Source: Cyanophora paradoxa CCMP329
Taxonomy: Eukaryota; Plantae; Glaucophyta
Direction: 5' to 3'
Length of the DNA stretch: 64,000 nt
Assembly (NCBI GenBank): GCA_004431415.1
Contig: QPMI01000165.1
Location: forward strand, 62,001 to 126,000
In this document: one piece after another, positions 1 to 64,000 of the stretch
Numbering within the stretch: position 1 is the first letter of the stretch
Layout: the number at the start of each line of letters is the position of its first letter
Translations under genes and position numbers: made by a program
Notes under the pieces: model-generated
Database searches by the model: none
The model's input: the letters and a program-made list of their open reading frames with translations, nothing else
What the model was told of the DNA's origin: nothing

Positions 1-1052
1 ATACATCCAAAGAACCATCTGATATTATAATATGAAGAAGCTCCACCACTGACACTATATGATATTCTGATGGAATCATTAGCTTGAAGGTCAACGATTA
101 TTTCCAACCCATTGTTTGCATACACAGATGGATAATTATTATTAACTTCAATTCCAGATGAGCTTCCGTTTTTCTGTAAAAATGTTGTTATAATACCTGG
201 TCTTCCAGCCGTATGACAGGATCCACTAAATGTGACAAGATAGTTTCCTGTAACAGGGGCAGTAAAAAGCCCTGTCGCAGGGTCGAAATGATTCCCTTGG
301 TTCACTATGACTCCTGTTGATGGATATATATTAATTGAGGGCATGGTTGCAGTTATTAACCCATTTGGTTGCTGTTTTGTTGCAAAGAAACGAGGGTGAC
401 CACTTAATTTCAGATACTTGTAGTCAGGAAGTGTGAGATGTTGAACAGTTGTATTATCTGTTTGAGTAGTTGTTTGGAGAGAAAAGATTGTGTCCCCATT
501 CCTCTTGTAATTCATGACCATGTCACTCATGTTATCAATCTCAGGTGTGTTCAACCTTGTTGTAAGTGTGAGAGTTCCATACTGAATACTCCCTGAAAGC
601 CCACCATTAAAGGTCATCAATCCTGCAAATGAACATGTCCCACTCACAGTCAATTGATTTGCTGTCAGAGTTCCTGCTACATTTGCTCCATCACCAATGT
701 AGGCTCCTCCACTTTTCACCACAAGAGCAGAATTATTGCTTGTATTACCAAAAGTAACTATCTGTGCTGTGGTGAATCCACCCACATTATCATATATTGC
801 TGAATTGGGGACTACCTGACCTGCTTGAACTTGGTTTTTATTCGAGATTATAATGCCTGTGGTTCTAATCTTGCCTCCATTTCGATCACATCGAATTTCT
901 TTGACCCTCAGTATACTGTTCTCTGTGAAAGAGGTATTACTTGTAGTTTCAGTGCAAATAAAACCGGGTGTGGAGTCGACTACTTCATGAGAGGTGCTGT
1001 GGAGTGATTTGGCTGCAAGTTCATAGTTTGGAATCTCTAAAAGGGAGGTCAT
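1..1052 (-). CDS. Putative fibre/spike protein with C-terminal C1q-like domain (runs off window edge; absent from ORF track)
   Basis: Manually read open frame from ATG at 1052 (MTSLLEIPNY...) with no stop down to position 1. It has a Gly/Thr-rich beta shaft, the C1q signature NQGNHFDPATGLFTAPVTGNYLVTF (~230-302) and terminal WFFGC. Confidence 0.8.
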   Translation of the reverse strand, partial: MTSLLEIPNYELAAKSLHSTSHEVVDSTPGFICTETTSNTSFTENSILRVKEIRCDRNGGKIRTTGIIISNKNQVQAGQVVPNSAIYDNVGGFTTAQIVTFGNTSNNSALVVKSGGAYIGDGANVAGTLTANQLTVSGTCSFAGLMTFNGGLSGSIQYGTLTLTTRLNTPEIDNMSDMVMNYKRNGDTIFSLQTTTQTDNTTVQHLTLPDYKYLKLSGHPRFFATKQQPNGLITATMPSINIYPSTGVIVNQGNHFDPATGLFTAPVTGNYLVTFSGSCHTAGRPGIITTFLQKNGSSSGIEVNNNYPSVYANNGLEIIVDLQANDSIRISYSVSGGASSYYNIRWFFGC

Positions 1053-1071
1053 CTTTATAATTACGAAATAG

Positions 1072-4000
1072 TTAAATTGCGACAGCAATGTAATGAATTG
1101 TAACTGGAAATCCTGGTCTGTCAAAAGAACTTAATGGAACTATGTCAAGCTCACAAGTGAAATAGCTACTGTAAACTTGTTTAAGCCTAACATACATTCG
1201 ATAGTAGTAGGCTGTCTCATTGTGTTGTATACCAGTTGTTACAATAGGAGGGTTAGCAAAGCTGCTGTTGAAATTAATAGTGAGGTTAAACCTATGGTCA
1301 GGATTTGCCCAAAGATAAGGAGTAGTGTAAACATACGTTCCTGCTTGGATTTTCCCATTAAAATATGCATTGAGTTGACTGGAAAGATCTGCCTCTGTAA
1401 TACATCGACTGATGGTCGCATTATTTGAGGGGTTCATAGCATAGAAATTTCTTGCATAGGCATTTCCACGAACAAGTAAGGTTTTATCAAAGTAATTCTG
1501 CGAATTGTGGAAGAACCATGTTTCTTCAAACATAGGTCCTGCTGGTTCTACAATCTGACCTGATCCTACATACATTGTGTTGTTGGCTCTGATTGTGGTG
1601 GCTGTGAAAGGATCAAGAGTTGGTCTATTGGTCAAATCATTGTAGTTTCCTGAGAAAATTGCAGGTTTGTTATAGATATCTGTATTCCAATCATGAGTGT
1701 GTGCAAAATCTGTAATCTCTGCCTTTGTGTGGGTGTGACCAACATATGCAACATTTCCAAGATCTGTAATCTCTGCCTTGGTATGGGTGTGACCCACATA
1801 TGCAACATTTCCGAGATCTAATATCTCTGATTTAACATGAGTGTGAGCGAAATTTGTGATATCTGCTCTTGTGTGGAAGTGTGCAAAATCTGTAATTTGT
1901 GATTTGGTGTGAGTGTGTGCAAAATCTGTGATTTCTGCCTTTGTGTGGGTGTGTGATCTATTATTTAGATCAAGGAAACTACCCGAAAATGCAACAGGAT
2001 GCAGATTTGCAGCAGTAGGTTTATTTATGAGATCATTATAATCTCCTGTGAAAGAGATGGTCTTTAGTTCACCCCTTCCTACATAATCAGAAGGGAGATC
2101 AATCTTAATGGGCATAATAGCTGGATCATCAGGTATCTCATACTCACCTCCTGGATGAACCACAGGAAAGGTTTGATTGCTTTCAGTATGGACAAAGAAG
2201 TTACATGCTGTTACTGTTCCATCAATAGTCCCACCTGTGAGAGGGAGGTAATTGCCTGTAACACCAATACCTATACCTGCAATGATTGTATTTAGTTCTG
2301 TTTCATCTATGTAGTTCTGAGCTTGAAGGTAATCCTCTGTGACTACTCTCGAAATGCTCTCATTGTGTATGTTTTTTGCAGCCATTCTTTGATTGGCTTC
2401 CAGAACCCCACCATAATCTGTTTTAATCCATGCAAGCTCTGCCCTTCCATAATTATCATTTGCAGTTCCCACTATGGGAATATAGGAATACTTATCTCGA
2501 CTGAAAACTATCATTGGTCTTGAGCCATCTAAGCTGCTTACATCTGCTACATGAACCTGTATAGCAGAGTTGTAATTTTGGTAGGTTGCTGGGTCTGTTG
2601 GGACTCTGAATGTATCTGTGGGAATGTCAGCCTCCATGTAGCTTGACACAAAGATATTTGGTATGGTTGCTCCTGGTGGTGGTGGGGTTTCAAAAGAGCC
2701 TGGTAATGTCCTAATATGAAGTGGTCCTCTCATAGCTGAATTTGCAAGTGTCCCATTCACATGAACATAGTGTTCATTCAAAAAGATCCTTTCAGGGATA
2801 TTACAAGTCTGGTAAAGAGAAACCCCCAAGTTATCAAGAGGCTCCACCTTTGCAAATTCTGGTTGGTCATTGATCTCATCCCAAATATGTTCATGTTTGC
2901 TTGGTGGGAACTCAGTTGGAATCCCATCAATTTCACCCCAATCATGCCTGTGATCCTCTGGTGGATACTTTTGAGGTTTGCCTAAGATCTCATCCCAATC
3001 ATGATTGTGATCCTCTGGGGGATACTTTGCAGGTTTATTATTAATTTGTTCATAATCAGGAAAGAACTCCCAGATCTCAGGTCGAAATCCATCTGGTAAT
3101 AATTCCTCATGGGGTTCATAAGGTTGCTCATAATCAACAACTGGTGGATCATGCCCATCTGGCAAATACTCCTCATCAGGTTCATAGTTCTGCTCATACT
3201 CAAACTCTTGTGGATCTAAGCCATCTGGTAGTATCTCCTCCTCATTGGGATCAAACTGATCATATTCATATTCTTGTGGGTCAAAACCATCTGGTAAATA
3301 TTCTTCCTCATCTGGAACGAATTGATATTCATCAAGCTCTAATATATCGATTTCAGGAGGTAAATACTGCTCATCTATTTGCTTTTTTGGTTCAATTATA
3401 GGTTTATTGCGAACTTGCTCCCAACTAACAATGTGCTGCCCAAAGGCTACATCTTCAGTTGCTGTGTATTCTCTTCCAGGTTGCTTCTTTGGTGTTAGAT
3501 CGGGTGGTCCATTGGGAAATGGAATAGGGAATGGGACAGTAGGTCCATTGGGACCATAATGCTCAATGATTTCTCTTAGGGTTTTCTCACTTACAAGCTT
3601 CTCTCCATTTGCATACACATTGCTGCCATGGATATTTCGCCATTGCCTGGTTCGAATTCCAAGGTCTTTCACATTGCTATACAAAGGCAAAAGGTGCCTA
3701 TCCATTTCGACTAAATCAGGGTGTAAATGGATTGCTACTGGTTGACTGGGGCTACTGTTGATTGTAATTGATGGCTTTTTTTGATGGACATCTTTTGGAG
3801 TAAAGAACCCAAAAGGCTCATTTCTTGCAAAGTCATATGTAATATCCTTGGGGTAGACATCATTTGTGTAGGAGACCTGATTTGTATTGGCAATGGGACC
3901 CACTTGCAATACTTGGGGACCTCAGCTTTTGCAGTGCTGCCCTCATTGTAAATTCGTAAAGCTGTGTTCTGTTTGCCCTGCTCATCTTGAACATTGAAAA

Positions 4001-4331
4001 TCAATCGACCACTATCGAACCTGGAAGGTATATCTGGGTGAGTGCCACTGGTTTTCAGTTTCCTAGGTCTCCTTCTGGTGGCTTTGATCTCTGCCACTTG
4101 GTTTGCTTTCACATTACCCAAACTAAAAGCAACACTGACATCCTCTTTATCTGGATCGGTTTGATTCACAGATAAAGCATGCTCCCTTGATTGAGTCTTT
4201 GATGAATTATCAGAGCTGTGGTCAATTGAAACTGAACCCTTTACTTTAATATTATCAAAGTTCACATGCTTGGTGCTGCTTGCATTATCCTCTTGAATGG
4301 TTTCTAGATTTGGTGGGTAATTGAAGCTCAT
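1072..4331 (-). CDS. Long fibre protein (~1,085 aa; ORFs 3735-4331 and 1072-3909 joined across a 1-nt frameshift near 3910-3918) with acidic repeats, HxH fibre repeats and a C-terminal H-type-lectin/gp53-like tip
   Basis: HTHTKAEITD(F/L) repeats, G(D/S/N)(Y/F)xDLxN(K/R) repeats, YLPLTGGT fibre motif, C-terminal IQAG...INFNSSFANPPIVTTG...IHYIAV. The 945-aa ORF starts at TTG and overlaps the upstream ATG-started ORF, and one extra base in a homopolymer fuses them. Confidence 0.78.
1690..1960 (-). repeat. Coding tandem repeats (36/54-nt units) encoding HTHTKAEITDF / HTHTKAEITDLGNVAYVG
   Basis: Seven HxH motifs in the translation; near-identical DNA units such as tctgtaatctctgcctt and tgtgcaaaatctgt. 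Confidence 0.9.
2860..3370 (-). repeat. Coding repeats: acidic PDEEEYLPDGFDPQEYEY units (~5-6) followed by KYPPEDHxHDWxEI-type units (3)
   Basis: Visible in the 945-aa translation; recurring ccatctgg(t/c)a DNA core. Confidence 0.85.
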
Positions 4332-4374
4332 GGCTTTTACTATATGGATTTATAAAATTCCTGATAAGTAAAAG

Positions 4375-5930
4375 ATGCCTCTCAAGGTCGTTTTAAGTCT
4401 TTCTGGCGGGGGTGCAAGGGGCATTATCATAACCAGGCTGCTAAAAGAAATCGAAAATCGGACTGGCAGGAGAATAATCGATCTTGTGGATCTTGTAAGT
4501 GGAACTTCCACTGGTGGGATCATTGCAATCGGTTTGAATATCAGGCATCCTGATAGACCAGGTGAACCTAAACTGACAGCAAACGATTTACACAATATTT
4601 ACCTAACTCAACTGCCCTTGATTTTCGCAAATCCTCGAAATATAATCGAAAATGCCCTTTTTAATACAAAGTATGATGTGGGACCCTTGGAGACTGCAAT
4701 CAATTCAGTTACTGGTGAATCACTAATACAGGATTCCCTAAAGGACATTGTGATTACATCCTTTGATACTCAGAATATGAAACCAATATTTATCACAAAT
4801 GACAACAATTACAACTTTATGCCTTGTAAGATTGCTGCTAGGGCTACTTCTGCTGCTCCTACATATTTCTCTCCTGTAAGCATTGTTGATTTCAATCGGG
4901 AGTATATGTCTGTCTCATTGATGGTGCCATTTCGGGAAACAATAATCCCAGTGTGTGTGGTTACAGCCATGCAAAGAAGATTTACAGTGATGATGATGAC
5001 ATTATAGTAATAAGCATCTCTTGTGGTGAGGTGGACCCACATTTAGAGTCTGATTATGTGGGTTATGCTTATGAGACTGTAAACAGCTGGGGCATTCTCT
5101 CATGGATTGCCTCAACAGATGGAAGCCCATTGATTAACATGCTCATGGCTGCAAGTGAGCTTTCTGCCCTTGATAAAATGGAGGAGCTTTTACCCTACAA
5201 CTATGATCAGGATTATGGGAGATACTATAGGCTATCAGTCCCTCTTCCAAATCACATAGTAAGCTCCCTGGATGACACATCTAAAATCCCAGACATGCTT
5301 TCCTTCACTGAAACTTACATAGCAGCAAACAATGATATGATTAATAAGCTTTGCAGCCTACTAGTAGCAAACTATGAACTAAAGAACCCTTCAAAGGCTT
5401 ACATTTCATCCACTCTCACTACATCACCTCCTTTGGATGCCAATTGGTATCAGCTTGCAGATGATGCCTTTACTGCCTCTTCCTTTGTGACAGGTAAAGA
5501 GCCTTTCATGGCTAGACCTTCAGCCTTTGGCTGGGAAGCTGGAGCCTATGCTCCTGAACAGATATGGGAAACCCCCACTGAATACCTTCAAGTTGCTTTC
5601 CCATATACTTTTGAACTCTCTTCTGTGATTGCCTATGGATCAGGGGACACCAATGCTTTTATTAAGACTTTCAATGTGGCAACATCCACTGATGGGATCA
5701 ACTGGTCTTTTATTCGATCAGATGGGCAGAACAAAATATATGTCTGTGAGAACATTAACAATGCTCACAACTCAGGTGATGTGGCTCTATTGAGTGGATT
5801 TCCTCTCAGCATCAAGGATGCTTTTTACATAGGTTTCTCTCTGAGAATCAAGTATATTCGCATTTATCCCCTTGTGTATGTGAATGCCCCCACAATGAGA
5901 GTGGACTTTACAGGTGCCTTTATTCGATAA
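4375..5930 (+). CDS. Patatin-like phospholipase fused to C-terminal discoidin (F5/8 type C) domain; 1-nt frameshift near 4895
   Basis: LSLSGGGARG oxyanion loop, GTSTGG nucleophile elbow, ATSAAPTYF. The catalytic Asp motif (CLIDGAISGNNNP) lies in the downstream frame. The C-terminus FTASS...W...EYLQV.F...STDGINW...KYIRIYP...MRVDFTG matches FA58C. Confidence 0.85.
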
Positions 5931-6852
5931 ACTCCAACTGAAAAGAATTGTCGATTCCATTCATATCAATTAGTTCACCAAAGTAATCTTTAAACTCCAC
6001 AGTGAGTTCCCTTATCACCAGGTTTCTGTCATTTATCTGAATGAATTCGGCATGCTCACCACTATGGTAAACATAGCCCCCTATATCTTTACTCAATTGC
6101 AATCTAAGGATAGCTCCCTGGTTTTGTGGTTGCGATTTTGGAATTATATTGTGTCTGCTGGCAAAGGGGGACAGCTCTTTAATATGCATGTACAGATACT
6201 GCTCAGCATTCATATCAGACATCTTCCTGCTGTCAAAATAATATTGCAAGGGCTTAGAGGAGAGTCTGGGTCCTGAGAAGGTGATTCCCCATGCTGGGTG
6301 ATCAGGTGTAATAGGTTTGCCATCATACTTTAACAGGTTCTCAGGTCGATAGGGTGATCCACCAACAGGAGGAGTGCTATAATACCCATTGGTGTATTCA
6401 GTAGAACTCACACCCAAAAGCTTCCCTATTCTCTGGTTGCTTGCAATAAAACGAAACTCATGGTTACTGTAAAACTCCACTTTATAGGTAGTTGGGTTAT
6501 AGAATATCTTGAACTCAAAAGCTACTGTTTTGCCTGCAATGGTTTGGAAGCTTGAATAGTTCAGCCCATAATTATAAGGGTGTGTTACCCCAAAATGACC
6601 CTGATTGATGTAGCCACTGGGAAGGGGATACACTTGTTGTGTGATCACTTGGTTATATGAACCATCTTGGTAATTAAACTGAACTGTTAGATGATCAGTT
6701 CCCACACTGTTATAGATGCTGTTTGGAATCTCTGCATATAGAACCCTGCATTCCCTTGGTCTCTCTACTGGAGTTGTGAGGGTGACCCTGTAAGAGTTTT
6801 CATTTTGTCCTTGGCTTCTATCCCTGCTATCAATATTAACGAGCCGGTTCAT
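5920..6852 (-). CDS. Minor capsid protein (penton-like, single jelly roll) 1
   Basis: N-terminal VNIDSRDR...Y.V.L...AEIPNSIYN and C-terminal YLYMHI.EL...LTVEFKD..GELIDMNGIDNSFQLEF, the pattern of PLV/NCLDV penton-like proteins; sits next to MCP and ATPase. Confidence 0.8.
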   Translation of the reverse strand: MNRLVNIDSRDRSQGQNENSYRVTLTTPVERPRECRVLYAEIPNSIYNSVGTDHLTVQFNYQDGSYNQVITQQVYPLPSGYINQGHFGVTHPYNYGLNYSSFQTIAGKTVAFEFKIFYNPTTYKVEFYSNHEFRFIASNQRIGKLLGVSSTEYTNGYYSTPPVGGSPYRPENLLKYDGKPITPDHPAWGITFSGPRLSSKPLQYYFDSRKMSDMNAEQYLYMHIKELSPFASRHNIIPKSQPQNQGAILRLQLSKDIGGYVYHSGEHAEFIQINDRNLVIRELTVEFKDYFGELIDMNGIDNSFQLEFIE

Positions 6853-6881
6853 TTTAATATATAAATATAGATAAAAGAAGA
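6853..6881. promoter_or_regulatory. 29-bp AT-rich bidirectional promoter region between the two penton genes
   Basis: Sequence tttaatatataaatatagataaaagaaga between head-to-head ATGs. Confidence 0.55.
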
Positions 6882-7892
6882 ATGCCTGTGGATTACATCG
6901 AGGTTAGCTCATTTAATACAATCTCTGGTGATGGTCCCACATCAAGCTTTGTGGCTCGACTCCCCAGTAGTTATGAGAATGTGAGGGCTGTGAGACTGGT
7001 CTCAGCCGAATTTTATAACAGCATCCCTATGGTGAGTGGTGAAACCAAAGCAGGAGATGTCACAGTTGATAACACATTTAGTATTTATTATTCGGAACAA
7101 ACTCCAGGAGCTGGAAGCTCAGGAATTCCAACAACTCGCCCAGCTGCTGATTTTGAACAATGGAAACAATTCATGGTAAATCGCGAGACCCCCATCCAAA
7201 GCCACCAACAGCTGGTGAATGTAATCAACTCAAAATTCATTGGCAGAACTCCCCAACCATCCATTCGCTGCAAATGGGATGAGTCACTGAAACGAATTAT
7301 ATTCCACTCGGCAGTGCCTTTTTACCTGGCTTTCTCACTTGCTGTAAACCCAAGCCAACAAACAATCCAAAAGCTATTGAGTTCAGCTAGACTGCTTGGT
7401 CTTGATCCTGGAAGATATGGGAATTCCCCAATCAAATCCCAAGTTTATGATGCTCTCACTGATGGAATCTTTACTGATGGTCGAGTGAATGGCATTATAT
7501 CTTCTTTTGAGCCTGAGAAGACCAGGGACAGTGTTTTGTTTGTGAGAGTAAAGGAGCTGGGTGATCTGGTTCAATGTGGGGATGGTCTTCTGACTGGTTA
7601 CTTTCATAAAATAGTGGTTCCTGACAAAGATTATGGTGAGCATGTTGTTTACAATTCAACAGAGGCTCATCCACTTTATAAATACTATAACAAAAAGGTT
7701 GGATTATCCACTTTCTCGGTTGATATTGTTAATGCTGTAAATGAACCAATTGATTTTGAGGGTCAACCTGTTCATCTGACCTTTGAAATTCGCTATGGTG
7801 ATGAGCCAGCAGGAGACCCAGTTTATGAATACTTTAAGATGAGAATGTCGCAGCTTCACCCTTCCTATCCAGTTATTACAAGCTTCGCATAA
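6882..7892 (+). CDS. Minor capsid protein (penton-like) 2
   Basis: F...LP..YENVRAVRLVSAEFYNS at the N-terminus; LFVRVKEL and LSTFSVDIVN...PIDFEGQPVHLTFEI at the C-terminus; same architecture as 5920-6852. Confidence 0.78.
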   Translation: MPVDYIEVSSFNTISGDGPTSSFVARLPSSYENVRAVRLVSAEFYNSIPMVSGETKAGDVTVDNTFSIYYSEQTPGAGSSGIPTTRPAADFEQWKQFMVNRETPIQSHQQLVNVINSKFIGRTPQPSIRCKWDESLKRIIFHSAVPFYLAFSLAVNPSQQTIQKLLSSARLLGLDPGRYGNSPIKSQVYDALTDGIFTDGRVNGIISSFEPEKTRDSVLFVRVKELGDLVQCGDGLLTGYFHKIVVPDKDYGEHVVYNSTEAHPLYKYYNKKVGLSTFSVDIVNAVNEPIDFEGQPVHLTFEIRYGDEPAGDPVYEYFKMRMSQLHPSYPVITSFA

Positions 7893-7945
7893 ATTAAGGA
7901 TCATTGGTAGATTTTTTATGTTGCAGTATAATAAAAGAGAATATA

Positions 7946-9316
7946 ATGGATATCACTTCCACTCTTCAAAGACTTTCGCTGAAAGAAGCCCTAACAACCC
8001 CAGAGGAGGCGAAAGCCTTTTTCCTGGATAACTCCCTTATGCTTGGTCTCGAATCCAAGTCTAAGCCAGTTCTAGTTGTTGTGAATCCCAGCAATACTTT
8101 TGAGAATAATGTTGGAAATCGCATTTCCTTCAAGCTACCTCGCTACAATTTCTGTGGAAAACTCGAACTTGCTTTCGACCTTCCAGCCATCACTTTTGCT
8201 GGTGATACTGACCTAGTTCGCAATGGATACACTCGCCCAGTTGGTGCTTTAGTTCAGCGACTTGAAATTACCTATGGATCTTACACCTACCATATTCCAT
8301 CTGATTTCCTTGCTCATTTCCCCCTGGTCTATTATTCGGAGGATCAACTAGCTAAAAAGAAGCGATCAATGGGCATGGTTCATGGCATTCCTGCTCATGG
8401 AACCAACCGCCTTGGTGGCTCATTTTTCGTTGAAATTCCTGTGCCTTGGCTAAATCACTACCTTCCCCTTGGTGCTTTATCTGGTGAAATGGTTGTTACT
8501 GTTTGGTTTAAGGATGCTGGAAAGGGTTATGTTGAAACTTCCTATGGTGGTCGTGGTCTTACTGTTGCAGCAGCTGATGTAGATTATTCAAAAGATGACG
8601 GTCTTGGAACTGCCCCTGCTGAAACTGTTCTGGCAAATGTTGGTCAAAACATCACAGACTTTACTCTTGGTGCAACAACCCCTGTCATTTCTATTACTTC
8701 TCCTCGCCTTTACATGCATGCTATTAATGTTTCTGATGAGCTTTTCGCTACTGTAATTGAAAAAGTAAAGACTACTGGCATGGCTATTCCCTCCCTTGAT
8801 ATTGGATTTGTAGATGCTAGTGCTTTCCCTGCCAAGGGCAATGCCCAACCCAATCGAATTAACCTCTCTCAAATCTCAGGTCTTGTTTATGCTCTGCTTG
8901 TTTCAGTTCGTGATAATGCAACTGTTGATAAATCCACTGGCTCCCACAGTGTTCTTAAGACCTATGCCAACTCCAAAGATATTACTTTCACTGTTGAAAT
9001 TAATGGACAGCGACTTTATGCCACTGAGCCAATTTCCCTACTCAAAGGTGCTGAGCTAATTGCTGATGCCTTCAAATGCTCTAACATGGATAAGGTTGCT
9101 GATCGCTATGTCCTTTCAGGTTTAAGTTTCTGCATTGATGGAGAGAAGGCAATTCGAAATATTGCCCAGTCTGGTTATGTTGATTTAACAAATTCCTCCT
9201 CTTCATTCCTCACCCTGTACATGCCTTCAGATAAGGTAATCGATGTTAATGTTCGCGCTCTCATGCATTCCTATATAATTTTGGACAAAGATGGGCTTCG
9301 TCGTATAAATTTGTAG
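7946..9316 (+). CDS. Major capsid protein (double jelly roll), 456 aa
   Basis: Size and position between penton and ATPase; motifs GNRISFKLPR...LELAFDLP, LVQRLEITYG and FFVEIPVPW...LPLGAL...VTVWF resemble DJR MCP N-terminal strands. ATG 7946 is preferred over TTG 7904. Confidence 0.82.
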   Translation: MDITSTLQRLSLKEALTTPEEAKAFFLDNSLMLGLESKSKPVLVVVNPSNTFENNVGNRISFKLPRYNFCGKLELAFDLPAITFAGDTDLVRNGYTRPVGALVQRLEITYGSYTYHIPSDFLAHFPLVYYSEDQLAKKKRSMGMVHGIPAHGTNRLGGSFFVEIPVPWLNHYLPLGALSGEMVVTVWFKDAGKGYVETSYGGRGLTVAAADVDYSKDDGLGTAPAETVLANVGQNITDFTLGATTPVISITSPRLYMHAINVSDELFATVIEKVKTTGMAIPSLDIGFVDASAFPAKGNAQPNRINLSQISGLVYALLVSVRDNATVDKSTGSHSVLKTYANSKDITFTVEINGQRLYATEPISLLKGAELIADAFKCSNMDKVADRYVLSGLSFCIDGEKAIRNIAQSGYVDLTNSSSSFLTLYMPSDKVIDVNVRALMHSYIILDKDGLRRINL

Positions 9317-9381
9317 ATTGTTACGATATTCAGTCTCCCTGCATTATTTTTATATGTCTTTATTAAGAAAGATATACAACA

Positions 9382-10164
9382 ATGACTGATTTGGATGAAT
9401 TTGTGGCTGGTGAAATGATAGAACCACCATTTCGTGTATTGGCAATAGGAAAATCAGCAACTGGTAAATCAGAAGCTGTAAAGTATTGGTTAAAGCAATT
9501 ACATGATGCCAAAAAGATTGATGTTGTATTAGTTGTGAGTGGAACCAGCTTCAATCATTTCTGGGATAAAGTGGCAACACTGCAACTGGGAAAATGGGAT
9601 GCCCCTTACATTGCTAAATTGCTAGATGAGAGGCAAGAGAAAATAGAGAAAGGTGAACCTGTTAACCAATTGTGTGTGGTTTTAGATGATTTAATCGATA
9701 ATGAGATAGTCGATCTCACAAGGGATAAAATAATCGGATCTCTGTATTCCAGAGGTCGCCATTCGAAAATATCCATTATCTGCATCACACAAAAGCTAAG
9801 AAAAGTCTCTTCGACTATTCGAGTAAATTCGGATTATGCAATGTTTCTAAGTGCTGCAAATCGCAAAGAACTGGAAGCCATAGAGGAAGAATACAATATA
9901 ATGCGAAATAAAGAGGATTTCTACAAGATGTTTGAAGAGTATGTTCACTCCTATCAGTATATCATTTGGTCCTCTGCAAACTACTCAGTTAAATACTATG
10001 TAGATAAAGCTGAGCTTGTGAAAGATTTCCCATTTCCTCGCTTCCACAGGAAGCCAAAAAAGAAAGAAGATGAACTGAAACCACCAGAGAAAGAGGAAGC
10101 CCCCAAAGAAGTGAAAAGCCAAGTCCATAGCAATAAATTGATGCGATATAAACGCGGTTTATAA
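9382..10164 (+). CDS. A32-like (FtsK-HerA) genome packaging ATPase
   Basis: Walker A GKSATGKS, Walker B LCVVLDD, A32 motif RGRHSKISIICITQ, IRVNSDY. Confidence 0.93.
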   Translation: MTDLDEFVAGEMIEPPFRVLAIGKSATGKSEAVKYWLKQLHDAKKIDVVLVVSGTSFNHFWDKVATLQLGKWDAPYIAKLLDERQEKIEKGEPVNQLCVVLDDLIDNEIVDLTRDKIIGSLYSRGRHSKISIICITQKLRKVSSTIRVNSDYAMFLSAANRKELEAIEEEYNIMRNKEDFYKMFEEYVHSYQYIIWSSANYSVKYYVDKAELVKDFPFPRFHRKPKKKEDELKPPEKEEAPKEVKSQVHSNKLMRYKRGL

Positions 10165-10192
10165 AATTATCTCTCATTCTAATAAAGATACA

Positions 10193-10926
10193 ATGCCTCC
10201 CAAACGAAAGATAGGGATCCAGCTGGGGCTGTTGGCTATTCAGGTGGTGGAAACAATGGATCCATTAACACAGATCCACTGAAATTCAATGGTATGAATG
10301 AAGTGAAGCCCTCTCAACAACAAGAAGACCCCCTCAATGCTGCCTATGAGGAATCATTTGATGACAAAGCCCCACAGGCTTCAACCAGTGACCAACTCAA
10401 CATTTCACCTGAAGCCTCAAAGATGAAGGCTGTTGCTGAGGGAGCCAGGCGAATTATTGGTGCTGCTGATGATAAAGGTTTAGGCTTGCAAGATCTTTCA
10501 CTGGCTCGCAAAGGTGAAGGTCTAAGTAAGGAATCAGACAAGGTTATCCAGTCTATGGCTGGTGAAGTCACATATAAGACTGCTCCCACTCAAAATATTC
10601 ATCGAATTCCCAAGGCTCAATGGGATGAGGTGACTGCTAAACTCAAAGATCTGGAAGCCAAATCAAGTGCCTTGGAGCAGTATGTTACTGAGAAGAAAGA
10701 GAGGGCTAAGCTAAAGGAGATGCTTCGAAAGGAAGTATTCAAAATGGGAATTACTGGTGTCCCAGATAAACAGTTTATTGCTAAGAAAGAGAACCAAATT
10801 GATGAGCAGGCAGTAGATGAAATGAAAACAAAGACCCAAAAGGGAACCATTGAACCTGGTGCCACTAAAGCTGAAGTAGAAAAGGGAGTAGCTCCCACAG
10901 TATATAAAAGACGAGTTTGGCTTTAA
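10193..10926 (+). CDS. Hypothetical viral protein (basic N-terminus MPPKR, coiled coil); probable true start at 10193 with a 1-nt frameshift near 10208
   Basis: ORF 10294-10926 is open upstream (DRDPAGAVGYSGGG...). The ATG at 10193 follows the TAAAG motif seen before other viral ATGs. Confidence 0.6.
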
Positions 10927-10946
10927 ATATCTCACAATATTTAAGG

Positions 10947-11216
10947 ATGGAATTTATTTCGCGATTGCTGGAAATGTTTACATTTCACCTACATAGCCAT
11001 TGTGAGCAAGGCTGTTGCGATCTTGATGTGAGCATAGGAGTAAATGACAGTGATCAGGAGGATAATCTTTCTGAGGGCAGAGAGAGAAGGCATTCTGCAA
11101 TTTCTGTGGAGTCAGTGCCACCTACAGAGCATGTGAACCCACCACCTGTATTTGAATATGAGTATAGCCATGATGAGCCAATGTATAGACGCAGGGGGTC
11201 ATTCTCAGACCGGTAA
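10947..11216 (+). CDS. Small hypothetical protein (His/Cys cluster HLHSHCEQGCC)
   Basis: ATG at 10947 with the shared upstream motif; fills the gene-dense array. Confidence 0.5.
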   Translation: MEFISRLLEMFTFHLHSHCEQGCCDLDVSIGVNDSDQEDNLSEGRERRHSAISVESVPPTEHVNPPPVFEYEYSHDEPMYRRRGSFSDR

Positions 11217-11240
11217 AATATTTTTGCATTCGTATTATAA

Positions 11241-11465
11241 ATGGATTGTATTGATTTTGAGGACGAAAGTGTTGTGGAATTTGCATTAGATGATGATAAA
11301 AATGAACAGCATCGAATAAATACTCTAATCTTGAGTCGAATAAGATATAATGAAGACCCCACATATAGAGAGTATAGGAAGACAATTGCTTTGGCATCAT
11401 ATTATCGCAGAAGGGAAGAACGAGGTCTTTTAGGCAGAGGGAGGGGGAGACCAAGAAAATATTAG
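11241..11465 (+). CDS. Small protein with C-terminal AT-hook
   Basis: Ends in GRGRGRPRKY. Confidence 0.6.
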   Translation: MDCIDFEDESVVEFALDDDKNEQHRINTLILSRIRYNEDPTYREYRKTIALASYYRRREERGLLGRGRGRPRKY

Positions 11466-11476
11466 ATAGAGTAGCA

Positions 11477-11599
11477 ATGGACCCCCAGGTCTATAAGATA
11501 ATTGAGAAAAAGCGGTCTCAGTATGCTACTGAGGCAGCTATTAAAGTTTACAGACAGGAACTGGTGTTCGCAACAAAAAATGACTTAAAGAAAAAGTAG
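11477..11599 (+). CDS. 40-aa basic hypothetical protein (below ORF-track cutoff)
   Basis: MDPQVYKIIEKKRSQYATEAAIKVYRQELVFATKNDLKKK*, which fills the gap between neighbouring genes. Confidence 0.4.
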   Translation: MDPQVYKIIEKKRSQYATEAAIKVYRQELVFATKNDLKKK

Positions 11600-11648
11600 A
11601 TAGGTTGTATTGAGGAAAAATTATTTTCGTATCTACTATTAAAGAGAA

Positions 11649-11975
11649 ATGCCGAATATCCGCAAGATACTCACAGATGATGAAAAAGCAGAGAAGCTGA
11701 GACTGAAAAGGGAGCAAGATGCCCAAAGAAAACGCGAAGCCTATCATAAAAAGAAGGAGGAACGATTATCCCAAGGAGCCGCTACAGTTCACACACCAGA
11801 AGAACTCAAAAAGATTGCCCTCAGACACCAGAGGAAATACAGGGAAAATGAAGAATATCGCGAGCAGAAAAAGGCAAAAGCGCTGGAATATTACCACAAG
11901 AAGAAAGATGAACAGCCCAAGAAACCCAAAGAGCATAAACCGGTTGGAAGACCTCGGAAATATATCGAAGAATAA
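11649..11975 (+). CDS. Basic helical DNA-binding-like protein with C-terminal AT-hook
   Basis: K/R/E-rich repeats (AYHKKK, YYHKKK) and terminal PVGRPRKY. Confidence 0.7.
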   Translation: MPNIRKILTDDEKAEKLRLKREQDAQRKREAYHKKKEERLSQGAATVHTPEELKKIALRHQRKYRENEEYREQKKAKALEYYHKKKDEQPKKPKEHKPVGRPRKYIEE

Positions 11976-12193
11976 ATTCTCGATCGAACCAAATTTTGTA
12001 GAAATCGATTTGATCGGAGGCAAAAAAATGACAGCTTTCTTCCCTCTTTTTTAAAACTGTACCTATATATCGAGACAGTATCCCGACCCAAAACTACTTA
12101 AGGACTTGGCAAATAATAGGATATATATAAAAGACAATTCCTCCTTCCGAAATTATTTTCTTCGTTAAAGATAGAAGTCCCCCAAAATCGAAA

Positions 12194-14788
12194 ATGAACA
12201 AAATCGAGAAATTCGCCACCCCTGTTGAAAATGCTACATTCCTTAGTACTCTCATTGGTGATCGCAACAAGGTCACCCATGTATTTGATTCCGCCGAAGA
12301 TGCCCTTGAAGCCATTGATAATAGCAAGGTTAAGACCTGGGCTGAATGCATTCAGCCTGAACAAGTCACCAGAGTTTACCTGGACCTGGATAAATTCGCT
12401 GATTTGAAGGAGAACATTGCTGAAAACTATGCTGAGGCTGAAACTGTTGTAAGAGAGATGAGAGATAAGCTATGGAAGCGATCTGGGACCACTTCGATTA
12501 ACGATATTGCTGTTGCAGTTCGCCATAGAAGGGTTTATTTGATCAAGGAGGATGTCACCAAGTTCAAGATCTCAGCCCACTTTATCATTAAATCGCTTGC
12601 ATGCAAACATGAAGATATCCCCAAGCTTTTCAAAGCTATGGGATTGGTGAAAAATGAGGATTATGACAGTGGAGTTTACAGCTCCACACAGAACCTTATC
12701 TGCCTCAATTGCTGCAAAGGTGAGACTCTGGATGCTCAAAATAAATCAAAGAAAGATGTTGATAAAAACGTTTGCTTTAAGAAATTCGTTGACTGTGACA
12801 AAGTGTTAATGCGAAATGAGGACTTCTTTGTATCTTTCTTCTCAGCTTCTACTAAACTTGTGGATGAATCGAATATTTCTGCATTCGCAAATTATAGCCC
12901 TGAGCCAAAACCAGTTAAAAAGGAGCCAAAAAGTGATAAAGTGAAGACTGAGAAGGTAGAAGCTGAAAAAGACACTGAACCCGAAAATCCTGTTACTTTC
13001 GAACTGCTACAAAGTGTTATAATGGGTCTGAATGGTGAGAGAGCTAATGAGTATAAAACTTGGATTGATGTAGGACTGGTCATCATCAATGTTGGGGAAG
13101 ACAACAAGTTCACCCCTAAAATGCAAGCTGAACTCTTCCACCAATTCTCAGAACAGAGTGACAAGTATGATTATGATGAATGCCAGGAGAAGTTTACACA
13201 GCTTCGCAGAAGCAAGAAGAAGGCTGAGCCTGGCAAAGTGTTGACCTTCAAATCCTTGGTTTATTGGTTGAGCAAAGATAACAATGAGCTTTTCAAGGAA
13301 CTCTTCCCCAAAAAGTATGCATTCCTACCAGAGGACACAGATGAAATCGATTACAAGACTGCAAGTATCCCTCCTTTGGCTGAACATTACAATGTGCATA
13401 AGAGGTATTTCAATGCTCGAATGCATCATGTTGAAAATGTTGGTTGTGTGATGCTCTGGGATGAACAACTACTTTGCTGGATGCCCAAAGATATTGGGAA
13501 GCTCTCTACAAAGCATTTCCCCCATTTGATGCATAAGGTGATTGTGAATGAGGGGACAGATAATGAGAAAGAGAAATGGGAGCAATCATTTAGGAAATGG
13601 ATTGTGGATCCAACAGCCACAAGATCAACTTACATGGATTTCCTTCCCCCTCCTGCTACTCTCAGTGCAAAATGCAAGTCTGTATTTAATCTCTATCCAG
13701 GAATGAAGGTCGACCATCAGCAATTCGAAAATGCCCCAGAGGATGTAACTGCTGAGATGATTAAGCCTTTCCTAGATCACCTGTTCTTAATGTCTGGTGA
13801 GGATCAAAATACCTATGAATACCTGTTGAAATGGTTTGCCCACATGCTGCAAAAGCCTGGGGAACTCAATGGAGTATCCTTAATCTTCATTGGTGAGCAG
13901 GGAACTGGTAAAAATGTGTTGGTTGATACTTTCCAAAAGAAGATACTTGGAGATGCCCTAAGTTATGCAACTGGAAAGCCAAAAGAGGATCTGTTTGGTC
14001 GATTTGCCCACAATAGAGAGGATAAGATCTTGATTGTTGTGAATGAAGCCTCAGGCAAGGACACATTCGAAAATAATGATATGCTCAAAGATCTCATTAC
14101 TTCTGATAAGATTGTTATTGAACACAAAGGGATAGATTCATACACAAAAAGCAACTTTGCCAGGATTATATTTACCAGCAATAATAACATTCCAGTGAAA
14201 ATTGAAGCTGGAGATAGGCGATTTGTGGTTGTTGAAGTTAGTAAGAAATTCGCAAAGGATAGGTCATACTTCCTTCCACTTGTAAAATGGCTAAATGATC
14301 ACTGCAATATTCGAAACATTGCCCACTATTTGAGAACCAAAGTTGACTGTGAGGATGTGAACTGGATTGCTGATAGACCCCTTACAAATAAATACTATTT
14401 AGCCCAGCAGGTATGCGCCCCAATCATTCTTATGTTCACTAAGTGGCTTGTGGATCGAGGCTTAATTTCCGAGAATAAATGCAAGTCTGGTAGCCTTGTG
14501 GAAACCTGGAAGTGGTTCCAGGAGTTTATTACCAGCAACAAATATAAAAACGATTATAATAGTCGCAGATATTATACAGAAATGCGAAGTGTGACATATA
14601 TCCAAGTGAAAACTACAAATGGCAAACAATACTATCATTTCTTGTTCCCACAAGTATTTGAGGAATTCAGAAAGATGAAACTTGTAGATGATGAGACTAT
14701 TGAGGAAGAAGCTAATCCAAGGATGAAACAGGACCTACCTGCTGCTGATCCTGATGCATCAGATTATGACTCTGATGTTGAAGTTTAG
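12194..14788 (+). CDS. AEP primase-polymerase + PriCT-2 + superfamily 3 (D5-like) helicase
   Basis: AEP motifs RVYLDLD, ISAHF and YDSGVY; PriCT-2 YKTWIDVG...FHQFSEQSDKYD; Walker A GEQGTGKN, Walker B IVVNEA, sensor IFTSNN, GDRRF. Confidence 0.9.
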   Translation: MNKIEKFATPVENATFLSTLIGDRNKVTHVFDSAEDALEAIDNSKVKTWAECIQPEQVTRVYLDLDKFADLKENIAENYAEAETVVREMRDKLWKRSGTTSINDIAVAVRHRRVYLIKEDVTKFKISAHFIIKSLACKHEDIPKLFKAMGLVKNEDYDSGVYSSTQNLICLNCCKGETLDAQNKSKKDVDKNVCFKKFVDCDKVLMRNEDFFVSFFSASTKLVDESNISAFANYSPEPKPVKKEPKSDKVKTEKVEAEKDTEPENPVTFELLQSVIMGLNGERANEYKTWIDVGLVIINVGEDNKFTPKMQAELFHQFSEQSDKYDYDECQEKFTQLRRSKKKAEPGKVLTFKSLVYWLSKDNNELFKELFPKKYAFLPEDTDEIDYKTASIPPLAEHYNVHKRYFNARMHHVENVGCVMLWDEQLLCWMPKDIGKLSTKHFPHLMHKVIVNEGTDNEKEKWEQSFRKWIVDPTATRSTYMDFLPPPATLSAKCKSVFNLYPGMKVDHQQFENAPEDVTAEMIKPFLDHLFLMSGEDQNTYEYLLKWFAHMLQKPGELNGVSLIFIGEQGTGKNVLVDTFQKKILGDALSYATGKPKEDLFGRFAHNREDKILIVVNEASGKDTFENNDMLKDLITSDKIVIEHKGIDSYTKSNFARIIFTSNNNIPVKIEAGDRRFVVVEVSKKFAKDRSYFLPLVKWLNDHCNIRNIAHYLRTKVDCEDVNWIADRPLTNKYYLAQQVCAPIILMFTKWLVDRGLISENKCKSGSLVETWKWFQEFITSNKYKNDYNSRRYYTEMRSVTYIQVKTTNGKQYYHFLFPQVFEEFRKMKLVDDETIEEEANPRMKQDLPAADPDASDYDSDVEV

Positions 14789-14798
14789 GTTTACTCAA

Positions 14799-14980
14799 AA
14801 GTGGACTCATGGTTGACTCAAATTTATCATAAAAGACCCAAACAGTCTTTTATTTATGGTTTATTTATCGATTAGGTTGACTAAGTGGGGGGAGTTGACT
14901 CATTTTTTCACAGATTCTAAAAAAGGACTCTGCCCTAAAAAGAAATAAAAAGTGCCTCAACTCCACCCACTAAGTCAACC
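14799..14980. repeat. Internal iteron/inverted-repeat cassette (candidate origin), diverged direct copy of 20873-21059
   Basis: aagtggactcatggttgactca (14799-14820) is identical to 20873-20894. Inverted arms 14875-14898 and 14957-14980 match at 22/24. A 9-bp AT hairpin lies at 14829-14853. Confidence 0.8.
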
Positions 14981-15031
14981 AAAAAATGATTTAAGAGATA
15001 GAAAAATATATTTATATGTAAGTAGTAAGAA

Positions 15032-15382
15032 ATGGCTGGAACAGATCATGATTCTGGATCGATCTATATGATTGAGAGTGAAGAATTGAATAAAGTTTAT
15101 ATAGGGAGAACCTCACAGCCACTACAAAAAAGATGGAGACAACACAAATCAGGTCAAATGCCATCTACAGCAGACCTATGCAAGGCTTCTGATGTGAGGT
15201 TTTCAGTCCTTTATTCAACTAAGAAGGGTGGGCATGAAGACCTTATGAACAGAGAAGCATATTACATGTATCTCTTTGAATCTTGGATAGTCAATCTACA
15301 AAAACCGAAATCTCGATTTAGGATTAATAGGTTTTTGCGATTTCATTCAGAGGAAGCCAATGGATCCATTAAAACATTTTAA
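15032..15382 (+). CDS. GIY-YIG endonuclease
   Basis: GSIYMI...KVYIGRT...LQKRWRQH, with later E (NREAYY) and N (IVN). Confidence 0.88.
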   Translation: MAGTDHDSGSIYMIESEELNKVYIGRTSQPLQKRWRQHKSGQMPSTADLCKASDVRFSVLYSTKKGGHEDLMNREAYYMYLFESWIVNLQKPKSRFRINRFLRFHSEEANGSIKTF

Positions 15383-15442
15383 ATTGCGTTTAGAACATCC
15401 TAAAATAAAATATCCCCTTAGAATAGGAACAAGTTAGGAATA

Positions 15443-18400
15443 ATGCCCCGAATTACCAACAAACTCATAAGGGAGAAGAAATGGGAACTCATGGGATTGC
15501 TGGGAACACTTTATGCAGCCCATGAAATTACAGAGGCTGAATATGACCGGGAAATAGATTTAATTGCAAAGGGCAGACCCACTTTAAGCAGATTAACCAG
15601 AAAAGCAAATAACCTATATGATAAAATTGAAACCTTGGATGAATTGGATAGGCTTAGGCAAATAGAACCAGATGCAGAAGATGGAACAGCCATGAATGAA
15701 TTATATCGCTGGCTCACTTACAGAGCCAGAAGGGAAGTTGTTGTAGATGTGATTGAATTCCTGGATAGAATTGCTACATCCCTTCCAAATCGATTAAAGC
15801 AGGGTTTAGATCAATTCAGGGCAATCAAGGTTCGCTTGTCTTTTATCTGCAAGTTCGTTAAAGTGAGCAATCCACAGGTTTGGATATCGAAATACATTTA
15901 CAGTGATTACTTTGTATTAACCAGGTCGAGAAATATTCGAACTGAGCTGAATAAAGCAGCCCAAATGTGTCAGGAGCAGATGAATGTGGTTGATAGCTAT
16001 CGCTTAGAAAGAATTGAAATACTCAGAGTGGCTATTATGAGTTATGCTCCAACTGGTGGTTGCTTTCTACAAACCCCAGAGTGGATTGCTAGGAAGAGAG
16101 CCACAGTGAATATTCGAAATATTGATGATTCCTGCTTCGAAAATGCGATTTTAGCCTCGATTTACAGAAAATCTATTAACTCCCATAAGAGGAATGAGCT
16201 TTCACAATATCGCAAATGGAAATACTCAGCAATCGCTTATAATCCGCTGGCTCTCAATTTCGACAATATCCCATTCCCTGTTGCCTGTGATGCTGAAATA
16301 ATTGATAAATTCGAGGCTCAAAATGCAGGCATTAGCATTAATATATTCGGAATCGATGGAGAGGTTGTTTATCCCCTGCATCAATCCAGTAACCCAGGCA
16401 GAAAGCATAAGGTTAATCTCATGCTGATATTTGATGATGAAGGGAATGGTCATTATATTACAATCATGTCCCTTTCAAGATTATTGAAAGTAAACCATGA
16501 AACATACAATGATCAGAAGTTACACTACTGTGACACATGCTTATCTCGATTCAGGTCTGAGGCTAAACTCACTGCTCATGTGGACTCAAATAGATGCATT
16601 GACTGGAGACTCTCAAAGGGAATCACCCCTAAACCTGAGACCACCATAGAGTTTGGACTGAAAAACCTCAGGAAAACTGTGTGGCTTCCTGTTGTGGTCT
16701 ACTGCAAGATTGAACATAGAAGCATCCCCATTGATGCATCGAAATCCAAGAGGGAAGTTTCAGCAGTCAACCTTAGAGTAGTCACTGGGGAAGATGTTCA
16801 AGATTTTCGATTTGAGGGGCAGGATCCAATGGGAGGTCTCTTTGAATGCTTGGAGTCCAAAGCAAGAGAGCTGATCGATTTTCTGTTTACCAATATTCCC
16901 ATGAATGAACTCACAGATGAGCAAAAGGCTGTTTACAGGGCTACTAAACACTGTTACCTTTGCAGTGAGAGGTTCACCAAGGAGAACTTCAAATGCAGGG
17001 ATCATGATCACCACACAGGTCAGTACATTGCTCCTGCATGCAGAAACTGCAATCTACATAGGAGAATCTCAAAGCAAACAAAAGTAGCAGTGGTTGTTGA
17101 CCAAATGGATGACTGTGGGACATTCATTTTCAGAAAAATAGCAGGCATGGGTGATAAAAAGCGAATCGAAATCCTTTCGAAAAACTTTGATCAATACCTT
17201 TCATTGCAATGGGGTCTTTACAAGTTCATTGATGCAAGTAATTTTATGGACTTTGGGGCTGCTGATGTAGATGAGTTAATGAGCAAATTCCAGGCTTTCA
17301 GAAGGCTTTCACACTCAGTATATGGATTGGACCCAGTTCATTATGTATCTGCACCTGGGTTATCTTGGGATGCTATGCTTAGGACCACCAAGGCAAAAAT
17401 AGAGCTTATAAGTGATGTAGAGCAATACGAATTTGTTGAGAGGGGAATCAGGGGTGGCTTTGCAACAATGCCTTGTAGGTATGCTGAGGCTGATGGTGAA
17501 AACTCCCACATTATGCTGTTTGATGCTAACAACTTGTATGGCTACTGTTTGAGTCAGCCAATCCCAGTTGGTGATTTTAGATGGGAGACCGAATTCAACC
17601 CACAAGATAACAGATCCAGTTTCCTGGAAGTTGATCTGGATTACCCAATTAGGCTGTTTCTAGATCACAGTGATTTCCCCCTAATTATTAACAAGAAAAT
17701 AGTAGAATATGCCGAATTATCACAATATCAAAAAAGCCTATTGGATCTCTCAGGAGAAGAGCTTGATAAGACCCCTAAGCTAACTGCAACCTTTGGTTCT
17801 GTGACCAACTATGTGATTTCTGAGCCTCTTCTACAGTATATTCTGACCAAAGGTGTGAAACTTAAAAAGGTTCACAGGGTCCTATCATTTACTGTGGCTC
17901 CTGTAATGAAATCTTATATTGAGCTGAACACTGAGATGAGAAGGAAAGCAGTGAATAAATTCGAGGCTGATTTCTATAAGCTCATGAATAACTCAATCTA
18001 TGGGAAATGCATTGAATCTTGCAGGGGTAGATCTGTGGTTAAGATTGCAAACAGTGAGAAACTATTTATGAAATATGCAGCCTCTCCTTTAGTGAAATCA
18101 ACAAGTCCCATAAGTGAAAGGGCAGTTGCATTTGAGTTTTACACAAAACATGTGAAGCTAGATAAGCCAGTTGCTATTGGGGCTTATGTTTTGGATGCTG
18201 CCAAACTGCATAATTACCAGTTCTTCTATGATACTGTGAGGTCCCAATGGTCAAAAGCAAAGTTGCTATTCCATGATACTGATTCCTTCTGTCTATATAT
18301 TGAATCTCACACCCTCCAAAAGGACCTGGGGAATATCTCTTATGCATTGGACCTTGGAGGTGATTCAAGAATGACCCCAGGTAAATACAAAAATGAAATG

Positions 18401-18688
18401 CCAGGTTCTGCTATATTAGAATATGTGGGTCTGAGAGCCAAAGTTTACAGTTTCAGAACTGCTGAGATTGAGAGAAGTAAGCTCTCTGGGACTTCCACTG
18501 GGGAACTCCAATTTAATGATTTTAAGCAGTGTTTATTTGCAGGTATCAGCAAGACTGTGACTGCAAAGCAGAAAAGAAGGGCAGATCACACAATAGTAGA
18601 CACTGTGAGTAGAAGGGTTGCCCTGAACTGCTTTGATGCAAAGAGATACATCTTACCAGATGGTATTAATTCTGTTCCTTTTAATTAA
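15443..18688 (+). CDS. Protein-primed family B DNA polymerase (Polinton-type) with vOTU-like, zinc-finger and EndoVII-like domains; 3'-5' exonuclease degenerate
   Basis: Pol motifs FDANNLYG, KLMNNSIYGK, FHDTDS and GLRAKVYS; GLDPVHYVSAPGLSWDAML and ERGIRGG; EndoVII-like CYLC...RDHDHHTG...CRNCN; DDSCF...GHY vOTU-like dyad; CDTC...H zinc finger. Confidence 0.93.
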   Translation: MPRITNKLIREKKWELMGLLGTLYAAHEITEAEYDREIDLIAKGRPTLSRLTRKANNLYDKIETLDELDRLRQIEPDAEDGTAMNELYRWLTYRARREVVVDVIEFLDRIATSLPNRLKQGLDQFRAIKVRLSFICKFVKVSNPQVWISKYIYSDYFVLTRSRNIRTELNKAAQMCQEQMNVVDSYRLERIEILRVAIMSYAPTGGCFLQTPEWIARKRATVNIRNIDDSCFENAILASIYRKSINSHKRNELSQYRKWKYSAIAYNPLALNFDNIPFPVACDAEIIDKFEAQNAGISINIFGIDGEVVYPLHQSSNPGRKHKVNLMLIFDDEGNGHYITIMSLSRLLKVNHETYNDQKLHYCDTCLSRFRSEAKLTAHVDSNRCIDWRLSKGITPKPETTIEFGLKNLRKTVWLPVVVYCKIEHRSIPIDASKSKREVSAVNLRVVTGEDVQDFRFEGQDPMGGLFECLESKARELIDFLFTNIPMNELTDEQKAVYRATKHCYLCSERFTKENFKCRDHDHHTGQYIAPACRNCNLHRRISKQTKVAVVVDQMDDCGTFIFRKIAGMGDKKRIEILSKNFDQYLSLQWGLYKFIDASNFMDFGAADVDELMSKFQAFRRLSHSVYGLDPVHYVSAPGLSWDAMLRTTKAKIELISDVEQYEFVERGIRGGFATMPCRYAEADGENSHIMLFDANNLYGYCLSQPIPVGDFRWETEFNPQDNRSSFLEVDLDYPIRLFLDHSDFPLIINKKIVEYAELSQYQKSLLDLSGEELDKTPKLTATFGSVTNYVISEPLLQYILTKGVKLKKVHRVLSFTVAPVMKSYIELNTEMRRKAVNKFEADFYKLMNNSIYGKCIESCRGRSVVKIANSEKLFMKYAASPLVKSTSPISERAVAFEFYTKHVKLDKPVAIGAYVLDAAKLHNYQFFYDTVRSQWSKAKLLFHDTDSFCLYIESHTLQKDLGNISYALDLGGDSRMTPGKYKNEMPGSAILEYVGLRAKVYSFRTAEIERSKLSGTSTGELQFNDFKQCLFAGISKTVTAKQKRRADHTIVDTVSRRVALNCFDAKRYILPDGINSVPFN

Positions 18689-18691
18689 GAG

Positions 18692-20077
18692 ATGCCAGCA
18701 ACTGGAAGAATAGTTAGGAGAACCACTGAGCAACTGCAAGGTAACCTACTGCCTATCACAATTCCAAAGGAGGAAAAGGGGGAATCTCGAATTGTTAAAA
18801 AGTCTGAAATGAAAGAGCTTGTCCCAGTAGAGATCCCAGTTGCCATTGCAGTGAAAGAAACTAGCAAGATTGCCAAGAGATTCTATGATGTGAGAACTGG
18901 TTACAAAGGGCTTCAAGCTATGAGGGCTGAGTTACCTGATGAATCCTATAAGCAGTTGCAAGAGTTCTATAAGAAACAGGAAGTTGTTCAGATCAATGCA
19001 CCAGCTATATCTAGAAAGAGAGATCCCATGGTCCCAATCAGGCAACCCCTTGATACCTATGTGATTGATTTGCTCTTTTTCCCAGCTTATAAGAAACAAA
19101 ACAATGGCTATGATACTTTTATGACTGCAATGGAATCAACACTGAGAACTGGTTATATTATACCTATAAGGGATAAATCAGCTCTCACTACATTAGCTGC
19201 ATTTAAACAGCTTGAAATGAGAGTGGCAAGACCCATAGTAAAGGTTCAATCAGATGCTGGAAGTGAATTCCAAAATCGAATATTCCAGGAGTATTTATCT
19301 AGTAAATACATAGAACACCAAGTGAGTGGAACTGCTGACCACAGAAGCCAAGGTCGAATTGAAGCCTTTAACAAGCAGATTAAGAGACTGATCACAAACT
19401 ACTGCATAGCTAATAACACAGCTAGATTCTTTGATGTGTTAGGTGATATTGAGTATAATTACAATAATACAGTTCACTCAGCTACTAAGATGAAGCCAGG
19501 CGAAACTACAGAGAAGCATTATAGGTATATAGTGGGATTAGAAGATGAAAGATTCAAGAAATCAATAGCTTATCTTGACACCATGCAGCCTGGCATGTTT
19601 GTTAGAGTGAAAGTTGAGAAGAACCCCTTTGCTAAACAGGGTAACAATTGGTCTAGGATGGTTTACACTGTTGATAGTAGGGAAGGCTTTAAGTTTAAGC
19701 TAAGGAGTCCCACTGGTGAGATCATAGATAACAGGTTTGCTTTCCATGAGCTGTTGCATGTGAATGCAGTTGAATATCTAGAAACCCCTACAGTGGATGC
19801 CTTAGAGCAAGCCAAAGAGGAAGCCAGGGTTGATGCTGCTATAAGGAGAGAGGGCATAGAAGCTGCTAATGAAGTCCCAGATAAGCCTTTGATAGAGGCT
19901 AGAAAGGAGAAGACTGGCAAGGTTAATAGGGAACTCAAAAAGCTCACCATAGCAGGGACACAGAAACTTTCAGAAGTGAATAGCCAGAGATGGTATAGTG
20001 ACTTTCAGACTACTAAGGAGTCATATACAGCCCCTAAACCTCAAAGAACACTAAGAGAGAGGACCAAAACTAGCTAG
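18692..20077 (+). CDS. Retroviral-like (rve/DDE) integrase, Polinton type
   Basis: Catalytic D (YVIDL), D (VQSDAGSEF) and E (QGRIEAFN); YNNTVHSATKMKP; C-terminal G.FVRV...F.K...NWS..VYTV. Confidence 0.93.
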   Translation: MPATGRIVRRTTEQLQGNLLPITIPKEEKGESRIVKKSEMKELVPVEIPVAIAVKETSKIAKRFYDVRTGYKGLQAMRAELPDESYKQLQEFYKKQEVVQINAPAISRKRDPMVPIRQPLDTYVIDLLFFPAYKKQNNGYDTFMTAMESTLRTGYIIPIRDKSALTTLAAFKQLEMRVARPIVKVQSDAGSEFQNRIFQEYLSSKYIEHQVSGTADHRSQGRIEAFNKQIKRLITNYCIANNTARFFDVLGDIEYNYNNTVHSATKMKPGETTEKHYRYIVGLEDERFKKSIAYLDTMQPGMFVRVKVEKNPFAKQGNNWSRMVYTVDSREGFKFKLRSPTGEIIDNRFAFHELLHVNAVEYLETPTVDALEQAKEEARVDAAIRREGIEAANEVPDKPLIEARKEKTGKVNRELKKLTIAGTQKLSEVNSQRWYSDFQTTKESYTAPKPQRTLRERTKTS

Positions 20078-21360
20078 TTTGCTAGCCGAAAACTCGTTTT
20101 TTCAAAATATATGTATGACTGATATACATATATGCATATGCTATACACATAGTCTTGTAGATCTTTTCAAGCGCTTCACAGCGATATGCAGAACGTTGCG
20201 ATTTGATAATCTGGTGATGAGATACAAGCGTTTGAAGATGCCGATTATCGATTTTTCGAGATTTCGGAATGATGCATCATAATGATGTAATAATGATGTA
20301 TCATAAACATATAACATATATATATCGCCGTGATCGTCATGATCTCCCGAGTTCGATGGTGTGTCATATATATCATATACATTTGCATCGTCATTATGAC
20401 ATCATTTCGTAAAATTACACGTCCGTCATCGTCTTTTTCCGCAGCGAACAGATAAGTGAACAGTTAAGGAGACAACTATTGTAATAGTGGACTGCAACAA
20501 CAATTGAAAACAAGATCTGTGGGAAAGCTATTGAAAGACAATGAAGCAAATTGCGAACAATTAAGTGAACAGTTAAGTGGACACCTGTTGGGAGTAGGCA
20601 GTGTCTACTCGTTTATCGTGAAACGGTGTCCACTTAACTGTTCATTTAACTGTTGACGAAAACCCATGCATTATGACATCATATCATTAAACCCCATACA
20701 AAACACTAAAATGCATGTATCTCTTCACCAACTCATCATCTTACAAAGATAAAAACAGATTCGGAATCCTCTTAACGAGACCAGCGTGACTATGTAAGTA
20801 TCATAGGCTCAATAATTCATATGTTAATAAGCATCTCCCCTAGATTCCCCCTATTATATTATATTTATATTTAAGTGGACTCATGGTTGACTCATATTAA
20901 TCGTAAAAGTAGTAAAAGTATATGGATTTTGTTACGAATTCAATGCAAGGGTTGACTAAGTGGGTTGAGTTGACTCAAATTTCACAGGAAATATTTGGGA
21001 CCTAAAGTTTTCTAAAAAGGATTTCAAAAAATGTGTCAACTCCCCCCACTTAGTCAACCCTGACCATAAACAGTAAGGATTTGAGCTAACATGTATCACA
21101 AAGTGAACATATTGAGTCCACTTAGAAGATCCACTTTTGAAATCCAAGTTGATTTTGCTTGAAATTTCAAAGTTGATCTAAAAGTGAGTCCACCCTGATT
21201 GATTATGGTAACAAAGTTGACTAAGTTGACTAAGTTGAGTCATATTAAGAAATTCAAGGAGACTAAGAGTTCAAAATGTTAATGAAAAGTGAGTCAACTT
21301 AGACCACTTATGGTAACAAATTTAAATATTTAATTGATTTAATCGGAAAAGAACATGATT

Positions 21361-21585
21361 TAATCGAATTTATTGATATAATTCCGATTAGATTCATTTA
21401 GGATTCAATTAAGATCAATCGAAGTTATTGATATAATTCCGATTAACTACAATTAAGATACAATATCGATTAATCGAGTTTATCGATATAACATCGATTA
21501 AATTAATTGAAATGCATATAAAAATATGAAAATTCATGTGAAAATTCAAATAAATTAATCGATTTTATTGATATAACATCGAATC
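21361..21585. repeat. Four imperfect AT-rich repeats, core aatcga.(t/g)ttat(t/c)gatataa(ttc/cat)cga
   Basis: Copies start near 21362, 21417, 21472 and 21557. Confidence 0.75.
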
Positions 21586-21659
21586 ACACATATGAATATT
21601 CATATTTTAATCCTGAGGCGGAACGCCGAGGGATTAAAATATGAATATTCATATGTGTG
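21585..21659. repeat. Perfect 29-bp inverted repeat with GGCG-GAA-CGCC inner hairpin at the virus-host boundary
   Basis: cacacatatgaatattcatattttaatcc (21585-21613) is the exact reverse complement of 21631-21659. Confidence 0.9.
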
Positions 21660-21664
21660 CGCAG

Positions 21665-22783
21665 GCAATGCGCGCGAAGCTCGAGTTCGAATTTGATGGA
21701 CGCAAAGATGATTTCGATTCTTGGTACAGCGGAGCGATCGCGACATGCGCATTCATCGCGTTTGCAGGGAAAGAGTACAGGCACGCCTTTTATATTATCG
21801 GTACTGCTCAGCGGCCCCTGACGCAATTTAGCAAACTCGAATTCGGAATCGAGCTCGAAGATGAGCTCCTTCTGAAGGACAGGCCTAGGGCATGTGCGTT
21901 GGCGGAGGAGCTCCAACTTCTCTTCGGCCTCAATCAACTTCGAGCCAAACTGGAGGATGCCGAATGGGTGAGAACGTTTAAATGTAATGGACCTGGGTTT
22001 GTGTAAGAATTCGATTCTATCGGCACTTCTTTTTCACGGCAGGTGATGTGGACGACGCGAACGTATTCGGCCGTCACCAAAGAGCACTTGGAGTCGGCTC
22101 TCCGCGACGTCGACGCGCTTCTCGCCCGATGTGCCAGGGCCTCACTTCCCGTCCCAAGCTCCTTCTTCTGCGACCTCGTCGAAGTCTGTGCCGCTTCTGG
22201 CGACTGGAAACGCGGCCAGGACTATTGGGCTCGGATGCCGCAGCGGGGTGTCCAACGTGACGGCAATGCTTTGAGTGCGTCTCGCAATTGAAACTCCCCA
22301 GAGAAGTTCGCAAGCTTCGCGTTTCTGACCATATTTTCCAGGAACGTATTTCGAACTCTGTTTCGCGTGTCTCGACGAGGCCCTGGCCAAGTTCAAGCCG
22401 AAGTTGGTCAAAGCTGGTCTGAAACTCGATGAGGACGGCTTGGACCAGCTGCTGAAGTGGGACATGTACATGAACTACGAACTTCCTTCCTTCAAAAACC
22501 CTGACGTCGACGAGTTCTCGGCCTTGTCAGAAGACGAGAGGCGTGAACACGAAGAATTCGTTTCGCGATTGCAATTGGAAGAGGAGGAGGTGCGTGCCCC
22601 GTGCGTGCGCTGGACATGATATTAATATTTGGCTACCGGGCTAACACACGATTTCATGTTCAACTGCAGCTGCAGGCTCACGCTCATGATCAAGCTAATG
22701 CTCATGCTCATGATCATGATCAAACCCATGGGCATGGCCATGACATCGATCAAGCAGATGATCACCATCAAGCGCTTCTCGAG
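21665..22783 (+). CDS. Internal exons of a host gene with a PPR-like motif; 5' part displaced or interrupted by the virus
   Basis: Exons ~21665-21967, ~22043-22274, ~22342-22589 and a His-rich exon ~22670-22783, bounded by GT...CAG. FCDLVEVCAASGDWKRGQDYWARMPQRGVQRD resembles a PPR repeat. Confidence 0.45.
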
Positions 22784-23265
22784 GTTCGCAGTTTTGATAT
22801 AATATCGATGCAACGTAAATTATAACATGCTGAAATACGTACTACGGTACTCGAAATACGTTCTAATCTCCTCATGATATATCGATTAGGGGGATTCCGA
22901 GGACCATGGCCAGTAACGGGCTCGCCGGGCATCGCCCTCAGCCCCCGATGCTTCGATCGCCACGGCCACGATTCGACGAACCAGCAGGCGGGCATCTCGG
23001 ATCTCGGACCGTGAATTTCATGATCATCATGAGCATGCCGGCACCGCGCTTATTGCGGAAGGACCGGCCGCGGCGCCGGCCCATCTTATGTTCTAGACGT
23101 GTACTTACGACTCGACGCCCAGCTCGAAAAGACAACTAGCTGTAGAATCGAACCCTTGTCACCTGTATCTATCTCCTCTTGTAGTCGCCGCGTGGAGCGG
23201 GGGACTGCTTGTAATTATGTGAGCTCACACTCGGCGCCAAAGCTGCCTGCAGCTGCACGCTGCAG

Positions 23266-24957
23266 CTACTGAGGGCCGCCCTCGCGATCGGGCCCGGCGC
23301 CCTCGGCGGCGGCGGCGCGGCGGCGGGCCTTGGCGGCGTAGAAGTTGAAGGCGACGAAGTCGTACAGCGCGTGCACCAGCATCGGCACCTGCGCCGCAAA
23401 GAGCCGGCCTCGAACGCTGATCCGCCCGCAACTCTTGCCAGGGGCGGTGGGGCGGTGTGGGGCGCACCGCGATGTTGTGGCTGGATAGTGTGAGGAAGAA
23501 GAAGAGGCGTGAGGGGGCGAGGAGCAGAGGCGCCGGCCTAGGGCTCGCGGCCGAATCGAATCGAATAGAAGCCGGGGCGCACCTGGCGAGGAACATCCAT
23601 CCGAAGTAGAGCCCCGCGATGAACGTCGCCCCGATGTACCTGTACCCGGGGAGGGCGGGGCGGGGCGGGGCGGGGGGGAGGGGGCGGGGCGAGGCGGGGC
23701 GGCGTGAGGAAGAGATCGAAAGGAATGAAGGAGGGGCGCACTGGGGCGAGATCGCGTGCGCGAGAGAGAACAGGACGCTCGCCCCCAGCACCGCCTGCGG
23801 GGGTACAGGACGCTACTTGAGTTCGGGATGGGGGGGCGGGGGGGGGGTAGTAGCGCACGGCGGGGTCGCCGAAGCGGTCCGCGAGGCCCGTCTGCACCGC
23901 CGCCCGGAAGAAGAGCTGGGGGGAACAAGTGAGGAGGGGGTACGTGAAAAGCCATGAAGGGGGTACACGCCTCCTCGCAGACGCCGGCGGCGGTGGCGAG
24001 GAAGGCGAAGTCGAGGACGCTGAGGCTGCGGGGTACGCGATCAGAGGGGCGGGCCGGGGGGGGGGAAGGAGGGAGCAGGGGCGTACCCCCGGAAGGCGAG
24101 AGAGACGTCGTCCCTGCGGGGGTGGGGCGGAGGGGTCGGAACTCGGGGGGCGGGGGGCGGCGAACGTTCGCCGCGGGCGGGGGGAAGACAGGGCGCACAT
24201 CGTGCGGCTGAGCGCCTTCAACGGTTCCCAGTCGATCTTCTCCGAGCTGCGGGCGGCCGCCTGAGCGGAGCGGGGGAGGCGGGGCCGCGGGGGGCGGAAG
24301 CGGGCGCGCGCCCGAAGAGGATGGCGAGGAGGGGCGCGGTGCCGGCGAGGCTGAGCCCCAGCGCTTCCGGCGTGATCGCGAACGTCCCGCCCAAGTCCAC
24401 GTCAAGCGCCTGCGTTCGTGCACCGGCGGCCTGATCATGAGCGGCGCGGGCGCGCGGGGACGCGGCCGCGGACGCGCGCTCGCTCGCCCGCTCGCCTTTC
24501 CGGTGAGGAGCGCGAAGAGTGTGAGGCCGGTGTAGCCCAGCGCCGAAACCTTCACGAGCTGCGCCCGCACCTCCTCCGCCGGAATGGCTGCGAGCTGCCG
24601 GAACGAGGCGGTGCCGTCCTCGGGTCTGGCCGGCAGCGGCTGCGGGCCGTCCGCCGGCGGCACCGACGGCGCTTCCGGGTCTTTCTCGCTCGTCGCCGCG
24701 ACGTACGGCACCCGCCGCGCCCGCCTCTCCTCCGACGGCGCCGGCACGAAGGCCAACGAGCGCCGCGCGTGCAGGCGCCAGGCGGCGCAAGGCTCGCTGC
24801 CGAAGAACGCCCGACTGCGTAGGAGCCTACCGCAATGCGCCGCGCCGCTCGCCGGCCGCGGGCTGTGCGGTGCGAGCCGGAAAGTAGAGTGCCAGCCGGC
24901 CGCGCAGCTGACGAGCCGGTACGGCGTGCAGGGGGCGCAGAAGGCGTGCGAGGCCAT
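23266..24957 (-). CDS. CPBP/Abi (type II CAAX) intramembrane glutamic protease, probably plastid-targeted; multi-exon
   Basis: Exon peptides GVCEE|LFFR, LFSLAH, YIGATFIAGLYFGW and PMLVHALYD; Ala/Ser/Arg-rich N-terminus MASHAFCAP...RAFFG resembles a transit peptide. Confidence 0.82.
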   Translation of the reverse strand: MASHAFCAPCTPYRLVSCAAGWHSTFRLAPHSPRPASGAAHCGRLLRSRAFFGSEPCAAWRLHARRSLAFVPAPSEERRARRVPYVAATSEKDPEAPSVPPADGPQPLPARPEDGTASFRQLAAIPAEEVRAQLVKVSALGYTGLTLFALLTGKASGRASARPRPRPRAPAPLMIRPPVHERRRLTWTWAGRSRSRRKRWGSASPAPRPSSPSSSGARPLPPPAAPPPPLRSGGRPQLGEDRLGTVEGAQPHDVRPVFPPPAANVRRPPPPEFRPLRPTPAGTTSLSPSGGTPLLPPSPPPARPSDRVPRSLSVLDFAFLATAAGVCEEACTPFMAFHVPPPHLFPPALLPGGGADGPRGPLRRPRRALLPPPRPPIPNSSSVLYPRRRCWGRASCSLSRTRSRPSAPLLHSFRSLPHAAPPRPAPSPPPRPAPPSPGTGTSGRRSSRGSTSDGCSSPGAPRLLFDSIRPRALGRRLCSSPPHASSSSSHYPATTSRCAPHRPTAPGKSCGRISVRGRLFAAQVPMLVHALYDFVAFNFYAAKARRRAAAAEGAGPDREGGPQ

Positions 24958-25116
24958 CGCGAGCTGCTGTAAAGAAAGCTGGGTCTGCTCTGCGGGGTAC
25001 ACGACTCTTAGAGCCCGCTGACCAGAGCCAGCCGGTCGCTCGACGAGCAGGAACGAACGAGCGGGCACGCGACGACGTTGGAGCTGGACGTCCGGCGCGA
25101 GAGGTGAGGCGGGGAG

Positions 25117-34363
<9,247 letters not shown>

Positions 34364-34416
34364 CGATATTGCGTTCATTTTCTATACTCTATATAGCTAG
34401 TAATAACAGCCTATAG

Positions 34417-35471
34417 CTTTCCTCTCCTGTACCTTCGGCTTCCCCTCTGGCTGTCCCGCCAGATCCACCTCGCCCGCCGGTTCCTGCATGGCCCCTTTGA
34501 TTCATGATAGTCTTGTATCAATCTTCGCTTCACCTCAACTTAGTTTACCCTCAGTTGTTTTGCCGTCACCTCCATCAGATGCTTCATCGATGTTAGTTAG
34601 GAGCACTGGCCCCCTCCACCTTCCAGTTCCTCGTGTATTCCATGCCTTCCCTGTACCTTTGATTCCGTTCCCTTTGTCGTTAGCTCTGCCTCTTCCTCCT
34701 CCATCTCTCACTGTTAGCCCTCAGGCAGTTCCGCCTCTTTATCTTCAGCGACCGTCAGACCGTATAGTTTTTGGCAGCGAGTATTTTGTGTATGGTGACG
34801 TTCCTCGTGTGTACCCTTCTCTCTCTTCTACTTCGCTATATTTGCCTCTCCCGCCTGGTTCAGCCCCATCGTCTGCCTTCCCTGTCACTACTGGCTTGCG
34901 TTTCGCCCTCCTCTTATACTGCCGATTCCGAGTCTGCACCCGAGCTCTGCCCCTTTCCTCGTGTCGTCCCCAGTTCCTCAGATTAGTCTTCAGCCGTCCA
35001 TTGTTTTACCAACTCTACAATCTCGATTCCGTTTAGACACTCCGCCAGCTTCGACTTTCCCCTCTAGTGGTGTCCTACGTTTCGCCTCTCCTACTGTTCT
35101 ACCGCCTTTGCCTCCTGCGACTACGTCTTCTAGTTCTGCTGTTAGCTCTGTCTTGTCGTCTTCGTCTAGATCTTCGTCTTCGACTGTAGTTCCTCGTGCT
35201 CGTTCTCCTTATTTGCTGCGTCCCCGTGCTCCTCGTCGTTCTAGTGTGACTAGTACTTCTGCATCGACGCCCTTGAGCTCTTCTACTCCTTCTCCTCGTG
35301 CTCGTTCTCCTTATCTTTTGCGTTCTTCTGATCGTGTCCCTTCTCGTGATCCCTCTTGATTCTGTATATATTTTGTGCTAGTTTACTGTATCTTTGATTT
35401 GTGATTGCTTTGTTGTCTTTAATATCACTACCTACGGGGGTTCGCCCCACCGTAGTCTCTCAAAAAAAAAA
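34417..35471 (+). mobile_element. 5'-truncated non-LTR retroposon-like insertion (3' stem-loop + poly(A))
   Basis: Pyrimidine-rich intronless segment unlike its flanks. A Ser/Pro-rich ORF end is followed by a T-rich UTR, the hairpin ctacgg-ggg-ttcg-cccc-a-ccgtag (35432-35455) and A10 (35462-35471). Confidence 0.55.
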
Positions 35472-36109
35472 TAGTATCTGAGTCATAATCTGACCAAGTA
35501 GTGAAATGTGTACTTATATAATTATGCGTATAACTTACAGTACCCAATTGCAAGAACAGAACTGAGGAGCACGTGCACTGTCCGTGGCTGTCGATCAGAA
35601 CGGCGCCGCGGGGAAGTTGGGCGGCTTGCATCAAGTTGCATGGGCGGCCCCGGGCCCCCGACCGGCGGCCCGGCGGCGGGCCGCGGCGGGCCCGACGTTC
35701 TATAGCCTATAGGCTATAGCTACCGCCGAGCCTACCGGTAGTGACCGATGATCCCGGTGACCCTTCGCAACCTGGAATCGACGTCGACGCTAATTAGTAA
35801 TTACAAGCCAGTTTTTTCGTTTCACCCGATTGATTCCAAGTCCGAATTCCTGCTGATCCGAGTTTCTGACCGGCGATCGCTTGCACAGGAGCTGCTTCAA
35901 GTTCGTCGCACCAGCCAACGCCAACGCCTGCAGTGCGTGCCCGCCTCCCGTAGCGCTGCGAGCTTGCTCGCATAGAGATTCCCTATTCAATTGGATCGCT
36001 AGATCTGCCCCGCGCATAGAGCCTTCTCATTGCTCGGCGATCGCTTTGTGTTCGGCGCCATACCCAGCGAGTCCGACCTCTAACAAAGAGCTGCTGGGCC
36101 GGCGATCAG

Positions 36110-39890
<3,781 letters not shown>

Positions 39891-39942
39891 CGATATTGCG
39901 TTCATTTTCTATACTCTATATAGCTAGTAATAACAGCCTATA

Positions 39943-41002
39943 GCTTTCCTCTCCTGTACCTTCGGCTTCCCCTCTGGCTGTCCCGCCAGATCCACCTCGC
40001 CCGCCGGTTCCTGCATGGCCCCCTTTGATTCATGATAGTCTTGTATCAATCTTCGCTTCACCTCAACTTAGTTTACCCTCAGTTGTTTTGCCGTCACCTC
40101 CATCAGATGCTTCATCGATGTTAGTTAGGAGCACTGGCCCCCTCCACCTTCCAGTTCCTCGTGTATTCCATGCCTTCCCTGTACCTTTGATTCCGTTCCC
40201 TTTGTCGTTAGCTCTGCCTCTTCCTCCTCCATCTCTCACTGTTAGCCCTCAGGCAGTTCCGCCTCTTTATCTTCAGCGACCGTCAGACCGTATAGTTTTT
40301 GGCAGCGAGTATTTTGTGTATGGTGACGTTCCTCGTGTGTACCCTTCTCTCTCTTCTACTTCGCTATATTTGCCTCTCCCGCCTGGTTCAGCCCCATCGT
40401 CTGCCTTCCCTGTCACTACTGGCTTGCGTTTCGCCCCTCCTCTTATACTGCCGATTCCGAGTCTGCACCCGAGCTCTGCCCCTTTCCTCGTGTCGTCCCC
40501 AGTTCCTCAGATTAGTCTTCAGCCGTCCATTGTTTTACCAACTCTACAATCTCGATTCCGTTTAGACACTCCGCCAGCTTCGACTTTCCCCTCTAGTGGT
40601 GTCCTACGTTTCGCCTCTCCTACTGTTCTACCGCCTTTGCCTCCTGCGACTACGTCTTCTAGTTCTGCTGTTAGCTCTGTCTTGTCGTCTTCGTCTAGAT
40701 CTTCGTCTTCGACTGTAGTTCCTCGTGCTCGTTCTCCTTATTTGCTGCGTCCCCGTGCTCCTCGTCGTTCTAGTGTGACTAGTACTTCTGCATCGACGCC
40801 CTTGAGCTCTTCTACTCCTTCTCCTCGTGCTCGTTCTCCTTATCTTTTGCGTTCTTCTGATCGTGTCCCTTCTCGTGATCCCTCTTGATTCTGTATATAT
40901 TTTGTGCTAGTTTACTGTATCTTTGATTTGTGATTGCTTTGTTGTCTTTAATATCACTACCTACGGGGGGTTCGCCCCACCGTAGTCTCTCAAAAAAAAA
41001 AA
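39943..41002 (+). mobile_element. Second copy of the LINE-like tail (287-aa open frame 40025-40888)
   Basis: Duplicate of 34417-35471; hairpin 40961-40985 and A11 at 40992-41002. Confidence 0.55.
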
Positions 41003-41398
41003 TAGTATCTGAGTCATAATCTGACCAAGTAGTGAAATGTGTACTTATATAATTATGCGTATAACTTACAGTACCCAATTGCAAGAACAGAACTGAGGAG
41101 CACGTGCACTGTCCGTGGCTGTCGATCAGAACGGCGCCGCGGGGAAGTTGGGCGGCTTGCATCAAGTTGCATGGGCGGCCCCGGGCCCCCGACCGGCGGC
41201 CCGGCGGCGGGCCGCGGCGGGCCCGACGTTCTATAGCCTATAGGCTATAGCTACCGCCGAGCCTACCGGTAGTGACCGATGATCCCGGTGACCCTTCGCA
41301 ACCTGGAATCGACGTCGACGCTAATTAGTAATTACAAGCCAGTTTTTTCGTTTCACCCGATTGATTCCAAGTCCGAATTCCTGCTGATCCGAGTTGCA

Positions 41399-41848
41399 GA
41401 CCGGCGATCGCTTGCACAGGAGCTGCTTCAAGTTCGTCGCACCAGCCAACGCCAACGCCTGCAGTGCGTGCCCGCCTCCCGTAGCGCTGCGAGCTTGCTC
41501 GCATAGAGATTCCCTATTCAATTGGATCGCTAGATCTGCCCCGCGCATAGACCGGCGATCGCTTGCACAGGAGCTGCTTCAAGTTCGTCGCACCAGCCAA
41601 CGCCAACGCCTGCAGTGCGTGCCCGCCTCCCGTAGCGCTGCGAGCTTGCTCGCATAGAGATTCCCTATTCAATTGGATCGCTAGATCTGCCCCGCGCTCT
41701 GACCGGCGATCGCTTGCACAGGAGCTGCTTCAAGTTCGTCGCACCAGCCAACGCCAACGCCTGCAGTGCGTGCCCGCCTCCCGTAGCGCTGCGAGCTTGC
41801 TCGCATAGAGATTCCCTATTCAATTGGATCGCTAGATCTGCCCCGCGC
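41399..41848. repeat. 151-bp tandem repeat, 3 near-identical units (single unit also at 35868-36018)
   Basis: gaccggcgatcgcttgcacagg starts at 41399, 41550 and 41701. Confidence 0.95.
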
Positions 41849-42495
41849 GCAACTTCCTCTTGCAAGTTGCCCCGCCCGGGTAAGTTGGGGGTCGATCAGC
41901 GACGATCACGCGGCGGGGTGACGCATCGGAATCGAGAGTCAATTGAAGACTCATGGAATGCGCATGCGCCGCGATTGCGATTGAAATTCTCGAATCGATG
42001 GCGGTCAATGTCAATCATTGATCTTTTCGCAACTGTCGATCATCAATGCCCCAGGCTCCCCAGCGGCGGGCCAGCGGCGCAGCGCCGGGCAGCGGGCCAG
42101 CGGCAGACGCGCGCCGGCAGTGCGCGCAAGACTGCCAGTACTAGACTACTACTAGTGCCGCAGACTGGCCCGCAGTGCGTCATTCCTCGGCGCAGTGGGG
42201 TACCCCCCCCCAAGACCTATCTTGCCGATCCGACGAAGAAGCCGCGAAGGCTAGCGCTTCGGCGAAGCTTGACTATTACCAGCTGCAGACTGCAGTAAGC
42301 TTCGACGTCGGACCGACTCGGACGGAAGGAGCGCGCTGCGCGCGGCGCCGGCCATACCGCCGATCGATACCGCCGGTAGTACACTAGCAAGCCTTGAAAG
42401 CTTGAAGCAGCACACTATAGCTAGCAAGCTGCAGCGTCCGAGCTCGAAGCAAGTTGCGCTCATCGAACCCTCGAGTAAGATCTCCGATCGCTACG

Positions 42496-43842
42496 ATGCA
42501 CATGGCTCTGCAGCTGGACGACGGCTCAAGCCCAACGCGGCGGGTGACGGTGCAAGTCGAGATCCACTGCCGGGACACGCGCTTCGGCGACGTCGTCGCC
42601 CTCTCGGGCGCCGCTCCCGAGCTCGGCTCGTGGCAGCCCGCGCAGGTGCCCCCTTCTGAAGCCATGCGCGCTTGGGAGCCCTCTGATCATGAGCGCGCGC
42701 GCGCGCAGGCGGTGCGGCTCGACGGAAGCGGCTGGCCGAAGTGGCGCGGGCAGTTCGACGTGTGCCTTGAGAGTTCGAGCATCTTTGTTGAGATGAAAGC
42801 GTGCGTCGCCCGCGTCCGATATCGATCGGGCCGGCGCCGTGAGTCGGGCAGCCTCCAACGCCGCGCGGCGCCGGCGCGCAGGATCGTCATCCGCTCGTGC
42901 GGCGCCGTCGACTGGGAGAGCTTTTCGGGGAACAGAATCGTCGAGGTCCAGCAGGCGGCGGAGGGCTCCGCCCCGACCGGCCCCGCCCCGGCCGCTGGTC
43001 CGTCCGGCTCCGAGAGCTCTCGCCTCTGCTTCGTCTTCGGGTCGGCGGAGGACCTGCGTCACTCGGTCTCGTGCCCGCGCCCCGCCCTGCAGCCCGTCTC
43101 CCCCCTCGACATCGGCGTCCACCGCTCGCCCCGCTCCCCGCACTCCCTCGCGGCCCTCCAGTACTCGCCGCCCCCCGCCGCCGGCCCCGCCCTCTGCTCT
43201 GGCCCCGCCGATCGCGAGCCCCCTTCCTTCGTCCTGCCCCGGGCTACCTTCCACCCGCCGGCCGGCGCGGCCCCCGACCTCGACCTCGCCTCGCCCCTTG
43301 CCTCCTCCGGATCCTGCTCCCCTCCCGCCCTGCCGGCTGATTTCGTGACGCCCGGCGCGCCCCCGATGGCCCCCGCCTGCTGCCTAGGGCAGCAGGGGTA
43401 CAGCCAAGCCCAGCACAGCGCTGGCTATAGCCTGGGGCCCCTCTACGCGCACGCGCGCCTCCTCTCCTCGCCCTGCGGCCCAGGCCTCGCGATCGCACCC
43501 CCCGCGCCGGCCTCCGCGCCTACGTGTATCCTCCATCGCCCGCCCCCGCAGCTGCCCCATCAGAACACGTGGGGCGCCGGCGCCGGCGCCGGCGCCGGCG
43601 GGCGGCGCGCCTCGCTCCGCGTGGGGCCGCCGACGGCCGTGGGCCCCCTGGGCCTGGGCCAGCCGCGGCCGTCCCTTGCCGCGCGCCGCCGCTCGCGCTC
43701 CCTCTCGCTTCCCCGCATCCAGGAGAGCCCCCTCGAGGAGCAGGAGCACGGGTACATCGTCCACCCGCCCTCCACCCCGCAGCCCGTCCACCGGCCCTAC
43801 TTCGACTTCCAGGGCGTCGACGTCTCCGGATCCTCCTCCTGA
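42496..43842 (+). CDS. CBM20 starch-binding-domain protein with Pro/Ser-rich disordered tail (2 introns)
   Basis: TRFGDVVALSGAAPELGSWQP|AVRL...WPKW...K|...WESFSGNR is the CBM20 pattern. Confidence 0.82.
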   Translation: MHMALQLDDGSSPTRRVTVQVEIHCRDTRFGDVVALSGAAPELGSWQPAQVPPSEAMRAWEPSDHERARAQAVRLDGSGWPKWRGQFDVCLESSSIFVEMKACVARVRYRSGRRRESGSLQRRAAPARRIVIRSCGAVDWESFSGNRIVEVQQAAEGSAPTGPAPAAGPSGSESSRLCFVFGSAEDLRHSVSCPRPALQPVSPLDIGVHRSPRSPHSLAALQYSPPPAAGPALCSGPADREPPSFVLPRATFHPPAGAAPDLDLASPLASSGSCSPPALPADFVTPGAPPMAPACCLGQQGYSQAQHSAGYSLGPLYAHARLLSSPCGPGLAIAPPAPASAPTCILHRPPPQLPHQNTWGAGAGAGAGGRRASLRVGPPTAVGPLGLGQPRPSLAARRRSRSLSLPRIQESPLEEQEHGYIVHPPSTPQPVHRPYFDFQGVDVSGSSS

Positions 43843-44814
43843 CCCCCGACTCGCGATCGGTACTAGTCGCATAGAAGCTCATCCGCACAACTCTAGTCGC
43901 ACAGGAGCCAGCGTAGATCTAGATCTAGATCTAGGATCCGGACCGCTTTGCAAACATCAGAACTTAGCGTAAGAGCGCGAGCATGTCAAGCTGCGCGCTT
44001 CTCACAAGCGCTCATCGCACGAGATGCTAGTGCAGTCAGTCAACCAGAGGCCTAGGGCGCTTCTCTGCGTTCTCCTTATGCCGGTGTGTGCCGTGTTGAA
44101 TTTAGCGCCGGCGCCGTAGCTAAATTTTCTCCGACTCCCGGGACGCCGACGTCTCCCGCCCAGCTGGACCCATTACTAGTAGCCTGATATCGATCATGAT
44201 AGCCCAGCCACAGTAGCCTAGGACTGCTTTCAAGGTCTCAGAACTTAGCCTAGTAGCGTAAGAGCGTAAGCATTTAAATTTCAAGCTGCGAATGCACGAA
44301 ACGTTAGCGCTTTCATTAGCTAGGGGGCTTTTTGCGTTCTCCTCTTTCATTTGCATCTAAGAAGTCTATATATAGCTATGGCTAACTAACTTAGGAACCG
44401 TGTACAAATATGCTCATTAGCGCTCAGCGGCTGGCATGTACAGTGACGTAGTTGTGATGATGAATTTGAAATGGATCGGATGCGAATTCGAATACCACAC
44501 TAATATTGATTCTAGCACTGCACATATGGGCTAGCCGCATTCATACTCACGCCATATCGGGCCTGATGCGCGTGCGGCCCACTGATCGATAGCGCTAGCG
44601 AGGCGGGGGCAGAGCTTCGCGGTGGTGTCGGGGCACGACGTGGGGCCCCCGGACCTGCCCACGTGGACCCTCCTCGCCCCGCCGGGCCTGGGCCTAGTGG
44701 GCGTGCGAGAGCCTCGACCGTGGGGACGGCTCGCGATCTAGGGATAATAACGATGAAGTGTCCGCAGTGTGTCAACTGGTGACATGAGCCTATAGGCTAT
44801 AGCTATAGCTTATA

Positions 44815-45800
44815 ATTACAGGTAGGCCAGAGTCTCGTCGGCCTCCACCTCGAACAGCTGCGGCGACAGGCTTCAGCGGCGGGCGGGGCGGGGCGGGGCG
44901 GGGCGGGGTGGCCGGGGAGGGGCTGGGGCCGGGCCGGGCTGACCTCGGCATCCGCGGCGGTGTCGACCTCTGCGCGAGCGAGCGCGGGCGGGCGCCGGCG
45001 GTCAGATTAGATCGTTGAGTATTAGTCGCCCGGGCTCGGCCGCGGGGGCTCGTGCGCGGGCGGACCGACGGCGTCGGCGGCGGCGACGGCGACGAACTCC
45101 TCGCCGTCGATGCCGGCGAGGGCCTCGTTCACCTGCTGCGCGTCCGCCTCCTGCGCCGCGGCGCGCGCGCAGCCGTTTGAGCGCGCGCGTCGGCGCTGGG
45201 CGGTTCCGGGTCCGGGGCGGGGCGGGGCGGGTCGGACCTCCTGCCTGAAGATGCCGCCCCTCGACTTGTACACGTTGCAGAGCTGCGGGCGCGCGCGATC
45301 AGCGCGGGCGGACGAGCGGGGAGGTCAACGCCGTGACCCCCGGCCGGCGCGCGCATGCGCACCTGCTTGTAGCTCTTCACGAAGTAGGCCGCGTCGTCGT
45401 CCGGCATCTCCTCGAACTTGAAGTAGTTGCAGACCGAGGTGCTGCGCGGATCATACGTGGGCTGCAGGAGGCGCGCGCGGCAGAACGTTAACCCGATTTC
45501 GGGAAGCACGCGTCAGTTAGACTATGTAGCCTAGAATAATGTAGGCCCGGCCCGCGGCTAGGACGCCGCGGGGAGCCCCGAAAAACAGGGGACGCGTACG
45601 CGTCATATGCATGATCATTTGGAATCAAAGAAACACAGGTACTACGGTACGCACTCGCCGTCCAAGATGCGGCCGGCGTACTCAGCGAGCGTCTTTTCCC
45701 TGTACATGTTCAAGGCTCAGCGACAGGGACGAGCGCCTCGGAGGTGGAGAACGCACAGCTCGGCGGGGGTGTCGATCAGCTGCCGATAGGAAACGCAGTC
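44815..45800 (-). CDS. Uncharacterised spliced host gene or fragment
   Basis: Exon-like peptides LLQPTYDPRSTSVCNYFKFEEMPDDDAAYFVKSYKQ, LCNVYKSRGGIFRQE and EADAQQVNEALAGIDGEEF with GC3-rich codons and splice-like borders; family not recognised. Confidence 0.4.
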
Positions 45801-46048
45801 GGTCAGCCGGAGACGCAAGTTACAAACGTAACGCTCAGCACCTCCTCCTTGCACGGTCCATATTCATTCAGATGATTTGCGGCCTTCCCGCCGCCCGCCG
45901 CGCCGCCAAGCTTCCCTGGGTAGGCACCCATGGCCAGCGCCCTCGTGCTAGCTGCTGAGCGGGGCGACTTTGACTCGGTCCGGTGCGCGGCGTATTCCCT
46001 TGGAATTCGTCTACCCCCTGCCCTCAAGACGGCGTTGAAGACGCCTTG

Positions 46049-46510
46049 AATTCGAAGACGCCACCGGCCCGGCCCGGCCCGCAGGCGGACGGCGAGCGCG
46101 CCCCTCGCCGCCCTCCTCGCCCCGCGCCGGGCCCCGAATGAAGTAAATTTCTCATTTCGCATTTCCTGCCCACCATGCGCATACAGCTGTACCTTGTACA
46201 TGTAATTGAGGCGCCCACATCAGCCCTGGCATGGCGCCCTGGCATGGCCGCGGTCCGACGGGTTGAAATCGCGAATTCATGAAGACGCCCCCGGCCCGCG
46301 GCCCGGCCAGCAGGCGGACGGCGAGCGCGCCCCGGGTCCGACGGTCCCTCGCCGCCCTCGGCGCCCTCCTTGCCCCGCGCCGCGCCGGGCCCCGAAGTAT
46401 ATTTCTCATTTCGCATTTCCGGGATCCTGCCCACCGGTACCCTGCAGCTGAACCTTGCAATTGAGGCGCCCACATCGATATCAGCCCTGGCATGGCGCCC
46501 TGGCATGGCG
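46049..46510. repeat. Imperfect ~225-bp tandem duplication (2 copies), intergenic
   Basis: Shared blocks gaattc..gaagacgcc, gcaggcggacggcgagcgcgcccc, atttctcatttcgcatttcc, aattgaggcgcccacatc and cagccctggcatggcgccctggcatggc. Confidence 0.8.
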
Positions 46511-46705
46511 CCGGCCGGCATGTACATGTGATCGTAAATCGATGCGATCATGATCACGAATTCAAACGTGGATCGGAGACGGATTCAACTGGCCATTGGG
46601 CTAGAGCCTCTAAAGTCTAGACCAATACTGCAGCTGCACACGGGTTAACTGAAAAAAGCTATTAATATTAGCGCTCTTACGTACAAGAGAAGATTGCCCG
46701 TGCCC

Positions 46706-49609
46706 TCAGAAGGAGCCCGTCGGCACGACCATGGGGTACCCCGGGCGGCTGGGCATCGGCCGAGGCCGCACGCCGCCGGGGGGCAAGGGCGGGGGGGCGG
46801 GCGGCGCGGGCCGGGGAGGGGACGAGGAGACCGGGGGAGGGGGCGAGGGGCTCCTCGGGGGTAGTACCGAGGCAACGGCGACGTGGGGGCGGCGCAGGGG
46901 GCTCCGGAAGGGGGGCGAGCGGTCGCCGGGGGCGGCGGGGCGCGCGGGGGGTACCGGTGCCTCGGGGGACGGGGAGGGGGGAAAGAGGCCTAGGTCGGGG
47001 CCCCCCCGGATGGGCGAGGGCGTCAGCGAAGAGAAGAACGAGTCGAGGAAGGCGGGCGAGGGGCTGCCCAGGCCGCTTGGGGCGAAGACGGCGGCCCGGG
47101 GGGGCGAGGCCCCGGGGGGTAGCGTCTCGTCGGGGGCCACCGTGAAGAGCGACGAGGAGCGGTCGGCGACGGGGTCGGCGTCGGGGTCGGGGTCGGGGTA
47201 CGCGTCGCGCCCCTCGGGGGGTACGGCGAGCCCGACGGGGGCGGCGGGTCCCACCTTGGAGACGGGGATGCCGATCGCGACGCCCTGGAACTTGCGCAGG
47301 AAGGCGAGGTCGGCCGCCGTGGGCGCCTCGCCCTCCCCGCGCCGCGCCAGCTCCAGGCCCTCCTCCGAGCCCGGCCGGGATCCCTCGCCGGCCTTCTCGG
47401 CGCCCCCGCCGCCCTTCCCGCCCTCGTCGCCCTCGGCGGCGGCGACGCGGGCGGAGCGGGCGGTGGCGGCGCCGCGGCGGAGGCGGCCGGCGCCGAGGAC
47501 GGTGCGGAGGGCGAGGCGGACGGCCGGCGCCAGCTCCGCTTTCTGCTTCCGCTTCATCGTGAAGATCGCCGCCCTCGCCAGGATCTGAGGGACGAAGAGG
47601 CGGAGTGTGAGAGAACGAAGGCAAAGTTTCGTGAGGGGAGAGGAGAGGAACAGAGGGCGCGCCTGTCTGCGGACGATGGCGCGGAAGTTCTTGCGCTTCT
47701 TGGGCGGGGGCGGCGGCAGCGGGTTCCGCCTCCTGTACCGCCGGAAGAGAACGAAGCCGGCCGCGAAGCCGACGGCGAGGAGCGCGACGACGACGACGGG
47801 GCCGGCGATGGCGCCCACGTTGGGCCGCTCGTCGGGCTTGACCGGCGGCGCCTCGATCACGGTGAGGGCGAGGTCCCCGCGGCACCCGGGGTAGCCCTCC
47901 TCGACGCCGTAGACGGCGAGGCAGGCGGGGCCCAGCGGGGCGCCCATGGGGACGACGTAGTCGAGGCGCCCCGCGCCGTCCCGCGAGGTGCCGACCTCGA
48001 GGGGGGCGCCCCGCCCCGCGTCCGGGACCAGGGCGACGACGACCCCCGCGACGGCGCCGACGGTCTGCCAGGAGACGGTGTACGGCATCGTGCGCTGCCA
48101 GATGCGCGCCGCCTCGCCGGCCGCCACCTCGGGGCTCGCGGATGCCGCCACCACCTGCCCCGGCACCACCTTGAAGACCGCCGTCGAGTCGCTCAGCACC
48201 CGCTGCGGAAGGGGGGTACGCTCGGCCCGGATTCGCCGGGGGGGGGGGGGAGAATGAGGGGTACGGCACCCTGTCGGAGGAGAAGGGGGCGGAGGCGACC
48301 TCGACGACGTAGGAGCCCGGGGCGACGCTGGACGGGACGCGCCACGTGTACGTAAAGCTGTTCGGCTGCGCGGACGGGGCGGGCGGCGAGGGCTCGGCGG
48401 GGGTACACGGTGCGCCGGGGGGGCGGGACGTGGGCTCGGGGTACCGCGGCGGGGGCGATGACTGAATCGAAAGTGCCGTTGGGGGCCCCGAAGAGGCTCC
48501 CGACGGGTGCGGAGGAGGGTACGGAGAAGAGCCGCAGGCTCACGAAGCGGACCACGATGTTCGACTCCCTGCGGGGCCCGTTTCGGCGCCGGCGTTCTGC
48601 CTGGCCTCTTGGTGCGCGGGGAGGCGGGCGGGGTACCAGAGTATATAGCCGACGAGGCTGGGCGTGATGGCGTGCGTGAGGGGCTTCGCCCGGAGGTAGG
48701 GCTCTGCGGGGCGGGTGAGAGGGCCGCGCAGCAGAGGAGAGGCGGCGGGCCGCACCGACGGCGAGCAGGTCCTGCGAGTGCAGGTTCCTGCGGGGCGCCC
48801 GGGCCTCGGCCCCAGCTCCAGGCGCGGGCTCTCGAGAGGGCGGGCGGGCGCACTTGAAAACGTCGGAGCTGGAGCGGAGGCGTATGTAGTACGAGACCCC
48901 CGAGGGCAGGTCGTTCGGAACCTGATCGCCCGCCCGCGTTGGAATCGGACGGCGCCGGCGGGGTGCGGGGGGCGGGGCGGGCGGGGCGGGGCGGTTCGCT
49001 CGCCTCCCAATCGAGGCTGGAGGGCGTCTCCCACGTCCCGTCGGCGCTGCTGGCCCGCACGCCACGCACGATCGTCCGCACGGGCGCCTGGAACGTGTTC
49101 TGTGGCCAGCCATAAGCGGCGGCCGCACCCTCGCCGGCGGCGCGTAGCAGCTCTCGAACGAACCTGGAGGAAGACCTCGACGTCCAGCGTGAACCAGACG
49201 GGGCACCCTGGCCACGTGTACTGCAGCGTGTAGGTGTTGCCCTGCGCCCGCCCAGATCAGCAGCCGCGGGGCCGCCGGCCCGGCGCTTAGCTAGAGCGGA
49301 CCTTGACCATCTCCTTCATGTCCGCCGGCGGGAACTGGAAGACTGGATTCCCGCACGCTGCGAAATCTTGCATCAGCGCCCTCCCAGAGGCAGCCGGGGG
49401 CGTAGCTAAGTCCATCGTGCCGACGGCAACTGGACCCAAAACCGGCCGGAGCGGCGGGCAAGGTTGCAATTCACTATCCTGCCGACACCAGAGCCCTGGT
49501 AAGCGAAATGTGCCGCACCGGCCTCTGTTCCCGACGACAGCACGACGACCAGAGCGAGCCCAAGGAGGGCGCCCCAGGCAGTGTCGCGCCCCCTACTGCG
49601 GAGTCCCAT
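46706..49609 (-). CDS. Type I single-pass membrane protein (signal peptide, beta-rich ectodomain, TM, Pro-rich cytoplasmic tail); multi-exon
   Basis: Signal-like MGLRSRGRDTAWGALLGLALVVVLSSGTEA; TM GAIAGPVVVVALLAVGFAAGFVLF followed by RRYRRR. Confidence 0.65.
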
Positions 49610-49710
49610 GTTGGCTGCTGTGTTTCGTGTTACCGAAGCGCGGGCGCCGGCATCGCTGCGCTAAGAAAGAAGTTGCTGATTGGGGGTACAGTTCTTCGGC
49701 CGCTGTAACG

Positions 49711-52621
49711 ATGGCGGAGGGCGAGGGTGCGAGCGGGCAGGCGCCCGCGGCGGCGCCGAAGATTGGGTTCTCGTTCAAGGCGGCAGCGAAGCCCGGCGCT
49801 GCGCCCAAGAAGGTCGAGGCGAAGGAAGAGGACACCACGAGGGAGCTCATCACCGGGATGTCCGGGAACAAGGTTAAGAGGTCCGTGGCCGCTCTCGCAG
49901 CGATACGTGCTAGCGGCCCGCGATGGCGCCCCACGCAAAACCGCCCAACTCAGTCCTGCTCTCCGCAGCCTCGCCCCAGTGCAGAAGAAGGGCCCGCTGG
50001 TCATCCCGATGATCCAGAACAAGTGGCAGCCCGCGAGAGCGATCGGCAGCCTGCAGGCAGCTCGCGGCGCCGCGGGGACTCCGACCGGGGAGGCCAATGG
50101 TAGCCTCGTCCCCGCTCCGCTCGGCCGCCTCCCGTTCCGCGGGCGCTCATGCGGTCTCGCAGATGAGAATGCGGCCCCGGAAACGAAGAGCGAGGACCAG
50201 CTGGCTGCGGAGCTGCTCGAGAAGCGTGCGCCCCTCCGCACGGAGCCGAGCGGTCGCGCTTCGTTCTCACGCCGCGCCTGCTCGGCTCCCGTGCGCAGAT
50301 GCGAGGGACTTCGAGCGTCAGCGAGACGGGGGCGGTCCCGTGGAGCCGATGGACGTAGACTCGGGGGTCGTCATCCCGAAGGCGCCCATAGACGACACGC
50401 AGCGCCTGAAGGAGGACCTGGAGGCGCTGCCCGACGTTGCCTCGAGCGAGGCGTACGAATCCGTGCGCCCGCGGTCCCGTGCGCGGCGTCCCGGCGCCCG
50501 CGCCAACCCGCCGCAGATGCCCATCCTTGAGTTCGGCAAGGCGCTGCTGCGGGGCATGGGCTGGCAGCCCGGCAAGTCCATCGGCCTCAACTCGAAGGGG
50601 TCCGCGCGCCCGCCCGCCCGCGCGCCGCGGCGACGCCCGAGCCGGCCGGCAGCCTGGTGGAGCCGGTGGAGTTCGTGCCGAGGCACCACAGGCTGGGCCT
50701 GGGCGCGACGCCCAAGGCGCCGGACGAGAAGGACAAGAAGAAGAAGAAGTACATCAAGCCGGGCGAGTCGCGCGACCCCAAGGCACGCCCCGCCCCGCAC
50801 CGGCCGCGCCCGCCGCGCGCGCGGCGCTGATGGGGCGAGCAGCCTATGATGGAGCTGGCGCCGGACGCGGACGGGCGCGTGCGGCACGTGCGGCGGATCA
50901 GCGAGAAGCTCATCGTGAAGCGCGCGGCGGGGTACCAGATCGAGGCGTCGGGGCGCTTCCTTGCCGGGCCCCACAAGGACCTCCTCGGCAAGATCCTGGC
51001 CATGAAGGACGACAAGCTGACCGTCCGCCTTGAGCTCAACGAGGAGGCGCGCCTTCTTCGTTTCCTGTTCCTTTTCCTTCCTTCTCTTCTCTTCGCTGAG
51101 GGGAGCGGGCAGGACGTGGTGGTCTCCAAGGCGGACTTCAAGGTGATCGAGGACCGGAAGCTCCCGCTGGAGCGGCAGCGGCTGGCGGCGCTGGCCAAGG
51201 GCGAGGAGGCGCCCGAGGCGTCCAACAGCGCGGCGGAAAGCGGCGGCTCGAGCGGCAGCGAGGAGGAGGATGAGGAGGGGGAGGACGAGGACATGGACGC
51301 TGTTCCCGAGCGGCGCACGCGGATCGTCTTCGGGCAGGAGGACGACGAGGAGGAGGCGGCGGGGGCCGAGGCGGAGGCGGAGGCGGCGCGGCGGCGGCGG
51401 CGGGCCGGCGAGAACGTGGCGTCCATGGTGCGGGACCCGAGCAAGCCCGACCAGCTCGCCTTCGCCAAGGCGGAGGGCGAGGACGGGGGGCGCCCCGAGG
51501 CGCCGGACGCGCTGAAAACGTACGGGCTCGTCAAGTTCAAGGACGGGGAGAAGGGCCCCGGGCCCGTCATCAAGGGCGAGAGCCAGATCGCGCACCTCGT
51601 CGAGGCCAAGCGCCGGCGCGAGGCCGAGCTGGGCCGCGCCGGCGGCGGCGGCGACCGGCGCGGCGGGCGGGACGAGGCCGAGGGCAGCGGCCGGCGCGAC
51701 CGGGACCGGGACCGTGACCGCGACCGCGATCGCGAGAGGGACCGGCGGAGGGACGAGGAGCAGGAGGCGGAGGAGCGGAGGCGGCGCGACAAGGAGCGGG
51801 ATCGGGAGCGGGACCGCGAGCAGGAGAAGGAGCGGAAGAAGGAGAAGAAGAAGCGGCGGGACGACTCCTCGGACTCCAGCGACGGCGGCGGCGGCAAGTC
51901 CGGCTCCAAGAAGGCCAAGCGCCCGCCCTCGTCCTCCCCCGTACCCGCCCCCAGCGCCTCCCCGCCCCCCGGCGCCTCCTCCTCCCAGTCCAAGCCCAAG
52001 CCCTCCCCCTCCCCGTCCCCGCCCCCTCCCCCCACCAACCCCTGGCTCGTCCCTAACATTCGGGTGCGCCGTACCCCTCTTTCGCCCCCACCCCCCCGCG
52101 CGTACCCCCCTCTCCCCCTCGAGCCCGTCGCGCGCAGGTTCGAATCGTGGACACGAAGTTCCAGGGCGGCAAGTACTACAACAAGAAGGGCGTCATCGTT
52201 GACGTCACGGACCCGCGCACGTGCGTCGTCCGCCTGGACGAGTCCGGCCGCCTCGTGGAGGGTGCGGCCCGCCCTGTACCCCCTCCCCCCCCCGCTGCTC
52301 CCCCCACCCCCCTTAACCCCCCGGGCAGGGCTGAAGCAGGCGATGCTGGAGACGTACACGCCGAAGGTGGGCGGGCGGGTGATGGTGGTGCTGGGCAAGA
52401 TGCGCGGCCGCGCCGGCGTCCTCATGGCGCGCAACGACCAGGCCATGACCGGCGCCGTCCAGCTCCGCGGCGACATGCAGGCGCCCCTCCGCTTTGCTCC
52501 GCTCCGCCCCGCCCCGCCCGCCTCGCGCTGACGGGGGCGGCAGGTGGAGCGCTTCTCGCTGGACGACGTGAGCGAGTTCGTGGGCGACCTGGACGACCAC
52601 GACGACCTCATGGTCCACTAG
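49711..52621 (+). CDS. GPKOW: G-patch and KOW domain splicing factor (GPKOW/MOS2/Spp2 family); multi-exon
   Basis: KIGFSF and PLVIPM N-terminal motifs; G-patch MPILEFGKALLRGMGWQPGKSIG...RLGLGA; C-terminal WLVPNIRV|RIVD...GKYYNKKGVIVDV and LETYTPKVGGRVMVVLGK.RG KOW pair. Confidence 0.9.
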
Positions 52622-53091
52622 GCCTGGTCCCAGGCCGAGGGGGATATGTGACCGGGGCCCCGCCCCGCCGGCGCCTCTGCTCTCCACCGAATAGGTCGTC
52701 TGAGCGGTTTCCCGAACATCGGACCGGGTCTCCGGAAAGCGCAATGAGCAGAGGCTCAGCCGCAGAGGCGTGCATGGCATGGCACTGCGGCAGGGGGGCG
52801 GGGGCGGGGGTGCCGATTGCGAGTCACTGCCGACAGGCCGTACGCGCAATCAATGCATACGGCAAAGCTGGCAAACTAGCTGACGTTGCCGCTACTGGCC
52901 ATGGAGCTCGAGGCGAAAGATTCAAACAGAAACCGAAGTTTCGCAGTACTAGTTTCGCATTCGAATTCGCACACCGAAACATCACAAAAATATGTGCACG
53001 TACGCTTGAGAGCGGGGAGCCCCTGCCCGTGCCTCCGTAACTACACCCGCAAGGCCTACAGCTGGCGCCCCCGGCCCGCCCCGCCTGAGAG

Positions 53092-56000
53092 CTACCCGTA
53101 CCCCTCGTCCTCGCCCGGGAGCCCCTCCTCCGGGCCGGCGTGGAGGCCGTGCCCGTGGGCGTGGCCGCCGTGGCTGCCGTGGCCCTCGTGCACGCCCGAG
53201 GGCCCCGCCGCCCCCGCCGCCCCGCGGCCCCCCCGCCGCGGCCGCCTCGTGCGCGTGCGCCGACGCCGGCGCCGGCAGCTGCAGCGCCCCGTGCGCGTGC
53301 ACGTGCGCGTGCGCGTGCGCGGGGATGTGCAGCTGCGCGTGGGGGCCCCTCCGCACCGCCTCCTCGTGAGCCAGCTGCTCGGCTGCGCGCGGGCGGGGCG
53401 GGTCAGCGGGGTCAGCCGCAGCGGCGCCCTGGCCGCGGGTCCCACTGACTGACCCGCGAGCTCCTCCGAAGCGATCGCGAGCCACTCCTCGAAGAGGCTA
53501 TCGTCCAGCGGCTCGTTCAGCGCCCGCAGGTTCCAGTAGCAGAAGACGACCTTCATGACCTGCGCGGGCGGATCGAATCTGAGCGGAGGCGCGGCGTGGA
53601 GGATCTGGTGGAGCTGAGGGCCCTCACCCGCTCGCTTGTGAGGTGGTTCCGAAGCTGGGGGTGCATGAAGGACCACAGGGCCCAGTTGCGCGAGCAGAGG
53701 GCAGAGGACATCGGGATCTGGGCGGCCGTCAGCGAAGAGAAGAAGAAGAAACGGGCCGGGGCGGATTCGAACCGACGAGATCTTGATCGCGAGGTCGCAG
53801 AGGGCGGCGACGGTCTGGGAGCGGGTGGCGGAGGTCCAGTTGCCGGTCGGGGGCAGGATGGACTCGTGGGCGGCGAGCTGGTTGCGCCAGAAGCCCCACC
53901 AGCGCGCCGGCGGCTCAAACCTGCGGAAGTCCTCCTCCAGGACGTCTGCGAGAAGATATTAATACTTTGGAGGCCCCCGAGGGAGAAGAGCGGGGGCGGG
54001 CGCGCTGTCTTCAGGGAAGATCCAGCTCTGGGCGCGCAGGTCCGAGTAGTCCAGCACCAGTTTGGTCGCCACGGCCCGCGGCACCTGAAGAGAGAGGGTG
54101 AGAAGAAGGTATGGAAGAAGAGCCCAGTCTGTAGACGTGAGCTCAAGCGGGAAGAAGATCGACATCGGCGCGCCTTGTACTCGTTGGCGAGGCGGGCGAT
54201 GACGGAGGCGCGGGCGGCCATGCAGGCCTTGGCGTCCGCGGCCAGGAACTCGTTCCAGACGCCCACGCGGTTGTCCAGGAACGCCGCCGCCACCTGCGGC
54301 CGGGCCGTCAAAGATCGGAATGTTCGATATGGAATGTGAGCGGAGCGGGGCGGACCATGACTTCGTCGGAGAAGTTCTCGTTCCAGCGCTTCGTCCACAG
54401 GCGCTCGAACATGCCGAAGAAGAGCACGTAGTCGCGGCTCAGGCTGAGCGGGTTGTCGTTCTTGTCGCAGTCGGGCGAGAGCCAGTTGAGGCCGTTCTTC
54501 GGGTCCGCCTGCTGGTCCTTCAGCGTCTGCAGGTCGGCCCGCGCCGCGTCATAGAGCTCCAGGATTTTCTGCGAAGGGCGCGAAGGTGAGCAAGGACCCG
54601 GAGGAGCGGAGTTGAAGGAGGGGCGGGCGCCTTCTTGAGCTTCATGTACTCGAGCCAGGCGGAGGAGATGGGGAGGCCGGTGCCGCAGGCCGCGTCGGCC
54701 TCGAAGGCGGCGACGGCGTCCCGCAGCCACTCCAGCGACTTCTCCACCACGGTCAGCCTGCACACGCGCGCAGAAACCAACTCAGCCGCCGGCGATCGGG
54801 CATCGATGGATCGCATCGCATCGCATCGCGTCGCACCGCTCCCAGAAGCCGTCCTCGCGGATGAGGGACAGGTAGTTCCTGTACGTGTACGGCTCGTCCG
54901 TGTTGTCCTCCACGCCCCCGACGTACCGCTTCGGGTCGCCGGCGCGGGCCGGGGCGCGCCGCGGCGGGAGGCCGCCGTCCAAGAGCAGCTGGGGCTCCGC
55001 GTCGGCCCCCTCCTCCCCCACCTCGCACTCCTCCGCCGGGCCCCTCGCGCGCTCCACCGCGAGCTCCCTGCGCGCCTGCAGCGACGACGACGACGACGCG
55101 GAATCAGAACAGGACGTCGCGCGGCGTCCACTGCGTGGCGGACCGCCTCGCTCTGGTTGACGAGGGTCCGGAGCGCCTCCTTGTTCGCCATGAACGAGTG
55201 CACGAGGCCGTGGTAGGAGTGCCAGCGGGACGGCACGCTCTTCTGGAACTGCGCGCGAGCGACGGCCGCGGGCTCGATTGAGCTCGAGATGGAGCGAGCA
55301 GCGCGACACGACAGACAGAAGGCACCTCGGGGGGCCGCGGCTCGCACTGCAGGCGGATGGCGCGCAGGGCGGGCAGCATGTGCTTGGAGGCCTCGACCGC
55401 CTCGACGACCGCCGTCACGTCCGCGAGCATCTGGCGGGGCTCCAGACGTGAGCCCTCACCCCCGAGCCCCGCCGAGACGAGACGAAGCGAGGTGCGCACG
55501 GCGGCGACCCAGCGGATGGAGCAGACGTTGCCGGCGAGGAGGTTCATGCACTGCGCGGCGGAGCCGAGCACGAGGACGTGCGGAAAGTCCTCCCTGAGGA
55601 GCTCGCGGAAGCCCGCCAGGCTGGCGGCGTTGTCCGCCATCAGGTTCACCGCCGCGAACTTGTCCAGGAACTGCTGCTCCAGCTCCGGGCCCCGCAGCCT
55701 CAGCATCGCCCTCAGGTCCGTCACGATCTGCCCCCGCGCCCGCCCGCCCGCGCGCGCGCCGGGTTCATCGCGTGCCTGGCCGCAAGTTGGGGGCCGTGCA
55801 CGCACCTCAGTGAACTGTCTGTGGAGGAAAGGGGCAGTGGCCGCCTCGCCCCTGTTGTCGATCCCTGCGAAAGCGGGATATTGATATTAACGGAGAAATC
55901 GGCGCCGGCGCCCCCGGCTCGACCCCAGCCTCGCCGTGAACAGCGCGAACCGGCCAGAAAGAAGGTCCCGCGGTCGGTCTCCAGGTTGTAGCTGGTGACG

Positions 56001-56972
56001 GCGTCCGCCCCGGGGCCGCCGGTGCTCCAGTCGTACGCGTCGACCGAGACGGCCACCGCGGACGAGGCGAGGAGGGCCTCCACCATGCGCCTCACGGTGC
56101 GCTCGTACCTGCCGGCCGCGGCCGCGCGCGCGCGTTCAGAGGGGGCGCGGGGGGGTGCGGCGGCGGGCGCACAGGGTGTTCAGGTGCGTGGTGCCGAGGG
56201 CCGTGCGCCCCGGCGGCTCGTACTCGACCTTGCAGGCGCGGATGGCCTCGACCATGTCGCGGAAGAGCTTGCTGTCGACCTTGGCGAGGGGGATGCCCTC
56301 CCCAACGAAGAACTCCGCGATCTTCCACGTCGCCCAGTCCTCCGCGCTCACCGCGTCCCGCTCCTTGCAGCTGTGCGTGAACGACGCGATGGACGCCTGC
56401 AGCTGCCTCGACGCCAGTGCGCGCGCCGAAAACGCCTGGCTGCCCCCCGCGACGGGGCTGGCTATGGCGATGTGCATGGCACGCGCACGGGCGGCCGCGG
56501 CCGCAGTGACGGAGCTGCGAGCCCGCGGCCGGGCGCCGGCGCCGCGGCCGGCCGCGGCGCCATGCGCAGGGCCAGCTGCAGCGCTGGCTGGAGCGCTAGC
56601 TGCAGCTGCAGCGCCGGCGCCGTCCGCTTCCACATCCTCGCGGTCGTCCAGGTCTGAAGCGCGAGCTTTCCGCTTCCGCTGCTTGCCGGGCTTTGCTGCT
56701 GACTTCGGCTCCCTCGCGGCAAGCCTTCCCGTCGAGAACTCCTCCCGCACGTCGGCGGGAATCTCGCCGTCGCAGCGCTGACGATAGCCGGTTGTCCCCG
56801 CGCTTTCGCCGAGGATGTGCATTCGAGCATGCGTCAGGTTCCATCGGGCGAGCGGCATGCCCCAGCGATCGCAGAACTTGCACCACCACTTCCCACGCTG
56901 TTCGTCTTTCGGGAAGTACTCCTGGCCCGCCCGCGGCTTGTCATCGAAGACTGGCGCCGGCGCTTCTGCCAT
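53092..56972 (-). CDS. hAT-transposase-derived gene (BED finger, DUF659-like core, hAT dimerisation region), catalytically degenerate and intron-rich
   Basis: WWCKFC...HARMHI...C BED finger; IAEFFVGEGIPL.KVDS..F..MV; YEPPGR; VSVDAY; MADNAA; SAAQCMNL (CxxH site); PSRW; PMSSALCSRNWALWSFMH..LRNHL...VMKVVFCYWNLR. Confidence 0.8.
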
Positions 56973-57733
56973 TGCCGATATCGATTCGCTCCAGGCGCTG
57001 CCGAAACCACGTCGAGGCGACCTTGGGTCAGGCTTGAGAAGCCCGGCCGCTGCTGCCGAAACTTCGCCCGCAGCTGCTCCCAACAGCTCTCTGCTGAAGG
57101 CCGAGGATCAAGGTCCCTTTCGCCGAAATTTCGCAAGTTGACCTGGGTACAGAAGTTAAAAAGTCTAAGTCTGTACCCCGTTTGCAAAGCTGCCAATTGC
57201 CGGCGAACTCGGCCATGAATGATGAAAACTTACAAGCTTGCAAGAAGCGCGCGCGCGAGCTCCGAGTAAGGTCAACGTTACCGGTAGTGGTCCGGTACCC
57301 GCCGGGATCAAAGTTGTTGGGGCCGGCGCGCGGGCCTTCCGAAGTTCGCCCCGCGCCATCATGATCATGATCGATGAGCATGCGCATCAGCAGCAGCTAG
57401 GTGTCTAGGCTATAGCATACCGATACCACTGCCTACCAGCTAGCAAGGCTCATCTGCTGCGTAGCTAACGAGCCCCACTGCGGCAGCTCAGCCGCTCCTT
57501 CGAAGCGCGCAGCGGCGCGCGGCAGCACGGCGCAATCGCAGCGGTTCAAGGGCTGGAGCTCGAGGAGCACAGAGGCGGCAGCAGCGAAGCGCAGCTAACC
57601 ATGGCTGAGCCGAGAGCCTAAGGGGAGACCACCAGCGCGGAGCCAGGGTCTAGCGAGACCTGCGCGAGGGCGCGGGGGGCGCACTGCCGCGCCAAAAGCA
57701 CCGGGACCTGCACCCGGACTGTACGGGCGCGCG

Positions 57734-60700
57734 ATGCCCAGCCACGCGCATGGCGGGAGGAGGCCGGCGACTGCGCGGCGCTCCGGTGCGCACGCGGGCG
57801 CGGCCCGACCCGCGGCCGAGCGGCTGAGGCGGGCGCGTGCGCGCGGGGCGGGCAGACGCGGACGAGGCGACGAGCGGGCGGGGCAGCTCGGCGCACAGGA
57901 CGGACGACCTGGCGATCCCCTCCTCGGGCTCTCCGAGGCGGCCCGGGCCGCCCAGGCGCGCCCCGCCCCGCCCGCCCCGCCCGCCCCGCCCGGCTCCCGC
58001 CCGGGCCCTGGGCGCGCGCGCGCTGACCGCCGCCCCCCGCAGGAGGTCATCTTCGGCGTCTTCGCCGTCATGCGCGCCCGCCGCGCGCCCCCAGCCTTCA
58101 GGCTTCCTCTTCTTCTCATGCCTCCTCCCTCGCAGGTCGAAGGAGTCGACGAAGAAGCTGCGGTGGGCGGTCGTCGAGTTCGTCGTCGTCAACTTCCAGT
58201 TCCTCGTCTTCCCCTTCAAGGCGCGCCCGGCCCCCGCTCCCCTCGCCCGCCGCCCGCCCGCCCGCGGCCCGCCCGCTTCCTCGGCTTGGCGCGCGCCTAG
58301 GCGCGGCCCGCGGCCACTTGGCTGACGCCGCCTCGCCCGGCGCTGAGCTGACATGCGGGGCCGGAGCAGCTCTTCACGTGGCCGGGGATGGACCTGGCGG
58401 GCGAGTTCCGGCGCCTCCTGCAGATCTTCGTACCCCTCCGCCCCGCCGCCCTCGACTTCCGCTTCGTCCGCCCCGCCCGCCCGCCCCGCCCCGCCCGCCT
58501 GTACCCCCCTCCACCGCGCCCGCCCCCTGACCCCCGCCCAGTACCTCGCTCTCTTCTGGGGCGCATTCTCCCTCGTCGGGTGCGTACCCCCTTCCCGCCC
58601 GCTCTGCTTTGCTTCCCGTACCCGCGTCCTCGCTCACCGTCCCCGTCGCCCCCCGCCATGACCAGCATCTCCGTCGCCGCCGGTACCCATCCCCCGCCGC
58701 ACTTCGCGTACCCCGCCCCATTCCTGAGCCCCGTTTCTCAGCTCTGTACGTCGGGTGGGCCTTCGCGAATCAGGTGCGCCCGTACCCCAGCTCCGCCCCG
58801 CCCGGGGCTCGGGTTCGAATCCCGGCGCAGGCATTCCGCATCATGTGGCCGATGAAGTTCCTCCGATTCGTCGTGTCCAACTGCGTCGGCATCCTGTACA
58901 TGGTACCCCTTTCACCCCCCCCCCCCCCGAGGCACTGGAGCTGAAGCACGCTCGCCCGTACCCCCTCCCTCCCTCCCTGCCCGCAGCCCCTCGTTTCCGT
59001 CTTCTCGTCCACGTGCGCACGGTACCCTCTCATTGGACCTGCACCATGTTAATCTCTACCCCGCAGCTTCAACTGCCCCCTCCCCGGCTCCTCCAGCATG
59101 GCGTGCGTGCCTCCAACCCCGCTCTGCAACTCCCCCCCCCCTCGCCCTCGAATCCGCGTACCCCCAGGCACCTTTATTTCCCCGAGCGCCTCACGTGCTG
59201 GACGGGAGAACACATCACTCTCTTCATCGCCGGCCTCTGCGCCGCCGGTACCCCCGTCGGCCCCTTCCCCCCCCCCCTCTCTACTTGACCCTTCGGGTCT
59301 CTTTTTCTCCGCAGTCGTCTTCACTGCGTTTGCCCTCCTGGCCCAGGTGCGCGACCCTGCCCGCCCGGCTCAATCCTCCCGCCCGTAATCGAGCCCGCGC
59401 CCCCAGCTCCTCTTCTTCGAGCCCGACTTCTTCCGCCTCGGGCCGAATGGGGAGCGGGAGTACTTCTCCAGGTGCCCCCATACCCCTCCCCCTCCCCCCC
59501 CGCCCCGCCCCCGCTCACCGGTACCCCCCCCCCCACCTCCCTGCAGGCCGAACGCGCGGGTGGACGCGCTGTTCTTCCTGAACAACGTCGCCCTCTCCGT
59601 CCTCGTCAACCTCGACGCCCTCCCCAGGTACCCCCGCCCCGGGGACGTCCACGGGCTATATTTAGCCAGGGAACATCCACGGGCTCGCCCGGCGCCGCCG
59701 CACCCTGCCGGGATCTCTCGACGCTGTACCCCCCTTGACGCCGCGCGTGTACCCCCCTTCCCGGCAGGGATCTGGTGGCGCTGGTCTTCCTCGCCTGCGG
59801 GGCCCTCCTCCTCTGGCTCCTCCTCGCCTTCTACCCGTCCGCCCCTCCCCCCCCGTACCCCCCCTCCCTCCCGCCCCGCTGCTTGCAGCGAGCGCCGCGC
59901 GCCGGGGCAGGTACCACCGCCTGGCCGTCAACATGAACCTGACCGGTGCGCACCGCCTTCCGGCGCGCCTCAGGGCGCCTGGCCGACGGCTTCGGTACCC
60001 CCCTCCCGCAGGCGTCGTGGCGGCCTTCGTGTACATGTCCTTCCTCTGCCTCCTCGACGCCCGGTGCGGCCCCCCCGCCCCCCTCCCCTCGTCCGCGGGC
60101 GAGGCGGCGGCTCGGCCCGCCCGCTCCGCTCCGGCGCCTCCGTCCGTCCGACCCTCGCCCGCCCGCCCGCGCGCGCAGCTCGGGGGAGCCGCTGCTGGGC
60201 CTCTCCATCGCCATGCTCGCCGGCTTCGTGCGCTCCCGCCTCGGACTCGGATAGATAGATGCCGATAAGAAGAAGAAGAAGCTTAAGCGGGCCACGGGGT
60301 CGGAGGGGCCTCTTCCCGGCCGGCCCGCCGGCCTCCCGGCCCTGCCTAGCCCAAACAGGCCGGGTTCTCGCGGTCGCTCACCCGGGGGCGCGCGCAGGTG
60401 CCGGCGTACGGGGCGGGGGCCCTGGCCAGCTGGGCCCGCTACCGCCTCAAGGTCCTCCACTCCACCTATCTCTTGCTCCTACCCCCTTGACCTCCGCGCA
60501 TCCTCCCCGCAGATGTGCACGGGGCGGGTGGAGGATATCTCGCGCCTCAAGCGCCCCGTCCACGTCGAGATCGCCACCCGCTTGTCCGCCCCGCCCCCCC
60601 CCCGCCCCGCCCCCGCCTGCCTCGGGGGCGAGGTCTGACGGGTACGCGGGGCAGCGTGTACACGGCGCCAGCGGGGGACCAGCGGAGCGTCGAGACCGCC

Positions 60701-63700
60701 GACGCCATGTTCCAGGTCCCCGCCCCGGCCCCTCCTCCGCCTAGTCGCCTGTCTAGAATCGGGGGCGCGGCCCCAGCCGCCCGCCGCCTCCCCCTCCCAA
60801 ACCCCCGGCCCTCACGCCCCTCGGCGCCCCCATCAGCTTGGCCTGGAGAAGTTCCCGGGCTCGGCCGGCCTCCTCGTCTCCTACGCCACCTTCTGCTTCG
60901 CCCTCAAGGGCTCCTCCGTCCTCGGCGCGGCCTCTCCCACTCTTCCTCTTCTTCTTTCGAGGGGCTCACGGAGGGGGCTCCCCTGGGGCTTCCAGGGTTC
61001 GAGAAGCTGCGGCAGGCGGCGAAGATGGCCCCCGGCTTCGACCTCCGCTTCACCATCTACAAGTCCGCCCCCGCCCGAGACTCGCAGGGGACAGGCAGAG
61101 GCCATCTAAAGGTCGGGCCCTGACGGCGCGCGCGCCCCCGCGCCGCAGGCGGGAGCTGGAGCGGCAGCAGGCGGCGAACGCGGTCGACCTCGGCGACGCC
61201 GCCAAGGACCTCGTCCGCCCCGCCCCGCGCCCGGGCCCGGGCCCGGGCCCGCCCGCGCCCCGCCTAGAGAACTAGCTAGCTGGACATTGGGCCTGGGCCC
61301 GGCCCCGCCTAGATTGGAGCTAGAGATCCAGGCCGACGACACGCGGCCGACGCCGGCGTCGAGCCACCTCGCGCCTCCGCCCCCGCCTCCGCCCCCGCCG
61401 GCCTCACGCCCCCGCCTCCGCCAGATCGCGCACATCGAGTTCGTGTCGAACTCGGGGACGGCGCGGAAGGCGCACCGGTCGGCGGCGCGCGCTCTGCGCG
61501 ACTTCTGGTGCACCCTCGCCGCCGACGAGATCGGTCCGCCCCGCCCGCCCCTCCCGTCCCTCCCGCCCTAGGCATCCCGCCCTTTCGGCCCCCTGCACGT
61601 CCACTGGGACATCCTAGCGGCACCCGCCCCCTCCCGCCCCCGCCCCTCCCGCCCGCCCCGGACGCGCCGCCCTTTCGGCCCCTGCACGTCCACTGGGACA
61701 TCCTAGCAGCACCCGCCCCCTCCCGCCCCCGCCCCTCCCGCCCGCCCCCGACGCGCCGCCCTTTCGGCCCCTGCACGTCCACTGGGACATCCTAGCAGCA
61801 CCCGCCCCCTCCCGCCCCCGCCCTCCCGCCCGCCCCCGGACGCGCCGCCCTTTCGGCCCCTGCACGTCCACTGGGACATCCTAGCAGCACCCGCCCCCCT
61901 CCCGCCCCTCCCGCTTCCCGCCCCCGGCGCGCCGCCCTCCGCCCTCCTCGCCTGAGCTCGCGCCCCGCCCCCCCCCCCCCCCCCCCCCAGACGTGCGGCA
62001 GCTGGAGGCGACGCTGGCGCGCATCGACTCGGCCGAGCGCCGCGCCCGCCTCCACTACGGCGCCCTCCTCTCCCGGTCCGCCCCGCCCGCCCCGTTCCGC
62101 CCCGCCAGCTCCTAGATCTGGACTCGATTGGCTCTAGACCTGACCTGACCTCCGCTCGCTGCTCTTTCCGTCGCTCACGCTGCCCTCCGGCGCGGCCTCA
62201 GCTACCCCCGCGTGCCCCGCATCCTGCGGGCCTACGCGCGCTTCCAGGCGGTTCGCTTCACCCCCACCCCCACCCCCCACCCACCCCCGCCCCTTGCTAC
62301 CTGTACCCCCTTCCTAACGCCGGTACCCCCAGGAGGTGCTGAACGACGAGGCGACCGCCCAGAAGCTCTTCGAGCAGGCCGACGAGTGCGAGGCACGTAC
62401 CCCCCCTCCCCCCGAAATCCCCCCCCCCCAATAAAGCCCTCCGCAGTTGTTGCTGCTTCTAAAGCCCTAACTAGCATAGAATAACAACAACAACATAGAC
62501 TTCTCTAACACAAGATCCTCTTCCGCGCAGGACGAGCGGGAGCGGAAGGCGCACTACTTCGCGGGGGCCGTCCCGGACCCCCTCGCCGGCCTCCCCGTCC
62601 CCGCCTACACCGCCCGCGCCGGCGCCGCCGGCGCCGTGGGGCCCGACGGGCAGCTGGAGCTCACGTGGAGCATGTTCGGCGTGCCGGGCGCCCCCGCCGA
62701 CCCCGCCGTGCGGCCGCCCTCCACATCCGCTTCATATATCAGATAGATAGCTAAGCCAAGGGTCTTGCCCGTGGGGCAGGACTCGGCGTCGGGGGCGGCG
62801 CGGACGTTCCGGGCGGCGGCCGCCTCCGTGGCCGCCGTCACGAACTTCATCTCCCGCGGCATCCGCCGGTGCGCTCGCCCGCCCTCCCGCCCGCCCGCCC
62901 GTGCCCGGCCTCTCGAGGCTACGGTCTATCTACGAGAGGGACCGGAGAGGGCCCTGCGGACTGCTCGGCCGGCGCCCGTCTTCCCGCTGATCGAAACCGA
63001 CCGCCCGGACGCGCGCGCGCGCGCAGGGCGGTGGCGCCGGGGGGCGCGGGCGCGGGCTCCAGGTACGAGGAGGCGGGGCGGACGTCGCGCAACAGCTCCA
63101 TCGGCGACGTCGAGCTCGCCGCCCGGTGCGCCCCCCACCCCCTCCAGTCCCTGCGTGGGCATGAGCATGGGCGGGGACCTTTAGTTTCGAGCATTAGCAA
63201 CGCCGCTCGCGCCCTCCCCGCTCCCTCTCGCGATCGGCCCCATCTCTTCTCGCCCTCTTTGAGAGCCGCGCTGCTCTCGCGTCACCGCCTTGACGTTCGG
63301 GGCCCGGCAGGGGCCCGGGGGCCGATCGCGACCGGGGGGACGAGGCGGCCGCCCGCCTCGCCGCCACCATCCAGCGCCTCCAGGTCAGGGTACTCCATTT
63401 GATAAGCTTAGGGATTTGATCTGACTCGCGCGCGAGCAGGCGGGCCCCATACCCGGGGCGGCGCCGCCGCCGGGGCCGTCGGTGTCGAAGCGGAGGGCCG
63501 GCGGCGCCTCCTCGCTCCGCGTCTCCCTCAGCGAGCCTTCGGCCTCCGTCCACGCCCTCTCCCCCGCCGGCCCCCACGGCTCGGCCCCGACAGCCGCGGC
63601 CCGGGCCGAGGCGGAGGCGGAGGTGGTGGACCTGGAGGCGGCAGAGGCGCCCCGGGCGCCCCGGCCCCCGTCCCGCCAGGCCTGGGGCTGGGCCCTCGAG

Positions 63701-64000
63701 GTACCCCCCTTCGAAGGGCCCAAAGCCGACGCCGGCGCCGGCGCTTCGGCGGGCGCTGTTCGGCCCTTCTCCGACGACGGCGACGGCGACGGCGACGAGG
63801 GCGCGGGGGTACCCGCCCCTTCTTCCCCGAAGCGGCCGGAGGGCCCGCGGCGCCCGTCCCTCGTCCTCCCCGCCCCGGACGCGGAGCTACAGCTCTCCGA
63901 CGAGGAGCAGGAGGAGGGGGACGAGGAGGGGGAAGACGAGAAGAAAGGAAAGAAGGGGGAGGACGAGGGGGGGGGGGGGAGGAAGAGGCCCACGTGCTCA
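57734..64000 (+). CDS. Large multi-pass membrane protein resembling the TmcB/TmcC (tiny-macrocyst) family; many introns, runs off window; start uncertain
   Basis: N-terminal TM bundle (VIFGVFAVM, FQFLVFPF, WPMKFLRFVV, LTCWTGEH, LLLAFYP|YH), then TPR-like FDLRFTIY, LRDFW and YGALL.R|YPRVPRILRAYARF|..VLNDEATAQKLFEQADE. Confidence 0.6.
61578..61905. repeat. Intronic ~90-bp minisatellite, 4 units
   Basis: cgccctttcggcccctgcacgtccactgggacatcctagc(a/g)gcacccgccccc occurs four times. Confidence 0.9.

What the first reader, a model, noticed from the sequence alone, without database searches (positions are those of the whole stretch)
7946..20077. Context-specific CpG avoidance: viral genes keep almost only TCG/CGA
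Seen (by-eye tally, approximate): CpG is scarce in the viral ORFs, and nearly all remaining CpGs have a 5' T or a 3' A. About 30 CpGs occur in pPolB with only ~2 exceptions (gaccggg, atccgct), and MCP and integrase look similar. Base composition alone would leave roughly half in other contexts. The terminal non-coding region (agcgct, aacgtt, cacgtccgtc) and host DNA show no such restriction. Inference: the footprint of a flank-sensitive cytosine methylation/deamination or CpG-sensing defence acting on [ACG]CG[CGT], which could be an undescribed host silencing specificity.
Basis: partly seen in the sequence, partly recalled or inferred. Interest (0 to 1): 0.7.

Follow-up and report, generated by a model that had tools for sequence, protein, structure and literature searches.

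The report
Flank-graded CpG purge in algal virus
A multi-copy virus inserted in what is likely the alga Cyanophora has lost about 95% of its CG pairs unless a T sits next to them, likely because the host's methylation mark falls poorly on T-flanked sites, and it separately lacks several restriction-enzyme-type words, one of them on one strand only, which would point to DNA-cutting enzymes acting inside a eukaryotic cell.

Summary
CpG observed/expected is graded: TCGA 1.13, one T flank about 0.37, no T flank (VCGB) 0.06. The gradient survives codon shuffles, holds at synonymous sites (3-, 10- and 46-fold loss) and between genes, and is absent from host DNA. A T flank on either strand protects equally. 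The host is likely Cyanophora paradoxa, which has DNMT1/3, 32% mCG and methylated viral genes. Best reading (0.5): host CpG methylation with a strong aversion to T flanks, eroded over the virus lineage by C>T change and silencing escape. No methylation data could be tested. Mouse DNMT1 does not spare TCGA, and the human 5'-T effect has the right direction but is only about 1.3-fold. One unrelated polinton of 88 shows the same gradient. New variant of a known kind.

The parts
1..21660 (.). Polinton-like virus, right-hand 21.7 kb (left end lies outside the window), 40% GC in a 70% GC host
   Evidence: Gene content; GC step; contig depth about 10,000-18,000 over most of it (1,800-4,000 over 11.0-15.7 kb) against 34-46 for single-copy flank in run X1, dropping after about 21.66 kb (depth is only a rough guide to copy number)
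1..20077 (.). Zone of flank-graded CpG loss: TCGA 82, one T flank 127, VCGB 25
1..21660 (+). Zone free of restriction-type words: GGCC 0, GRGCYC 0, CTGCAG 0, GTAC 5, CTYRAG 5; GCAC 2 on the + strand against GTGC 31
   Evidence: these words resume in the flank from 21680 (CTCGAG) to 21851 (GAGCTC), CTGCAG at 22664
3..1052 (-). C1q-domain protein, likely fibre or receptor-binding, cut by the window start
   Evidence: PF00386 E=3e-8
1072..3705 (-). Fibre with two phage-tail repeats and an H-lectin domain
   Evidence: PF12789 x2, PF09458; the same architecture is reported once, in a C. paradoxa PLV
4375..5930 (+). Patatin (4375-5007) and discoidin F5/8 (5139-5930) ORFs; likely one frameshifted gene in this copy
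   Evidence: other copies differ by a one-base insertion in this stretch; the fusion is described for PLVs
7946..9316 (+). Major capsid protein; 28 CpGs, 3 VCGB
   Evidence: Atlas neighbours with Capsid_N/Capsid_NCLDV at 0.97-0.98, low recognition value; 59-60% identical to a C. paradoxa protein; no Pfam hit
9382..10164 (+). A32-type packaging ATPase
   Evidence: PF04665 E=5.6e-11
12194..14788 (+). Primase-helicase (PriCT-2 and DUF5906)
15032..15382 (+). Stand-alone GIY-YIG nuclease, 116 aa
   Evidence: PF01541 E=1.3e-10; no informative solved relative
15443..18688 (+). Protein-primed family B polymerase with an endonuclease VII-like insert; 32 CpGs, 2 VCGB
18692..20077 (+). Retroviral-type integrase; 4 CpGs, 0 VCGB
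   Evidence: PF00665 E=1.3e-4, below the curated cut-off; tblastn hits in 34 fetched loci
20078..21660 (.). Terminal non-coding region: CpG o/e 1.11, mild VCGB deficit (11 of 47), no GGCC, GTAC or GCAC
21585..21659 (.). Terminal inverted repeat able to form a hairpin (36-nt arms, 92% complementary)
   Evidence: sits at the depth boundary

Best explanation
The virus has lost its CpG pairs in a graded way set by the neighbouring bases, likely because the host's CpG methyltransferases mark each integrated copy efficiently except where a T flanks the pair, and the marked sites were then likely removed over the long history of the virus lineage by C-to-T change plus selection to escape silencing. 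Shown: the gradient; its independence from codons; its additivity (about 1.3 log-odds units per T flank, on either strand); its absence from host DNA; the multi-copy integrated state. From the literature: C. paradoxa has DNMT1 and DNMT3, 32% mCG, and methylated, silent viral genes. Inferred: host identity, methylation of this family, the enzyme's T aversion, and the route of loss. Protection at the level of the whole pair is what a maintenance system would give, since a site that one strand methylates poorly loses the mark on both. A separate layer, loss of GGCC, GTAC, GRGCYC, CTYRAG and one-strand GCAC, likely reflects selection by restriction-type nucleases, most plausibly those of a giant virus of the same host.
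For: Gradient in all three codon positions, at synonymous sites (40/177, 51/674 and 12/659 against a baseline of 0.46) and in 1,267 nt of intergenic DNA (7:13, 10:50, 2:61; OR 8.2, P=0.002). Focal-strand and partner-strand T effects are equal (1.32+-0.21 and 1.24+-0.21, no interaction). TpG/CpA o/e is 1.27, and T takes 65% of the gap between a 'spread evenly' model and a pure C>T model at four-fold sites. The gradient remains after removing opportunities that overlap twelve restriction-type words (82:263, 119:1306, 5:648). Host methylome. Flank-dependent CpG methylation is known in a protist (Amoebidium, CGC/GCG 70% against 20%). DNMT3 is reported to prefer RCGY over YCGR (second-hand). 5'-T lowers and 5'-A raises methyl-CpG mutation in primates. 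L062, an unrelated polinton without palindrome avoidance, shows the same gradient, so the two layers are separable.
Against: No methylation data were seen for this element or by context. Host DNA in the window, including two repeat-like low-GC stretches, shows no CpG loss and no gradient, although most repeats of this species are reported as methylated. A subfamily of roughly 35-50 copies is invariant over contigs holding 7 and 16 CpGs, so no decay after insertion is visible; copies may be young and contigs drop rare variants. Mouse DNMT1 does not spare TCGA (7 of 16 NTCGAN hexamers in the top activity bin, none in the bottom bin; read by eye). An RCGY score does not track retention significantly (rho -0.40, P=0.25). 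The human effect is only 1.3-1.4-fold. About a third of the gap is not C>T, and Ser, Pro and Val codons fit the 'spread' model. A coding-strand T protects more than a coding-strand 3' A (1.74 against 0.81), which a symmetric DNA mark does not predict. Three other CpG-poor loci (L013, L051, L079) are flat.
Confidence: 0.5

Rival explanations
1. Selection by a protein that reads VCG on each strand and destroys or silences the virus: a CpG-directed or methyl-directed nuclease of a giant virus or of the host, the element's own GIY-YIG nuclease, or an RNA-level CpG sensor. The CpG gradient would then be part of the same anti-nuclease purge as GGCC, GTAC and GCAC.
For: The additive log-odds cost per flank (-1.07, -2.34, -3.83) is what per-strand selection gives. 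The element demonstrably avoids restriction-type words. The host shows no CpG erosion. No decay is seen among copies. The coding-strand asymmetry fits an RNA reader. Giant viruses carry restriction enzymes, packaged in the virion in chloroviruses, and C. paradoxa holds giant-virus insertions.
Against: Non-palindromic words that are not classical four-base sites (ACGG/CCGT, ACGC/GCGT) are among the most depleted. L062 has the gradient without palindrome loss, and none of the 13 of 72 loci with palindrome loss shows a strong, significant gradient (L089 has too few CpGs to judge). The excess of T before G favours deamination. No such nuclease was identified.
Confidence: 0.25
2. No special enzyme: methylation is even, and the ordinary flank dependence of 5mC deamination and repair (5'-T lowest, 5'-A highest) has been amplified over a long time.
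For: The rank order agrees with primate data: TCGA 2.07 < TCGC 2.19 < GCGA 2.54 < ACGT 2.62 < GCGC 2.73 < CCGG 2.86. It recurs in an unrelated element.
Against: A 1.3-1.4-fold rate difference does not give a 12- to 18-fold difference in retention near equilibrium (inference). This model predicts protection mainly of the C that carries the 5' T, but the partner's T protects equally. Other CpG-poor polintons are flat.
Confidence: 0.13
3. A signature of the virus's own replication (polymerase error bias or damage to displaced single strands), or a legacy from an earlier host.
For: The element encodes its own polymerase and primase-helicase. Current copies show no decay. GCAC loss is tied to one strand.
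Against: 87 of 88 other polymerase-bearing loci lack a strong significant gradient, and the nearest one on the tree (L090) has no CpG loss. The CpG effect is largely strand-symmetric.
Confidence: 0.1
4. An artefact of amino-acid or codon usage, for example CGA kept because TGA is a stop, or frequent NTC-GAN codon pairs.
For: Position-1 CpGs are better kept, and TCGA is over-represented against base composition in host DNA too (1.87).
Against: The gradient survives both null models, synonymous-only counts and intergenic DNA. The host's TCGA excess disappears under the CG:(TG+CA) control while the virus's gradient does not.
Confidence: 0.02

Closest known systems
5mC silencing of viral insertions in protists (C. 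paradoxa, PMC12344493; Amoebidium, PMC11244446)
   Same: DNMT1/3 host, CpG methylation on integrated viral DNA; Amoebidium shows flank-dependent CpG methylation
   Different: The sections read report no flank analysis for C. paradoxa. In Amoebidium the preference is for CGC/GCG and is overridden on silenced repeats. Neither reports CpG erosion by flank in the viral sequence in the parts read.
Flank dependence of methyl-CpG mutation in primates (PMC13245866)
   Same: 5'-T lowest, 5'-A raises the rate; upstream and downstream effects largely independent
   Different: About 1.3-1.4-fold across the six contexts seen, against 12- to 18-fold in retention here; here a T on the partner strand protects as much
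DNMT flanking preferences (mouse DNMT1, PMC7381644; DNMT3 RCGY over YCGR as cited in PMC4810514)
   Same: Up to about 100-fold flank effects exist. DNMT1's top substrates contain ACGT and CCGT, which are the most depleted here; DNMT3 disfavours YCGR, which includes TCGA
   Different: DNMT1 methylates TCGA well and depends most on position -2; CCGG (a YCGR word) is strongly depleted here
Restriction-site avoidance; phage T7 strand bias against type III EcoP15 (PMC3874151); giant-virus restriction systems (PMC7253447)
   Same: Loss of palindromic sites that survives codon control; an asymmetric site kept in essentially one orientation
   Different: A eukaryotic integrating virus; four-base word; no cognate enzyme identified; 2 sites remain in the avoided orientation and the tolerated orientation is itself somewhat reduced
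Polinton-like viruses of glaucophytes (PMC12220804)
   Same: pPolB, rve integrase, A32 ATPase, capsid, fibre with two tail repeats and H-lectin, patatin and discoidin
   Different: That paper's main text has no mention of CpG or tetranucleotides

Membership tests
Polinton-like virus | Double jelly-roll major capsid protein | tested here: met
   Atlas neighbours carry Capsid_N/Capsid_NCLDV; no Pfam hit; no fold predicted
Polinton-like virus | A32 ATPase, protein-primed polymerase, integrase | tested here: met
   (integrase below the curated cut-off)
Polinton-like virus | Terminal inverted repeats and target-site duplication | not testable with these tools
   Left end is outside the window; no genome held
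Polinton-like virus | GC contrast and multi-copy integration | tested here: met
Methylation-driven CpG decay | CpG deficit with TpG/CpA excess | tested here: met
   CpG 0.29, TpG/CpA 1.27; 65% of the gap to a pure C>T model
Methylation-driven CpG decay | Host has active CpG methyltransferases that mark viral DNA | tested here: inconclusive
   Published for C. paradoxa; host identity rests, while host-gene searches found nothing
Methylation-driven CpG decay | This element is methylated, less so at T-flanked sites | not testable with these tools
   No base-modification data available
Methylation-driven CpG decay | CpG hypermutability among inserted copies | tested here: inconclusive
   1 of 14 variant places in 11500-12500 hits a CpG; 3 of the 40 listed differences in 3001-23000 do
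Mouse DNMT1 flank profile | Spared contexts are those DNMT1 disfavours | tested here: not met
   TCGA hexamers are not disfavoured; retention of TCG is higher with A/T at -2, not C
Restriction-site avoidance | Palindromic words depleted beyond codon usage, virus only | tested here: met
   GGCC 0/27.9, GTAC 4/40.9, GRGCYC 0/8.8, CTYRAG 3/14.7; abundant in host
Restriction-site avoidance | Cognate enzyme identified in host or co-infecting virus | not testable with these tools
   No genome held; none among the element's ORFs in the window
Type III-type strand bias | Asymmetric site kept in one orientation regardless of gene direction | tested here: met
   + strand GCAC 2/25.9 in plus genes and 0/7.2 in minus genes; GTGC 16/27.8 and 12/13.3; P=3.9e-5, best of 118 word pairs
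Type III-type strand bias | An enzyme needing two inverted sites | not testable with these tools
   None identified

The most novel reading that the evidence does not exclude
The virus genome is a read-out of a restriction arsenal working inside a eukaryotic cell: a nuclease or reader that recognises VCG on each strand, several palindrome cutters, and an orientation-dependent, type III-like enzyme for GCAC, which the virus evades as phage T7 does by keeping its sites in one orientation. A second polinton-like contig (L017) shows the same one-strand purge for another word (TCAG).
Probability: 0.25. Interest if true: 0.78.

Novelty: new variant of a known kind. Interest (0 to 1): 0.52.

Why it matters
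If the best reading holds, endogenous virus sequence records the flank specificity of a host methyltransferase. A 5'-T aversion this strong would be a DNMT specificity not seen in the papers read, in an early branch of the plant lineage, and it can be checked at once on published EM-seq data. If the nuclease reading holds, it gives sequence evidence for the proposed but unshown role of restriction systems in giant virus-satellite virus conflict (PMC7253447 found no support in Acanthamoeba mimiviruses; PMC12220804 proposes it) and predicts the sites the enzymes cut. The word profile also gives a way to group environmental polinton-like viruses by the hosts and giant viruses they meet.

Tried and rejected
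No whole genome was held, so other elements and DNMT genes of the host could not be examined. Searches for close relatives in viral contigs with MCP, an MCP alignment, the helicase and the integrase found none; all comparators are distant polymerase relatives (29-42% identity). Two host-gene searches gave no hit. No RNA holder was listed. Codon artefact: rejected. A panel of classical four-base restriction sites as the cause of the CpG gradient: rejected. Splice-donor avoidance as the cause of GCAC loss: considered because host introns seem to start GTAC, GCAC or GTGC (read by eye); rejected because GCAC is common on the coding strand of minus genes (12) and absent from their + strand; it may still add to GTAC/GGTA loss. 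Mouse DNMT1 profile: does not fit. The element's GIY-YIG as a CG cutter (analogy to T4 endonuclease II, recalled): no support from solved structures, and only 2 fetched loci gave weak hits to it. Copy-to-copy variation was too sparse to give a mutation spectrum. Searches of earlier findings for the CpG gradient or strand-polarised avoidance gave nothing.
Full report
What the region is. Window 1-21660 is a 40% GC block in 70% GC, intron-rich host DNA. It encodes fibre proteins, patatin and discoidin domains, a capsid protein, an A32 ATPase, a primase-helicase, a GIY-YIG nuclease, a protein-primed polymerase and an rve integrase, so it is a Polinton-like virus. In three DNA runs its contig depth is tens to hundreds of times that of the flank and falls at about 21.66 kb (the tool warns that depth is no copy number). 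The capsid's only close relative is 59-60% identical and comes from Cyanophora paradoxa. The fibre architecture (two tail repeats plus H-lectin) was reported once, in a C. paradoxa PLV (PMC12220804). The host is therefore likely C. paradoxa. Two host-gene searches returned nothing, so this is not confirmed from host genes.

The observation. In 1-20077 there are 234 CpGs: TCGA 82 (o/e 1.13), one T flank 127 (0.42 and 0.33), and VCGB 25 against 399 expected (0.063). In 14 ORFs the VCGB share is 0.092, below all 500 codon shuffles (mean 0.371) and all 500 CpG-blind resamplings (mean 0.480), and the deficit holds in each codon position. At synonymous opportunities CpG is kept at 40 of 177, 51 of 674 and 12 of 659 for two, one and no T flanks, against a baseline of 0.46, which is a 2.9-, 10- and 46-fold loss in odds. 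Intergenic DNA is graded too (OR 8.2, P=0.002), host DNA is flat (OR 0.93), and the terminal 1.6 kb keeps its CpGs but is mildly VCGB-poor (OR 2.3, P=0.02).

Anatomy of the rule. A regression on 1,556 synonymous opportunities gives equal protection from a T 5' of the C that would mutate (1.32+-0.21) and from a T 5' of the partner C (1.24+-0.21), with no interaction. Protection therefore acts on the pair. Written on the coding strand, the 5' T counts more than the 3' A (1.74 against 0.81, better likelihood at equal parameters); this may be an RNA-level or codon-family effect and is unexplained. TpG/CpA is 1.27. At four-fold sites before G, T is seen 400 times of 755, against 334 if the lost C were spread evenly and 436 if all became T: mostly, not purely, C>T. 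Removing all opportunities that overlap twelve restriction-type words leaves the gradient intact.

Copies. In 11500-12500 a subfamily at roughly 35-50 times single-copy depth forms unbroken contigs over stretches with 7 and 16 CpGs, and only 1 of 14 variant places hits a CpG. Of the 40 best-supported differences shown for 3001-23000 (1,916 more not shown), 3 are CpG>TpG, two of them at VCGB sites. The depletion is thus an old property of the active lineage, not visible decay after insertion. The data are too thin for a mutation spectrum.

Comparators. 105 loci were fetched with the polymerase; L005-L007 were dropped as repeats of L001-L003, and several others are near-duplicates. Of 88 other loci with at least 150 synonymous opportunities, one (L062) shows a strong, significant gradient with strong loss (OR 5.3, P=4e-5; retention 0.57, 0.33, 0.09). 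Several show weaker gradients with little loss (L085, L038, L061, L039, L081, L103; OR 2-3.4), three have too few CpGs to judge (L050, L080, L089), and many are flat or reversed. L062 is far from the window's polymerase on an 88-sequence tree and lacks GGCC/GTAC/GCAC avoidance. L013, L051 and L079 are CpG-poor but flat. The gradient is rare, recurrent, and not an automatic result of CpG loss.

A second layer. Against codon shuffles the element has GGCC 0 of 27.9, GTAC 4 of 40.9, GRGCYC 0 of 8.8 and CTYRAG 3 of 14.7; CTGCAG (0 of 3.9) is marginal. GCAC occurs twice on the + strand against 31 GTGC (P=3.9e-5, best of 118 pairs), in genes of both directions. All these words are common in host DNA. 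Thirteen of 72 fetched loci of at least 4 kb also purge non-CpG palindromes. One of 36 other loci of at least 8 kb, L017, has a one-strand purge (TCAG 4/25 against CTGA 62/63), again independent of gene direction. Keeping an asymmetric site in one orientation is how phage T7 escapes the type III enzyme EcoP15 (PMC3874151). Chloroviruses package restriction enzymes that degrade host DNA (PMC7253447), and C. paradoxa carries giant-virus insertions (PMC12344493). That proviruses lacking such sites survive a giant-virus infection better is my inference.

Mechanism. C. paradoxa has intact DNMT1 and DNMT3, 32% mCG, methylated repeats and methylated viral genes. The sections read and a search of the supplementary text show no analysis by flank; figures could not be seen. 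The best reading is host methylation that is weak at T-flanked pairs, with loss by C>T change and by selection against silencing (0.5). Against it: host DNA is not eroded, copies show no decay, mouse DNMT1 does not spare TCGA, an RCGY score does not fit, and the primate flank effect has the right sign but only 1.3-1.4-fold size in the six contexts seen. Selection by a VCG-reading nuclease or sensor (0.25) fits the additive costs and the second layer but not L062 or the T excess. Amplified intrinsic chemistry (0.13) and viral replication bias or legacy (0.10) remain. Codon artefact is excluded (0.02).

Papers seen. PMC12344493: abstract, passages, sections 5, 6 and 9, supplementary text search. 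PMC11244446: passages. PMC7381644: passages, section 8, source-data parts 1, 3 and 4 of 6. PMC13245866: abstract, passages, twelve rows of S1 Table. PMC4810514, PMC7253447, PMC3874151: passages. PMC12220804: passages and the first part of section 13. All others: search listing only. Searches that found no description of a TCG-sparing CpG loss or of site avoidance in polinton-like viruses; the library lacks most subscription journals. Enzyme-type labels for the avoided words and the T4 endonuclease II analogy are recalled, not from calls.

Verdict. This is a new variant of known kinds (methylation-linked CpG loss; restriction-site avoidance), unusual in its size and in the one-strand purge, and directly testable on existing data. 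Interest 0.52.

Noticed in passing
window 1-21660: GCAC is purged from the + strand only (2 against 31 GTGC), in genes of both directions; GGCC, GTAC, GRGCYC and CTYRAG are purged too.
   Followed up: yes
L017:1-13851: Polinton-like contig purging AGCT, CATG, GATC, TCGA and TGCA, with TCAG lost from one strand only (4/25 against CTGA 62/63).
   Followed up: partly
L062:1-5295: Unrelated polinton fragment with nearly the same CpG gradient (TCGA 1.31, one T 0.45, VCGB 0.08) and no palindrome avoidance; host unknown.
   Followed up: partly
L003, L017, L019, L021-L024, L029, L036, L066, L089, L097, L100: 13 of 72 polymerase-related loci purge one to four non-CpG palindromes, most often GATC or CATG.
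   Followed up: partly
window 21585-21659: 75-nt inverted repeat at the element's right end, able to form a hairpin.
   Followed up: no
window 14864-14908 and 21026-21070: 45-nt inverted copies (87%), one just after the primase-helicase gene and one in the terminal region, amid short repeated words.
   Followed up: no
window 11005-15673: Contig depth is about five times lower than in the rest of the element, so the helicase module appears to be swapped among copies.
   Followed up: no
window 3735-4331 and 4375-5930: Other copies differ by one-base insertions in these ORFs, so both look frameshifted in this copy.
   Followed up: no
window 31400-41900: Host tandem duplication of about 5.5 kb (99-100% identical) with ABC-transporter-like exons, a low-GC stretch ending in a run of A, and a 151-nt repeat; no CpG loss.
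   Followed up: partly
window 28000-30000: Host introns appear, by eye, to use both GT and GC donors with C-rich interiors.
   Followed up: no
window 21661-23200: Single-copy 53% GC flank with a fourfold TCGA excess but no CpG loss.
   Followed up: partly

What the first reader, a model, noticed from the sequence alone, without database searches (positions are those of the whole stretch)
16690..17300. pPolB has lost proofreading: ExoI/ExoII substituted and about 100 aa deleted, while polymerase, EndoVII-like and vOTU-like motifs are kept
Seen versus the remembered Polinton pPolB consensus: ExoI YADFE reads YCKIE (16700-16714), and ExoII FHNLxGYD reads VDQMDDCG. The long segment between FIDSxxFM and YxxxDV, including KGxYPY, is collapsed to FIDASNFMDFGAADV. 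The frame stays open for 1,081 aa with intact DANNLYG, KLMNNSIYGK and DTDS. Inference: multiple in-frame changes confined to one domain look like long-term, tolerated loss rather than recent decay. This would be a naturally low-fidelity or repurposed polymerase, for example for end-priming or gap-filling, complemented by the AEP and the retained EndoVII-like nuclease.
Basis: partly seen in the sequence, partly recalled or inferred. Interest (0 to 1): 0.82.

Follow-up and report, generated by a model that had tools for sequence, protein, structure and literature searches.

The report
Proofreading-less Polinton polymerase beside a helicase
A many-copy virus integrated in a likely algal genome has a DNA polymerase whose proofreading part has lost key catalytic residues and about 94 amino acids while the copying part stays intact and conserved, so it is predicted to copy DNA without error correction, likely helped by the virus's own helicase; such losses are known in related viruses, and this one is caught half-way.

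Summary
The 1,081-aa pPolB (15443-18688) has lost the ExoI and ExoII aspartates, the ExoIII tyrosine, KGxxPY and about 94 aa (19 residues against a median of 113 in 412 relatives). Polymerase, HNH, vOTU and terminal-protein folds are kept (AlphaFold pLDDT 89.6; phi29 Z 22.9). One correction: the ExoI Glu and ExoIII Asp survive here, but not in the 47%-identical sibling.

It is not decay: 26 of 39 variants among sibling copies are synonymous, and two runs bridge the junction without a gap. Nine other proteins lack the same segment; trees and an indel favour at least two independent deletions.

Exonuclease loss paired with helicase gain is already described for mavirus and Tlr1-type pPolBs, and this element carries an intact AEP-SF3 helicase. 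Best reading: an active, proofreading-less replicase with a dead exonuclease scaffold, likely unwound for by the helicase. The HNH domain is ancestral, so it is no compensation. The terminal-protein priming loop is also atypical, and the element has a hairpin end and repeat blocks, so priming may have passed to the primase. The helicase link rests on this one element. New variant of a known kind.

The parts
15443..18688 (+). pPolB, 1,081 aa: helical N-terminus, TP/D1, vOTU, zinc finger, dead exonuclease scaffold with HNH insert, polymerase
   Evidence: (PF03175 E 2.5e-13; PF02945)
15665..16054 (+). Terminal-protein (D1, LF/PAD-like) domain, residues 75-204
   Evidence: model matches Pol eta PAD, Z 9.5, rmsd 2.5, 106 aligned
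15986..16000 (+). Atypical TP linking loop VVDSY (Ser185 kept, no Gly/Pro, preceding helix shorter); most relatives read xGSGW
   Evidence: vs 125
16055..16492 (+). vOTU protease domain, Cys231 and His337 intact
   Evidence: OTU folds Z 6.3-7.2; C 294 of 302 and H 298 of 302 in relatives
16700..16714 (+). ExoI remnant YCKIE (Asp->Lys422; Glu424 kept)
16892..17077 (+). HNH / endonuclease VII-like insert inside the exonuclease fold, intact, ancestral in the family
17096..17119 (+). ExoII remnant VDQMDDCG (Asn->Gln, Tyr->Cys, Asp->Gly559)
17225..17269 (+). Deletion junction FIDASNFMDFGAADV: helical lobe with KGxxPY and the first turns of the ExoIII helix are missing (about 94 aa); Tyr->Phe604, Asp608 kept
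   Evidence: vs 125
17279..18685 (+). Polymerase domain with DANNLYG (17522), KLMNNSIYGK (17978), DTDS (18275), KVY (18440); TPR1 and TPR2 spans of normal length
12194..14788 (+). AEP - PriCT-2 - SF3 helicase, 864 aa, catalytic-type motifs present (DLD 12371, SAH 12566, Walker A 13892)
14799..14981 (.). Inverted-repeat block with GTTGACT words right after the helicase gene; candidate origin
15032..15382 (+). GIY-YIG endonuclease; skipped in one contig of run X2 (joint 14976-15400)
18692..20077 (+). rve integrase directly after pPolB
20873..21310 (.). Second copy of the repeat block and further half-sites in the terminal region
21585..21659 (.). 75-nt terminal palindrome at the element's right end; single-copy host DNA starts about 21665
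   Evidence: z -11
7946..9316 (+). [quoted passage not shown]
   Evidence: Atlas features 0.97-0.98 to Capsid_NCLDV clusters, recognition below the tool's threshold
9382..10164 (+). A32-like packaging ATPase
   Evidence: PF04665 E 5.6e-11

Best explanation
This is a Polinton-type family B DNA polymerase whose exonuclease domain has lost two of four catalytic acids and a 94-residue helical lobe, leaving a folded but predicted-inactive scaffold, and it likely still replicates the virus without proofreading while the element's own primase-helicase likely does the unwinding. Steps: (shown) the lesions, the intact polymerase motifs, purifying selection among copies, the neighbouring AEP-SF3 gene; (predicted) the beta-sheet core still folds, carries the HNH insert and keeps the phi29-like architecture; (inferred from phi29 biochemistry) no 3'-5' exonuclease activity and weaker strand displacement; (inferred from the mavirus precedent) the SF3 helicase loads on the repeat blocks and opens the duplex ahead of the polymerase. 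Whether synthesis starts on the terminal protein (Ser185), on AEP primers or on the terminal hairpin is open.
For: Lesions and rarity: (405 of 412 long-segment relatives keep D,E,D,D). No rebuilt site: no acidic residue of the remnant is shared by the deleted proteins except the HNH Asp520 and the family-wide Asp597; P0002 lacks all four carboxylates. Fold: pLDDT 89.6; strands and helices of the core match the full-length control one for one, while the control's helical lobe 485-568 and the start of its helix 574-604 are absent; 481 residues align to phi29 (Z 22.9, rmsd 3.0) against 525 (Z 25.4) for the control. Selection: 26 of 39 variants synonymous against 21% expected, p 1e-9, pN/pS about 0.13 (the 39 are the in-gene rows among the 40 best supported of 195). 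Identity to P0002 is 51% in the polymerase, 55% vOTU, 53% HNH, but 30% and 37% in the exonuclease remnants. All 10 deleted proteins keep PolA/B/C and KxY motifs. phi29 D12A/D66A is exonuclease-deficient, misincorporates and has defective strand displacement (PMC6351526, passages). Exo loss goes with helicase gain in mavirus and Tlr1-type proteins (PMC11161782, section 10). Control: 0 of 16 loci of 9 kb or more with a related pPolB showed an SF3/primase gene.
Against: The helicase link is seen in one element only: no genomic context could be fetched for the other nine deleted proteins. The 16 control loci are partial, and I checked the exonuclease motifs by alignment, not locus by locus for all. 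The repeat block brackets GIY-pPolB-rve, as in published two-replicase mosaics, so the two replicases may only be stacked. AEP-SF3 can be a replicase by itself. The TP loop is atypical (10 of 394 have a hydroxyl residue without Gly/Pro). Only 7 of the 39 scored variants lie in the polymerase domain (6 synonymous). No enzyme activity was measured.
Confidence: 0.55

Rival explanations
1. The AEP-SF3 protein is the main replicase and the eroded pPolB is kept as an accessory enzyme, for filling gaps or finishing the hairpin ends during excision and integration with the rve integrase.
For: Atypical TP loop; shorter C-terminus (137 vs 151-201 residues after DTDS); terminal palindrome, which in Halocafeteria elements goes mostly with non-pPolB replicases (10.64898/2026.07.28.741278, passages); pPolB and DDE integrases are correlated (10.64898/2026.10.13.758929, passages).
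Against: TPR1 and TPR2 spans are normal; TP and vOTU folds and catalytic residues are kept; the other eight deleted proteins keep a normal GSGW/SSGW loop.
Confidence: 0.2
2. GIY-pPolB-rve is a separate transpoviron-like module stacked onto an AEP-SF3 virus; the exonuclease was lost for its own reasons and the helicase is a bystander.
For: Related repeat blocks flank the module at 14799-14981 and 20873-21070; such bracketed second replicases are described (10.64898/2026.10.13.758929, section 13); unchecked notes on this genome report swapped replicases.
Against: No joint that removes the module is listed in 4 runs (12 joints listed); GC and GC3 of the two replicase genes are alike (0.40; 0.42 vs 0.39); the left block can be read as the helicase's own origin rather than a module end.
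Confidence: 0.17
3. The exonuclease site still works weakly through the surviving Glu424 and Asp608 plus nearby acids (Asp553, 556, 557).
For: Two of four carboxylates are kept in this protein; the core fold is predicted intact.
Against: A Lys sits at the ExoI Asp; none of these acids is kept at the same place in P0002, which has Asp only at the next position; Tyr and the KGxxPY Lys are gone; loss of the equivalent two aspartates is the standard exonuclease-null phi29 enzyme.
Confidence: 0.05
4. Recent decay of an inactive copy, or an assembly error.
For: This copy has two frame breaks in other genes (about 3880 and 4895).
Against: Same deletion in P0002 at 47% identity; junction bridged by two runs; synonymous excess.
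Confidence: 0.02

Closest known systems
Mavirus pPolB with separate SF3 helicase (PMC11161782, sections 5 and 10; PMC13215967, passages)
   Same: Protein-primed family B polymerase with TP and vOTU, exonuclease lost, SF3 helicase on a separate gene, rve integrase, integrated in a protist.
   Different: Mavirus keeps only a remnant (TP-vOTU-PALM; 617 aa in BFVD, weak match E 3e-12). Here the beta-sheet core, the HNH insert and a zinc finger remain (1,081 aa), the protein belongs by sequence to the animal/protist Polinton class (33-37% identity), and the helicase is fused to an AEP.
Tlr1-like pPolB-SF1 helicase fusions of PLVs and transpovirons (PMC11161782)
   Same: Exonuclease-less pPolB working with a helicase.
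   Different: There the exonuclease is gone and an SF1 helicase is fused; here it is a partial deletion and a separate SF3 enzyme.
HNH/EndoVII-bearing Polinton and adintovirus pPolBs (10.1101/2023.08.22.554363, section 8; PMC8502044, passages; BFVD top hit A0A8D9PE63)
   Same: Domain order TP-vOTU-zinc finger-Exo with HNH insert-Pol; pPolB next to rve; best structural match E 1e-53.
   Different: That survey reports conserved Exo I-III in all taxon groups; 405 of 412 relatives here keep all four acids, this protein does not.
Two-replicase polisuviruses (10.64898/2026.10.13.758929, section 13; 10.64898/2026.07.28.741278, passages)
   Same: pPolB plus AEP/D5 primase-helicase in one element, repeats bracketing one module, palindromic ends.
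   Different: They are read as transient replacement states; the word 'exonuclease' does not occur in either main text, so erosion of the pPolB was not examined there.

Membership tests
Protein-primed family B polymerase (pPolB) | PolA DxxSLY, PolB Kx3NSxYGK, PolC DTDS, KxY motifs | tested here: met
Protein-primed family B polymerase (pPolB) | phi29-like fold with TPR1/TPR2 insertions | tested here: met
   Z 22.9, rmsd 3.0, 481 aligned to 2pyj; motif spans normal
Protein-primed family B polymerase (pPolB) | Proofreading exonuclease: ExoI D and E, ExoII D, ExoIII Y and D | tested here: not met
   D->K, D->G, Y->F, lobe deleted; E424 and D608 kept
Protein-primed family B polymerase (pPolB) | Terminal protein with Ser/Tyr linking residue in a Gly/Pro loop between alpha2 and beta4 | tested here: inconclusive
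   Fold present; Ser185 present but no Gly/Pro and shifted
Protein-primed family B polymerase (pPolB) | Protein priming in vitro | not testable with these tools
   needs biochemistry
Polinton-type pPolB (TP-vOTU-EXO-PALM) | vOTU domain with catalytic Cys and His | tested here: met
pPolB2 of Jeong et al. / Beta adintovirus PolB | Placement in the named clade with named reference sequences | not tested
   No named references were put in the trees; only the HNH insert resembles pPolB2
Mavirus-type pPolB | [quoted passage not shown] | tested here: not met
   Core sheet and HNH kept; 151 residues align to the Pol epsilon exonuclease fragment 6s1c; works like it, is not a member
Polinton / Polinton-like virus | Capsid protein, A32 ATPase, pPolB, rve integrase | tested here: met
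   (capsid by Atlas features only)
Polinton / Polinton-like virus | Terminal inverted repeats and target-site duplication | not testable with these tools
   Left end lies outside the window and no genome is held
Polinton / Polinton-like virus | Maturation protease (classical Polintons) | tested here: inconclusive
   None among 16 proteins scanned; the element's left part is missing

The most novel reading that the evidence does not exclude
A protein-primed polymerase caught turning into a primase-dependent replicase: it has shed proofreading and also protein priming (degenerate terminal-protein loop), and elongates primers made by the AEP, or the terminal hairpin, behind an SF3 helicase loaded on repeat-block origins. 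That would be a two-enzyme viral replisome built from a pPolB, with the same exonuclease lobe deleted convergently in at least two Polinton lineages.
Probability: 0.22. Interest if true: 0.78.

Novelty: new variant of a known kind. Interest (0 to 1): 0.52.

Why it matters
Exonuclease loss in eukaryotic pPolBs was known only as an end state (mavirus, Tlr1 fusions), with an untested proposal that helicase gain compensates. Here is an intermediate in the mainstream Polinton class, in a many-copy family under purifying selection, with ten natural examples and probably more than one origin. That makes the proposal testable in two ways: by genome context of the independent lineages, and by assay of a natural exonuclease-less enzyme with and without its helicase against a full-length relative. 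It also predicts a raised mutation rate for these viruses.

Tried and rejected
One origin for all deleted proteins: first trees grouped five of them (FastTree 95; SH-aLRT 89; the careful search never finished), but with closer full-length relatives added the group split; AU test p 0.36 on the polymerase part, p 0.011 on the N-terminal part. So one origin is disfavoured, not excluded; 40 selected rows, long branches (P0253). P0139 (52-residue segment, ExoI also missing, ExoIII intact) was left out as a different, possibly gene-calling, lesion. Context for the other deleted proteins: four scans found nothing; the helicase had no relative in viral contigs. A profile of five deleted proteins found no new member among 14 hits. 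Sequence search of the PDB did not reach the phi29 exonuclease, so motif mapping rests on family alignments, the two models and published phi29 residues. Summed contig depth is lower over AEP-SF3 (about 1,700-4,500) than over pPolB, rve and capsid (about 6,500-24,000), but the tool states depth cannot rank genes; not used. No RNA holder listed. Bacterial promoter scan and helicase-vs-pPolB BLAST were uninformative. No complex prediction was run. Earlier-findings look-ups by sequence, words and 'exonuclease' returned nothing.

Full report
Setting. Positions 1 to about 21,659 are a 40% GC virus-like element; the rest is intron-rich host DNA of 70% GC. The element encodes a likely major capsid protein (Atlas features only), an A32 ATPase, an AEP-PriCT-2-SF3 protein, a GIY-YIG nuclease, the pPolB and an rve integrase. 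It ends in a 75-nt palindrome (z -11), after which contig depth falls from thousands to 20-220. Its left end is outside the window and no genome is held. Unchecked AI notes name the host as the glaucophyte alga Cyanophora paradoxa; I did not test this.

The observation. Among 458 aligned sequences, 424 cover ExoI to PolC; 412 have 104 or more residues between FxDSxxF and FxxFR (median 113) and 405 of these keep all four catalytic acids; the window's protein has 19. Gap-free anchoring gives ExoI Asp->Lys422 with Glu424 kept, ExoII Asp->Gly559, ExoIII Tyr->Phe604 with Asp608 kept, and KGxxPY deleted. In phi29 the site is Asp12, Glu14, Asp66, Asp169, Tyr165 and an auxiliary Lys143 (PMC4974454, passages), and the D12A/D66A enzyme is the standard exonuclease-deficient form, misincorporates and displaces strands poorly (PMC6351526, passages). 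That KGxxPY holds the Lys143 equivalent is my inference, not a tested alignment.

Structure. The model is confident (pLDDT 89.6, pTM 0.84). Against a full-length relative folded the same way (P0124), the strands and helices of the exonuclease core and the HNH insert correspond one for one; the control's helical lobe (485-568) and the first turns of its 31-residue ExoIII helix are missing, the remaining helix being 19 residues. The model aligns to phi29 over 481 residues (Z 22.9) against 525 (Z 25.4) for the control, and to the Pol epsilon exonuclease fragment over 151 (Z 7.2) against 190 (Z 12.5). Residues 75-204 match the Y-family PAD fold (Z 9.5), as published for the terminal-protein domain (PMC11161782, sections 6 and 7), and 211-346 match OTU proteases (Z 6.3-7.2). 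I had no coordinates, so active-site geometry was not measured.

Not decay. Twenty of 24 listed runs hold part of the stretch. On 3.5 kb, 1,427, 608 and 681 short contigs of 80-100% identity were laid from three runs, so there are many divergent copies. Of the 40 best-supported variant rows (of 195), 39 lie in the gene; 26 are synonymous against 21% expected, none makes a stop, pN/pS about 0.13. The listed indels come in compensating pairs. Two runs bridge the junction without a gap. P0002, 47% identical over the full length, has the same deletion and has lost all four acids; identity is lowest in the exonuclease remnants (30%, 37%) and 51-55% in polymerase, vOTU and HNH.

A wider, probably convergent pattern. 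Eight further proteins (P0177, P0210, P0253, P0285-P0289) lack the same segment, leaving 17-47 residues, with different substitutions in ExoI-III and intact polymerase motifs. Sparse trees grouped them with the window's protein. With their nearest full-length relatives added, both a polymerase-only tree and an N-terminal tree separate P0001+P0002 from the rest; the AU test rejects one origin on the N-terminal part (p 0.011) but not on the polymerase part (p 0.36). A two-residue insertion is shared by the other eight and by full-length P0290 and P0291, not by P0001 or P0002. At least two origins is the better reading.

Mechanism. [quoted passage not shown] The window fits: the SF3 helicase gene lies 650 bp upstream with AEP and Walker motifs present. 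As a control, none of 85 loci gave a tblastn hit to it, and no SF3 or primase family was found among 46 proteins scanned from the 57 large non-polymerase ORFs of the 16 loci of 9 kb or more (11 integrase-like or nested ORFs were left out); these loci are partial. The phi29 data give a reason: exonuclease-domain lesions weaken strand displacement. The HNH insert cannot be a compensation, since 292 of 302 full-length relatives have its His. I put 0.55 on an active proofreading-less replicase served by the helicase.

What does not fit neatly. The TP linking loop reads VVDSY with a shorter preceding helix; 378 of 394 relatives have a hydroxyl residue with Gly/Pro nearby, and P0001 and P0002 are among 10 that have the hydroxyl without it. 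A repeat block with GTTGACT words follows the helicase gene and recurs at the element's end, and the end is a hairpin, which in Halocafeteria elements goes mainly with non-pPolB replicases (10.64898/2026.07.28.741278, passages). So priming may have passed to the AEP or the hairpin (novel case), the pPolB may be an accessory enzyme (0.2), or the bracketed GIY-pPolB-rve stretch may be an independent module as in published two-replicase genomes (10.64898/2026.10.13.758929, passages and section 13; 0.17). I could not see the context of any other deleted protein, which is the main gap.

Literature. Seven searches turned up no description of an exonuclease-deleted, HNH-bearing Polinton pPolB. A survey of 20,702 + 1,331 integrase-linked pPolBs reports conserved exonuclease motifs in all taxon groups (10.1101/2023.08.22.554363, passages and section 8). 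I also read passages of PMC12721341, PMC13215967, PMC8502044 and 10.64898/2026.06.19.733378. Figures and bioRxiv supplements were not seen, and the library lacks most subscription papers.

Verdict. A real, selected loss of proofreading, of a kind already known, seen here at an intermediate stage in a different polymerase class and likely more than once. New variant of a known kind; interest 0.52.

Noticed in passing
window:4375-5930: Patatin-like phospholipase followed by an F5/8 type C domain reads as one gene broken by a frame change near 4895 in this copy; lesion or assembly indel.
   Followed up: partly
window:1072-4331: Fibre-like gene on the minus strand (repeats, H-type lectin end) appears broken by a frame change near 3880.
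   Followed up: partly
window:10897-11499: 600-bp stretch covered by single contigs at host-level depth (31-66) inside a many-copy element: a copy-specific insert or replaced segment with two short ORFs.
   Followed up: no
window:14976-15400: One contig of run X2 skips the GIY-YIG gene, so it is optional in the family, as for a homing endonuclease.
   Followed up: no
window:14799-14981 and 20873-21310: Inverted-repeat blocks with GTTGACT words after the helicase gene and at the end; a second hairpin-like family (GTGAACAG) at 20447-20654.
   Followed up: partly
window:21585-21659: 75-nt terminal palindrome with a small internal mismatch bubble.
   Followed up: partly
window:5920-7892: Two divergent genes (310 and 336 aa) upstream of the capsid gene that resemble each other in their ends; possibly two minor capsid proteins (weak DUF5901 hit).
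   Followed up: no
window:31414-41848: Host tandem duplication with a period of about 5.5 kb at 97-100% identity, and 151-nt repeats at its end.
   Followed up: no
P0210, P0285-P0289: A tight group (57-74% identity) of exonuclease-deleted pPolBs in ENA/JGI/Logan assemblies on contigs up to 19 kb, with a normal GSGW terminal-protein loop.
   Followed up: partly
P0084, P0111, P0263, P0338: Full-length relatives with only the ExoII Asp replaced (His, Ala or Asn): possible earlier steps of erosion or dead copies.
   Followed up: no
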